Shown: positions 1-64,000 of the stretch, piece by piece | Layout: the number at the start of each line of letters is the position of its first letter | Numbering within the stretch: position 1 is the first letter of the stretch | Assembly: GCA_964187785.1 (NCBI GenBank) | Contig: OZ076412.1 | Coordinates: forward strand, 17,980,001 to 18,044,000 | From: Amphiscolops sp. MND2022 | Taxonomy: Eukaryota | DNA: 64,000 nucleotides | Direction: 5' to 3' | Translations under genes and position numbers: made by a program | Notes under the pieces: model-generated | The model's database searches: none | What the model saw: only the letters and a program-made list of their open reading frames with translations | Told to the model about the DNA's origin: nothing

Positions 1-632
1 TAGAGAATTGTAAAATGTTTTTCAAGTATAATTTAGGTACTTGCAACCTGTTGTCAAACCTTATATGAGTTGTCGCGTTTCCCAACAATTGTTGGGTTGT
101 CGTTTGATGTGAGTTGTCGCTATGCCGAACTAAAGACACCATTCCGTTCTAAAAATACTCTTTCATTTGTATATGTCTTCTAATGTGTTGCAAATAATAC
201 CATACTGAAATGAATTAATTGGACCTCTGATTGTAAAAAAATGATTTGGACTCGATTACAGGAGACCGAAAAAATATTTTGGAAAACTGTAAAACTAAAA
301 GTTCAATAAATTTTAACGGTGATTACAAACATTTTTGTTTAAAAATTCTGAGGTCAATATACAAAAACTTAGAACCTATGCGTTTTTCTACTGATTTCGT
401 TTCTAACTCATTTTAGTTTAAATTTCGAAAGCCTTGAGTGTTGAAAAAAAATTCATTAATCTTTCAGACGCTTTTTCAACATAAGTATCCACTGAAATAT
501 TTTCTATTTTAACTTCCAAAGTAACTCGGGTTGGAGCTAATTCAGTTTAAGTCCAAATTATTTTTTACAATCAGGGGTCAATTCATTTATTACATTATGG
601 TAATACATGGAATATTACATACGCGGGGTGCG

Positions 633-677
633 GAAAACTCAACACATGAAAACTCAACACAAGAAAACTCAACACAG
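633..677. repeat. 15-bp tandem repeat x3 (GAAAACTCAACACAN)
   Basis: Units read directly at 633, 648 and 663. Confidence 0.9.
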
Positions 678-842
678 AATAACAAAAAAAGCAACAGACT
701 TTCATGGTAAAAATGAGCGCGATCGATGCTAAAAGTAGAGTGTATTTTGTATATCTGTATACATATATACAAAATACACTCTACTTTTAGTATCGATCGC
801 GCTCATTTTTACCATGAAAGTCTGTTGTTTTTTTTTGTTATT
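678..842. repeat. ~165-bp near-perfect palindrome (foldback/MITE-like)
   Basis: 678-754 is the reverse complement of 765-842 with few mismatches; centre CTGTATACAT. Confidence 0.9.
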
Positions 843-1420
843 TCTCATAATTGCTTATCAATCGGCTAATATTCTCTTATTAACTGATAACTATTTGGAC
901 AAAATCCTTTTTTACCTTTTTTGATGTAGGATTTAATTTGCGGAGATGAGTTTTGATTGATATGAGTTGTCGTCGCTAGCTTTAGTTCAACGTTCTAGAA
1001 AATTTCATATCTTGTATTGATATATTTTCCCGAAGAAATTGTTGTTTTGTTTAGCCTGCAATTTCTATTATGGCAATAAAATCAGAAATTTCGGAATTTT
1101 GTTTCTAAGCCACGAAACTGATGTATTATTATAATCACTGTAACCCAAATTATGACAACACTGAATGTGACAACTAAAATATTAATCGAACTCTGTTGTC
1201 AGACCGCTAAGATGGCATATACAAAAATGCCAACAAGGTGTTATAACTATAGTTTCGAAGTTGCTATCTTAGAAACTATCCGCAATTAAAACAATCAAGT
1301 CAGCTCAAGCATCGATTTTTTTGCAATGACGTTTTGTTTCGATGCAAAAAGCTCTCGAAACGCGTGGGATGAGAAAGCACTGTGAATATTGAATACTAAA
1401 ACTTGCAGCTATTAAGGTGA

Positions 1421-2245
1421 TTAAAATATCCCTATGGAATCCCACGCAAATTTCGAAGATTTTGAACATTCGATTAAGTTTCCAATGACAGTAGAGATTT
1501 GATGGCTAATTAGGAAGATGAAAGAACAATCCGTTAGTGAGAAGTAAGTGAGAATTTGACGAATCGAGTGAGTGTAATTTGACATCATGAAACAATTTTC
1601 AAAGTTCAAAAATTATGTCATGCGTATTCAACAACAAGATAATTGGCTTCTGATTAATTTTTGACACAATAAAGATAATTTTTTCCCGTTACAAATGCCA
1701 AAAGGAACCAAAAAAGGTCAAACTTTGGATGTTTCGACAATATTTTCAGCCATGTAAAACTTTTGCAGGCTTCTGTAGGAAACTGCCTCAAATAGACCGC
1801 GAAAAGTCGGAAAGGTCAAATTTTTGTTAATTTTTGACAATTTAGGTGAATTATTTGAGATTAGAAACATTAAGTAAAACAAAAGCTTCAAAAACCTCCC
1901 AGACGATATAGTTAGGTTCGCAGCACGCTTTTTAGACAGAAATTTGAAGTTTTTATGGTGGAAAATTACCTCAGAATGACCCAAAATGTGCGATAAACTC
2001 AAACTTTTCAAGTTTTTGACATTTCATGCAATTTTATGGATACGTTTTGTGCAAAACGTTTTGCAGTTTATCTTATAGGAAGAAAACATCTGAATGACCC
2101 CAAAAGAAAAAAAGACATTGTTTTCAACTTTGTCAAATTTTCGATAGACTTCGTGGATTAAATTGTTAAAACTGTTCAACAAGGGAAGATATTGTTTTCC
2201 AGAAGGCTTCATAAGTAAAATCCATTGTGTCGCTTTATGAGTCAA
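1421..2245 (-). pseudogene. Degenerate LRR-like coding relic (F-box/LRR style)
   Basis: Track ORFs 2024-2245, 1718-2011 and 1421-1609 share one frame with 4 internal stops. Motifs NLKSLSLSH, LCQKLIRSQLSCC, LNFENCF and LTYFSLTDCSF resemble Cys-containing LRRs. Confidence 0.35.
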
Positions 2246-2660
2246 ATTCTAGATTAAAACATCTGAAATTTCATTCAGATTTGAAACTTTCAATTGACAA
2301 CTTTCCATGTTTTACTTACTTTAACGAACAGTATGGAGACGAGACTGCACACATTGAAAGTCACATCCACGCCTGATAGAATCACGATGAGTTTTTCACT
2401 GAAACAAGAGCCAAAATACTGTAACTCGAAATTCTGTAAATTCAAAATAAAGACATTGAATCCAAAAAACCTTTCGAAAAACATGCAACGCGTATTTCAT
2501 GTGCCTTTACTACACTCAAGTTCGGAAACATCACGGGGTTTCAGTCGACGCTTTAGTTAGAGAACGTAGACTATATATAATAATATAATATTATAATAGT
2601 GGCCACCTGTGTTTTAACACCAGCGAACTGACAGATTTGTATAGTCTGCACTAAGCGGTG

Positions 2661-2671
2661 GGTTCGAATCC
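2661..2671 (+). promoter_or_regulatory. Pol III B-box (GGTTCGAATCC) in a tRNA-derived repeat
   Basis: Exact B-box consensus; no foldable tRNA around it. Confidence 0.5.
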
Positions 2672-4328
2672 TGCGCTAGACGAAAATTGTTTTGCAGAGT
2701 GTTGTAGAGTTGCAGAGTGTCTTTTAACCTTTGGTTATTTTTCGGCAATGACTTTTGAAATTATTTTCATTTGACAAAAAGGCCCTTTGAATTTTTTGAT
2801 TTTTCATGCTCAAGTTGCGTTGCTTAATGTTTTTAAATATGAAAAAGCGTTCTTTAGGTCTCAAAGGGTGCTATGGGGGTATACTTTGGGGGGTATTTTT
2901 CAATACTGTGAGATTGTTTTTTGAAAAAAAATGTCCTTGAGCATATTTAAAAATTTTAATTCCATGGCAGTGCTTTCATTTTTTTCTCCGTTTTTGTGTA
3001 ATATTGTCAGTAGTTTTGCAGCGTTCGATTGAGTCTCTGCAAACGGTTATAATTGTCAAAAATTAGCATGAACCATGGTACCAAAAACGCGGCGGTAACT
3101 TTTTTCAAGTCAAACAATTAAACTTTTACATGAATACATGAGAATTTATACGTTTTTTGACACAGTTTTTAGTAGCTATTTCAAATAGTTTCGAATACTT
3201 ATTACTGCAAATACATTTTCTTACCAGATTTCACAATTTCTGAAGAACAATTTTGTGAGATTTTGTTTAAAAAATGATATTTAGTTATAAAGAGTTATAA
3301 ACCGTTGAAAACATAACTCGATGAAGAATTAATGAAGGATTTGTTTTATAATTATAATTATATTTTATATTATAATTACTTTTCATCGAGTAGTTAAAAA
3401 GTCGAATATCAATAGCAAAATAACGGAGAATAAACCGTTATTGGATAATTAAGCTAAGCGTTCATGCTGAATTAATTGGGTTAACACTCTTGGTTGAATA
3501 TTACATAATAATTTTTGCTAATTGCCAAGATTCCGTCTTCGTGACAGCGGAAGTTGAACGGATGATTTTCTGCTGTGCTAATTCAAAAACAAAGTCTTTT
3601 TATTAGTATCAAAGCGCATATGGAGGAGAATTGTTCTTGAAGAATGATTCATCCATCTTGCAAACATTTTTAAGTGGGAAAAAGGATGCAATTCCTCCTT
3701 CTAAATATAGAGTTTAAAGGGAAAACGACTTCACTAGACACATCTGTCAAGCTATTAGCGCTAAAAGCTGATATAATGAAGCCATTAGAATCAGCAATTA
3801 CAAAGAAGCGAGCCGAAAAGATCAGAAAATAAAAATGAAACAAAATTTTCTCATTTTGCAAATATCACTAACTTACCGAGTCAAGTTTTAACTAATTACT
3901 AACAGAAGTGTCTTTATTAGTTAGTTTCTTCCAGGGGTCTAAGACTTTTGAAGAGGGATTCCCAACAAATTGAAAGAAATATCAGTGGGAAAATTAGCAG
4001 AAATTAACTGACAAAACCATTATAAATTAACCAAGCTTCCCTATCTCAAGTAGTGGTTCGTTCAAAAGTGAGGAGAGTTTGCTCCCCACGATGTGCTCAA
4101 AAACTAGTCATTTATAAATTGTTTTAAAAGTCGAGAAATGATATGTGTGATTAAATAGCAAGTCGGGGATGGCCCAAGTTGACACTACGTCTAAAATACC
4201 GAAAAATGCAATTCGGTGAAAAAATTATAGAAGGATTCGCCATCAGAGTCCAGAAAAAAGCCAAGCAAGGGCATTTTCGGGGCTATTCAGTTGCAAAATG
4301 ACAAAGCTAGTCCAGAAAACGTGGCACT

Positions 4329-4595
4329 TTAGGGATATATGTTGATGTTTGTATGCAGGGAGTTTGATGCTCTGATCGATTTGTTTCCAAATATATTTTC
4401 CAAAATTATCCGATATTCAAAAATGCTGAATCGAAAAAAAGTTTATTATCGAGTTATATGGAATGCGAGGATGAGTCAGCGGTAATTCCTTCATCAATGG
4501 GAAGCAGCTCCAGAAATCTAACGATTCAATGATTTGAACCACTGGAAGGTGATAGAAATCGATGTGATTCCGATCACGTCAAAGCGCGGGCTACT
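4329..4595 (-). pseudogene. Possible fibronectin type III domain relic
   Basis: One frame reads SSPRFDVIGITSISITFQW...EYRIILENIFGNKS, resembling FN3 strands A/B and F/G, with 6 internal stops. Confidence 0.3.
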
Positions 4596-4817
4596 TTTTG
4601 TTTATCGGTTTATCTGTGACAGCTTGTTCTAGCATTGCCATCCACAATCTTAGACTTCTCCACAATTTTTTTCTGTTTTTCCGTGAATTAAGGATGCTCT
4701 TAAGAATTGGCCGATTGTGGCTGTTAAGATCGCTAAAGCTAAGGTTAAAACAATGGTGAGGAAGTTTCTTTTATTCAACTAAAACATACGTGGTTTTCAA
4801 GATACAATGATACTCTA

Positions 4818-5023
4818 CCCGTACTGAGATCCCATCGCAGTTCGTCGATGGCCATCGCAGTCCCATGGGGCCCATCGATGGCCATCAATGGTCCATCGAT
4901 GGGCATCGATGAGGTTTTTCTAACGATGATCCCATCGATGGGCCATCGATCGATGCCCATCGGAAAAAGTTGCGATGGCCATCGATGGGCCATCGATGGG
5001 ATTGAATGGAGTCTCAGTACTGG
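4818..5023. mobile_element. 206-bp MITE with TA TSD and interior array of CCATCGATGG
   Basis: TA|CCCGTACTGAGA...TCTCAGTACTGG|TA (11/12 TIR match); interior has many CATCGATG palindromes. Confidence 0.8.
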
Positions 5024-5200
5024 TATATGTAAACATAAATAGGCCAGCACTGAATTACAGTTTGTTTGTAACTAGGTACTAGACAACTCTCAGACTATGT
5101 TTATGATTGACAGTTTGACCTCTGCATCTCACAGTGCCTTTCACTCCAGATTTCAGGTCATCCATGATCAAGCATGATACCATTGTATACGTGACCTATC

Positions 5201-5675
5201 AGTAGTAAATGTACGTGGCATTGTCGGTGGGGGGGGGGTTGAGTGAGTAATCAAATATGGTCATAAGGCGGACTCCAAATGACGTCATGATTGCGACACA
5301 ATGACATAACCTATTTGATCCTACTAGAAGGAAGAAGGCAAGATCATTAGGATTTGTGCAAAGTACTACTTTATCACCAAGAAAACTAACTTCTTTCAGA
5401 CTCAGTTTTTGCTTGGCTCAATGGAAAAAACCATTCCACTTTTGTTAGGCGGAACTCTTTTTTCCACTTTTTTGTCAACTAATGAAATGTAATGATTGGT
5501 CAATGTTTTCCACTCTTTTTTGTCAATTGATGAAAAGTAATGTTTGGTAAATGTTTTTGCATTCGGTTATGTCATTGTGTCGCAATCATGATGTCATTTG
5601 GAGTCCGCCTTATGACCATATTTGGTTACACACTCAACCCCCCCCCCACCGAGAATGCCACGTACATTTACTACT
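5201..5675. mobile_element. 475-bp MITE with ~111-bp TIRs
   Basis: 5201-5311 is inverted at 5565-5675; internal ~48-bp direct duplication at about 5460-5560. Confidence 0.8.
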
Positions 5676-8410
5676 TCTATCCATGGTTTTCCGTGTAAAC
5701 TACCAATGTCATTTTGTATGTGGTAGCTTTCAAAAAGACAGACGCATGCTTTAGTTGAATAAAAGAAACTTCCTCACCATTGTTTTAACCTTAGCTTTAG
5801 CGATCTTAATACACAATATACTCAGCCAATGTCAGGGGATTCTACATGTTTAAGGGTACAGCTCGAAATTTGATTTTTGTTCTGATTTTTAAACATAAAA
5901 AACTTCCACCTGTCAAAAGTTGACTACTACTGACTTGATACAGAGACAACCATTTGAAGATGACTGAATTATTCTGTTCAATGAAACTCTTTTGTAAGTA
6001 AAATCAAGACTAAAATGAAACTTCGAGCTGACATGTGAATGAACTCACTGCCTTCCCATACATTGGGAATCAGTGTGATGAAAAACGCTGAAACAGTTTA
6101 TTCAGCGTTTTTAAGTTCCAGCGTTTTTCATCCCAGTGATTTCTATTCGTGGTTTATGACATTACCTGTAGGTCCCCATATATGTGTGTTGAGTACCATC
6201 AATGTCATGGTTTTCTATGTACGGTACGTTTCATCAAAATGGTTTCATAATAAAACGTGAATGGAATTGCATGAACAAACTACCTTGGCATCCAGACAGA
6301 AAAATTGATAATCAAGGCAGAAATGTGAATACAGGTTTGTATTTTACCACTCTTAGCCGCCATTAATTGAGGAAGCGATCAATTGAGAAAGCCTTAGTCC
6401 AATTAGAAAGCGGGCTTTAAAAATAATATCACAGTAATTGCTCTTATTCATCAAATTATTGCTATTGCGACCGACATGTTGCTATTTAATACGACAAGGT
6501 AAAATAGCCATGATTTTTTCTACATTTTACATTCGCCCATAACTTGAGAATTGGGCTCGTTTCTGTGTTCCCCCAACCATTGAAATTTTTGGAAAGAAAT
6601 GCAAAGAAGTTTTTCGAACTGGCATAACTAAAATGAAATGTTTTTCCTCAACAGGAAGTTAACTTCGATTGGAATAGTTTTTCGTTTGAACAAAACATTC
6701 TTCACACATTTTGACTGTGAACATGTTCGAAAAAAAAGATGTTGATTTCCTTACCAAGAATGCGTGATTTCATTTTGAAAAATATCGTGAACAAAGTTTA
6801 TATATGGATCCTAAACTGTCACTTCGAATATATTTGAAATTGAAGGTTTATAGTTTGGTTTTTAGTTGTCTTATCTTAATATTGACTAAATTTTCAAAAA
6901 AAATTGGTGGCGGAGACAGAAAAGAACCGAGAATTGGAGCAAACTGATCCGAGGTATATTTTCACTGGAACACAGTTCATTCGCCTGGCTCTTTTATTAA
7001 TCCTGTACAGTATTTTTGTTTGTTAAATTATGAACCATGTGCAAAATAAAAGTTGTATTAAAAAGATGAGTAGAAAATATACTAAGTGACAGATGATCAG
7101 TCAATAACGTAATTAAAAACACATCTTGGAGAAATGGCATTTTGACCGAATGCTTTCGGACCATTATGCGACCAATTTATTTCAAATTAAAATGGAATAT
7201 TCCACAAGCTGACCTTATATCATCCTAGTTTTATACATCATAGTGACTTGGCGACTCTGTAATTGGCCAACCGCTCAACTGGCCGACTGTGCAGTTAGCC
7301 GAGCCGACTGGATATGATTGAATATCAGTGTAAAATTTCTAAACTTTGCTATCTAACTATATCTCACTCCGTCTTAATCTTTATGAAAATCTATTTTCAT
7401 GGTTTTGGATTGACAAACTCCATTCTAGGTGCAATTCTGCTGTTCTGAAAATATATAATCGGTCAATTGTGCAGTCGGCCAATAGCGCCGTCGGACAAAT
7501 GACCTAGCACCGTAGTGATGAACTACTTGCATTTGATGACGTAACTAGACTGAATTTTAACCTTGCAAAACATATCAAATGCATTGTGATTATTATCCAG
7601 GAATTAGCTGTTAAAGGTTGGAATTTAAAAACCTTTTGGACATTTTTCGAGAATAGCAATAAAAAATTGAAAAAAAATTAATTAGTATCATTCTTTGAAT
7701 TAGAACAAAAAACATTGCGAAAGTGGTTGACTGAAGTTTCTAAAGGATGATTTTCCTCAGTGATACTCAATCAAGTTGAGTATTAGAGTATTATGCTTTC
7801 TTGGAAAAGAAAACTAGAAATGCATTATTTGTGAAATTGTCGATTGCAACGGCAGCCGATACATGTGTACTGGTGAAATGTCGTTCGGACCCCAAAATGG
7901 AGACAGATTTCGACTATTTCATAGATTATGAGAGAATGAAATCAATTTGTGAGATTTGCATGTCACCAAGGATGTTTACTATGTACCATAGGCAGACAAA
8001 AAAGCACAAGTGGCGAACTAATACTGCTGAAACCGAATAACAAAAATTTCTGGCTAATCAATATAGCAAACAATTAAACAGTAACATATGCCATTGGCAT
8101 TGAAATGAAAAATGATTGATTGCCCAAGTAATTGAGCGACACCATTGATAACGACGTATTACAATTGTGTCGCGAGCAAAATGCTTCACACCGACCATTT
8201 CAGGTTTTTGTCAACAACTTGATGAAACTCAACAAGATGATACCTCAAAAAATTTGAACTGCAATTTTCCATTGAAATGTTTGAACTGACTAGAATGTAA
8301 CTTGGGAACAGGACTTGGATTATTTCCAACAATAACCCCTTAGCAGGCGCTAAAAAATCCAAAAAAGTTGACTTGACTTTTTCGTTGAGCTCAAAATTAA
8401 ACAAATCTGA

Positions 8411-8960
8411 AACAAGCCGGGAACGGCGCAAGTCGGCGCCATATCTAAGGCTCAAAAAAAGCAAAAGGACTTCAAAGTGTCAAGTATTCTCTTCTACAGT
8501 ACCCGAATGAAGAAAAAAAATTTCCTAATTTTTTTTCGAATTTTTGAGAAGTCTCCGGTAAGTCGCACAGTGCCGAAAAATGTAAAAGGGGAACCATTTG
8601 GGATTTTTTGTGCATCCATTCTGCTGCAGAATTAAAAAAACTGAAGGGGAGACCCTTTGGAGACATTTAAAAAATTTGCGAAAAAAAGTCTCACAAAGCC
8701 AAAATAACATGCACAAAAAAATTGGCCAAGAGCGAGACTCGAACCCACGTCCTTCTGCTTGGCAGACCTCAAAAAATCCTAATTAACCTCTATGCCAAGT
8801 GGCGGTAGAAGTTACAAGTTTAGTCTGGCAGTTAGTGGAAGCAACTGCTCCTCTTATAAAATTTATCACTTCGTTGGTCTTAAAAAGCCAGTGCTTTAGT
8901 CTCCCTTTTCTACGAAAAGCGCCGACTAAAAAGAGGAATCAGGACTAAGAAGTTGGACGA
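8411..8960 (-). mobile_element. Dispersed repeat family copy, putative non-autonomous Helitron-like element
   Basis: The same ~100-bp end recurs at 9575-9665, 26891-26983, 38681-38730 and 43283-43308. It ends in a GCCG..CGGC hairpin followed by TTGT. The inner boundary is uncertain. Confidence 0.55.
8723..8803 (-). ncRNA. tRNA-derived segment (A-box, CTGCCAA loop, B-box, T-run); not a functional tRNA
   Basis: Minus strand has TGGCATAGAGG ... CTGCCAA ... GTGGG-TTCGAGT-CTCGC ... TGGCCAATTTTTTT. The T-arm pairs; the anticodon and acceptor stems do not. Confidence 0.55.
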
Positions 8961-9165
8961 GGGTTCATTCGTATAAAGAGAGAGCATTGGCAGTTGAGAA
9001 CAGCCTTTGATCAGCTTACAAGCCACAGCTATTCAAAGTGTTAAGCTTTCCTCTTCCATTCTCTGACCATTGAACGCTTATCCAAATTATAACTGCAAGC
9101 GACCTTGATCACGAAAATGCAAGATTTTTATCAAGAATTTGTTAAATTTTATCACTGAGGTGTAC

Positions 9166-9425
9166 CTCGAAAATGGCATAAGCTTTCGCTTTTTCCTCAT
9201 TATCCCTGAATAAGTTTGAACTCTCACTTGTCACATGGCAAACTAACTCAGAAGAGGAGTTCGTTTTCATGAATTCACTGTACAAACTGTCAGCAGTCAT
9301 TACACCTGAAAGTGAGTCCATGTAAAGCCGATTTTCCGAAAAAGGGAATTTTTCCTGTGTGATTTTTTTTACTTCACCAAATTTTACCTTTTGATTTTTT
9401 GATATTTTAGATAGAATATTGATAT
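9166..9425 (-). other. Putative isolated exon encoding a cadherin/Ig-like beta domain
   Basis: Open 260-bp segment between CTTTATAG| and GAG|GTACAC. RLYMDSLSGVMTADSLYSE weakly resembles the cadherin F.Id..sG.i.t...lD.E motif. Confidence 0.25.
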
Positions 9426-9479
9426 CTATAAAGCTCAATATGGCCCCGTTAGTATTTAGTTGGCGCTATGAGATTTTTC

Positions 9480-9665
9480 TGAATTTTTCAAGAGAACGCA
9501 ATGATCATCCAACAAAGGGTCCCCATATTTTGCGAAAGGCGCGTCAATCAGGTCCAACTTTTTGGGTTTTTCAGGTACTGTAGAAAAAAATACTTTGCAT
9601 TTTGAAGTCTTTTTGCTATTTTTGAGCCTTAGATATGGCGCCCACTTGGACTGGTCCGGGCTTGT
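9480..9665 (+). mobile_element. Helitron-like family copy (3' end)
   Basis: Inverted homolog of 8411-8510. Confidence 0.55.
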
Positions 9666-10945
9666 TATTCTTAGTAATTACTGTACGAGTGTTTGATACC
9701 GAAATAAAACAAAAAACACAGTATTACTCTTTATACGTAAAAAGCAAATCAAGTTAATCAACATTTTAATATATGTTTTTTTTTGCTGTTTCCTAAGTAA
9801 AATAGCATTAACATACTTTCATATAGTTTTCACACTAACTTTTTATGCGGTAAAAATACGATTTTTACGTATAAAGAGTAAAACAGTGTTTTTTTGTTTT
9901 ATTTCGGTATCAAACACTCGTACAGTTTGATATATCTCTTCAGTTGCTGCCGTTTTTCTACTTAGTATGTCAACTCCGATGTTGACAACTATAGTTCGCT
10001 TTTCATATAAAAAAGGGCAGATATTCCATATGCTATCTCCTTTTTTTCTCCTTATAACGTTACATATTAATCACACTTTACTTCTGCTATATGTTCCGTG
10101 ACTTTCTTGAAACGCTGAGGCGTTAAGGGACATCAAGACTGAAAACGCTATCTGATTTCGGAAATAATTGAGAAAAATGAGAATTGCCTTCAAAAAATTA
10201 ATGTGCGGTTGCATTACCGTGAGAGTTCAAGCGAAGCAACGCAAGTTCTACTGCTAATTGCGGTCTATTTGAATTGTGTGCAGTTGTGCGCCAACAAAGC
10301 CTCCGTGAAAAAGGCCATGAACAAATTATAAATTCACGGATTAATCAGAATACTTTGAGGGAAAGGAGTACGGTGATTATGCACGAATCAAGAGACAGGC
10401 CGTGGCCTATAAAAGGTTTTCTAATCGGAAAATGACACTTCTCATCATTTTCTGCATATCTGCACGGGGAAAAGAAAGTTGAGCATTCTCAATGTTATCA
10501 TGTTCCAGTTTCACAATCAAACAAAGTTCTTCCACGGAATTCAAACAGATCTTTGACCCTTAGTTACCACAGACACTCGCTCGATTTCGTTGACACAGTT
10601 TCGAATTCGAATTAACTTTTACACATTTAATTGACAGAAAAATCACAGGAGCAAAACTTGCTCAAAGTTCGATCAGAAATACAGGATATATATAAATTTA
10701 TATACTCTTTTTATATATACTGAGTCTTTAAAAAACGAGAAAGTATATGGCGAATAAATAGAGGTCACAGCATTCCCCTTTAGAGAATGAACTCATTCCA
10801 CCGACTATACGGTGTACGTGTTTTCAACCTAATCTTGCTATAGTCTGTGATACTTCAGTTGAAAATTAGTTGAAACGCGCAGAACTACAGACCCACAAGA
10901 CCTAAAGTAACACCATTGGTAGTTTCAAGAAATATAGACCGAGAA

Positions 10946-11010
10946 ACCCAAGGTTCACAATCGTGGCTCTGCATGGCTTTTCATCCTTGATGATGACTTT
11001 TTCATGGAAT
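10946..11010 (+). mobile_element. CATG-rich MITE fragment (left end)
   Basis: CCCAAGGTTCACAATCGTGG resembles the reverse complement of the 13270-13290 end; shares CATGGCTTTTCATCC with 13150-13290. Confidence 0.45.
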
Positions 11011-11033
11011 TGCATTCGAATGATGGCTAATTA

Positions 11034-11751
11034 CACCTTTTGTAATTCAAATAGAACATTCTGAACATTCGAATAGAACAATTGGAGATTCAAATTGAAT
11101 ACATAAAAAATCCATGCCTAGCGGAAGTTCAAATAGAACAGCGGATATTCAAATTGAACATCCGTTTTTAATCGTTTCTCTCCTAATTTATTCTACATAG
11201 ATAAGTTTTCAATGCCTCGTCAAGCCTACAACACAATTTCTCGTCTTGATAAAGAAAGACTCAGAGAAGTTTACCGAAATGGAGGTGATTTCTTGAATTT
11301 AGCAACGCAGCTGAATATAAACAGGACAACAACGTACAATATTGTGCGAAGAGAGGTTGTAGAGAAAAAGCCGGGCGGAAAAACTTACAAAAAAGTTGAT
11401 AGTTCTATGCTGGATTTCATTGTCGAAATATTGGAAGAAAATCCCCTTGTCACAGTTTCAAACCTCAATAAAGAGATTCGAAGACGGTATCCAAACAAGC
11501 CAGAAATTTGTGACAAAACTTTATCCAATGCGATTGACGGAGGACATCATGTAAACTTGTGATTTCAGTTGATGTTAAGGACTTATATCAAGTATTTATA
11601 CCCGTTGTTTATATAAATTTTAGTTGTTCAATTTGAATTTCCGCTGTTCTATTTGATCTTCCGCTAGGCATGGATTTTTTATGTGTTCAATTTGAATCTC
11701 CAATTGTTCTATTCGAACGTTCACAATGTTCTATTTGAATTACAAAAGGTG
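11034..11751 (+). mobile_element. Internally deleted Tc1/mariner-IS630-type DNA transposon with 127-bp TIRs and TA TSD
   Basis: TA|CACCTTTTGTAATTC...GAATTACAAAAGGTG|TA. 11034-11160 is inverted at 11625-11751; five TTCRAATWGAAYA motifs per TIR. Confidence 0.9.
11212..11562 (+). CDS. N-terminal HTH DNA-binding part of an IS630/Tc1-type transposase; no DDE domain
   Basis: ATG-initiated 116-aa ORF between the TIRs. LATQLNINRTTTYNIV is HTH-like, followed by the G-G linker and a second HTH-like block (ILEENPLVTVSNL). Confidence 0.75.
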   Translation: MPRQAYNTISRLDKERLREVYRNGGDFLNLATQLNINRTTTYNIVRREVVEKKPGGKTYKKVDSSMLDFIVEILEENPLVTVSNLNKEIRRRYPNKPEICDKTLSNAIDGGHHVNL

Positions 11752-11894
11752 TACTTGTTTTCATTGCATCAATACTAATCAATGGTCATGGCTCTAATGA
11801 GAACACGTGATTCATCCATGAAGATCCATGACAGAAAGATACATGTTTTGCTATCCATGGAAGGTTATAACAAGACGCCCGCGGACCAGCGGGA

Positions 11895-12820
11895 TATTTT
11901 CCGCCCCAAATCTCTTCGAAAAAGACTACTGGACAACAAATTTGTTCCTTGTTGACTCTTTCCAACATTCCAATCTACGAAGTCTGTCGAAAATTAGACA
12001 AAAATTGCATAAAAACTTTGAAATTTGGAAAATTTTGGGTTTTTTGTCATTTTCGGTTTGAATTTGATATATTTTTCATTTAGAAAACAGCCATTTTCTC
12101 TTCGGAAAAGCATACTGGACAACGAATTCCTGCCATTCCTGTCACGTTGAGCGTTTTCAACATTCTAATCCACGAAGTCTATCGAAAATTTGACAAAAAT
12201 TGCATAAAAACGTTTAAAATCGAAAAATTTTGGAATTTTTTTTATCATTTTTGGGGTAATTTTTTTTGAAAAAAAAACGCATTTATCTCCTTAAAGAATA
12301 CTATTGGACAACGAATTCGTGCCTTGTTGAACGTTTTCAACATTCTAATCCACGATGTTTATCGAAAAAATGACAAAAATTGCATTAAAACGTTAAAAGT
12401 CAAAAAAATTTGGAATTTTTGTCAATTTTTTGGTAATTTTTCTTTTAAAAAACCGCATGTATCTCTTCAGAATACTATTGGACAACAAATTCGTGCCTTG
12501 TTGAACGTTTTCAACATTCTAATCGACGATGTTTATTGAAAAAATGGCAAAAAATGCACGAAAACGGTGAAAATTGGGAAAGTTTTGAATTTTTGTCATT
12601 TTCGGGGTCATTTTTGGGTCATTATGGGGTCATTTCCGTCATTCCCAAAAAGTCCAAAAATCTTTACAAATACATATCGCATGGAACTAAATTGATGTCA
12701 GTTGAATTCTGTGAATGTACTTCTTCATATTACGTAAACTATATTTCTTGGCAAATTTTGTAAAAAAACCCGTTTGATTTAAAAATTTTCCTTTCCCATA
12801 TGAAATATGGGCGGAAAATA
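11895..12820. repeat. Four degenerate ~180-bp tandem units bounded by a 12-bp inverted repeat
   Basis: TGGACAAC anchors at 11930, 12116, 12305 and 12479; TATTTTCCGCCC (11895) / GGGCGGAAAATA (12809-12820). Confidence 0.75.
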
Positions 12821-13149
12821 ACAAGTCTGTGATACTTTCTGCATTTCAAGAAACACCAATCAGGAGTGTTCAAATGCGACGAATTTTGTTTACAACAAAG
12901 TTTCTTGCAAAAAGATGGGAAAATATCAAGATATAAAATCTAGTAAACTTTCAAAACTTTTTGAAGTCAATTTGTTGAATCAGATGCGTAATGTTGAATT
13001 ATTTAAAATAAATTTTGGTACAAATTGTCATATCGTCTTTTACAGGTGGAGCGATTAATTTCAGTTCACCAATTTTCTCTTTTCGTGATGTTTCAAGAGC
13101 ATCTACTAACACAAAATAATTGCAGATTCATGGTTAACTTGATGTTATC

Positions 13150-13290
13150 GCCCATGATCATCCATGGCGTCATGGCTTTTCATCCATGATAACCCATGGA
13201 TCGTGGATATTTTTCCATGATCATGGAATGACTCTCAGCTTGGCCAACCCATGAATCATGGATTGAAAACCATGACCTGTGAACCTAGGA
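13150..13290 (+). mobile_element. CATG-rich MITE copy (right end)
   Basis: Dense CATG/CCATGG motifs; ends CCATGACCTGTGAACCTAGG. Confidence 0.5.
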
Positions 13291-13342
13291 AGCAATGTTC
13301 CAATTATCAATATCATTCAAGGGACCATGTTTCTTATACCTT

Positions 13343-14210
13343 CTAGTAAATCTTGTCTCTCCCCAACACGAAACTAATTTTATGCACAAATTTTTTTTCT
13401 GTAATGAAAGTATTTTCTTTGTATATAAATGCCCACAGTATTATCTCTATAGAGTATAGCGAGTATAGAATATATAAAGCTGTATACAGCTGGTTGGACA
13501 CTTTCAGTACAAAAAGGCCACAATTTTTTTCATTCTTCCTCAAGATGGCAAAATTTCAAGCGTGGAAAAAGAAAGAAAATTTTAACTTTCAATCAACGTA
13601 AATGGAAGAACAGACGGTGATATGAAACATCTCAAAATAGGGGTTCCATTCATCTATCACATATTCCTATTTTGTTTTACATCAAACGCTTTTTGAATGA
13701 ATTCAAAGATGCGAAGAAAAGCTTAGTTTAACAAGAAAACAACAAGCAAAAGTGGAGCAAAAAATGGTAGACCAAAAAAAATATAATTTTGTTTCCTATA
13801 ACTAGTTCCGTTGGGTCTTGAGTTTTTGAGACACCGGCGTGAGGTTCGACCAACTTTTGATTATGGTAAAAATTGCGCAAACGATATGAATGGTTATCGT
13901 AGAGGAATTCAAAGATTATAAAATGGAATAACATGAATAAATCAATTTTTTCTTACCTCTGGTGTTTTTTAGCACGGTTCCAGTAAACGGCAATGACCAA
14001 CAGAGATCCCAATGCCCCGAGAATGTTCATGCAGAATTTCGCAATGAAGTAAGTGAGATAATTAGGCAGCTGTGTGAACAAAATAACACTTGCTACGAGC
14101 CGCTGGCACTTGACCGGTGGAACATGATAGCCGAACGTGTTTGACCCGGTCAAAAGGGTGTCATCGTAATCATTGGTGAAATTTGCTTCTATCATAGTCA
14201 AATTTTCCAT
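13343..14210 (-). pseudogene. Putative class A GPCR-like gene relic, or exon 1 (13957-14210) of a spliced gene
   Basis: MENLT..NFT gives two N-glycosylation sequons, followed by TM1-like MNILGALGSLLVIAVYWNRAKKHQR. The same frame continues past a TAA into hydrophobic blocks. A strong donor AG|GTAAGA coincides with that stop. Confidence 0.4.
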
Positions 14211-14855
14211 TGCCGGGTGGTTGGAAAAGCGACAATAAAACGAATCTGGTCTGAATTTTTTATGAAATGAAGCAGTAAATTCAAAATGACCAATGGAGCG
14301 TAATCAATATTTGCAAAAACTTTTTCATGGTGATAGAGATGAAAAACGCGGCAAATGCTTGATTTTTGAAATTCGTGTTCAATTGAAACAAACTGAAAAC
14401 AGTTTTTATTGTTTTTTGACAGCTTCGAGTCGTCAATAAATAAAGCAGTCATGCCCTTTAATCAACCAATCATATCACCGATTTAGTAACGATTTCGAAC
14501 AAGACGTTCTTTTTTCATTATCCATTTTCATTTGAGCCCAACGATTGGTTGAAAATGTTGTTCGCAAATAAAAAGGAAAAGTCGTGCGATCAGAGGGATT
14601 TTTGAAAAAAAAGGAAACGTCCTCACACTTTTAATACTGCATTCGTAAATGAAATTTAATTGGCTGTTAAAATCATCACAGGGCTTAATCATAATTGTTC
14701 AATAAAAGATATCGATCGCACTGCGATATAACAAGAAATTATCAACATGCTTTTTGGATTCGAAAGTAGATTATTGCAATATTCCTTGAATGAAAAAGCT
14801 GCTATATTCTAGAAATTTTTATCTAGTTTCACAAAAGTTATCAAATTTTTGCATA

Positions 14856-15010
14856 CCCGTACTGAGACTCCATGGCATTCCATCCATGGCCATGGATGGT
14901 CCAGGCCTGGCCACCAATGGATCCAATTTGTAGGTGGTCATTGCAAATTCCATCGATGGCCATGGATGGTACATGGATGGTCCACCACTGGCCATCGATG
15001 GAGTTTCGAA
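14856..15010. mobile_element. Second MITE with the CCCGTACTGAGA terminus; interior mostly CCATGG
   Basis: TA|CCCGTACTGAGACTCCAT matches the ends of 4818-5023; the right TIR is degenerate (ATGGAGTTTCG). Confidence 0.65.
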
Positions 15011-16664
15011 AAATTTTTCGAACAAAAATTCGTTCGAAGTGCGAAAGTTCGAAATGTACGTTAGTAAATGCAAAGTTTGAGTTGGCTAGTCACTGTGTCA
15101 TAGAGAATTAGCCACGAATGGTCTAAAAAGGTCAGAAATGGGCGATTTTTCCATTTTTCTAAGATTTATCGAGAAATGTGCTTTTAGCTTTTTAAAACCT
15201 TTCTAGCTTCTCCAGTGTCGACAGTGTACTTTTTACCGGGCGTTTTTGAGAAAAATACCTTTTTCAAATTTCTGATTTTAGTTTTGAATTTAGTCTTGAT
15301 ACATGTCATGGTTTTTTTTGCTTCTCCAATTATACCCATGTCTAGGGATGTTCCGGAATTCCGGTCCGGCCGGATTTCAAAAAAGTTCCGGTTCCGGCCG
15401 GAATCATCATTGGTGGTTAGAACAAATTCTAAAACATGTTCACTGGAGGAACTACATTTATATTTATATTTATTAGATATTTCTACTTGTTGAAATTAAC
15501 GACCGCGATTTGATTTTCAGTTTGCAAAATTTTCAAAAAAGGACCATGTTTCTTATTTCCCCCAAGCAACGGGGGGGGGGTGATAAGAGGCAAGGTTCGA
15601 ATATCATTATGAAAGTTTTTTTTTTGTTTTGAGCAGCGGGGCAAGGGGGGTGGGGTTGGGTTAGTAATGAAGTCTTCCTTGAAGAGGCCGAGAGAGAACA
15701 TAAAAAACATAAATCTCGTCTTTCTTATTTTCTTTTCTTCGAATCTCCGATGGTTCTGAAATACTCTTTCAGAGCTGATTGGTCGTTTTTGTCGTTTTTC
15801 AGATTTTTGATTCCATGCATGACTCATGATGAGAAAGTCGCGCCTTTTGTGAACCCATTGTAGCTTTCATGATTACCCGTGTTAAAATCTTCCCCGGGTG
15901 GAAAGTGTTTGTTCCAACGAACCAGTTCCATGATGTACACTTCGGAAACGCAGATTTCTCGCTTTTGACGACGTTACCTTGAATGTTAGTTTAGCATTTC
16001 CATTACTTTGCCGTGATCATTTGAAACATCAAAGTCAATCCTTTTTTTTCCGAAGCGGCACGTAGATGGGAGGGATTTCGCAACGCCAGAGGATATTCAA
16101 CTGCTGCAATGCTGACTACTGCTGTATATTACAAAATTACACTGAGAAGCCCTGCTATTGAGAGTTGTTCAAGACGAACAATTGTTTTAGTGTTCATCCA
16201 TCATATACTCTACCGAGCTCCAACTCTAAACAGTCCCTGCTTACTGTAGATAAACATTAAACTCAGATACAGATATTGTAGATAAATCTATTTAATATTC
16301 ATGTTGTATTTTGCCGAGTTTTAGTACCATTTCAGCAGGATTTATTTTTAGTAGCTTTTTAACCTTAGCTTTAGAAAAAAACATGGCGCAGTCAGTCACT
16401 TTAATAAACTAGACTAAAAAATTCCACCGAGAAACAAGCAAAGACAACAATCAACAATGGCCCAAAAAGATAACAGTACCTAACTTAGAAGTAGTATTAA
16501 CACAGAGACAGTAGTTAGAAAGATTCCGGCAACTTACAAAACCGAAACACAAAATAGACATAGAACCACTATTGAAAGGATGAAACATAACAGAAAACGG
16601 GTGGTTCGGAAAATAAACATGAAATAAAGAAACAAAAAATTAAATACAAAACGATTTCATCTAA

Positions 16665-16676
16665 GGAGTCGAACCC
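16665..16676 (-). promoter_or_regulatory. Pol III B-box (GGGTTCGACTCC) inside a repeat
   Basis: Consensus match on the minus strand only. Confidence 0.4.
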
Positions 16677-18239
16677 GAAGCACTCTACCAAATAACGAGG
16701 GCGGAGTGTAAAACAGAACCGGACAACATTAGAATTTGGGACTCAATTTGTGTCACAGCTGCTTTATCTCTATACAGGGCGATTCAAGCTTGTGCCTTTC
16801 CTTGGTCCTATCTGCTCCGCTCTAATGAAACAGAAAACATAATAATATGGCACGGATATTTTTTCACGAGATGCAAGTCAATATGTTTCAAAATGAGAAT
16901 TCGTCAATTTTGAATTTCTTCTTCGAACAAGCAAAAATGCGCTTATAGTCCTAACTCGACTAGAGTCTTTTTTTTCCCTATTCGACTCTGAAGAAAAGAA
17001 CATGAGAATCTCCAAATACTAACAATCTATAATCTAGCGTCTATCCGAATCCAGCTAGATAGCTATTCAAAATACATTGCTTACAAAACAAACAACAACA
17101 TCGTTTGAATTCCAACATCATGAAGTATGGACCAATGATGAAATTGGTGCGTTACAGTCGCCTGTCACACGAATATAGTTTTTTTAGGGCACGTGGGGTT
17201 GATGGTATGGTCACAACACGTTTGGTTTCAAAAATACGAAAAGTGAGCAAATTTAGACCCAATTTTAAAATATTAAACGTAAAACAATCAATCAAAGAAT
17301 CCTTCGAAATTATTGGGAGTGGCGTGTAGCAGCAACAACATAATAAATGAACAAGATGCACACGAGGGGTTAAAACATGACATGTTTGCCATTTGGGTTA
17401 GTCGTCCACAGAAAATGTAAAATCACGCCAGGAAACTGTCAGTAATAACTTCAAAACCATGTCAAATCTGTACAATTTTCACATATTAGACTATAAACTA
17501 ACAACATCGATTAAAAGTATAAGCAAGGTAGAAGAGCAACATATTTCACTTTAAACGAAATAATAAAAAGCTAAAAAAGATGAACCCGACAAACAAATAG
17601 AAAAGAGAATCTGATTTATCTCCATTTACTGTGGAAACACTCAGTGTTTTGCAAAGCAAACTCAAATTTGCTTCTCAATTTTTGCCGAGCACTTTGATTA
17701 CTATAGGTATACTTAATATTTGTGAGCACCTTTGAAATTACATCTAATAACAAGACTTCAAAGTTTGGACCACTCCTTATGTTGAATCATGGAGTAATGT
17801 GAAATACCACATTCAAAGAGTGTGAGCTTTAACTTTTAATTGTCGGAGGGTTCTGGATTTTGGCTACGTAGCTTGTGGTGAGCATATGCCGTCACAAGCA
17901 AAAATTTATGGTTCAAGGTAATCCAGATTGTGAAATACAGCATCGCGCTGTCTACAGTTTGTTGCGAATTTTTAAACTCAGACTTCAAAACAATCATCAT
18001 TATCAGCTGGAAAGCTAAACTTAGGCCCTGACCCCTCTTTTGGGATTCCAGGGTCAGCGCTATATGTTTGAAAAGAGTAGAAATTTTTAGTAGTTTCAGC
18101 TTTTACAGGTCATGACTTTAAAATTTTAAGGTCATGCGTAGGTTATGATTTCATTTCTGTGCAGCATTCATAAAGCCTTATCCTCACATACAGTATATAG
18201 ATTTCAGTTGTGGGTTTGGATGATTTACACAGTAACTTT

Positions 18240-20830
18240 TCAAGGGTTATCAAACTCCTTGGCGCCAACATCCCCAGCACTGTTTTCCGATGAAAAACTC
18301 TCATTGAAGACTGGCGCTATCTTTACTGCTGGTGGTTTGACGACTACATCTGATGTCTTGACCGTTGCAGCTCGATGGATGACATCATGACCAGGAAACA
18401 CTTCCTCGACTCTTGCTTTTTGCACTCTGATCGACTCACTGAGCCATCTTCCAAAGCACGCTCGTCGTCGCTGGCCCATTCCGTCGGGGGGAAATACTCG
18501 TTAGACCATCGTTGTCAAATCATAGCAATGTAGGTTTGAGCCAATTTGTATAATCGTCGACATTCGACATACTGTGAGGCATCATGCTTCACCGGTTCTG
18601 GTACCACAGCTCATCGCAGTAAGAAGTAATTCGGCGTCACACCTCTAGGATAATCACCAAAGGCTGCGATTGGACGCTGTTTAAAGCGTTATTTACTAAA
18701 CACATGGTTGTGGTAAGCAATGACATTGTCAAGCGTCTTCTTCGAAGGATCGCGTTTATCGATTTCTTATAGCTACGCACAATTCGCTCCCAGATTCCTG
18801 CAAAATGTGGTGCTTCAGGCGGGTTGAATATCCATACATTTCTGTGCTGCGCAAGCTGCTTCCAAGTTTGTGCTTGATTGAACACATTTTTTAAAATCAC
18901 AAGCCGCCCCTACGGAGTTTGCCCTGTCGTCACTTATAATGGTCCGTTGTTTGCTGCGTCTTGCAAACATTCTCGTCATTGGCATCATGCAGGCATCTGT
19001 GTTCAAACCGTCCACCACCTCAATATGCACAGCTCCTTTCACTAAACAGAAGAAGAGGCAGCACCAGTATTTAAATGTTTTAAGGAACATGGAGATTTCA
19101 AAGGGACCAAACTATTCAAGTACAGTATTCCGGAACAGCGATACATGATCTTCTAGACCTTTTTGTCAAGTCAGCCACATGCGATGCATTTGTTGGACCG
19201 TCAGTTTTTGACACTGGACACACCTAGCTTTTATGCTCCTCAAAGCCATCCAAGAACCCTATATTTGTGCTGAATAATACTTCTAACAAACTTGTTCCGC
19301 TTTTGTGCTAGTCAATTTTAGCTTGTCGCAGCATCAACATCACGACTTCGTGTTTCGACGAAAGGAGGATGGGATTCTTCGTTTCAACACTGAAAGTTGA
19401 TTTGTTCAGTCGTCCCATCAACCGAATCGTGCCTTTTTCGTCAACCAATGGACACAGTCTAGCCTATTCGTGCTTCTTTTTTCTCTCAGTGTTCTGGCCA
19501 TCTTTGTGGATTGCCTCTCAGCCATGCTGGCCTGATTGGCCACTCGCTTCGTTTGGCCACGTGCAGTCGTTTGTGAGCACAGTGGAGCCATTGGAGAGCA
19601 GTCATCGAATCTGTCCAAGGCGTCTTCAACAATCCACTATCAACTGACGCAGTCGCGCACACTACAAAGCTGCTTGCAGTTCGAGCTTAGGAAGTGTTTG
19701 GTGTTTCATTGATGCAATACGACACTTGCCAATGACAAACGATACTCTGACTCCATTTTGAGTTTCAGCTTTGAAGTAATCGTCAATACACATAGATTCC
19801 AATGCAGCATCACAAAATATATGCAAGTCCATTTTCTCAAAGCTCCCATGGAATTGTTTGCATCTCAGTGGCATGCTTCGCTGTTCCACTAGCTGTTGCA
19901 CCCATTTGAGGAACAATTCTTCCTAATCTGAATAACTTTCTTAATGCCAGTTCTGGACACTTTTTTGCCCAAATCCTGCAACAGTATCCTCTTTCCCATA
20001 GTAAAGACCGCAAAAAGTCCAAGACTGTCTGAACTGTATGCCACAACCGACAAGACGGCTCAATGGGAAATTTTCGTTTGAAGTTTTGTGTCTGTGCCAC
20101 AAGAAACCTCTAAAAATCACTAACCACGTCCCAATTCATTCCGAGAAGCGATGATGTAAGAGGTTCATAGTCGAAAAGTTTGTTCTTTTCCTCAGTTCGG
20201 TCCATTTCGGGTATTGCTCAGGTCACAGCCTCATTGCTGCAAATATTTTCAGTCAACTGAAGCGACCCAGTGTCAATGCTTCTCGGAATTCTTTATAAAC
20301 AAGGATTGCCTCTTGGTCAGTTCCAACAGATTTGTGAAAGTCATTCATGTAGATTTTTCTCGCAATTGCCTTGGCTGCTACTGGATGAGCATATTGATTG
20401 TCAACAACGAATAAGTTGCTTCTTTGGAATTGCGTTCAGCTCCAAACACATGCCTGGAAAATTCATAGACTCCTATTTCGGCGTCTTTGTTATCGCGCCA
20501 TAGAAACCTGAGCACATCGCACTCTGCAGGGGTACGTTTACATGGAGAAACATGGCTTCAATGTCCGTTGTTAACGCAACAAAGTGCTCACAGTAGCGAA
20601 ACAGTATTCCCATGAGGTTTTGCAGAAGATCTGGCACAGTAAGCTAATTGTTGTTCAATTACTCTCCTTGTACCTGGCTGCGGCGTTACAGACTCTTCTA
20701 ACTTTTTAAATTTCCACCTCGGGTAATGAGTGTGACCTCTGGACACCAAATTTCTACCCAAATAACGTCTACTTTACACCTGTCGTCCCGTTTCTGAGAG
20801 TCCTTCTCAATAACCTTGGTTAATTTTGGG
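18240..20830 (-). mobile_element. Decayed BEL/Pao LTR retrotransposon pol (RT-RNase H-integrase)
   Basis: RT: DIEAMFLHV, AKAIARKIYMNDF. RNase H: LHIFCDAA, TLPKLELQAAL. Integrase: HIEVVDGLNTD, WIFNPPEAPHFAGIWERIVRS. C-terminus: ARVEEVFPGHD...VKIAPV. Many stops and frameshifts. Confidence 0.92.
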
Positions 20831-21361
20831 TTTTTGTGGCAATTTCAGGACACAAAAAATATTTGTGCTGAACGAAAAAATTGCAAATGTCACGTCTCAG
20901 AAACATCGCGTTGGTTGCCTTAGGAAAGTATCCGGAGGTTGTCCGCGAGAACGCTAAAGCGTCAGAGTTCAAAAAGTATGCTGTTGTATGCTCGCAGCGA
21001 ACAACTCTTCAGAAGTTTAAGTGCGGACACAGTGCGATTCACAAAAAAGACTACAGAGAATTCGCAGAAACACTCATGCAATAGCCGGATACGTCAAATG
21101 AAATCAACCGTCGCACATTCGTCTCATAAGTTGTTGAAATATCAAGCTGCTTCTCATTTCAAAAATTGCTGTTTTGATATTGTCCCCCGATGATTCCTCG
21201 ATAGAAGCGAGTTGCAAATTGTTGCATACCAAAAAAGCTGGTAGCCAGAATAATAATTTGATGCGATATTCTCGTTAATTATATGTAGCCAAAAAACGCG
21301 AAAGCGTTCCGAGTACATTCGAAAACTGCAATTCATTAGGTAATTTCTAAAAATCCTGAAG

Positions 21362-21379
21362 TGGTCCCCCCGACGTGAT
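21362..21379 (+). promoter_or_regulatory. Primer binding site, tRNA-Trp type
   Basis: TGGTCCCCCCGACGTGAT versus canonical Trp PBS TGGTGACCCCGACGTGAT (16/18). Confidence 0.75.
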
Positions 21380-24300
21380 TAAACAAATCCACCTGAACAA
21401 AAAGTTTCTCCAAATTTTGAAACATCGTTTCGTAAACCTCTTTCGTTTTTCCTTTCCGGTAAAATAAAAAAAGAACAAATAAAAACGTTTCCGAAAAAGA
21501 ACGAAAAAGAAGGAGCAAAAAGAGAAAATACAAAAACGCAATAAGTCGGAAACGAGACAGTAACGAAACCTAAATGTCGGTAGCAGATAATCGCATAAAT
21601 AAATCGGAACATTCGTCAGAAATATAATCTATACTGAAATATCCACACCACCAAAACGCAGAACACCATCGAATTTGGATCCAGAGACAACACAACAACT
21701 TCAACGTCATCTCGCCCAGAAATACAACACGACCCTGTCAACAAAGTCACCATAAAGCCACCTCCCTAGTCTACAGTAAAAACCCAACTGTTTGGTTTCG
21801 ACAATTGGGATCCCAGTTTGCTCTACCAACGACACCACAAAATATCACCACATCCTCGCAGCAATTCCAGAGGACGTCGCAATCTACCTGTCAATGGAAA
21901 TCGAAGATTACAGCAGCCTCCAGAATACCATCACTCAAGTCTTCCGAAAGTCAAAAAAAGAACTCATTGAAGAAGTATTAGGATTTCACTGGATGAATAA
22001 ATGCCCTCAGTTTGCCTCTTGCGCATCCAGGGAAAACTTTCTGAAAGTCATCTGACAATGGACAACGAAGTAATCAAACACCGATTTATGCAAGCCATGC
22101 CAATCACAACGCGTTTCCACTTTCCGCAAATTTGGACCTGTCACCCGACAAATTCGACAAACTAGCTGACACCATATACAACTACTTACACTTTTCAAGA
22201 AAACACCCACGTTTCACGTTTCTGCCGCACACCACTCATCGTCATCGTCCTATGCACGCCAGTTGCAACCAACGCGGTGAAGCAGCACAGACGACAACAG
22301 TATCCAGCAATAATCACCCGGACAATGACGAAATGTTTGCCGCTTTCACTTGTTTTTCGCTAACTCCGCCAAACATTGTAAGCCCTTGTGTAAAAGGCCT
22401 GGACCAAAGCCTACACACATCGACCTGTCATCTCGTGCACAGTCACCCGCCGTACAGGGAAACGAATAACCCCACTCGTGTGCAACGATTGGGGATCCCA
22501 TATGCGCCCAGAAAACTAGTTTCAATGTTGACACTGGATCTATGGTATCACTCATCAAATCAATGCTCGAAAACAACGAACCTCAAACAAAGAACAGAGA
22601 CCGTATCGAAGTTCACGGAAAAATGACGCTCACCATCGTCACACCTTGCCATCGATGCATTTACAATTTTCCCTTCCTCATTTCCGACGTCAACGACAAC
22701 TTTCTAGGACTAGCAGTTTTGAAAGACGAAGGCATAAACATCAACTGCAGCAATTCAAGAGAAAACGACAACGTCACCAAATTGACTTCAACACGAAACA
22801 ATTCACGCGCACCGACAAGTCACAGTTTTGTTCTAGTTGTTTCTCTGGACATGTGTCACATAACCGACCCAGAAAGATGATGGAACAGCATTCAAAAATA
22901 TTTGGAGACGTCGAATTCCACACGCCATGTACTCACAAAACTATGCGTGGCATCACCGTTCCGAGTCAACCTAACTTCTGTACGCCTAGGAAGCTTTGAC
23001 CTGAAAAACTTATTATCGCCAAATTATCTTTCGACAAAATGCAACGCTTATGAATCATCCGACCATCGAAACGCCCATACGCATCGCCTCTACATGTGGT
23101 ACCTAGAGACCTTGTGGAGACTACCGCGCCCTAACAAAATGTCGGTTCGCGATTCCTACCGTTGCCACAGCTTTCATCGTTCGCAATCCACGACAAACAT
23201 TTCTTCAGCAAACTCGACATAGATACCAAAATGGCATGCATCCCGACGACATTGAGAAGACAGCCATTACGACTCTTTTAGGACTCTTTGAGTTTCTTCG
23301 CGTGCATATCAGACTCAAGAACGCCTGGTAAAACTTTCCAACGCTTCAGCAACGAAGTCGCCAACGGATTGCCAGATGTGTTCACCTACGCCAACTCGTC
23401 GCCGGCAGCAATTCGGTTGATCACGTCAACGCACTCTTAGAACTCTTCACCCGCCTCTAGAAGTTCGGACTATGCATTAATTTCAAAAATGTCAATGGAT
23501 ACAGCACGAAATCAAATTTTAGGATACACCATCACATCGGAAGAAATCAAAGCACAGCTGGCAACTACCAAGTTGCTCTCAAAACTACCAAAACAAACAG
23601 GTTACAAAGAACTTCGACGTTATATGGGAGTGTTCTCACTTTATCAACAACACAACCAACACTACGAACAAATAGTTGAACCACTACAACACTTTCGGAA
23701 CGAAGCCCAGCCGAAAGAACCCTGTCGCCGAAAGAAGAATAGCCACAACAACCAGCACCATCACCTTTCATCATGTTAGAAGATAACCTCAAAGACTTCG
23801 TCACTTTAAGACCGCATTCGCTAACGCAACACTTTTTCATCACCTCTCAGGAAACTCAACACTCTCCCTCACTAGAGATGCCTCTGACACATCCATGGGG
23901 GCTTTACACGAGGTAACAGACAACAGCAACTGTCCCATTGCATTTTTTTCTCACCGAACCACAGCCGCCGATAAAAATTACAGCACATTTGATAGGGAAC
24001 TCCTCGCTATCTTCTCAGCAGCACTAAAGTTCAAACATCTGATCGAAGGACGCCATACCGTAGTTTTCACGGAACGCAGACCCATCACATGTTCTTTGCA
24101 AGGAAGCCAGAACAACACCAACGACCCTCGACGGTCTCGAGAATTTTCTTTACTAGCAGAATACCTTGATGAAACTCAACATATCTCAGGATCAACAAAT
24201 ATTGTAGCCGACTGCCTTTCTCGGCCACCAACCCACGACACATTAACTGTAGCATCATCATCAACAGTTTTCATCGACACCTATGATCTACCCAGATTTG

Positions 24301-25250
24301 CCAGCCTTCAAGACACTTCATTTCAACACCAAATATCAGAACAAAACCAACATGCTTGTGATAAAAGCATTCCTCCGCGCCCTATTCTGCACGAACAATG
24401 CCCTTATCCAATCTTCACCCAATTTCACAACCTTTGCCACAGCAACTGGAAATCAACAACACTTATGATCATCGCCCGCTTCACGTGGTCCAATGCACAA
24501 CGCACTATCAAAAAATGGTGCCACATTTGCCTCACTTGCCAACTGATGAAAATCATTCGCTTGTACAACTTCCAACACACAAAAGCAATGAAGCTGTCGC
24601 CCATTTTAACCACCTTCACATGGAAATTGTTGGAAAACTACCTGCCATCAACAATTCGCCACTCCGATACCTCGTTACCTTCATCGACCACAGCACAAAT
24701 TGGTCTGAAACCCAGCCAGTACCTTTCATCACTGCCGAAGAAGTTCGCCACGCTTTTCGAACGTGCTCGTTTTCTTGCTTGGGAGTACCATTTGACATCA
24801 CGACTGACCGTGGAATCAAAATTTAAAGTCAAATATTCGCTAAACTCTCTCAAACTTTAGGATTTTGCAAAATCCGTACAACTTCATATCACCCACAGAG
24901 CAATAGGAAAGTAGAACGTTTTCATCGAACCCTTAAAGCAGCGTTATTGTTATCAAAAACTGACGTGATAGCAGCACTACCCGTTGCTCTAATTGGATTG
25001 AGGTCAAAACCATCGTGCAATCTCATTTCACCACTAACAGTCACCACAGGATTAGATGTACTTTACCCGACAACAGTTGCAGAAAATACAGCACCCTTCA
25101 CTCTGGCCTTCATCAAAAAACTTCAGGACAATCTCGAACAGCTATCTTTCATAAAAGATATCCGAATACATTCAACAGGAAAGGCCTTCATCCCGTGCTC
25201 TCAAAATCATCATCAGCATTCAACGCCTCATACCATGCACAATATCATTT
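21362..25250 (+). mobile_element. Decayed Ty3/Gypsy internal region (gag-PR-RT-RH-IN); LTRs not recognised
   Basis: Gag: NPTVWFRQLGSQF..TKYHHILAAIPEDV. PR: DTGSMVSLI. RT: DIEKTAITTLLGLFEF. RH: IAFFSH..NYSTFDRELLAI, NIVADCLSRP. IN: HHCC motif, DITTDRG, YHPQSNRKVERFHRTLK. Confidence 0.92.
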
Positions 25251-25793
25251 GATCGAGGAAAGAACAAGCACCATCACCTTGATTGCAAGATTGCAATGGT
25301 TAGATAGATAGATATATAGAGAGATACTACATTCGGGTGTTGACTGTTTACCGTTTTGGTCGAAACTGTCAGTAAAGGAATGAGGTTAAAATGTTCAGCA
25401 ATCAAACCACAACAGGTTTTGGAGCTAGGAACAAAATTGCTCAAATGCTTCAGCAACTAAGGTATTTTTAAGATATCATGCGGTAAAATGTTTGTCCTCC
25501 AGCGGGAAAGTGTTATCATTTTCCTTGTTTTGTAACAACTTCCTTGTCCACTTATTTGGAACATTAAATCGGTGTATAGAGGTTGTAAAACGGTTCAATA
25601 TAGAGCTCAAATTATTAGCTACATTACTTATCAAGCAAAACGGTCTCAAAATGAACAATACTGATTTCACTTTGTGACGATACATGTATACATGTTTGTG
25701 TGCAAAATATGTGTTAGATTAGATTTTTGTAGAGAATCACTGACCTTAGTTAGGATATAGGGATCAGTTGGTAAATTGAAGATCTTAGAATTA

Positions 25794-26200
25794 GAGCCTT
25801 GCGCAAATTAGTTCGATCACTCTGTCAAATTAGCTCTTGGCTTCAATAAAAACGGATTTGAAACAAAATTTATATTTAAACTGAAAATAAAACAAACTAC
25901 AGGAATCAAGGATTGGCTCAGTATCCTATAGGGTATCCACGAGATGGCAAAACACTCTCTACTCGTCTTGGAAGAGATTCAAACAGTTTTTGAAAAAAAC
26001 TGTCCGGAATTTCATTAATGTCCTTCTCAGTTTTTTCCCAGACATCATCCAGTGTTGCACATCGATACCGCTCCAGGCGTTGTTTAAGAACTCCCCAGGA
26101 GTTTTCAATAATGTTCGGCGTGAAACCAAAACGTGGAAAAATTAAATTAAACATAGTGTGTGAAAATAGACCAATGATCGAACTAATATGCACAAGGCTG
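25794..26200 (-). mobile_element. 407-bp internally deleted Tc1-like transposon retaining the transposase C-terminus (25918-about 26130)
   Basis: 26-bp imperfect TIRs TA|GAGCCTTGCGCAAATTAGTTCGATCA / TGATCGAACTAATATGCACAAGGCTG|TA. NIIENSWGVLK...LFESLPRRVESV..SRGYPIGY matches the Tc1 C-terminus. Confidence 0.88.
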
Positions 26201-26559
26201 TATCTTACATTTTTAATACCAAGTCAAAATAGAAAGTCCAACAATTATCTTAGCCTCGAAAGTGTTTTCATTGTAACCTTGAAGTTTAGCAGGCACCCAA
26301 AATCAATAGATGATTTTTTCGCACGATTTTGATGAAGCGTCAACCCGGTAACCCAACGAAAACTAGGTTTTGATTCGAGAAAGTTTATACATGTCATAAG
26401 TAATGCAACATACTTGTTCTTGCTTCACTGGCTGTAGGGGATTCTAGCAAAATGTTTTTTTAGTCGGTGCCTTTTCCCTTAAGGAAAAACGCCCGACGAT
26501 TACAGTGGGTTGTTTATTTCAGTTGACAATCTCACTCTGAATGGTCCACGTTTCTTACA

Positions 26560-26983
26560 ATTCTTAAAATCTTACAATCTAAAATTCTTACTTGGCAAAC
26601 TTACAAATAATGGCGCAAAAGCTTCCCGGAGGAAAACGGGACCCTTAGAGTATTTTCGGCTTTGGGAGACTTTAAAAAAAAATTTCCCCAAACGGTCCCC
26701 CCTTTCAACTTGTTTGGAATTATCCGACAAAACTAATGTTGAAAATCCCAAAGGGTCCCCCTTTCAGTTTTTTTTGGCATTGTGAGACTTTTTTTCAAAT
26801 TTTTGTTCACCAAAAGTGCACTTTCAATTTTTTTATTATGTGTCCCCTCAAAGTGTGGTGCGCCAATTCGGTTGAACTTTTGGGTTTTCGGGTACCGTAG
26901 AAGAGAATACTTTGACACTTTGAAGTCCTTTTGCTATTTTTGAGCCTTAGATATGGCGCCGACTTGGGCCGTTCCCGGCTTGT
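26560..26983 (+). mobile_element. Helitron-like family copy
   Basis: Ends GATATGGCGCCGACTTGGGCCGTTCCCGGCTTGT; the inner boundary is approximate. Confidence 0.55.
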
Positions 26984-28479
26984 TTCTTTTTAGTCAACTT
27001 ATGCTGTTATGTATTCCTTTCCATCATTTTGTGGACCAAAATTTCAATGCAAACTATGTCGACATAATCGTATTTGAACCTTGTTTCTTGAAATAAGAAA
27101 CATGGTCCTTTTTTCTTTGATCAATTGCTCGATTGACTCTTTCTTGAGAAGATTCCTGCTAAAAATTGAAAACCGTGAAGAGACATGATTTTAATAACCA
27201 TCTTTTGTGCGTATTAATCGTTGGAAAAGATAATTTTTCAGAATATTCTTTCTATTAATTTTTTGAGCTTGAAAAATACTTGCTAAATTTTTGTTTTGAT
27301 TGAAAACTGACCTAACTTGAAAGCCCTTCATGAAATTGCAGGAACTTCTTCATTGTCTCTTTCTGCAGCTAACTGCTGACTTCATAAAAATTCGTGCTTT
27401 TGAAAAGAGGAAAAATAGAATTACTATGAGGAGTCTTATAGTATTGGTAAATATTCAACTCACTAAACAGAATGTCAGTTCCTGTGATTGATGAGTGTAA
27501 TGCTCAGTTGAAAAGACGAATTTTGCAAAAAACAGTCTTTCATCAGCCTTATGAGTGATTACGTTTCCCAGCTTTGTTTGCCTTTGAGGTCGCGAAGTGT
27601 GAATTTGAACAATAGCTGTCTCCACCGAGAGTTCGTTCTTGTTTTTAGTCGGTGCATTTTGAAAGGATTTCTCAATTTCCACTCAATAGCTCCATTTCCT
27701 GAACGCAAGGATATCGGAGGATAACGTAAAATAACAGCGCAGTGAGCATGAACGACGGACTATTCAAAAAGTTCAGAGCCCTATTCGAAAATACGATGAT
27801 GCTGATTCCTATTTCACGTTCAACTCAGGTTGTCAGAACATACTCACCATACTATGATCACAGTAAAATCATACTATGATCATCGTCATTTCACACTACG
27901 ACCATCATGTTTCATATCATGAACATAGTATGAAAAAATGTTTCAAGAGAAAAACGTGGTAAGAATGTCGGACATGACAGTCACCTGCACATAGTTCACA
28001 GAAATTGCTTGCCGAAATCTTTATGTTGTGTTTTTAGTACTCTTTAGACGCCCCTAGTGATTTTGGCACAAAAATGGAAAGTTTGGCAAGACGGCGAAGA
28101 GTATCTAAATTATACATAATTTCGCCTCTAAATTGAGAAAATATCTAAAATTTGGCAAAATGCAAAATAGATGCTAAACCATGGTATCAACTGTTGAAAT
28201 ATCAGAAATCTAAAACCTGGGTCATTTTAATGGAAAGATGAAACGAATAAAACCCGATTATCATCTAAAATAATCGCTTTTTCCATCTTGAACTCCTGAA
28301 GAAGTTGGTTCCCAATATCCCAAAACAATCCTACCTATCTAGCGGCTTCAGGAAACGCGGTGCCGAAAAACGTCCTTACTGCAACTCGGGTCATTAAGGT
28401 AAGCCTAGATCTTCCACAACCAAAGAACAAGCAAATGAGTCAATTTTTGATGTGTTTCAAATTTTTTCGCTCGGGGGAG

Positions 28480-28613
28480 AATTTCCAACATGGTCACTCA
28501 TACTATGACCATTATCGTTGCCATGCTAGTCATAATGTGACCCTCTTATGATAATCATTTTCCACCATGATCATACTATGGCATAGTATGATTCACCATT
28601 TCTGAGTGTTGGG
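28480..28613. mobile_element. CATACTATGA-rich MITE-like segment; related segment at 27840-27930
   Basis: Repeated CATACTATGA/TCATAGTATG motifs at both loci. Confidence 0.4.
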
Positions 28614-29191
28614 CTCAACATGGGAAGTATAAAATAGAAGATATAAGTGTAAGAGCCACGTCCCGTGGTGTCTCTCAGATCACCTACGGACCGTGAGTCC
28701 TTTTTCAATATCTTAGTTCTTAAGCCAGATGAGTCATTCCTATCCTCCTGACTACTAGGGGACGTACTGGCCTCAGTGTCCCTGTTCCCTGAAGACGACA
28801 TTGAACTCACAATGTTTTGTATTTCTGGTAACACCTTCTCTGTTATTGCGGTACTGACTGCTCTATTTATTTGGCTATGTACCATGGCCATCATAGAATC
28901 CATTTCTTGAGACAACCTAAGATTAAATTCATTTGAAAAGGTTTCAAAGGATTGTCTTATGTCATATCGACCATGAGGCTCATTTCCTTGAATGAAATCT
29001 CCAAGATCGTTTCTTGAGTGATTACCAATTCCTATATCACCATGAATGGAAGATTGGTCTATTACATCTGCTAACTCTCTTTCCAAAGGATTTTCACTCC
29101 CTATCATCACGTCTAAATTATCCATATCGGACAACATGTCCATCTCTTTGGATTTTCTAGCTTTCGCTTTCTGTCTTCTTGTGGAAGGCAT
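28571..29191 (-). CDS. LTR-encoded gag-like ORF N-terminus (about 181 codons inside the LTR, reading out into the flank)
   Basis: Uninterrupted 206-aa ATG ORF MPSTRRQKAKARKS.... It is homologous in style to the relic at 35687 (TRKQK..SDVMSDLE..SQI..AI.E..LP.IQN). Confidence 0.7.
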   Translation of the reverse strand: MPSTRRQKAKARKSKEMDMLSDMDNLDVMIGSENPLERELADVIDQSSIHGDIGIGNHSRNDLGDFIQGNEPHGRYDIRQSFETFSNEFNLRLSQEMDSMMAMVHSQINRAVSTAITEKVLPEIQNIVSSMSSSGNRDTEASTSPSSQEDRNDSSGLRTKILKKDSRSVGDLRDTTGRGSYTYIFYFILPMLSPTLRNGESYYAIV

Positions 29192-30281
29192 AAGAGTTTA
29201 TTGCAAGAGGTAAGAATTTAAATTAAGTTCTCAGGCTTGCAAACAGAGTATGTTGAAACGATTTTAACAAATTTGAGTATTACGGTATCGAGGAAATTGA
29301 AAAAGTTCTTGGGACCTAGGGTCCACGGTATATATACTCAGGTTTACATGACTTGCAAAATAATGAGGGTCACGTTCTAAAAATAGCCTTCACAACTATC
29401 TAAAAATAGCACCTACTATTTATAGCCATGAAGGCGGCATGACGAAAGGGTCACTTCAAAAGGGGTGATTTTATTCAAGCGCCTTCAACAATTCCATATA
29501 TAGAAGGATTGTAGGTCCAAGCATCCCTCAAGGCCTTTCGTATGTAAGGTTAAGCAACATTTCATGCAATTGCATTTGATCAACTATAATTTACATGTAC
29601 CAACTCATTAATCTAAGTATTCATGTAAATTATTAATATCTAGCATCAAATGGTACAAATGGTTCAGTAATCTTCATCAAAACGAGTATTTATTAGAAAC
29701 ACCAATCATAGCCTTTATTTACCACTGTAAATTGCACTTTACTTCAATTTGGACTCAGTGTCCATTTACCGTAAATAGGCAGCAAGTTACTGCTAGCTGA
29801 CGGCGCGTGGCCTTTGAGTCCTTTAATTTAGAGTACTGCGCACAGTGAATGAAATGAATGGCGTGTTCTGATTGGCTAAGAATTTGAACGGACTGCGTGT
29901 CCAGCGAGACAGGAAAGGAAACATTTGAACTCGTTTCCTTTGCCTGTACGCCTTGGTGTCCAATTTCTTAGCTAATACATTTAAACATACATTATTTACA
30001 TGCATCAATATATCAAAATCAACTTCAAAGTTTTCAAATAACCAAATGGTATTTCCGATTACTAATTTGCACAAGATTATATATATAAGGCTGTCAAAAC
30101 TGAAAACAGAATAACAGACATGCCATAAAATATTACAAATTCAGTTTGAAGTTTTTGTCCCGTCATGACAATGGGACGCATGGTCCTTTCTTCTAATTTA
30201 TTGTTAGAGTACCTGGGAGGGCGCGAAAACAGCTGTAATTGATGGTGTAAAAGTTCCCATCGCAGGCGGGAGCCTGCGACA
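28648..30281 (-). mobile_element. Solo LTR, 1634 bp, with 5-bp TSD ATAAG
   Basis: Minus strand TGTCGC...TCTTACA; ATAAG at 28643-28647 and 30282-30286; CTATAAATAG at 29416-29425; CCAAT box at about 29866. Confidence 0.9.
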
Positions 30282-30652
30282 ATAAGAAGGAAGGTTAGTA
30301 ATGTTTCACCTTGGAAGTTAGGAAATCTTCAGTTTAATTTCCTCAAAAAAATATTAACAGTTTCGAGGAATATGAGGAAGCAGAGTTAATGGGACAGTGG
30401 CACCGCCATGTTTTTTTGAAAACCCTGCTAATACGGCTTTAGAAAAAATCAGACTTATTCCCAAAAAAGTACACTGAACTTCAGAAAGTCTACAGATCTG
30501 AAAACTAGTTCATGCACTTCTGTATACAGAGTTCTAAAATGACGATTCTAAAAAAGTGTCTTTGTCTTCGTCCGCACAAGATCCAATAAAATTCGAGAAC
30601 CATGTTAAAATTTTATCGTTACCATTTTATCGTTACATGTGTTGTTACAGAA

Positions 30653-30755
30653 AATGGTAAAATTAATATGCCAATTGAAAAATACAAAAATTTACACTGG
30701 TTATTACCAGTGTAAATTTTTGTATTTTTCAATTAACATATTAAATTTTACCATT
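30653..30755. repeat. ~103-bp AT-rich palindrome followed by ACCATCTTA-type microsatellite (30756-30815)
   Basis: Arms pair around a TATT loop (30702-30705). Confidence 0.85.
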
Positions 30756-30815
30756 AACCATGTTTTACCATCTTAACCATGTAACCATCTTAACCATCTT
30801 AACCAAACCATCTTA

Positions 30816-31002
30816 CCCAGGTTGTCTGTCATGGCTCGTTCATGAAAAATCATTCATGATCATGGATTGTTCGACGCATTACTCCTACTTTCATGGAAAA
30901 TCATGGATGACCTATGGCAGGGCATGGCCCCATGGATCATCATCCATGATTTTGACCCATGATTCATCCATGATGAGCCATGTTGAAAATTTCGTTCAAA
31001 GT
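30816..31002 (+). mobile_element. CATG-rich dispersed repeat, homologous to part of the satellite monomer
   Basis: TA|CCCAGGTTGTCTGTCATGG...GCCATGTTGAAAATTTCGTTCAAAG aligns with 56408-56582 and later monomers. Confidence 0.85.
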
Positions 31003-33025
31003 TCAATAGAGTCGAACACCGAAGACTTTCTTGAAATAAGGTAAGAAAATCAAGCGTCTAGAAATGGATTTAGTTCTTTTTTCATTGTAACTTACGTTGT
31101 ATCAGGAAACGGTATCATTATTATTCAAATTGAAAAATGGAAGAATACGACACTGTTATGATTCAAACCCAAACCTATTCTTGGTGTTACCCAAAACAAC
31201 TCTGCTTCCAGATATGACCAACAAAAGTAAAGATCTCCTAGTGGAAAGAATAATTCTTTGGTGAAAATCGAAGAGTACTGAAAAAAAGTTGAAAACAAAA
31301 AAGGTTAAAAGAGGTCCTCCTACAACCTGTATGAATATTAAATTCGCACGGTGCCAAAGTCGCACGGTGACAAAAAATTGCTTAGCAGACCCAAAAAAGT
31401 TTTTGATCAAAAACGTCAAGAGTCCTCCTCAAGAACGAATTCTCAAAAATTTTGCCTACTGCCGGAAATTCCCAGATTGTCTCCACCAGTCTTTTATTTG
31501 AGTTTAGTTTCTGAAAAAAAACGAAGCGGGTCGTTCGTTATCCTGAGTGCACTTGGGGTCCCTAAAGCTTCAGCCGAAAATGGCAAAACCATGAATTATT
31601 TTTTTTTGTTAGTCAATTAGGAAAACGTTTAACCTAAATTGCAGGTCAACTTTTGACGTCAAGATCAAATCATATTGAAGTTCCAAAGTTCAGATTTCTA
31701 CTATATCAACATTTTTTCACATATTGCGCTTTTTCACCCTCGGTGACCTAGATGGTTTCCCACGTTATTTTTTTCCCTTTCAACATAATCTCACTCATGT
31801 ACCAATTGATTGAATGCAAGTGCATCTAGTTAGAAGCAATGCTATGGTACATTCTTCAACTGTCACTTTTCTGAAGTTTAATCTTTCATCAATACCCCTA
31901 CTTTGGCAAAGACAACATCACTTTTACTGTCTCTAGCCATCTAAGCTCAGTTCGATTCTCAACGACGTTACTTGTATTCGATCATCGAGAAAACGAAACC
32001 CTTGTTGAAATTGCTTGAACTGTAAGCATGCACTTTGATACTGGCAGCAACTTCTTTAAGGTTTTCTTAATTTCTCTCTGAAACTTTTATGCAAAAAGTA
32101 CAATCTGTTGTATTCGACATTTATCAAGTTGCTTGAGAAATTCGTCGAAGGTTTGACGGCAATTTTAAGCCTTGAAGTTTTACAAATTTCACTTAGAGTA
32201 AGTGCTAATATTAAATTCAAAAGTTGCTATCAGCAATACTGCATTTCTAGCTGTTATTACGTAAATGCCAGGAGGAATTTGTTCAAAGGTTATCCTCAAT
32301 TCATTTGCCAGCCTTTTTCGCAGTGGCATTGAAATTTTTTGTTCAATTCGACTAATTCGTCTGCCCAAAAATCAGACACGTTTTTTTTATTCTTTGACAA
32401 GAAAAATATAGTATACTTTCCATAGTCGAGATTGCTTGATTTTTTTACATACTGCATGGGCATAAAAAATGGAAAATTCAGGGAGCATACATGGAAACAT
32501 TTTGTGGATTACAATGCAGTTTCCACTATTTCAATTGAAACTGAAAACTTTTCCACTTCTTCGCCGGCGCGATCACTTTGTTTTCACGCGTAAGTTTCTC
32601 AAGTGAGTACCTTATGTAATCACCGTTAGTCAGACAGTACGCTGAATATGACGCTACTTTGAAACTTACCATGTGCCTGAAGTTTTTTTTGAAAACGCGG
32701 TAAAATTGATGAAGGTCTCAACTGCTTTCAAAGCTAGAACTGCGTCTTAATGAAACCTGCACAACTTTGCGGCTCAGAATTTTCGCCAAATTTGGGATGC
32801 ATCTTATGGTGTCTGGTCACAAGTCAGAAAGAATAAAACTTTTTCTGGTCCGATAAGATTTCAGAAATCCCAGCGTCGTTCAAAGGTAGTTATCTTCACT
32901 CGTCCAATTTGATTGGCTCACGGGGTTGAACCGGAGCGAAGTCAGTTCAAAAATGTAAAAAAATGAATTTTTCAATTTCCCCTATTCAGCTATGTTCATA
33001 TACCGCTAGTGCCCTAAATGCAGGA

Positions 33026-33196
33026 GCGAAGCGAAGCGGAGCGATGTGCCATATGGCCAGGCCTCAATGTTGCTACTTGGCGAAGGGTGCGAAGCGACCG
33101 AGTTATACAACAAATATGAAAAGTATTTTCTCCGACTTGTGCAACCCAAATTATATTTCGGACTTGTGCAACCTAAATATTTTTTCGGACTTGTGA
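33026..33196. repeat. GCGAAGC motif cluster plus 27-bp tandem repeat x3
   Basis: GCGAAGC at 33026, 33031 and 33089; GACTTGTG at 33134, 33161 and 33188. Confidence 0.7.
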
Positions 33197-34752
33197 ATAG
33201 CCGCATCTTATAGGTAGCTTGATAAATTTAAGCTGAATCAGTGAAGTTTTAATGCATGGACGTTTCCTTTTGAATTTTATAAAATCAAGAAAAATTAGCT
33301 TGGTAATATATACAAAAACTTGTAAAAAGTTCAAGCAGGTCCAACCAGGATTGGAACTAAACACGTCCCTACAGACGTTCAACTTGATTTCAACTATGGC
33401 AATTTTAATGAAACTATTTCTTTTGCATTATAAATGCATACTTGTCCAAAAATATTGACTTATTTGTACGAATACAATCTAACTTTTATTTTACCTGCGA
33501 ATTTCCTGGCTATAGATATATATTTTTATCTACATGGCGGATAAAAAAGATATGTGGGGTCACTTTTTTAAATTGAAAAGACAGAGCACCGTTTTGTAAG
33601 TAAGGAGAAGGGGGCTTGTTTGATCTACATATTTGTCATGGTGACACAATTGTCACGTGCTTTCACTGTTTGTAAATATAGCATCAAAAAAACGTATATT
33701 AGACAATAAAAGCAACAATTTTCTCTATTTCTTTAGTTAGGTCTCAGAACTCAGTTATCTTACATGTTTCAACGCTTGGAGCCTAGATTTTAGATGTATT
33801 TTAGTGCATTTACCTTGATAGAGACTCATATTACTTTTTGAATTATACAAAACAGTTTTGTTTATAAGTTTCTGTTCGACCACATTGCTCTAGTTCGAAC
33901 GAGGGAGTCCGCAAAATATATGGCCAATTCTCTTTTTCTCTGATATCAATAATTTTTAGGACCTTCTCAAGGGAAATATTGTTCAATATATCAATAAATG
34001 ATAAAGACCCTGCTGACAGAAATAAATAATGGGCATAATTCCATTAGGGTGAACAATATCCAAATATTTAATATCAGTTTTGTGTATACATGGCATCCCA
34101 GAATTATTTATTTATTCGTGAAAACAATGCTGCTTCGTAACAGGTGTTGTCTGAGGCTACCAAATGTGAGCTTCGTTTTCTGAATAACCGCTCGCTTATA
34201 TTGGGTTGGTTGATAAATTCACCACTTTGGTTTACATACGATGCTCTTACTCCTTTTGCTCAGAAAACACTTCTTGAATAATTTTTACAACTGCATGAAA
34301 CAATTCCCAACCAGTGTTGGAGAAAAAATCTGATCCGGACTTCAAATGTTCATAATGAATCATTTAGAAAATTTTCCCACAAGATTATGGTTTACGGAGT
34401 CGTTGCTTCAGCTGTTCTTTTTCAGATACGCGTCGGAAAATTGAAGCACCATCACAAATATCTAGTTGCAAACCGATTAAATAATCTAAGGCTGAACCTA
34501 TGCTGGGTGACGCGTCCACTCAATTAAACGCGTTGTATAATGCTTTGATTTGACAGCGAAGTGGCCAAAATGATTAGCTGATTTCGTTATTTTGAAAAAG
34601 ATGCAACGCAACAGTTTCAACACAAAAATCCACGCAGCTACCTTTCGATTGTGTTGTATTCCTGTTGTATTGTGTTCACAGAAGATTATCAAAAAGTAAG
34701 ATTCAGACTCAATTGCAAATTTTTATCTATTTTGTATCTAGCGTAAAGTATC

Positions 34753-37260
34753 TGTCGCAGGCTGCCGCCTGCGACTAGAATTATTATCAAATCCCGCCCG
34801 AACACACTAAATTTAACCCCCCCCCGCCGCCTGGAGTTCTTCCTATTTAAACCATTGAGACTCAAGGTACACTTAGCTATACGCAAAATAGCCCCCATGT
34901 TATTTTCTATTTTAACCGTGCGGACCTGCAGTCCGTACGGCTAAAGTGAAAATATATTCTTTTACCTCACAGAGCTATTTTATTAGTATCTAATTGATTC
35001 TGTGCCTGTTTCACCAATGAATTATATTTGTTCAATGTAATGTTTAATGCAATCTGTTCGGAAACGTACAGTTAGAAGTGTTAAAAAGATTTAATAGCAT
35101 GCAATTGATTACAAGAAAGGAAACGAGTTCAAATGTACAATTACTGTAGCTACATATACACGGCGTCAGAATTGGAGCAACCAATCAGAATGCAGCTCAA
35201 ATGTATATTCTCTAGTCGGACGGACTCCGCGTCCGTCAGGGTGAAATCTCAATACTTATTGTTTACTATCATATTAACTACATGAAGTGTTGCTATGAGT
35301 TATATAAACATGCAAATAATATATTTAGATTTAGTAGAATGCTTTCATTAAACATCAGAACTTTCAGTCCATGGCGCATTTCCACTTGTTTCTTTTTGAA
35401 GCTAATTTTATAGAACAACGTCATCGTGATGTAACTATGATGTCAACCTGTCCCAAGACCCTTGGTGCTCTTTGAAGACATGACCTGCACAAATCTGCTT
35501 GTCACGCTAAATCGACTATAAATAGCAGTGAACTGTAGTTGGAGGGACCAGCATTTTGCTATACCTGCTACGAACAAGTTGATACAATATACCGGTTTGA
35601 CAAACTGTGTCTATTTCAATGAATATTCAGTCTACGTTTTGATTAAATTGTTGATAATTCACTTCTGGATTCAACCCCTTTCTCAAATGTATTTGACTAG
35701 AAAGCAGAAAGTGAGAGAAAAGCGATCTAAACAATCAGACGTGATGTCCGATTTAGAATATGTAGATACCATTATGGGAAGTTTTTCAAGGAACGATGAA
35801 GAAAATGAATGAATTGATAGTGAAATAAATTTGGACTCAGGTACCAACAGGCTACAGCTAAATTCTAACCTCATCGGATAGTTTAGGTGTTTACTTAACA
35901 CGAATAGTAGAAAAAACAGTAGAAAGACCATGGAGACAACTAGAATGGTTAGTGACGAAATCACGAATCAACACACGAGGAAACTAAATGAGATTAAATC
36001 TAGCTTGAATTCTCAGATTCAAGACCCAATAAGCACGGCCATTGCCGAGAATTTACTTCCCTCCATCCAAAATACACTAGATACGCAGCGGAGAGATATT
36101 TTCACCTTGCATTAGAGTGCACAGGTAAGCCTTATTTTCTCAAAGCGCAACATAGATTCCACGACCAGACCTTTAACCGTGCAAAATTGGCAAATTACGT
36201 CATTTGTCCCGGATTCCACGGATTTAGTCCTGGATTCCAGTAACAAATGCTTAGCTGTACGAACTGTCGGCATGCAGCGGTGTCCCGGATTCCACAAAAA
36301 CCTAAGTTTTCCGAAATGAACCAATCAGATTGGAGAAATCATAAATTTCCTGGATTCCACGACTTTATGCTTGACGCGATACGCGGCATCTCTTCTTGAA
36401 TTAAATTCAAGTGGAAGACTGAACAAACATAATATAATGCACTACTTTTCGTATATTAATTCAAAATGATTCAGAAAATCACACCAATATCACACAAAAT
36501 TTTTGTATTTTTCAGTTTGGTACCAGTTTTGAAGAAACTGCCAGATCATCACAATCTGCCACTTTTTAATGACATGCTTCAATTTTGGTACCAGTCACGA
36601 GTATCTCTATTCGTACTTCTTGGATTTTTCGTGTCAATCAAAACAATTTCCTTTGATATAAACTTGAATTAATTTAAGCTCTTCTGCCTTTCTAATAATG
36701 ATCATGCAAAATGAATATTATACTACACAAATATTCGTATTTTTCAGTTTAGTACCAGTTTTGAACAAACTGCCAGATCATCACAATCTGCCATTATTTG
36801 ATGACATGCTTTTATTTTGGTACCAGTCACGAGTATCTCTATTCGTACTTCTTGGATTTTTCGTGTCGATCAAAACAGTTTCCTTTGATATAAAATTGAA
36901 CTAATTTAAAATGATTACTAAAAATCAGCGGACCAATCAGAGAGCAGCGGCAAAAGTGTCATTATAGCAGCAGTATTGGCGTGGAATCCAGGACATGCTT
37001 AACATCAAAGAGAAATTTTGTCCTGGATTCCACGACTTTTCTCAATTTTCGTGCCCCGGATTCCACGAAAAGCAGCAAAAAGCTTGCCTGTGCACTGTAA
37101 TGTGATGGACCGAAGGTCCAGTGGGCTACAAGGTCCTCGAGCCGTAAGCTCCCAGAAAGTCTCGAAAAATTCCCCCAAATCGGGTTTTACACTGAAAAAT
37201 CAAGGACGTATGTCCAGGAGAGTTCAGTAGACTCTCAAACAAGCGTACAAAATCGCGACA
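34753..37260 (+). mobile_element. Solo LTR (about 1.52 kb net) interrupted by a MITE; carries a gag-like ORF relic from 35687
   Basis: TGTCGC...GCGACA; TSD GTATC/GTGTC (4/5); CCAAT box at about 35180; CTATAAATAG at 35516; the ORF resumes after the insertion (NVMDRRSSGLQG). Confidence 0.82.
36115..37097. mobile_element. 983-bp Tc1/mariner-type non-autonomous element with TA TSD
   Basis: TA|GAGTGCACAGGTAAGC...GCTTGCCTGTGCACTG|TA; about 8 GGATTCCAC-like motifs near the ends; internal ~233-bp tandem duplication at 36493-36910. Confidence 0.8.
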
Positions 37261-37264
37261 GTGT

Positions 37265-38600
37265 CTTGCATAGCAGCGATGTATTAATGCCATCTGCCAG
37301 CAGGTATATCGAACTAAACAAAGCAACGGAATAAGTTTAGTCATGTCCCTTTTCTTCACCCTTTTTTAATTGGTGGAGAATCAGTCAATGAGCCTCCACT
37401 GCTGTCCAGGTCGGTGTACTGTTCAATTTCTGGCTTCTCAGAAATTCCGTGAGTTGCTGAGGAGGAATCGCTTCTGTAATCTACGGCAGTGGTCATGCGT
37501 TCAACCTTTTCACGGTAATTCTTGTAATCGTTGTGGTTATTTGAAGCATCGAATCTCTGACAATCGGATTAGTGTTCGGTATTTTTTTGGCCGCTGTAGC
37601 TATTTTTTATTATTTCTGCGATAGCAGGAATTTTGTTGAAGCATGAATTATTCTTTTTTTTTCACTTCAACTTTCGTCGTGATTTCGAGTATCTACTAAA
37701 AAAATCAGATATTTTGTTCGTTCAGATCGTCGTGAAAAATTCAGATATTCGTTTCTCGTGCGATGGAACGAGCGAGTGGTAATTATGCATTGAGATGAAG
37801 CGAACGAGTGTTAATTATTCGTTCGCCGAGAGCTTCGGTTGCAATCAAATGCGAATGCGAAACTTCGCCTACGCTTAGTACTTATATTTTCTTTAGTCCA
37901 AGAAGAATTAAAGGCGGTGTAAACTGATAGAGTGATTAACTGTGCGCAATATACATGATCAAGATATGCTTCGATTATTGAACATGAAAGCCTAATAGCA
38001 GAAATAATACTGCGTCCCGCAGGGTCCTATTTTCAATTAATTCCGAATCTGATAATTTTCTTATGGGTTTGCATCCTCTTTGAACATGGCTAGTAAACAA
38101 TTTTTTTCTTATTCGAAACTCGGGTTGTGCTTGTTTCGCGTCTGCGATAGCTTGTTCTAGATCCGAGTCCGACAAATGATCAGTTACTATGGTTAGCGAT
38201 TCGGTGCTCTGGGCGGTTGTCTTTTGCTGGCATTGTCGCTTGGCCGGCGGAGCTGAATTTGACTTGTTTCCGATTAGGAGTGTCGTCTTTTGCCATTTGT
38301 GCAATTTTGTTTCACCGTGATAATTTCGGGATTTGGATTTCCGGCGTGTTTTGTGAGGGAAGTTCACTTGTGGATGGGCGTTTAGTGTTAATACAATTTC
38401 TTCTGAGGCGTTTGTTGTTACTTCTTTCTTCATAAATCGGCCGTCTGGTCCTCTCAGTCCAGTAACCCAACCCAATTAGTTAGTTCCTGTTCAAACCCAT
38501 GAATTGGTTTACTCATTAGCTTACGGTGTATGAAGCTATTACCGGACCTGGTAACAATGTTGTTTGGTTCCTAATATTGTTTGTTTTTGTTGATTAGAGT
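37265..38600 (-). mobile_element. Probable 3' fragment of another Gypsy-like element (post-integrase ORF, PPT, LTR start)
   Basis: 166-aa ORF remnant at 37975-38475; purine tract AAAAAAGGGTGAAGAAAAGGGA (37346-37367) immediately before a TG start. The family assignment is inference. Confidence 0.5.
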
Positions 38601-38680
38601 ATGGACTCATTTGTAAAAAAAGGACAAACTCAGCATTTTAAAAGAAAAGTTTAACACAAATTGATGCAAGAATTATATAT

Positions 38681-38930
38681 CAAGCCGTGAACGGCCCAAG
38701 TCGGCGCCACGCTCAATGTTCAAAAAAGCAAACGGTTTCTTAATATGCAAAAGCACACTATGACGAAAACTTCCTGCAACTTCAGAGTGCCGAAAAAATC
38801 CGAAGGGAAACCCAAACGACTCAAAAGCCGCTTTTTTCTATCTGGAAACATCATCATAACTTTCAGAAATGACAAAAAATTCAAAGAATCAATTTTGTTT
38901 CGAAAACCATTTTGGTCACTCGCATAGTGG
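38681..38930 (-). mobile_element. Helitron-like family copy
   Basis: Terminal hairpin GCCGT-TC-ACGGC then TTG; adjacent TGGCGCCGACTTGG core. Confidence 0.55.
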
Positions 38931-41900
38931 CGAAAACCCCTAGGGAGGCCCTCTATGCTCGCAAAACGCCTCTAGGCTCCTTTTCTCGTCAACCAATGCA
39001 ACGTGTAGTAAAAAAACGATCAGACTCTGTTTCGAGCCATAAAAACAAAATCATAGGCGCTAATGTGTTTAGCGTAAGGCTTGCGAAGAACACTTGTTTG
39101 ACACCAACTTGATTCAGGATATAAATCATCTGCATTGCAAACAGTCTCAAAGATAGGTATTGGAAAACTAGATTGGATAAAAGTATCATTTTTTGCAAAT
39201 ATGTACTTAGTAGGTACTTCAGCAAGATGAATGTAGGACTCCACGAGAAGGACTCCTCAGAAAGGCACCATGAAAAAATATAGATTATCATGTCAGTACT
39301 TCGAATGATTTTTGAAATTTTTTAGTCCTTTTAGTCCATTGTTGGGAAGTCAGATTGTAAGATCATCCTACTTTGAGACCTTATAAGATCAATCTGTAAA
39401 ATCTTTGTTGAAACATCCGTTGACAAAACGGTTTCTGCTGTAAGGTAGTTCAGAGGTGTGTCGAAGTTTTTTAAACTCATCATAGAGGACGAGAAATAAG
39501 GGCTCAAAGTTGAAAATGCTGGTCAATGTCACATTTTTAAAAGAAAAAAAGCAAAATTGCCTTTGAAAATCGAATGGCAATAAGCTCCGTTTTGCCTTTA
39601 AAAAAAAAACAAAATACTGCAATAAAGTGTTGTATAAACCCTTTCTAAGGAATTGTTTATGGCATTTCAGTAGAATCTATTATGAACGGCCCATCAGTTC
39701 ATATCTTGCAAAGACGAAGGAAAATACATTTTTTGAAAGTCATTCTGCAACTCTATATTATATATTATATTCGTTTTTAATCGGTGTTTTCTTGTACTGT
39801 ACGAAATACTTCACTTAAAAAAGCATTTTCACCTGAATGGTTCCCTCTGGGCATTTCATTTTCTGTTGTAGCAGTACACAAACAATATCGCAGTTTCACT
39901 GCGCGTTTGTAATTGTTAAAACAAGGGAAGGGAGCTCAGAATTTTCATTGTTATGATTTTGAGTCTTTGATTCATGACTGGTATCCTGTACATTACATAT
40001 CCCGTGGTCTTTAACCGAATTGTTAAAGTTTAATTTGCAGACTAATCATTTCAATCTTTTATTGATGGTTTAATTTTTCAGAGACATGGAAATGTGAAAT
40101 CGACAAAGCGTGGATAATCCTGTCTATTATTTTTTTCTTGAAAACCATTGACCTTTTTCGGGGAACTCGCACACAATTTAGTCGTGTAAAACAGGCTTGT
40201 AGTTAGTAAGTGTGTTAGTGCTTTCATTCTGGGTTCCTTGAATATTTGTCAGCAACTACGTCGAAACCGTTTTGAAGATTTCATTCTGCTTGTCAATAAC
40301 TCTATCATCAAAGACGAAAACAGCATGGCAGGTATTTTTGACTGCAAAGATATTTGGACATCCTGAGACAACAGTGAAATTTTGAGACTTCAGTTGCTCC
40401 TTGACAAACAAAACATTCTACGCGTTCCGTTCGTTGGGAACAATAAGTATTTTAGCTTCGACGAAGTTTTTAACGGAAGTCGGATTGCATTCCTAGTCTA
40501 AACTGCAGAGACGTTTTACATGTTGCAGGCCTGTATGCATTGTATTTGTTATATAAAACAGAAAATTCGGACTGCACGAAGGAAAAACTTGTAAAATTAT
40601 ACTGCAGCTTGAACAATCTTGGCAGAATTTGACTGCGCGTTAAAAAAAGTCAATGCAACTGTCTGAATTTTTTAAAAAAAGTGTCCGAATAGATTTTTTT
40701 GAACGCAAAAAGCTCAAACGGAAGAAACTGTTTAAAACTGTCTGAAGGAGTTAAACCTCTACTATAGGTGGCGGAAAAGGAGAACTTGAATCTGAATTAA
40801 TGTGAACTTTGTAAAGAGCTCTGAAATGTAAGAACTTCAGCTTGAAAAAGTTGGCTATATTTCAAGCAAACGCCACATAATGTGACTGCCATCTCCGTGA
40901 TAAGAAGCAAAAGTTCTGCTCTTATGTAACAATTCAGTCGCCGGCTGAAGAAGTGCTCCACCGATATCAACCAATCTTGTCACAAATGCCATCAGAAAAA
41001 GCAGCTGAATCAATTTGATAAGTCACTGTCGGCAGTGATCCAAGAAACCATTCAACCGTGTTTCCGCGTTCTCTCCATTGTCTCGAAATTGGCATTCAAC
41101 GCAAAATAAGTTCTACCTACATTGCCACCGCCAATTGTTTCGTTGCATTTTTTTTTCTACACGACGTTACAAAAACTTCGCGAATATAGATTCAAAAGCT
41201 TCCAAGAAGGATACAATTCGGCATTTTTGGATTCTTCGGAAGTTTTCTAATTGAGTTTTTTTATTAATTTTCATAACTACATGTTAAGGGAACCTAGTTA
41301 TAATCTGATCTGTGGAACAAGCTCTATTCTAAACTCCATCTCCCCGTTGTCATATATGGGCAATAAAAGTACGAATTCTCGACTGGGTTTTTCCCTTAAA
41401 TGGGCCAGGTTCCATTTTTATTTTGTAATGGTTCAATTTTTATCTGGTTCAATAACCAGAGGTTCCACAGATTTCAAATAATATATTGTTAGGTCCATTG
41501 TGAATGTATTTGCAAAAACTTTAGAAATTTTTCGGAAAAATTTCCTCATCGAGAACTGCCTTCGAATGCCCTCCAAAAGATCCAAAGTTTCTTACTTTTT
41601 TGAAGCAATAAATGCAGTTTCTTATCAAATTTTTTGTGGGTATGAGTGTTCAGAGTTCAAAGACGAAACAACTGTCTACTCAGAACGCGTTTTCTAAAAA
41701 TATATATATTTTTTGTTCAAGAAACGACCGAAAATCAACTTTTGGATATTTTTCCGACCAAACTTTTTTGTGAAATAATAAAAATGATAGGGATGTGCTT
41801 GAAAAAGTGGAGTACTTACCGTTCCGACAAACTAGTCTTTTTTGCTTCCGCCGCACAGTACTGGTCACGAGAAGGGGGTGCTTTTCAACCTTAATATGCC

Positions 41901-42297
41901 ATGTGGTCTGAAGTTGCTATGAATAACCGGTGGTATCCAGCTAATCTACGTCCTCAGGATCACATCACTGCGTGAATAACCTATAACAACAGGAACACCG
42001 ATGAATTTCAACAGAGATAGGAAACACTTAATCTTCCAGCACAACAGTTCTCGAGCAATGAATTAACACAATATGTTAATAAGAGAAGACAATTGAAGAA
42101 CGAGTTCATTGGCGACTGTCTACCCGCCCCGCGAGCTGGGGCACATTTCGGACACTGCTGTGGCAACACTCACTCAGACGGCATTCTAGGGTGTTGGCAT
42201 TAAAATTACAAAAAGCAAAAAAGTTCATTTTAGCAATGCGTGGCGCACTATTTTCGATCATGAGTTGAGCTTTTTTGTGATATTTTCACACTTTTTT

Positions 42298-42747
42298 GTC
42301 GATAGCTCGTTTCCGCGAGCAAAAGCTACAGATGACACATCGGTAGTCCATTGGTGGATATTGTCGATAGCTCGTTTCCGCGAGCAAAAGCTACAGATGA
42401 CACATCGGTAGTCCATTGGTGGATATTGTCGATAGCTCGTTTCCGCGAGCAAAAGCTACAGATGACACATCGGTAGTCCATTGGTGGATATTGTCGATAG
42501 CTCGTTTCCGCGAGCAAAAGCTACAGATGACACATCGGTAGTCCATTGGTGGATATTCTCGATAGCTCGTTTCCGGAGCAAAAGCTACAGATGACACATC
42601 GGTAGTCCATTGGTGGATATTGTCGATAGCTCGTTTCCGCGAGCAAAAGCTACAGATGACACATCGGTAGTCCATTGGTGGATATTGACGATAACTCGTT
42701 TCCGCGAGCTAACGCTACAGATGACACATCGGTAATCCATTGGTAGA
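42298..42747. repeat. 65-bp minisatellite, about 7 copies
   Basis: Units at 42298, 42363, 42428, 42493, 42558 (64 bp), 42622 and 42687 (diverged). Confidence 0.95.
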
Positions 42748-42749
42748 CC

Positions 42750-43308
42750 ATCGGCGGACTGCGACTTGTTGCCAAGCCGGAGTGCCAAACGGTTTGTGAA
42801 GCTAATACAGTTTTCTTATTTCTTTTAGATTGGAAAAAAGTTTTAATTTCGCGTTTTTTGTTAGAGTCCCTCTTTTCAACTACTTTAGGCACTCTAAATC
42901 TTCCCTTTTTCGGCTTTGTGAGACTTTTTTTGAAAATTTCCTAATATCTCCAGAGGGTCCTCCTTCAATTGTTAAAATTTTTGCAACAGAATGGCAAACT
43001 TTTTACGGCACTATGAGACTGTTCAATATTTCGTTTGATATTAGTTTTTCTAAAGATAAAACCACCAATATTAATCATCAATACTATACGAACTTCTAAT
43101 GTAATATTCGGAGTGAAGCGCTATATCCGAATATTTGACGTTATGTCCGAACTATATTGTGTTTTACTACGGAGGAGGCAGAGGTTCAAAACGCTATATC
43201 GGAACTCCTGGAAGCGTTTTCCAAGCACAAAAGGCAACAATTGGGTGTTTCGACACTTTTGATGAGTTTTCAGAGCTTTAAGTATAGCGCCGACTTGAGA
43301 CATTCCCG
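42750..43308 (+). mobile_element. Diverged Helitron-like family copy cut at its 3' end by the LTR
   Basis: TATAGCGCCGACTTGAGACATTCCCG|TGTTACG; family motifs GTGAGACTTTTTT. Confidence 0.5.
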
Positions 43309-45021
43309 TGTTACGAATATTTACTGGGGTGGTTTTAGAGCTAGTCGCAATGTTGTTTTAACAGGTGTTGACGTTCTGGCAACGGAGATGTTTTCTGGCT
43401 CAGAATCAAAATCTTAGTCATTAGTGCAAGTGGGGCGTTTTCTACTTAAAGGTGCTATCAATTTGAGCATTGCCTTTTGGTTCTCAGCTAGTATTTTTGA
43501 CAGATCAGATAAGATTTCTTTTCTCAAAGACGTTTTTATTTCGTCTAAGTTTTCTGGCTCAACCCTGAGAGATTTAATAGGACCTGCGACTAAATCCTCA
43601 GACGGGATATTCTCGTTTACAGGGGTTTCGAAATCTCCAGAAACTAGCTCAGCTACAACTTTCCTCTTCTGGCTTCTAGTTGTCGTTTTCCAGGTTGAAA
43701 ATTCAAAGTCTTCAGTGAAACTAAATTCTTCGAAGAAAAAATTTTTTTTCGTTTTTGCAACGGAACTATATTGATACAAAGCGATATCACAATTGACTGA
43801 ACTTTACATGTGTGTCCTGCATATTTATACCTTTCCAGCATCATTTGTTCCTCACCTAAAAATTCTTAGGTATCTTAAAAATCGGGATTGATCATCAAAA
43901 AGAGCTTATGATTCAAATTATTTCAGCCTCGCGTCATAAAATAAGGTATCGAAAGTCCTAGTTGCGTCGTTATTCCGTAATACTTGTTGAAATCATTCTT
44001 GCTCAGACAATTCCATTTCCTGTTTAAGTCTCAAAATTGCGGCAAAATAAAGGTCTAGCTGAGATTTTCATCGACGAACGGACGCCGACGTGATCAATTA
44101 GTCACTTCCCAAGTTAGGAAGTTAGTGTTCGAAGCAAAAGTATGACACTCAAAAATATTGACGGAAATGAAGCGGAAAAAAGGAATGTAAAAAATGGGAA
44201 ATATCTAAACACTGGAAAGGAACAAACGATGCTGAAACGGCATATCACAAATATCAACTCAAACAAACATTCATCATTCCTTTAACAATAGGATGGGTTA
44301 AACACAAACATTAACAATTACAACGAGGACAACCCGTGTGTATAAAACATCATCATTATCAAAATTAGAAGAATAGTGTAAAATTTTCATTTATCAAAAT
44401 AGGCAACAGACTAGCATCGAATAGGTAGCCTCTCATGATTACAGTAGTGTCACAAATTACAAGGAAACATTTGAAAAGTGCGTGGATCTTACGCTGCATT
44501 TTTGGTTTCATTGTCAAAATGTATCTTCCATAAAATGAAGCTATTCAATTGGAACTCCTTTGTTGATGAGTAAATTGCAACGTAAGTCAACCGTATTTAC
44601 CCTTGGCAGCATCAAATTATAACTTTAGTTTTTCTTACAGTACAACTTTTCCCTATATGAAATCCTATTCCAAAGATCACTTAAATGCGTCGATTCAAAA
44701 AGGAACTAAGTCAAAATTCCGTTTGTACCAATATCTCATATCCACAGTTTTACAGTTTGCTCCGTAAATGCTCCGTATGTATTGAAATTAGTAATAGCTA
44801 ACCAGCGGAATACAATTTTACAATCCGCTCGGTAGTCGTTTCGTACGTATAAAGGTTAGTTATAGCTGAGCGGCGGTGGTTATCGGAGAGAAAGCGCAGC
44901 GCGTATGCGAATTCATTCTCTTTCTCTTAGGTAATTGGCGTTGCTAGGGGCAGCCGAGCACAATTTTATCGGCACGAGCTTAAATAGTTCAATTAAGGAA
45001 CGACGCTATTGCTCCGTAAAA
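43309..45021 (-). repeat. 3' LTR (1713 bp)
   Basis: Colinear with 54018-55743 (about 9 differences in the first 135 bp); the ORF start codon is mutated to ACG at 43684-43686. Confidence 0.92.
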
Positions 45022-45471
45022 ATAGAAACACCCATTATTAGCTCAGTTGAGTGACGCTGTCATATCGTTGAAAACATTTGCTTAAAATCACTTGACTGAG
45101 GCTTTAAGTGAATATTGACAACTACTTTGATATCCGTGAAACCATTTCACTATATTTTATATGTTTTGCATTTCAGATTGATTGAACTCCGTTGGGATCT
45201 CGGAGTTAAATTTTATCTGTGATGTTTTCATTTTAGCGTGGAACAAAAGAAAAAATGGTCCCGCTTAGAAAAACGTTTCTGTTTTAATATTTAGATTAGT
45301 ATGCCAAATTTCAGAAGACAATACCGGAAATAAAAATAGCGTTACGCGTGAAATCATTAAACCGGAAGTTTTAGCTATTCCGAGATCATTTCTGAAAATA
45401 TTCCGTGACGCTTACGTTAAACTTTTGTGATCGGAAAATCATTCACCAGTTCTTTAGTTGTACTGTAAGTA

Positions 45472-46038
45472 TTGATTAAAATAGCTTCAATAAGCTTGTT
45501 GTTCAGTGGTATTTGCAGTAGCTGCGTCCTCTTCTCCTTCCCAATATGTGTCGGCAGTCAGTCTTTAGATCAGAAGGTGCCCGATCTCGAACTCCTTCCG
45601 TTAGCTGAGGTGGTGACTTGTTTCGAGGGAGAGCATCTTCCTGTGTCAGTTGTTTGTGGGAGTCCGTCTCTCATCCGCGTGTTGGATGATAATCGAGCTG
45701 ACGGTCGTCGATGTATGGTGTTGCATTCATTTAATGAAGATGTGTTCCTTCAGTGTTTTCGGCAGTCACATCAGGACGTGTTTGGTATGCTAGAGGTGAC
45801 AACAGCCCTCGAGTACGTCATTCATCGTTTGAAGGGGTCTCTTTATGAAGACTCGACCGAAGATAGGCCTCTCTTGCGGAAGTGTATCCGTGAGGGGTCC
45901 GTTGCATTCAGTGATCTGCGAGATGTCTTGAACTTTGGCCCTCGATTCGTCCTTATATCCGTTACACTGGCCATCCTCATTTCAAGAGCACCGTTGATCG
46001 AGTACGCCTTTTGTTTTCGCGTGTTGCTTCCGTTTTAG
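45472..46038 (+). CDS. Antisense accessory ORF A of the Gypsy element, unknown function
   Basis: 188 codons without a stop, coding-like composition, between pol and the 3' LTR on the opposite strand; the true start is probably near 45530. Confidence 0.6.
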   Translation: MIKIASISLLFSGICSSCVLFSFPICVGSQSLDQKVPDLELLPLAEVVTCFEGEHLPVSVVCGSPSLIRVLDDNRADGRRCMVLHSFNEDVFLQCFRQSHQDVFGMLEVTTALEYVIHRLKGSLYEDSTEDRPLLRKCIREGSVAFSDLRDVLNFGPRFVLISVTLAILISRAPLIEYAFCFRVLLPF

Positions 46039-46379
46039 GGTTTAGGTTTTGGGTCGTTTTGGGTAGGGTGGTGTTTTTGTCCTTGACGTTGCCTTGACAT
46101 TGTTATAGGATAGTTGTATTATTTTAGTTGAGAGGTACCGACTTTGAGATGATTTCCGATAGCCTGATCGTTCATCGGTTCGGCTTCCTTCGATTACTTC
46201 TAGACACCCGTGAGTATGATATTTTCCGTTATGTGTCCGTAACTCCCACTGACAATTGTGAATAGTTTGTCAGGATTTCTGTTATTTGGGACTGTTGCCT
46301 GCTATTGATCTGTTTTGTTTTGGTTGTGTTCTTCCTCGCCCTCACTTTCTTTTAATTGTATGCTCGTGTTTTGTTTTAG

Positions 46380-47594
46380 ACTACATTAATTTCAGAAAGC
46401 TACAACAATGCCGATCAGATTATGCTTTCCATGGGTACAGCGAGGTGTGCAATTTCGTCTATTGTTTGCTGATCCGAATTGCCTGGCATCCATGAATGGG
46501 AAGGTTATATGGACACGTCTAAATTGTCAACTCTTGCTGTTATTGCTGTGGAAGAGTTCCTGATGGATTGTGAGTTCGGACGTGATTTGGCTGATACGAA
46601 GTCAGGTGAAATGCGAGAGTTCCGTGTTAAGTGTCGGGAATGCATCGATCGGTTTGTGTTCCTGATTCTGGATAACGTAACCGTGACGTCTGGCATCTCA
46701 CACGGGCTGTACAGTTTTTGCCCGGAAACTATGTTAGAGGGTGATGACCAGCATGTGTTTGAGTTATTCAATCCACTTTGTGAGTTATTTTCGACATGCA
46801 ACGTGTTATCTTCTGATTAGTTGAAAGCTGCCTCTGCTGAATACAAAAGTTATGTCGTGGAGAAACGGAGGCATCACGAAAATGCTATGTACGCTGCAAA
46901 TGAGATTCATGATGTGGTGCAGTTTCTTCTACGAGACTTTGGTTTCCAGTCCCGTACGCATATATTGCAATTGTTCAAGATCTGTTGCCTTATTGTTGGG
47001 ACACCTGATAGCGATCCTCCTGCGGTGACCATCGATTTAATTGGCAGTACACTTAATCAGTCCAAAACTGTGTTCTGATGGTACAGTCTCACGTCCTCGG
47101 CTCGGGTTTCAATCCGCAATTGTTCTTTTCTGGACCTTTGCTAAATGCTGTTCAGAGGGCTTTTGCGAATGCAGAAGTCTTCTTCGTCAGTGGCGATGTT
47201 GATGTATGGAAACATTTCCGATTGAGTGATGTCGCTGTTTTTGTGGGTCCTTATTCCAGAGTTATTTGTTGGAGCGACGCCAGAGTTGTGAGACATACTA
47301 TATTGAGTGCAATCGAGCAAACCGGAGTTCTCGCGAGAGTCAAGTTGGCAGTTCAACTGATGCTGGGAGCAGTACAAGTTCCGTAGTCAGTTCGAGGAAA
47401 GGAAAAGGTGTCAGTCCTAAGTCAGTTGTTATGAACAGTTAAAAGAATGTTTCTGTGTGTGCTTCTGCGAGTAAACCCAGCGGGTCGTCGAAGAAGGAAG
47501 GCGGAGGCAGTATTGCGATAAAGAAGGCAAAAAAGAGTTCGAAGAGGGGTGTTCCTGATCCCACTGTTAATCATAAAATTGGGAAACTTTTTTA
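46380..47594 (+). pseudogene. Antisense accessory ORF B (about 400 codons, broken), unknown function
   Basis: Track ORFs 46479-46820 and 46821-47078 share a frame across one TAG; frameshift into 47078-47386; basic/Ser-rich tail; acceptor-like TTTTGTTTTAG| at 46379. Confidence 0.6.
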
Positions 47595-47912
47595 ACGATC
47601 GATGTGCTGTCTCTCAATCAACTGTGACTCTTGGCATTTGTATTTATGATTTGATGATAGCCTCTTGTTGTAATTCTTTAGGGCACGTTAGCTGTACGTT
47701 TTTTTTTCGTTTCTTTTTTGAGAAAAAAAACGTTGCCATTCCGGTTCAGTTTGGTATCTTATTCTTTTCGCCTAGTCTTGAGTTGGACGCATGTGTTCCG
47801 TAGTAACTGAGTCAAGCATTCTGAAGTCAGGGTTAATGTTGGGTCTCGGATTAGGTCGCAAGTTGTGTCTCTCCTTTCTTCTAGGATTGTATCCTATAAC
47901 TTTGGCGGTAGT

Positions 47913-50900
47913 TCAGTAGTTTTTTTTGGGGGGTGGGCTTTGTATAGGCGGCGGAGTCAAAATATAGGGATTGTCACTGACATCTAGATTAAATGACGTA
48001 ACGTTATCGGAGGATGTTTTATCCCCGTCAGAGTTTTCAACTGTGGCTGTTTTAGCCACTTCATTTTCCGTTGTAGTTGGGTCATCTGTCTTGTCTGCGA
48101 TCTCGGTGATTGTAGCTTCTTCTATTGAATTCTGCGTAGGCGTTCCGAACAGAACTTCTCCGAATTCGGTTTCCCAAGCTTGCGCGTACCAATCATTGGG
48201 GGTTGTTTTAACCTCTGGATCTGGAAGGTAATCTTCCCTTCTGACTGTTACGTCAGGTACTCGCTGATTGGGCGCATATAGCCTTAGGCGAATTCTATGG
48301 AGGGTTTGCGTGTATCGTGTACCCGTGCGACTTACGACATAATTGTTATTTGGAAGCACTTTGACGTTTACGTAAGGACCAGTGCAGATGCAATCTTTGA
48401 AGGCGAATTTCAATGACTGGTTGTCCGCTTTCGTGTTTAAAACGTAGCAGTAGTCGTTGACCTTGGGAGGCGTAGCAGCCGCTTTCTTGTCGTAGTATTG
48501 TTTGTACTTGAGATATGATTGCATCAGAATATCTTTAACAGCTTGATGGATCTCGGCTATTTGTTTCTGTAGTTGGTCCGTTAAGTCTTCGTTGCCTTTT
48601 TTCCATTGGTTTTAATTCAAGTTCGATGTCTAACATATTGTACGGAATGCGTTCGTGAAACACTGTTGTAGGTTCACTTCCCAAGCTCTCATGATAGCTT
48701 GTGTTGTAGTTCATGACGGCAATCTGGACATATTTGTGCCACATTGAGCGTCTTTCACCCGTTGTTATTTTTAAGGAAGTCTTCAGAGAGGCATGCGTTC
48801 TTTCTAATGTGCCTATTGTTTGCACGTGTTTCGTCGATGCGTGGCTTATCCGTATGTCTAGTGTTTGGGCTATCTGATTGACCACTTTTGATCTGAATTG
48901 TGATCCTTTATCTGTTAGTATGATAGTTGGTAGATAGCAATGTCGTGTCATTTTATCGATTATGCAACGGGCCACTGTCGTTGCTGTCATATCTTGAGTT
49001 GGGTATGCGAAAAAGTAGCGTGAGAAGACATCCATTTTCGTTATGATGTGTTGAAATCCATTGAATGATGGTAAGTTTCGTAATATGTCGACTTCTAGAC
49101 AATCTTCTGGTCCCACTTTGAATTCAGTGTTGCTCAACATTCTGGGACGTATTTGTCTCGTGTCCATTCTCTTGTTGACAATACAATTTGGGCAATTAGT
49201 TACCCAGGCTCTGATTTTTCGTGCTAGTCCCGGAAAATAGTATTTGACTCTACATTCCTGTATCATCTTCGTTATTCCCGGGTGTTTGTTTGTTTTTCCA
49301 TGTAGTGTGGACAAACGATCTGGGACTAGGTGTTTCAGGATTATTATTTGGTTGTGTGTGACTGATCCGTCTTCTCCGAAGTACTTTCGCATTAGGACTC
49401 CATTTTTCATTGTGATTCTTTCTTCGTGACGTAAAAGATTTCGTCCTCTCGGTTCAGTTTAAAGGAGGTGCTTGTCGTATTCTTCATGTGATATCCGTAG
49501 TTTCAACGCTTTGAGGAGGGGATCCGCCTCTTGGTCGTTTCTGATCCTGCTCGTTTCTGATCCTTGCGTTCTCTTTGATTGCGCCGAACGAGTAGACTGC
49601 GGAGTTGAGAGGTATATTGTTGATTTCAGTTACTTTGGTTGATAAGTCTTTTTCGTGTTCTTCCTGGGCGCGTTGTTTGCTTTGTGCTTTCCTGGAAAAA
49701 ATTTCTTGTTCGGATTCTTCTTCTTCATCTGGCAGGAAGAAAAGTTGTTCTTCGTCTGCAACGTCTGATGATTGTAAGTTGACTTCTATTGGTGACGTTA
49801 AGATGTCGTCTCTTAGCTTTAATTGTACTTTTTCTTTTGGAGAGAGTTCGAGTGTTGAGAGGAAGTCTGCTGCCGTGTTCTGGGAGCCTGCTTCGTGCAT
49901 GATTCGGAATTTAAATTGAAGGACATAGTCGCAGGCATTCCGAAGTTCGGGTGGCGTTGTTTTTGTCTAGAAAAAACTTGTTACTGAGCGGTTGTCTGTT
50001 AAAACTAGCGTCGATATCGTTGTTTCCCATAGGATGTGACTATATTCAAGGAATGCGTGGTGTATAGCCAAAAACTTTTTACAGTAGATTGACATCTGTA
50101 GTTGCGCTGGTGAGAAAACACGTGACCCGAGCGCTACAGGCGCGAAAGTTTTCTTTTTGGAGAGGAGTTTTCTTTCGTCATTTTCTTCTATCATTAGGGT
50201 GTAGCCCGATGTTCGGAAACTTGCGTCCGTCATTAGGACGTATTGTTTTCCTGCTATGGGTTGTCTGAGTGCAAGACCGCAGGCTTCCGCTAGGCTGGCG
50301 TTGTTTCTTTGAAGTTGTCGACAAGGTCTTCGAGATTCTAATTTTGGAGTTGGCTTTCAGCAGTTCGTACATACCAATGAGTTTTTCTGATAGGCGCGGT
50401 ATGTAGTTTTGGTAGTAATTGACGAAGCCGATGTATTTTTGGACTTGTTTTTTAAATTTCGGGAATCGAACTTTTGAGAGAATGTTTTGACTTTTTGATC
50501 TTTCGGGGCTACTCCGTCTTGGGTGATGGTTCGGCCGAGAAATTCGACTTGTGTTATACCAAAATGACATTTTTCAATGGTCAATTTTAGTCCCGCTTTC
50601 CGTATACATTTGAAGACTGCTCTGATATTTTTGATGAGTTGTTCCGCTGTATTTGCGGCTATGCCAATATCGTCAACATATTGTGCACACTGATCTGCTT
50701 TGATGACTGAGTCGAGGTACTCCCACATGAAGCTTGAGACGGCTGACAGCGCTCTACTTAGTCCTTGGGCTAGACGATGGTAGGCAAACGTCCTACGTCC
50801 TACTAGCAAAGTTAAAAGCAAGTAATTTTACTGACCTTTCCTCTGCCATTTGGAGGCAGTGATACGCCTGGGAGCAGTCGAGTTTGCAGAACAGTTTTTT

Positions 50901-52340
50901 CCCTGCTAGGTGTTGTGCCGCATCTGAGAGGGTGCTGACAGGGTGGTTGTTGTTGATATAGTCATCTGCATTGAGGGCATTGATTTTCCGCAGATCCACC
51001 AATAGTCTCAGCTTGCCGTTGGGTTTTCGTTGTGCGAATATGGGGCTGGCATATTTGGAGAATGGGAGTGAGGTGATTATGCCGTATCTATGCATGATGG
51101 CCAGTTCTACCGTTAAATCTTCCTTGAGATTGATTGGGACTAGTAGGCTTGGTGTGTATACTGGTTTGTCGTCTTGTGGGGTTAAACTGACTTTAAATTG
51201 CGTATTCATTCCGATATCCAGTCTGTGACGGGCGAAGATGTCATGGAATTCGACAATGGTGTTTTCTAGGTTATCACGGTCTCTTCCCGTGATTAGTGAA
51301 ATGGTCCATTTGAACATTGTAAGGAACTTGTTCAGGGATTCTTCGTTTTCAATTGGATCAAGTTTTTCTAGTTCGGCAAGTTCCGGTAGTTCTTTCAAGA
51401 TTCGCTTTTGTATGGGCGAGTGTTCTTGTTCATTGCCGGGGTTTTCTGGGGTTTGGTACCAAAATTTTTCTTCATTATCCTCCGGTCGTTCTACTTGCAT
51501 TAGTGCATTGATGTACGTTACTAAATCGTTGTGTTCTCTGAGGAGATTGAGAGCTGCAATTTCCACTGGGCGGATCATCTTCGTTTCTTCTGGTTTGAGA
51601 GTCTCTAGTTCAGCTATTTTGGTATCTGTAGCTCTTGTATAAGGAAAATCTGTTGTATTGGCGATCTTTATTGTCACCTTTTTGTCTCTGGCAGTTGTTA
51701 TTGCCGGAGCTACCATTACTTTTGAACATTCGTCAAACTGTGGTAGGGGTTGAATTGTTCCAGTTATTGGATGTTCGGTACTCACTGGTATTGATGCGTG
51801 GATGATGCGTGTGGCATGTGCAGGTATCGTATGTTTTGATTCTGTTTTGATCATGATGGGTTTAGGGTTGCACTTTTGCATTTCGTCGGTGAGCGCCATC
51901 GTGATTTGGATCTTCGGGAAGTCAATTGTCCCTTGTGCAGTGTCTAGGATTGCGGCGTGTTTTCGGAGGAACGCTAATTCTTTTATGGGGAATGATGTTT
52001 GGTTCATGACAATGAACGTTTCTTCAAATGTGTAGTCCCCGATTTTGAAACGTAGAGTGTACGTGGCGAGTGGTTGTTCCATTTCGGCGTTAGCCTACTG
52101 CACTTTGAAAGGGGGTGGGGGTACTCTTGGCGATGCATTGACCAGCATTCTGTCGAAGTTGTCCGGCGTCCCTTTCACTAATAGCGCTAATGTACACACT
52201 TGAGTCGACTAAGACGTCGATTTTGACAGTGTTGAATTCAACTGGTAGAATACGCCATCGTTTTTTTTTCTTGAGTGCGATTGTAGACATTAACGGAATG
52301 TAGTCGTCATCTTTGTCGTGCTGGATGAATTCTTTGATGA
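47913..52340 (-). pseudogene. pol: Gypsy pol, frameshifted
   Basis: PR: VLVDSSVYISAI. RT: KYASPIFAQRKPNGKLRLLVDLRKIN, KLDCSQAYH, QYVDDIG. RH: MTDAS, VLTDNRSV. IN: HPGITK..CPNC, TDKGSQF, LERTHASLK, GPY motif. Confidence 0.93.
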
Positions 52341-52939
52341 CATCTAGATCTTCGGGTAGTTTTGAAGGACATTCCGTTTTTTCTTCGGCTTTGCTCTAGC
52401 GGGTGCGGTTTTTGGAGGTGATGCAGTAGGATCGGTTTTTCCTCGCTGTTCGCTTTCTTGTTGTGCCAATATTGTTTTATCTTCGATGCAGATGATGTTC
52501 TCTGCGTTTATCGGTGTGAACGGGATGGTGACGGGTACTATCGGGGAAGGTGTTGTCCTTTTCAGGATTGGTGACGGTGGTGATGGTAAATTTGTTGTTT
52601 CTGAGGGCTGAGCTTGAGGGTTCGGAACCTGGATTTTGAAAGAGAGTTTATTTGTGTCATATATGGTTGGTTCGTCCCAAAGATCACATCTATAGTCCCA
52701 GTCATATATGTAAATGCGTTCGGTTTTAGACTCTGGCAGAGGTCTTTTGAGTGTCGCATAATTATCCGGCGACTCCGTTATCCATTGGGGTAGTGGTGTT
52801 GGATCTTCTGTGTGTCTGGCATTATGTCTAAGTATCATGCCGACGTTCCAGCGACGCTGCCAGTCTTGGGTTGGTTCTTCGTTGCATTCCGTGAAAAAAT
52901 CCTCTTCGTACCTATTTGGGGGGTCTTCGATGGTGCACG

Positions 52940-52991
52940 CCCTCGCGTCCACTTTTTCCCCAAAGCGTAGGCGCGGCGATTTTAGTTTTTA
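52940..52991 (-). promoter_or_regulatory. Candidate -1 ribosomal frameshift signal at the gag end
   Basis: gag frame ends GCT AAA AAC TAA. The -1 frame runs open into the 52344-52952 ORF. A GC-rich stem (CGCGCC/GGACGCG) starts 9 nt downstream. The heptamer T AAA AAC is imperfect. Confidence 0.5.
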
Positions 52992-54396
52992 GCTTGGGTC
53001 GACGTGGTAGGTACGGGTTGTTTGCTGATCTTGTTCGTTGGGATGGTGACTTCTCGTTAGCATTTCCTGGGGTCATTTGCCGCATTAGCTACGTCCCAAC
53101 AGTTCTCAGTTTTGTGCATCTTTCCACACGTATCGCATTTGGGCGTTAGTGGTTCATTTTGATTTGAATCTTTTTTGTTCGTTTTTGTGTTGGCGTAGTA
53201 TCGCTCTTTTTGAAGTCGGCAACACTTTTGTGCTTTGCAGTGGCCACATTTGCCACAGTGGAACCAATACCCTCTTTGCTATTGTTCTTTCATTTCATCC
53301 GCCACTGCGTCGTCCACTGTGTTAAGGGGGACTAGGGTAGTTTCATCAGGCGCGCCTAGTCCGTTTAATTGCATCTCTCGTTCAAGATGCAGAACGATAT
53401 CGTTGTAAGGCTTGTCTTCTAAGTATGCCCTGTTGAGAATCTTTTTAACGTGGTCTGGCGTTTTAGCGTATATTGTTTTATCAATGAATTTTTGTGCCTC
53501 AGATCCAAAGGCTTCTTTTGCAGTTTTTCGCAATGTGCCAAGGAATTCCTGGAGTTTTTGCTTGGTGGGGTCGAAATGCAACGGGCCCCATTCGCATCTT
53601 GCTTTGGCGGAGGACTGAAAATCGCCTAAGCGACGTTTGAAAGCCGTTATGACTTCTTCCAAATTATTCTTTTTAGTGTCGTCGAGATTACAGTACGCTT
53701 GGAGAGCATTCCCTCGTAGCAATAAGTGGAAGTAATTTGTTTTTTGAATCTCTGTGAGATGAGGGTACATTTTGATGTTATTTCGGAAAAGGTCCTCAAA
53801 AAGTTCAAACTTTTCGGACAACCGTCGAAAACTGGAAGCGAAGCAGTGAGCGCTTTCGGCATTGGGAGTAGGTTGGCAAATGGGAATGTCTGCGGTTGGG
53901 GTGCGAACAGTGTTTTAGATTTTGAGGGACGCTCTTTTGTTAATTCGCCAGATGCACGTTGTTGTTTCGGTCTTTTGGTGATTTGATTTGTGGAGTCATT
54001 GAGGACTCCTGTCACCATGTTACGACTATTTACTGGGGTAGTTTTAGAGCTAGTCGCAATTGTTGTTTTAACAGGTGTTGACAATCTGGCAACGGAGATG
54101 TTTTCAGGCTCAGAATCAAAATCTTGGTCATTTGTGCAAGTGGGGCATTTTCTACTTAAAGGTGCTATCAATTTGAGCATTTCCTTTTGGTTCTCACTTC
54201 GTACTTTTGAAAGATCAGATAAGCTTTCTTTTCTCAAAGACGTTTTTGTTTCGTCTAAGTATTCTGGCTCAGTCTTGAGAGTTTTACTAGGACCTGCGAT
54301 TAAATCCTCAGACGGGATATTCTCTTTTACATGGGTTTCGAAATCTCCAGAAACTAGCTCAGCTAAAAGTTTCCTCTTTTGGCTTCTAGTTTTCAT
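52982..54396 (-). pseudogene. gag: Gypsy gag, starting inside the 5' LTR
   Basis: ATG at 54396; capsid-like FELFEDLF..LLRGNALQAY; zinc-knuckle-like HCGKCGHCKAQKC and CDTCGKMHKTENC; at least one frameshift and a stop. Confidence 0.85.
54003..54017 (-). promoter_or_regulatory. Primer binding site, tRNA-Leu-like
   Basis: TGGTGACAGGAGT directly after the LTR end ...AACA; 12/13 match to TGGTGTCAGGAGT. Confidence 0.7.
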
Positions 54397-55743
54397 TTTT
54401 CAGGTTGAAAATTCAAAGTCTTCGGTAAAATTAAATTCTTCGAAGAATGTTGTTTTTTTTTCGTTGTTGCAACGGAACTATATTGATACAGAGTGATATC
54501 ACAATTGACCAAACTTTACATGTGAGTCCTACAAATTTATACCTTTCCAGCATCAATTGTTCCTCACCTAAAATTTCCTAGATATCTTAAAAATCGGGTT
54601 TGTTCATCAAAAAGAGCTTATAATTCAAATTATTTCAGCCCTGCGTCATAAAATCAGGTATCGAAATTCCTAGTTTCGTGGTTATTCCGTACTACTTGTT
54701 GAAATCATTTTTGTTCATACAATTCCATTTCCTGTTTAAGTCTCAAAAGTGCGGCAAAACAAAAATCTAGCTGAGACTTTCATCGACGAACGGACGCCGG
54801 CGTGATCAATTAGTCACTTGCCAAGTTAGTAAATTAGTGTTCGAAGCAAAAGTATGACACTCAAAAATATTGACGGAAATGAAACGGAATAAAGGAATTT
54901 ACAAAATGGGAAATACCTAAATACTGGAAAGGAACAAACAATGCTGAAACGACATATCACAATTATCAACTCAAACAAACATTCATCATACCTTTAACAA
55001 TAGTATGGGTTAAACACAAACACTAACAATTACAACGAAGACAACCCGTTTGTATAAAACATCATCACCATCAAAAGTAAAAGAATAGTGTAAAATTTTC
55101 ATTTATCAAAATAGGCAACAGACTAGCATGGAATAGGTAGCATCTCATGATTACAGTAGTGTCACAAACTCAGGAAATTTCAAGCAAACGTTTGGAAAGT
55201 GCGTTGATCTTACGCTGCATTTTCGCTTTCATTGTCAAAATGTATCTTCCATAAATTGAAGCTGTTCAATTGGAACTGCTTTGTTGATGAGTAAATTGCA
55301 ACGTAAGTCAACCGTATTTCAGCCTTGGCAGCATCAAAGTAATACTTCAGTTTTTCTTACAGTACAACTTTTCCTTATATGAAATCCTATTCCAAAGATC
55401 ACTCAAATGCGTCGATTCAAAAAGGAACTACGTCAGAATTCCGTTTGTACCAATACCTCATATCTACAGTTTTACCGTTTGCTCCGTAAATGCTCCTTAT
55501 GTATTAAGATTAGTTATAGCTAACCAGCGGCATACAATTTTACAATCCGCTCCGTAGTCGTTCCGTACGTATAAAGGTTAGTTGTAGCTGAGCGGCGGTG
55601 GTTTTCGGAGAGAAAGCGGAGCGCGAATGGGAATTCATTTTCTTTCTCTTAGGTAATTGGCGTTGCTAGGGGCAGCCGAGCACAATTCTATCGGCACGAG
55701 CTTAAATTGTTCAATTAAGGAACGACGCTATTGGTCCGTAAAA
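54018..55743 (-). repeat. 5' LTR (1726 bp)
   Basis: Pair of 43309-45021; abuts the PBS; TATAAAT at about 54535. Confidence 0.92.
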
Positions 55744-55805
55744 ATTCTGACGTTTTTGGTACTTTGAGACTTTTTCTATGTTATTTTATGTGCAGTCGGG
55801 AATAA

Positions 55806-58800
55806 CTCCTAAAGTTATACGTGACCAACATAGAGTTCAAAAGAAGGCATGAACTAGAACCAGTCAAGTGGTTCATTGAAAATTTGATTGTAAAACAGTA
55901 TGTAATCTACGCTTCTTTTTTTCGAAAATTCTTGTTACTAAACCCTCTTTTCAGTTCACTTTTATAGAAAATGTAGCCCTAGTCTAGTTTGTATCTAGTT
56001 CAATGCCTCAACCGATTTCGACCTGAATTCTGCAATAAAATGGTCTGATACTATAGACTCAGACAATTTATAAAAATTGTGTGCTTGTATAGTTGTGTTG
56101 TCCTATTTTTATGATGCTCTTTTACCGAATACCTGTTTGCTTAGTGCATATGATACATTGTTCATAAAAAGATAGAACAAGATTGAAAACAGCTGATTTG
56201 CAATGAAGATATCTCTTTTATAGAAGGGCTAGAATTCAATATAACGCAGTCAGTATAACCCTTAAAGTTATACGTGACCAACATAGAGTTCAAAAGAAGG
56301 CATGAACTAGAACCAGTCAAGTGGTTCATTGAAAAACAGATTGTAAAACAGTATGTAATCTACGCGACTGCGCCGTTTTTGAAATTGAAGAACTTTAAGT
56401 TGTATTTCCCAGGTTGTCTGTTATGACCCGTTCATGGAAAATTATCTTTGATCCTGGATGTTTCGACGCAATACTTCTAGTTTCATGGTAAATCTTGGAT
56501 GGCCCAATTGCAGGGCATGGCCCCATGGATTTTGTCCCATGATTCATCCATGATGAGCCATGTTTAAAACTTCATTCAAAGTCGAAAATGTTCTCATTCT
56601 GAGTCAGATTGTGTCTCTTGTTCTGTCTCTTGTTTCTGAGGGTTACCTTAATAGCCTGGATAGAATTAAGGACGCTTTTCAGCACCGCATTACCTGAAGC
56701 CTCGAGATAGGTAAGGTTTAAGTTCGCATTAGGTGGGCTTTTGATGGTTTTTGGGATGGTTTTCGATGGAAATGCCTAAAAACGCGTCTTTTGAGATCAA
56801 TTTTAGCGAAAATGTAGAATTACTCTAGTTCGTATCTAGATCAATGCCTCGACCAGTTTCGACATGAATTCTGCAATTATATGGTTAAATACCTATCAAT
56901 CGTACTGTATTTTTGTTGAATTCATGTCTTTTTTTTCGAAAAATCTTGTTACTAAACTCCTCTTTTCAGCTCACATTTATAGAAAATGTAGCCCTAGTCT
57001 AGTTTGTATCTAGTTCAATGCCTCAACCGATTTCGACCTGAATTCTGCAATAAAATGGTCTGATACTATAGACTCAGACAATTTATAAAAATTGTGTGCT
57101 TGTATAGTTGTGTTGTCCTATTTTTATGATGCTCTTTTACCGAATACCTGTTTGCTTAGTGCATATGATACATTGTTCATAAAAAGATAGAACAAGATTG
57201 AAAACAGCTGATTTGCAATGAAGATATCTCTTTTATAGAAGGGCTAGAATTCACCATAACACAGTCAGTATAACCCTTAAAGTTATACGTGACCAACATA
57301 GAGTTCAAAAGAAGGCATGAACTAGAACCAGTCAAGTGGTTCATTGAAAAACAGATTGTAAAACAGTATGTAATCTACGCGACTGCGCCGTTTTTGAAAT
57401 TGAAGAACTTTGAGTTGTATTTCCCAGGTTGTCTGTTATGACCCGTTCATGGAAAATTATCCTTGATCCTGGATGTTTCGACGCAATACTTCTAGTTTCA
57501 TGTTAAATCTTTGATGGCCTATGGCAGGGCATGGCCCCATGGATTTTGACCCATGATTCATCCACGATGAGCCATGTTGAAAACTTCATTCAAAGTTAAA
57601 AATTTTCTCATTCTGAGTCAGATTGTGTCTCTTGTTCTGTTCTGTCTCTTGTTTCTGAGAGTTACCTTAATAGCCTGGATAGAATTAAGGACGTTTTTCA
57701 GCACCGCATATCCTGAAGCTTCGAGATAGGTAAGGTTTAAGTTAGCATTAGGTGGGCTTTTGATGGTTTTTGGGATGGTTTTCGATGGAAATGCCTAAAA
57801 ACGCGTCTTTTCAGATCAAATTTAGAGAAAATGTAGAATTACTGTAGTTTGTATCTAGATCAATGCCTCGACCAATTTCGACCTGAATTCTGCAATTATA
57901 TGGTTTATTACCTATGAACCGTACTGTATTTTTGTTGAATTCATGTCTTTTTTTTCGAAAAATCTTGTTACTAAACTCCTCTTTTCAGTTCACTTTTATA
58001 GAAAATGTAGCCCTAGTCTAGTTTGTATCTAGTTCAATGCCTCAACTGATTTCGACCTGAATTCCGCAATAAAATGGTCTGATACTATAGACTCAGACAA
58101 ATTATAATAATTGTGTGCTTGTATAGTTGTGTTGTCTATTTATATGATGCTCTTTTACCGATTACCTGTTTGCTTAGTGCATATGATACATTGTTCATAA
58201 AAAGATAGAACAAGATTGAAAACAGCTGATTTGCAATGAAGATATCTCTTTTACAGAAGGGCTAGAATTCACCATAACGCAGTCAGTATAACCCTTAAAG
58301 TTATACGTGACCAACATAGAGTTCAAAAGAAGGCATGAACTAGAACCAGGCAAGTGGTTCATTGAAAAACAGATTGTAAAACAGTATGTAATCTACGCGA
58401 CTGCGCCGTTTTTGAATTTGAAGAACTTTAAGTTGTATTTCCCAGGTTGTCTGTGATGACCCGTTCATGGAAAATTATCCTTGATCATGGATGTTTCGAC
58501 GCAATACTTCTAGTTTCATGGTAAATCTTGGATGGCCCATGGCAGGGCATGGCCCCATGGATTTTGTCCCATGATTCATCCATGATGAGCCATGTTGAAA
58601 ACTTCATTCAAAGTCGAAAATTTTCTCATTTTGAGTCAGATTGTGTCTCTTGTTCTGTCTCTTGTTTCTGAGAGTTACCTTAATAGCCTGGATAGAATTA
58701 AGGACGCTTTTCAGCACCGCATATCCTGAAGCCTCGAGATAGGTAAGGTTTAAGTTAGCATTAGGTGGGCTTTTGATGGTTTTTGGGATGGTTTTTGATG

Positions 58801-61800
58801 GAAATGCCTAAAAATGCGTCTTTTCAGATCAATTTTAGAGAAAATGTAGAATTACTCTAGTTTGTATCTAGATCAATGCCTTGACCAATTTCGACCTGAA
58901 TTCTGCAATTATATGGATTAATACCTATGAATTGTACTGTATTTTTGTTGAATTCAATTTTTTTTTCGAAAATTCTTGTTAATAAACCCTCTTTTCAGTT
59001 CCCCTTTATAGAAAATGTAGCCCTAGTCTAGTTTGTATCTAGTTCAATGCCTCAACCGATTTCGACCTGAATTCTGCAATAAAATGGTCTGATACTATAG
59101 ACTCAGACATGTTATAATGATTGTTTGCTTGTATATTTGTGTTGTCCTATTTATATGATGCTCTTTTACCGAATACCTGTTTGCTTAGTGCATATGATAC
59201 ATTGTTCATAAAGAGCTAGAACAAGATAGAAAACAGCTGAGTTGCAATGAAGATATCTTTTTTATAGAAGGGCAAGAATTCGATATAACGCAGTCAGTAT
59301 AACCCTTAAAGTTATACGTGACCAACATAGAGTTCAAAAGAAGGCATGAACTAGAACCAGTCAAGTGGTTCATTGAAAAACAGATTGTAAAACAGTATGT
59401 AATCTACGCGACTGCGCCGTTTTTGAAATTGAAGAACTTTAAGTTGTATTTCCCAGGTTGTCTGTTATGACCCGTTCATGGAAAATTATCCTTGATCCTG
59501 GATGATTCGACGCAATACTTCTAGTTTCATGGTAAATCTTGGATGGCCCATGGCAGGGCATGGCCCCATGGATTTTGTCCCATGATTCATCCATGATGAG
59601 CCATGTTGAAAACTTCATTCAAAGTCGAAAATTTTCTCATTCTGAGTCAGATTGTGTCTCTTGTTCTGTCTCTTGTTTCTGAGAGTTACCTTAATAGCCT
59701 GGATAGAATTAAGGACGCTTTTCAGCACTGCATATCCTAAAGCCTCGAGATAGGTAAGGTTTAAGTTAAGGCTTTTGATGGTTTTTGGGATGGTTTTCGA
59801 TGGAAATGCCTAAAAACGCGTCTTTTCAGATCAATTCTAAAGAAAATGTAGAATTACTCTAGTTTGTATCTAGATCAATGCCTCGACCGATTTCGACCTG
59901 AATTCTGCAGTTATATGGTTAAAAACCTATGAATCGTACTGTATTTTTGTTGAATTAATGTCTTTTTTTTTCAAAAAATCTTGTTACTAAACTCCTCTTT
60001 TCAGTTCACATTTATAGAAAATGTAGCCCTAGTCTAGTTTGTATCTAGTTCAATGTCTCAACCGATTTCGACATGAATTCTGCAATAAAATGGTCTGATA
60101 CTATAGACTCAGACAATTTATAAAAATTGTGTGCTTGTATAGTTGTGTTGTCTTATTTATACGATGCTCTTTTACCGAATACATGTTTGGTTAGTGCATA
60201 TGATACATTGTTCATAAAGAGATAGAACAAGATTGAAAACAGCTGATTTGCAATGAAGATATCTCTTTTATAGAAGGCTAGAATTCACCATAACGCAGTC
60301 AGTATAACCCTTAAAGTTATACGTGACCAACATAGAGTTCAAAAGAAGGCATGAACTAGAACCAGTCAAGTGGTTCATTGAAAAACAGATTGTAAAACAG
60401 TATGTAATCTACGCGACTGCGCCGTTTTTGAAATTGAAGAACTTTAAGTTGTATTTCCCAGGTTGTCTGTTATGACCCGTTCATGGAAAATTATCCTTGA
60501 TCCTGGATGAATCGACGCAATACTTCTAGTTTCATGGTAAATCTTGGATCGCCCATGGCAGGGCATGGCCCCATGGATTTTGTCCCATGATTCATCCATG
60601 ATGAGCCATGTTGAAAACTTCATTCAAAGTCGAAAATTTTCTCATTCTGAGTCAGATTGTGTCTCTTGTTCTGTCTCTTGTTTCTGAGAGTTACCTTAAT
60701 AGCCTGGATAGAATTAAGGACGCTTTTCAGCACTGCATATCCTAAAGCCTCGAGATAGGTAAGGTTTAAGTTAGGGCTTTTGATGGTTTTTGGGATGGTT
60801 TTCGATGGAAATGCCTAAAAACGCGTCTTTTCAGATCAATTTTAGAGAAAATGTAGAATTACTCTAGTTTGTATCTAGATCAATGCCTCGACCGATTTCG
60901 ACCTGAATTCTGCAGTTATATGGTTAAAAACCTATGAATCGTACTGTATTTTTGTTGAATTAATGTCTTTTTTTTCAAAAAATCTTGTTACTAAACTCCT
61001 CTTTTCAGTTCACATTTATAGAAAATGTAGCCCTAGTCTAGTTTGTATCTAGTTCAATGTCTCAACCGATTTCGACATGAATTCTGCAATAAAATGGTCT
61101 GATACTATAGACTCAGACAATTTATAAAAATTGTGTGCTTGTATAGTTGTGTTGTCTTATTTATACGATGCTCTTTTACCGAATACATGTTTGGTTAGTG
61201 CATATGATACATTGTTCATAAAGAGATAGAACAAGATTGAAAACAGCTGATTTGCAATGAAGATATCTCTTTTATAGAAGGCTAGAATTCACCATAACGC
61301 AGTCAGTATAACCCTTAAAGTTATACGTGACCAACATAGAGTTCAAAAGAAGGCATGAACTAGAACCAGTCAAGTGGTTCATTGAAAAACAGATTGTAAA
61401 ACAGTATGTAATCTACGCGACTGCGCCGTTTTTGAAATTGAAGAACTTTAAGTTGTATTTCTCAGGTTGTCTGTTATGACCCGTTCATGGAAAATTATCC
61501 TTGATCCGGGATGTTTCGACGCAATACTTCTAGTTTCATGGTAGTCTTGGATGGCCCATGGCAGGGCATGGCCCCATGGATTTTGTCCCATGATTCATCC
61601 ATGATGAGCCATGTTGAAAACTTCATTCAAAGTCGAAAATTTTCTCATTCTGAGTCAGATTGTGTCTCTTATTCTGTCTCTCGTTTCTGAGAGTTACCTT
61701 AATAGCCTGGATAGAATTAAGGACGCTTTTCAGCACCGCATATCCTTAAGCCTCGAGATAGGTAAGGTTTAAGTTAGCATTAGGTGGGCTTTTGATGGTT

Positions 61801-64000
61801 TTTGGGATGGTTTTCGATGGAAATGCCTAAAAACGCGTCTTTTCAGATCAATTTTAAAGAAAATGTACATTTACTCTAGTTTGTATCTAGATCAATGCCT
61901 CGACCAATTTCGACCTGAATTCTGCAATTAAATGGTTTAATACCTATGAATCGTACTGTATTTTTGTTGAATTCATGTCTTTTTTTCGAAAAACTTTGTT
62001 ACTAAACTCCTCTTTTCAGTTCACTTTTATAGAAAATGTAGCCCTAGTCTAATTTGTATCTAGTTCAATGCCTCAACCGATTTCGACCTGAGTTCTGCAA
62101 TAAAATGGTCTGATACTATAGACTCAGACAATTTATAATAATTGTGTGCTTGTATAGTTGTGTTGTCCTATTTTTATGATGCTCTTTTACCGAATACCTG
62201 TTTGCTTAGTGCATATGATACGTTGTTCATAAAAAGATAGAACAAGATTGAAAACAGCTGATTTGCAATGAAGATATCTCTTTTATAGAAGGGCTAGAAT
62301 TCACCATAACGCAGTCAGTATAATCTTTAAAGTTATACGTGACCAACATAGAGTTCAAAAGAAGGCATGAACTAGAACCAGTCAAGTGGTTCATTGAAAA
62401 ACAGATTGTAAAACAGTATGTAATCTACGCGACTGCGCCGTTTTTGAAATTGAAGAACTTTAAGTTGTATTTCCCAGGTTGTCTGTTATGACCCGTTCAT
62501 GGAAAATTATCCTTGATCCTGGATGTTTCGACGCAATACTTCTAGTTTCATGATAAATCTTGGATGGCCCATGGCAGGGCATGGCCCCATGGATTTTGTC
62601 CCATGATTCATCCATGATGAGCCATGTTGCAAACTTCATTCAGAGTCGAAAATTTTCTCATTCTGAGGCAGATTGTGTCTCTTGTTCTGTCTCTTGTTTC
62701 TGAGAGTTACCTTAATAGCCTGGATAGAATTAAGGACGCTTTTCAGCACTGCATATCCTAAAGCCTCGAGATAGGTAAGGTTTAAGTTAGGGCTTTTGAT
62801 GGTTTTTGGGATGGTTTTCGATGGAAATGCCTAGAAACGCGTCTTTTCAGATCAATTTTAGAGAAAATGTAGAATTACTCTAGTTTGTATCTAGATCAAT
62901 GCCTCTACCAATTTCGACCTGAATTCTGCAATTATATGGTTTAATACCTATGAATCGTACTGAATTTTTGTTGAATTCATGTCTTTTTTTTTCGAAAATT
63001 CTTGTTATTAAACCCTCTTTTCAGTTCACTTTTATAGAAAATGTAGCCCTAGCCTAGTTTGTATCTAGTTCAATGCCTCAACTGATTTCGACCTGAATTC
63101 TGCAATAAAATGGTCTGATACTACAGACTCAGACAATTTATAACAATTGTTTGCTTGTATAGTTGTGTTGTCCTATTTATATGATGCTCTTTTACCGAAT
63201 ACCTGTTTGCTTAGTGCATATGATACATTGTTCATAAAGAGCTAGAACAAGATAGAAAACAGCTGAGTTGCAATGAAGATATCTCTTTTATAGAAGGGCT
63301 AGAATTCAATATAACGCAGTCAGTATAACCCTTATAGTTATACGTGACCATCATAGAGTTCAAAAGAAGGCATGAACTAGAACCAGTCAAGTGGTTCATT
63401 GAAAAACAGATTGTAAACCAGTATGTAATCTACGCGACTGCGCCGTTTTTGAAATTGAAGAACTTTAAGTAGTATTTCCCAGGTTGTCTGTTATGAGCCG
63501 TTCATGGAAAATTATCTTTGATCCTGGATGTTTCGACGCAATACTTCTAGTTTCATGGTGAATCTTGGATGGCCCAATTGCAGGGCATGGCCCCATGGAT
63601 TTTGTCCCATGATTCATCCATGATGAGCCATGTTTAAAACTTCATTCAAAGTCGAAAATGTTCTCATTCTGAGTCAGATTGTGTCTCTTGTTCTGTCTCT
63701 TGTTTCTGAGGGTTACCTTAATAGCCTGGATAGAATTAAGGACGCTTTTCAGCACCGCATATCCTGAAGCCTCGAGATAGGTAAGATTTAAGTTAGCACT
63801 AGGTGTGCTTTTGATGGTTTTCGGGAAGGTTTTCGATGGAAATGCCTAAAAACGCGTCTTTCCAGACCAATTTTAGAGAAAATGTAGAATTACTCTAGTT
63901 TGTATCTAGATCAATGCATCCACCAATTTCGACCTGAATCCTGCTATTATAAGGTTTAATACCTTTGAATCGTACTGTACTTTTGTTGAATTCATGTCTT
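55806..64000. repeat. Tandem satellite, ~1.01-kb monomer, extending past the window end
   Basis: Anchor A(A/T)AGTTATACGTGACC at 55811, 56264, 57279, 58297, 59308, 60313, 61317, 62329 and 63334 (periods 453, then 1004-1018). Confidence 0.97.

Follow-up and report, generated by a model that had tools for sequence, protein, structure and literature searches.

The open frame flagged on the plus strand at 45469-46038 of the window, the 64,000-nucleotide stretch of Amphiscolops sp. MND2022 DNA analysed here, points to a larger gene that is itself part of a retrotransposon. We put at about 0.55 the probability of the following account: a Gypsy clade carries, between pol and the 3' LTR, a conserved antisense gene with eight predicted exons; the frame is what is left of its exon 6 in a dead copy; and the encoded protein is a hAT-type transposase that has lost catalysis and is retained to regulate the element through DNA binding. 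The case is built on the anatomy of the remnant, on purifying selection, on conserved splice sites and intron phases, on mobile copies flanked by target-site duplications (TSDs), and on a conflict between the trees of the gene and of pol.

Results

The flagged frame is a product of decay

The preliminary description had read the frame as a self-standing 188-codon gene, antisense to Gypsy pol in the position where env would lie. The frame is there, with 189 codons from stop to stop or 188 from a TTG at 45472. It is longer than expected by chance, a frame of at least 189 codons being reached in 7 of 2000 base shuffles of 45024-47900 (about 2.9 kb), and it does lie between a minus-strand pol and the 3' LTR. 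Its standing as a separate gene was lost: the first in-frame ATG is codon 83, and in intact copies the same sequence is an internal exon with AG/GT boundaries.

By alignment, the first ~25 codons of the frame are LTR sequence, because all 39 non-self matches in a genome DNA search (40 of 199 candidates scored) begin at query base 144-152, near window position 45543, and because window 45331-45543 can be aligned to the U3 end of a sister-copy LTR, to within ~40-50 bp of the LTR edge. Comparison with six sister copies and with the intact layout places the junction of an internal deletion at 45543/45544, where ~3.2-3.5 kb found in the sister copies is absent from the window; one comparison gives 5.4 kb because that copy is longer. 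Lost with it were the LTR edge, the polypurine tract, a divergent frame described below (ORF X), exons 1-5 and 50 codons at the start of exon 6.

Beyond the junction lies the exon 6 remnant (45544-46001, plus strand), which would encode the predicted RNase H-like strands and the start of a helical insertion and which matches exon 6 of the intact copy L068 at 81.5% and 92% in two frames (tblastn). A 13-nt deletion near 45928, placed by alignment, puts the last ~36 codons of the flagged frame off the family frame. A Trp present in the other 21 of 22 aligned rows is replaced by a Ser that was seen only in the window. There follow, on the same strand, predicted intron 6 (46002-46127), its donor weakened in this copy, exon 7 (46128-46209; 27 codons, 85% to L068), predicted intron 7 (46210-46379) and a broken exon 8 (46380-47596, end approximate), in which a helical region precedes a Ser/Lys-rich tail and which carries two stops and three frame changes. 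Because of the LTR fusion and deletion, the frameshift, the loss of the Trp and the broken downstream exon, the window copy is a pseudogene, and the flagged frame is a decay artefact with a real system behind it. It is what remains of exon 6, fused to LTR sequence and frameshifted, and that exon is part of a single predicted spliced gene encoding ~1,090 residues, which also includes the downstream frames beginning at 46473 and 47057. The value of this copy is only that of a pointer to the family.

The host element in the window

The surrounding element is a decayed Gypsy gag-pol on the minus strand, with Pfam matches to RVT_1, RT_RNaseH and rve at 47913-52395 and with broken frames for gag, protease, RT, RNase H and integrase. 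The order PR-RT-RH-IN, as read from Pfam in both the window copy and an intact copy, is that of the Gypsy type. All of the following features are on the minus strand. Decayed pol occupies 47913-52988 (a sister copy has an intact pol of 1,770 residues) and decayed gag 53279-54399, its first ~128 codons inside the 5' LTR. The primer-binding site (53996-54016) directly follows that LTR and starts with TGG after the LTR-terminal CA. The 5' LTR (54017-55745) is cut off ahead of a ~1-kb tandem array. The 3' LTR (43308-45543) is recognizable as a repeat of the 5' LTR and lacks its U3 edge; its part at 44631-45543 matches the LTR of intact copies, which is ~2.2 kb long with TG...CA ends. The direct repeats, 43306-45023 and ~54015-55745, are 91.7% identical (K2P 0.081 over 1,718 sites). 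No TSD is present at the window copy because both LTRs are truncated.

Gag starts inside the LTR: ~128 codons upstream of the primer-binding site are in frame with gag (window 54017-54399, minus strand; L035:8599-8984), an ATG is made from the last A of the LTR and the TG of the primer-binding site, and a distant family described below has the same layout. In a sister copy (L044:2351-9823), part of pol is tandemly duplicated over 3.7 kb at 99.4% identity. Elsewhere in the window, the array after the truncated 5' LTR (55792-64000) consists of 8 or more units of ~1,010 bp that are 90-98% alike, and a ~190-bp piece of its unit recurs at 30813-31006. A 65-bp tandem repeat lies just outside the 3' LTR (42252-42812). 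Another decayed Gypsy pol, unrelated to the first and recognizable by RNase H and an integrase zinc finger, lies at 21628-25311 on the plus strand. The 208-codon frame at 28571-29197 (minus strand) resembles the LTR-encoded Gag N-terminus of a related family and is probably a solo LTR. As for the host, a cohesin gene of this genome scores far higher against the SMC1A entries of the PDB (313 bits; human) than against its other SMC1 entries (202 and 174 bits; yeasts), which is consistent with an animal.

The antisense gene belongs to the element

The antisense gene is the element's own and no separate insertion, because 5-bp TSDs enclose the whole LTR-gene-LTR unit in 8 of the 9 full-length copies examined. 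An independent insertion with its own TSD, which the preliminary description had named as a refuting finding, is therefore not what these copies contain. In 20 ten-kb stretches around divergent matches, an opposite-strand integrase was found just downstream in all 20 and an RT in 19. A distant family, represented by four copies with LTRs 99.1-100% identical, shows the same layout; compared with the window's family, its RT stands at 74% and its integrase at 51-54%. The position between pol and the 3' LTR and the orientation were unchanged in every context examined. Protein searches returned at least 94, 102, 108 and 54 matches, as partly overlapping lower bounds; family copies were sampled through the antisense gene itself, and gene-free copies fall outside the count. 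More distant homologues occur on short database contigs (P0061, P0210 and P0211 at 45-48% to P0214; P0177 and P0151 lower), which suggests from similarity that the gene family reaches beyond the lineages sampled.

In intact copies, the first ATG of the gene is ~1.37 kb inside the element, behind the divergently oriented ORF X. This frame of 260-316 codons is pol-sense and Ser/Thr/Pro-rich, starts ~0.5 kb upstream of the gene and points away from it (L034:6542-7489 and L175:6677-7471, minus strand). It occurs across the intron-rich subfamilies at 32-81% identity, and the distant family has a frame at the same place; ORF X gave no Pfam match, and in L034 it reads through the polypurine tract into U3. 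A transcription start in the 3' LTR appears unlikely, because the first ATG is so far inside the element and beyond ORF X. By analogy with gene23 of the plant element Grande, the promoter would be internal and two-way, between the gene and ORF X. Transcription from such a promoter between exon 1 and ORF X, with splicing to an mRNA for a protein of ~1,090 residues, is very probable.

Exon structure and selection

In L068 (plus strand) the gene comprises eight coding segments of 127, 306, 129, 123, 578, 621, 82 and 1,304 nt, which predicted splicing at GT-AG junctions of phases 1,1,1,1,0,0,1 joins into 1,089 codons. In a set of 20 copies, conservation extends to 131 of 140 donors and 134 of 140 acceptors, compared with 1,423 of 2,166 other intronic GT/AG dinucleotides, and the gene is open from end to end in 4 of the 20. 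Intron 6 has GT/AG ends conserved across subfamilies and a length of 73-132 nt. Intron 7 is gone to the base in L070, L089, L093-L095 and L114 and kept in the sister copies L096, L097 and L115, and in the distant family the equivalent of exons 5-8 is one frame of ~870 codons (HHalign 99.8% and 99.9%). The predicted junctions are supported by the precise absence of intron 7 and by this unsplit frame. An upstream AG first read as the exon 6 acceptor was dropped for an AG 15 nt further upstream, which is constant across subfamilies.

Intron content thus differs within a single retroelement: intron 7 is missing exactly in one subfamily, introns 5-7 are absent from the distant family (L165-L174), and exons 2-3 look continuous in L070/L096. 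Intron 1 (L068:1832-1941) stands out among the introns by its strong conservation (mismatch 0.16 versus 0.32-0.46 in the others), which extends to a subfamily whose protein identity is 55%. Its two ends pair in the fold, and double changes occur in 3 of 27 pairs; Rfam gave no match over the promoter region and intron 1, which is possibly a cis element on either strand.

Between two subfamilies, dN/dS was 0.09 for exon 6 (bootstrap 0.06-0.15), 0.06 for exon 5, 0.08 for exon 7 and 0.11 for the core of exon 8, with 0.10-0.50 for exons 1-4 and 0.33 for the exon 8 tail (pooled Nei-Gojobori on 6 x 7 related copies, the pairs being non-independent). By these ratios the antisense gene is under purifying selection. 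The earlier proposal of an accessory gene that is antisense, conserved and placed where env would lie was thus sound for the family, exon 6 being well away from a ratio of about 1.

The predicted protein and its catalytic sites

A CxxC..H..H finger is found near the N-terminus in 20 of 20 and 22 of 25 rows of the alignments. It locally matches the hAT BED profile above shuffles, and Pfam zf-BED gave no match; it may instead be a finger of the matrin type. In the models, the finger is followed by a helical linker, RNase H-like strands, a Trp-bearing helical insertion and C-terminal helices, and the top fold match is Hermes, which aligns in order over finger, core and insertion (238 residues). 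The sequence also has an acidic Ser/Thr-rich N-terminus, basic clusters and a basic Ser/Lys-rich tail. The Trp, invariant in 36 of 36 rows, aligns with the hAT TRW motif (Hermes W319) in a non-significant HHalign extension, and the preceding Arg is absent. The preliminary description had recognized no motif; this holds for exon 6 alone in Pfam and fails for the whole gene, with its zinc finger and predicted RNase H-like fold.

Catalytic sites were assigned by eye and model. At these predicted sites, the DDE triad and the CxxH motif are not conserved: an acidic residue stands at the second-Asp candidate in 0 of 22 rows of one alignment and 2 of 36 of the other, the CxxH candidate reads F..E/D in 22 of 22, the first catalytic candidate is Glu in 13 of 36, and the third is not common to both lineages.

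Pfam, run on the frames of the window, on the exons and on full-length homologues, gave no informative family; in particular, Dimer_Tnp_hAT (PF05699) gave no match for exon 8 or full-length homologues and Transposase_28 (PF04195) none at E up to 1-10. Two profiles searched against PDB sequences returned nothing below E 0.28. The ESM Atlas had no usable match for exon 6; its HECT clusters scored 0.76, under the useful range, and a HECT identity was rejected. The genome is rich in hAT transposases (150 Dimer_Tnp_hAT matches scored). Profiles run against 98 and 2,030 frames from 40 and 60 hAT-bearing loci gave no convincing match, HHalign against Ac-type and Tip-type hATs stayed under 3% probability, the exon 8 structure model showed generic helical bundles only, and a DUF4371 search of the genome, which had no match, was uninformative. 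One hAT remnant adjoins an open Copia-type polyprotein of 1,353 codons (L202:3042-7100). Env-like features are lacking, the gene being antisense with a maximal Kyte-Doolittle 19-mer of 1.7. Around the gene in two copies, inverted repeats were short and at chance level only; ancient ones may have been lost to decay.

The gene moves between pol backgrounds

In 15 pairs within the intron-rich group, RT was 89-100% identical and exon 8 only 46-86%, and exon 8 can differ by half between copies whose RT is 100% identical. Integrases 98-100% identical likewise accompany exon 8 sequences at 47-71% identity. The RT and integrase trees contain two pol clades, which the exon 8 tree mixes. Using clades named from the pol tree before sight of the exon 8 tree, the AU test rejected pol clade I as one group on the exon 8 tree (p 1.3e-5; 21 rows in a quick tree, without L124, whose coverage was short). 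Judged by these trees, the antisense gene evolves as a cassette that moves between pol backgrounds.

Discussion

Antisense ORFs between pol and the 3' LTR (aORF-3R) are described for Grande gene23 of maize, RIRE2 of rice, Retand of Silene, PvRetro13 and the fungal Boty (PMC7264820; PMC11963269); PMC7264820 describes their origin as mostly unknown and finds no similarity to other transposons. Grande gene23 is preceded by a promoter of its own and encodes a nuclear protein (PMC7264820; PMC11963269), and the Retand ORFs carry a predicted DNA-binding Transposase_28 (PF04195), TRP28 being found in 97% of Retand clusters (PMC11963269). The plant parallel drawn in the preliminary description is apt: position and orientation are the same, and the gene is kept in most copies. 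Unlike the aORF-3R genes, the present one has an animal host, seven predicted introns, ~1,090 residues, a zinc finger and a predicted RNase H-like fold, and lacks PF04195; the word 'intron' does not occur in the available text of the Retand paper (PMC11963269). That no animal Gypsy equivalent had been characterized also agrees with the part of the literature covered, where no animal Gypsy was listed with an antisense gene that contains introns or derives from a transposase (few subscription papers or Repbase-type annotations being included); the accessible portions of PMC5408684, PMC8220671 and PMC6431247 contain no animal antisense coding case.

Introns would outlast each copying round because, in an antisense gene, they are never spliced from the packaged genome. 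By this established logic, it is quite probable that the antisense orientation lets them survive, the packaged sense RNA hiding them from the spliceosome. A separate antisense mRNA would then give rise to a nuclear protein. Descent of this protein from a hAT transposase, with loss of DDE catalysis, is the likelier account of its finger, linker, RNase H-like strands, Trp insertion and C-terminal helices. With Hermes it shares the N-terminal C-C-H-H finger and, by prediction, the helical linker, the RNase H-like strands and a helical insertion, whose invariant Trp may correspond to that of hAT proteins (PMC10368747; PMC4763223; BED finger features from PMC10368747). It differs from hAT proteins in lacking conserved DDE and CxxH residues at the predicted sites and any hAT profile or Pfam match beyond the finger, in showing, in the two copies compared, no terminal inverted repeats, in its extra acidic N-terminus and basic tail, and in its place inside a retrotransposon.

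How such a protein would act is more tentative. At slightly less than even odds, it may be a nuclear protein whose finger binds short motifs in the LTR or internal DNA of its own family and whose acidic N-terminus activates transcription or shields the element from silencing. Transcription would thereby be promoted or protected, and fast divergence together with cassette swapping would amount to family-specific protein-motif pairs. The proposed functional analogue, with no homology claimed, is VANC of the Arabidopsis VANDAL elements, which is described as an element-encoded, family-specific accessory protein (PMC6719617); VANDALs, in contrast, are DNA transposons, and anti-silencing is here a proposal. 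HTLV-1 HBZ resembles the predicted protein in being a nuclear regulator that a retroelement encodes antisense in its 3' portion (PMC11963269; PMC7264820). HBZ is driven from the 3' LTR, whereas the coding start here is ~1.4 kb inside the element, and the proteins are unrelated. HBZ is a small bZIP protein.

We considered the possibility that the same spliced gene acts after reverse transcription, its protein binding the cDNA or the integrase complex so as to assist nuclear entry or the choice of target site. Binding to DNA ends is a property of transposase-like scaffolds, the protein has basic clusters, and the same role has been suggested for plant aORF-3R proteins (PMC7264820). Yet near-identical integrases paired with widely divergent exon 8 sequences argue against a tight integrase partnership, and we hold this role to be rather improbable. 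A matrin/U1-type finger protein of any origin, acting on RNA to export, protect or package element RNA or to counter small-RNA silencing, is improbable, given a finger that matches the hAT BED profile and an alignment with Hermes that is in order over finger, core and insertion.

Truncated transposases can act as self-limiting repressors. A repressor exerting copy-number control would have the same DNA-binding anatomy as an activator, and transposons commonly regulate themselves (PMC6719617). Carriers of the gene are, however, abundant and recently active, with LTRs up to 99.9% identical, and the acidic N-terminus would fit activation; repression is thus quite improbable. A nested hAT transposon, as passive cargo or as an active transposase, is suggested by the transposase-like fold and the many hAT transposases of the genome and is very improbable in view of a dN/dS of ~0.1 inside the retroelement, the unchanged position and orientation, the unconserved second-Asp and CxxH candidates and the absence of any inverted repeat that stands out around the gene in two copies.

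Among LTR retrotransposons, antisense accessory ORFs have been described in plants and a fungus, and the present Gypsy clade provides a large, young, multi-family example with a traceable fold. The opposite-strand position lets a retroelement keep an intron-rich gene, and intron differences are recorded between lineages of one element. Different cassettes on near-identical pol amount to a natural experiment on whether an animal has transposon-encoded counter-silencing. The fullest version of the proposal, somewhat unlikely as a whole, is that an animal Gypsy clade domesticated a hAT transposase, introns included, and held it antisense, the dead enzyme now serving as a swappable, family-specific anti-silencing or transactivating factor. 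If this is true, VANC would have a counterpart in an animal retrotransposon, and one class of mobile element would have tamed another.
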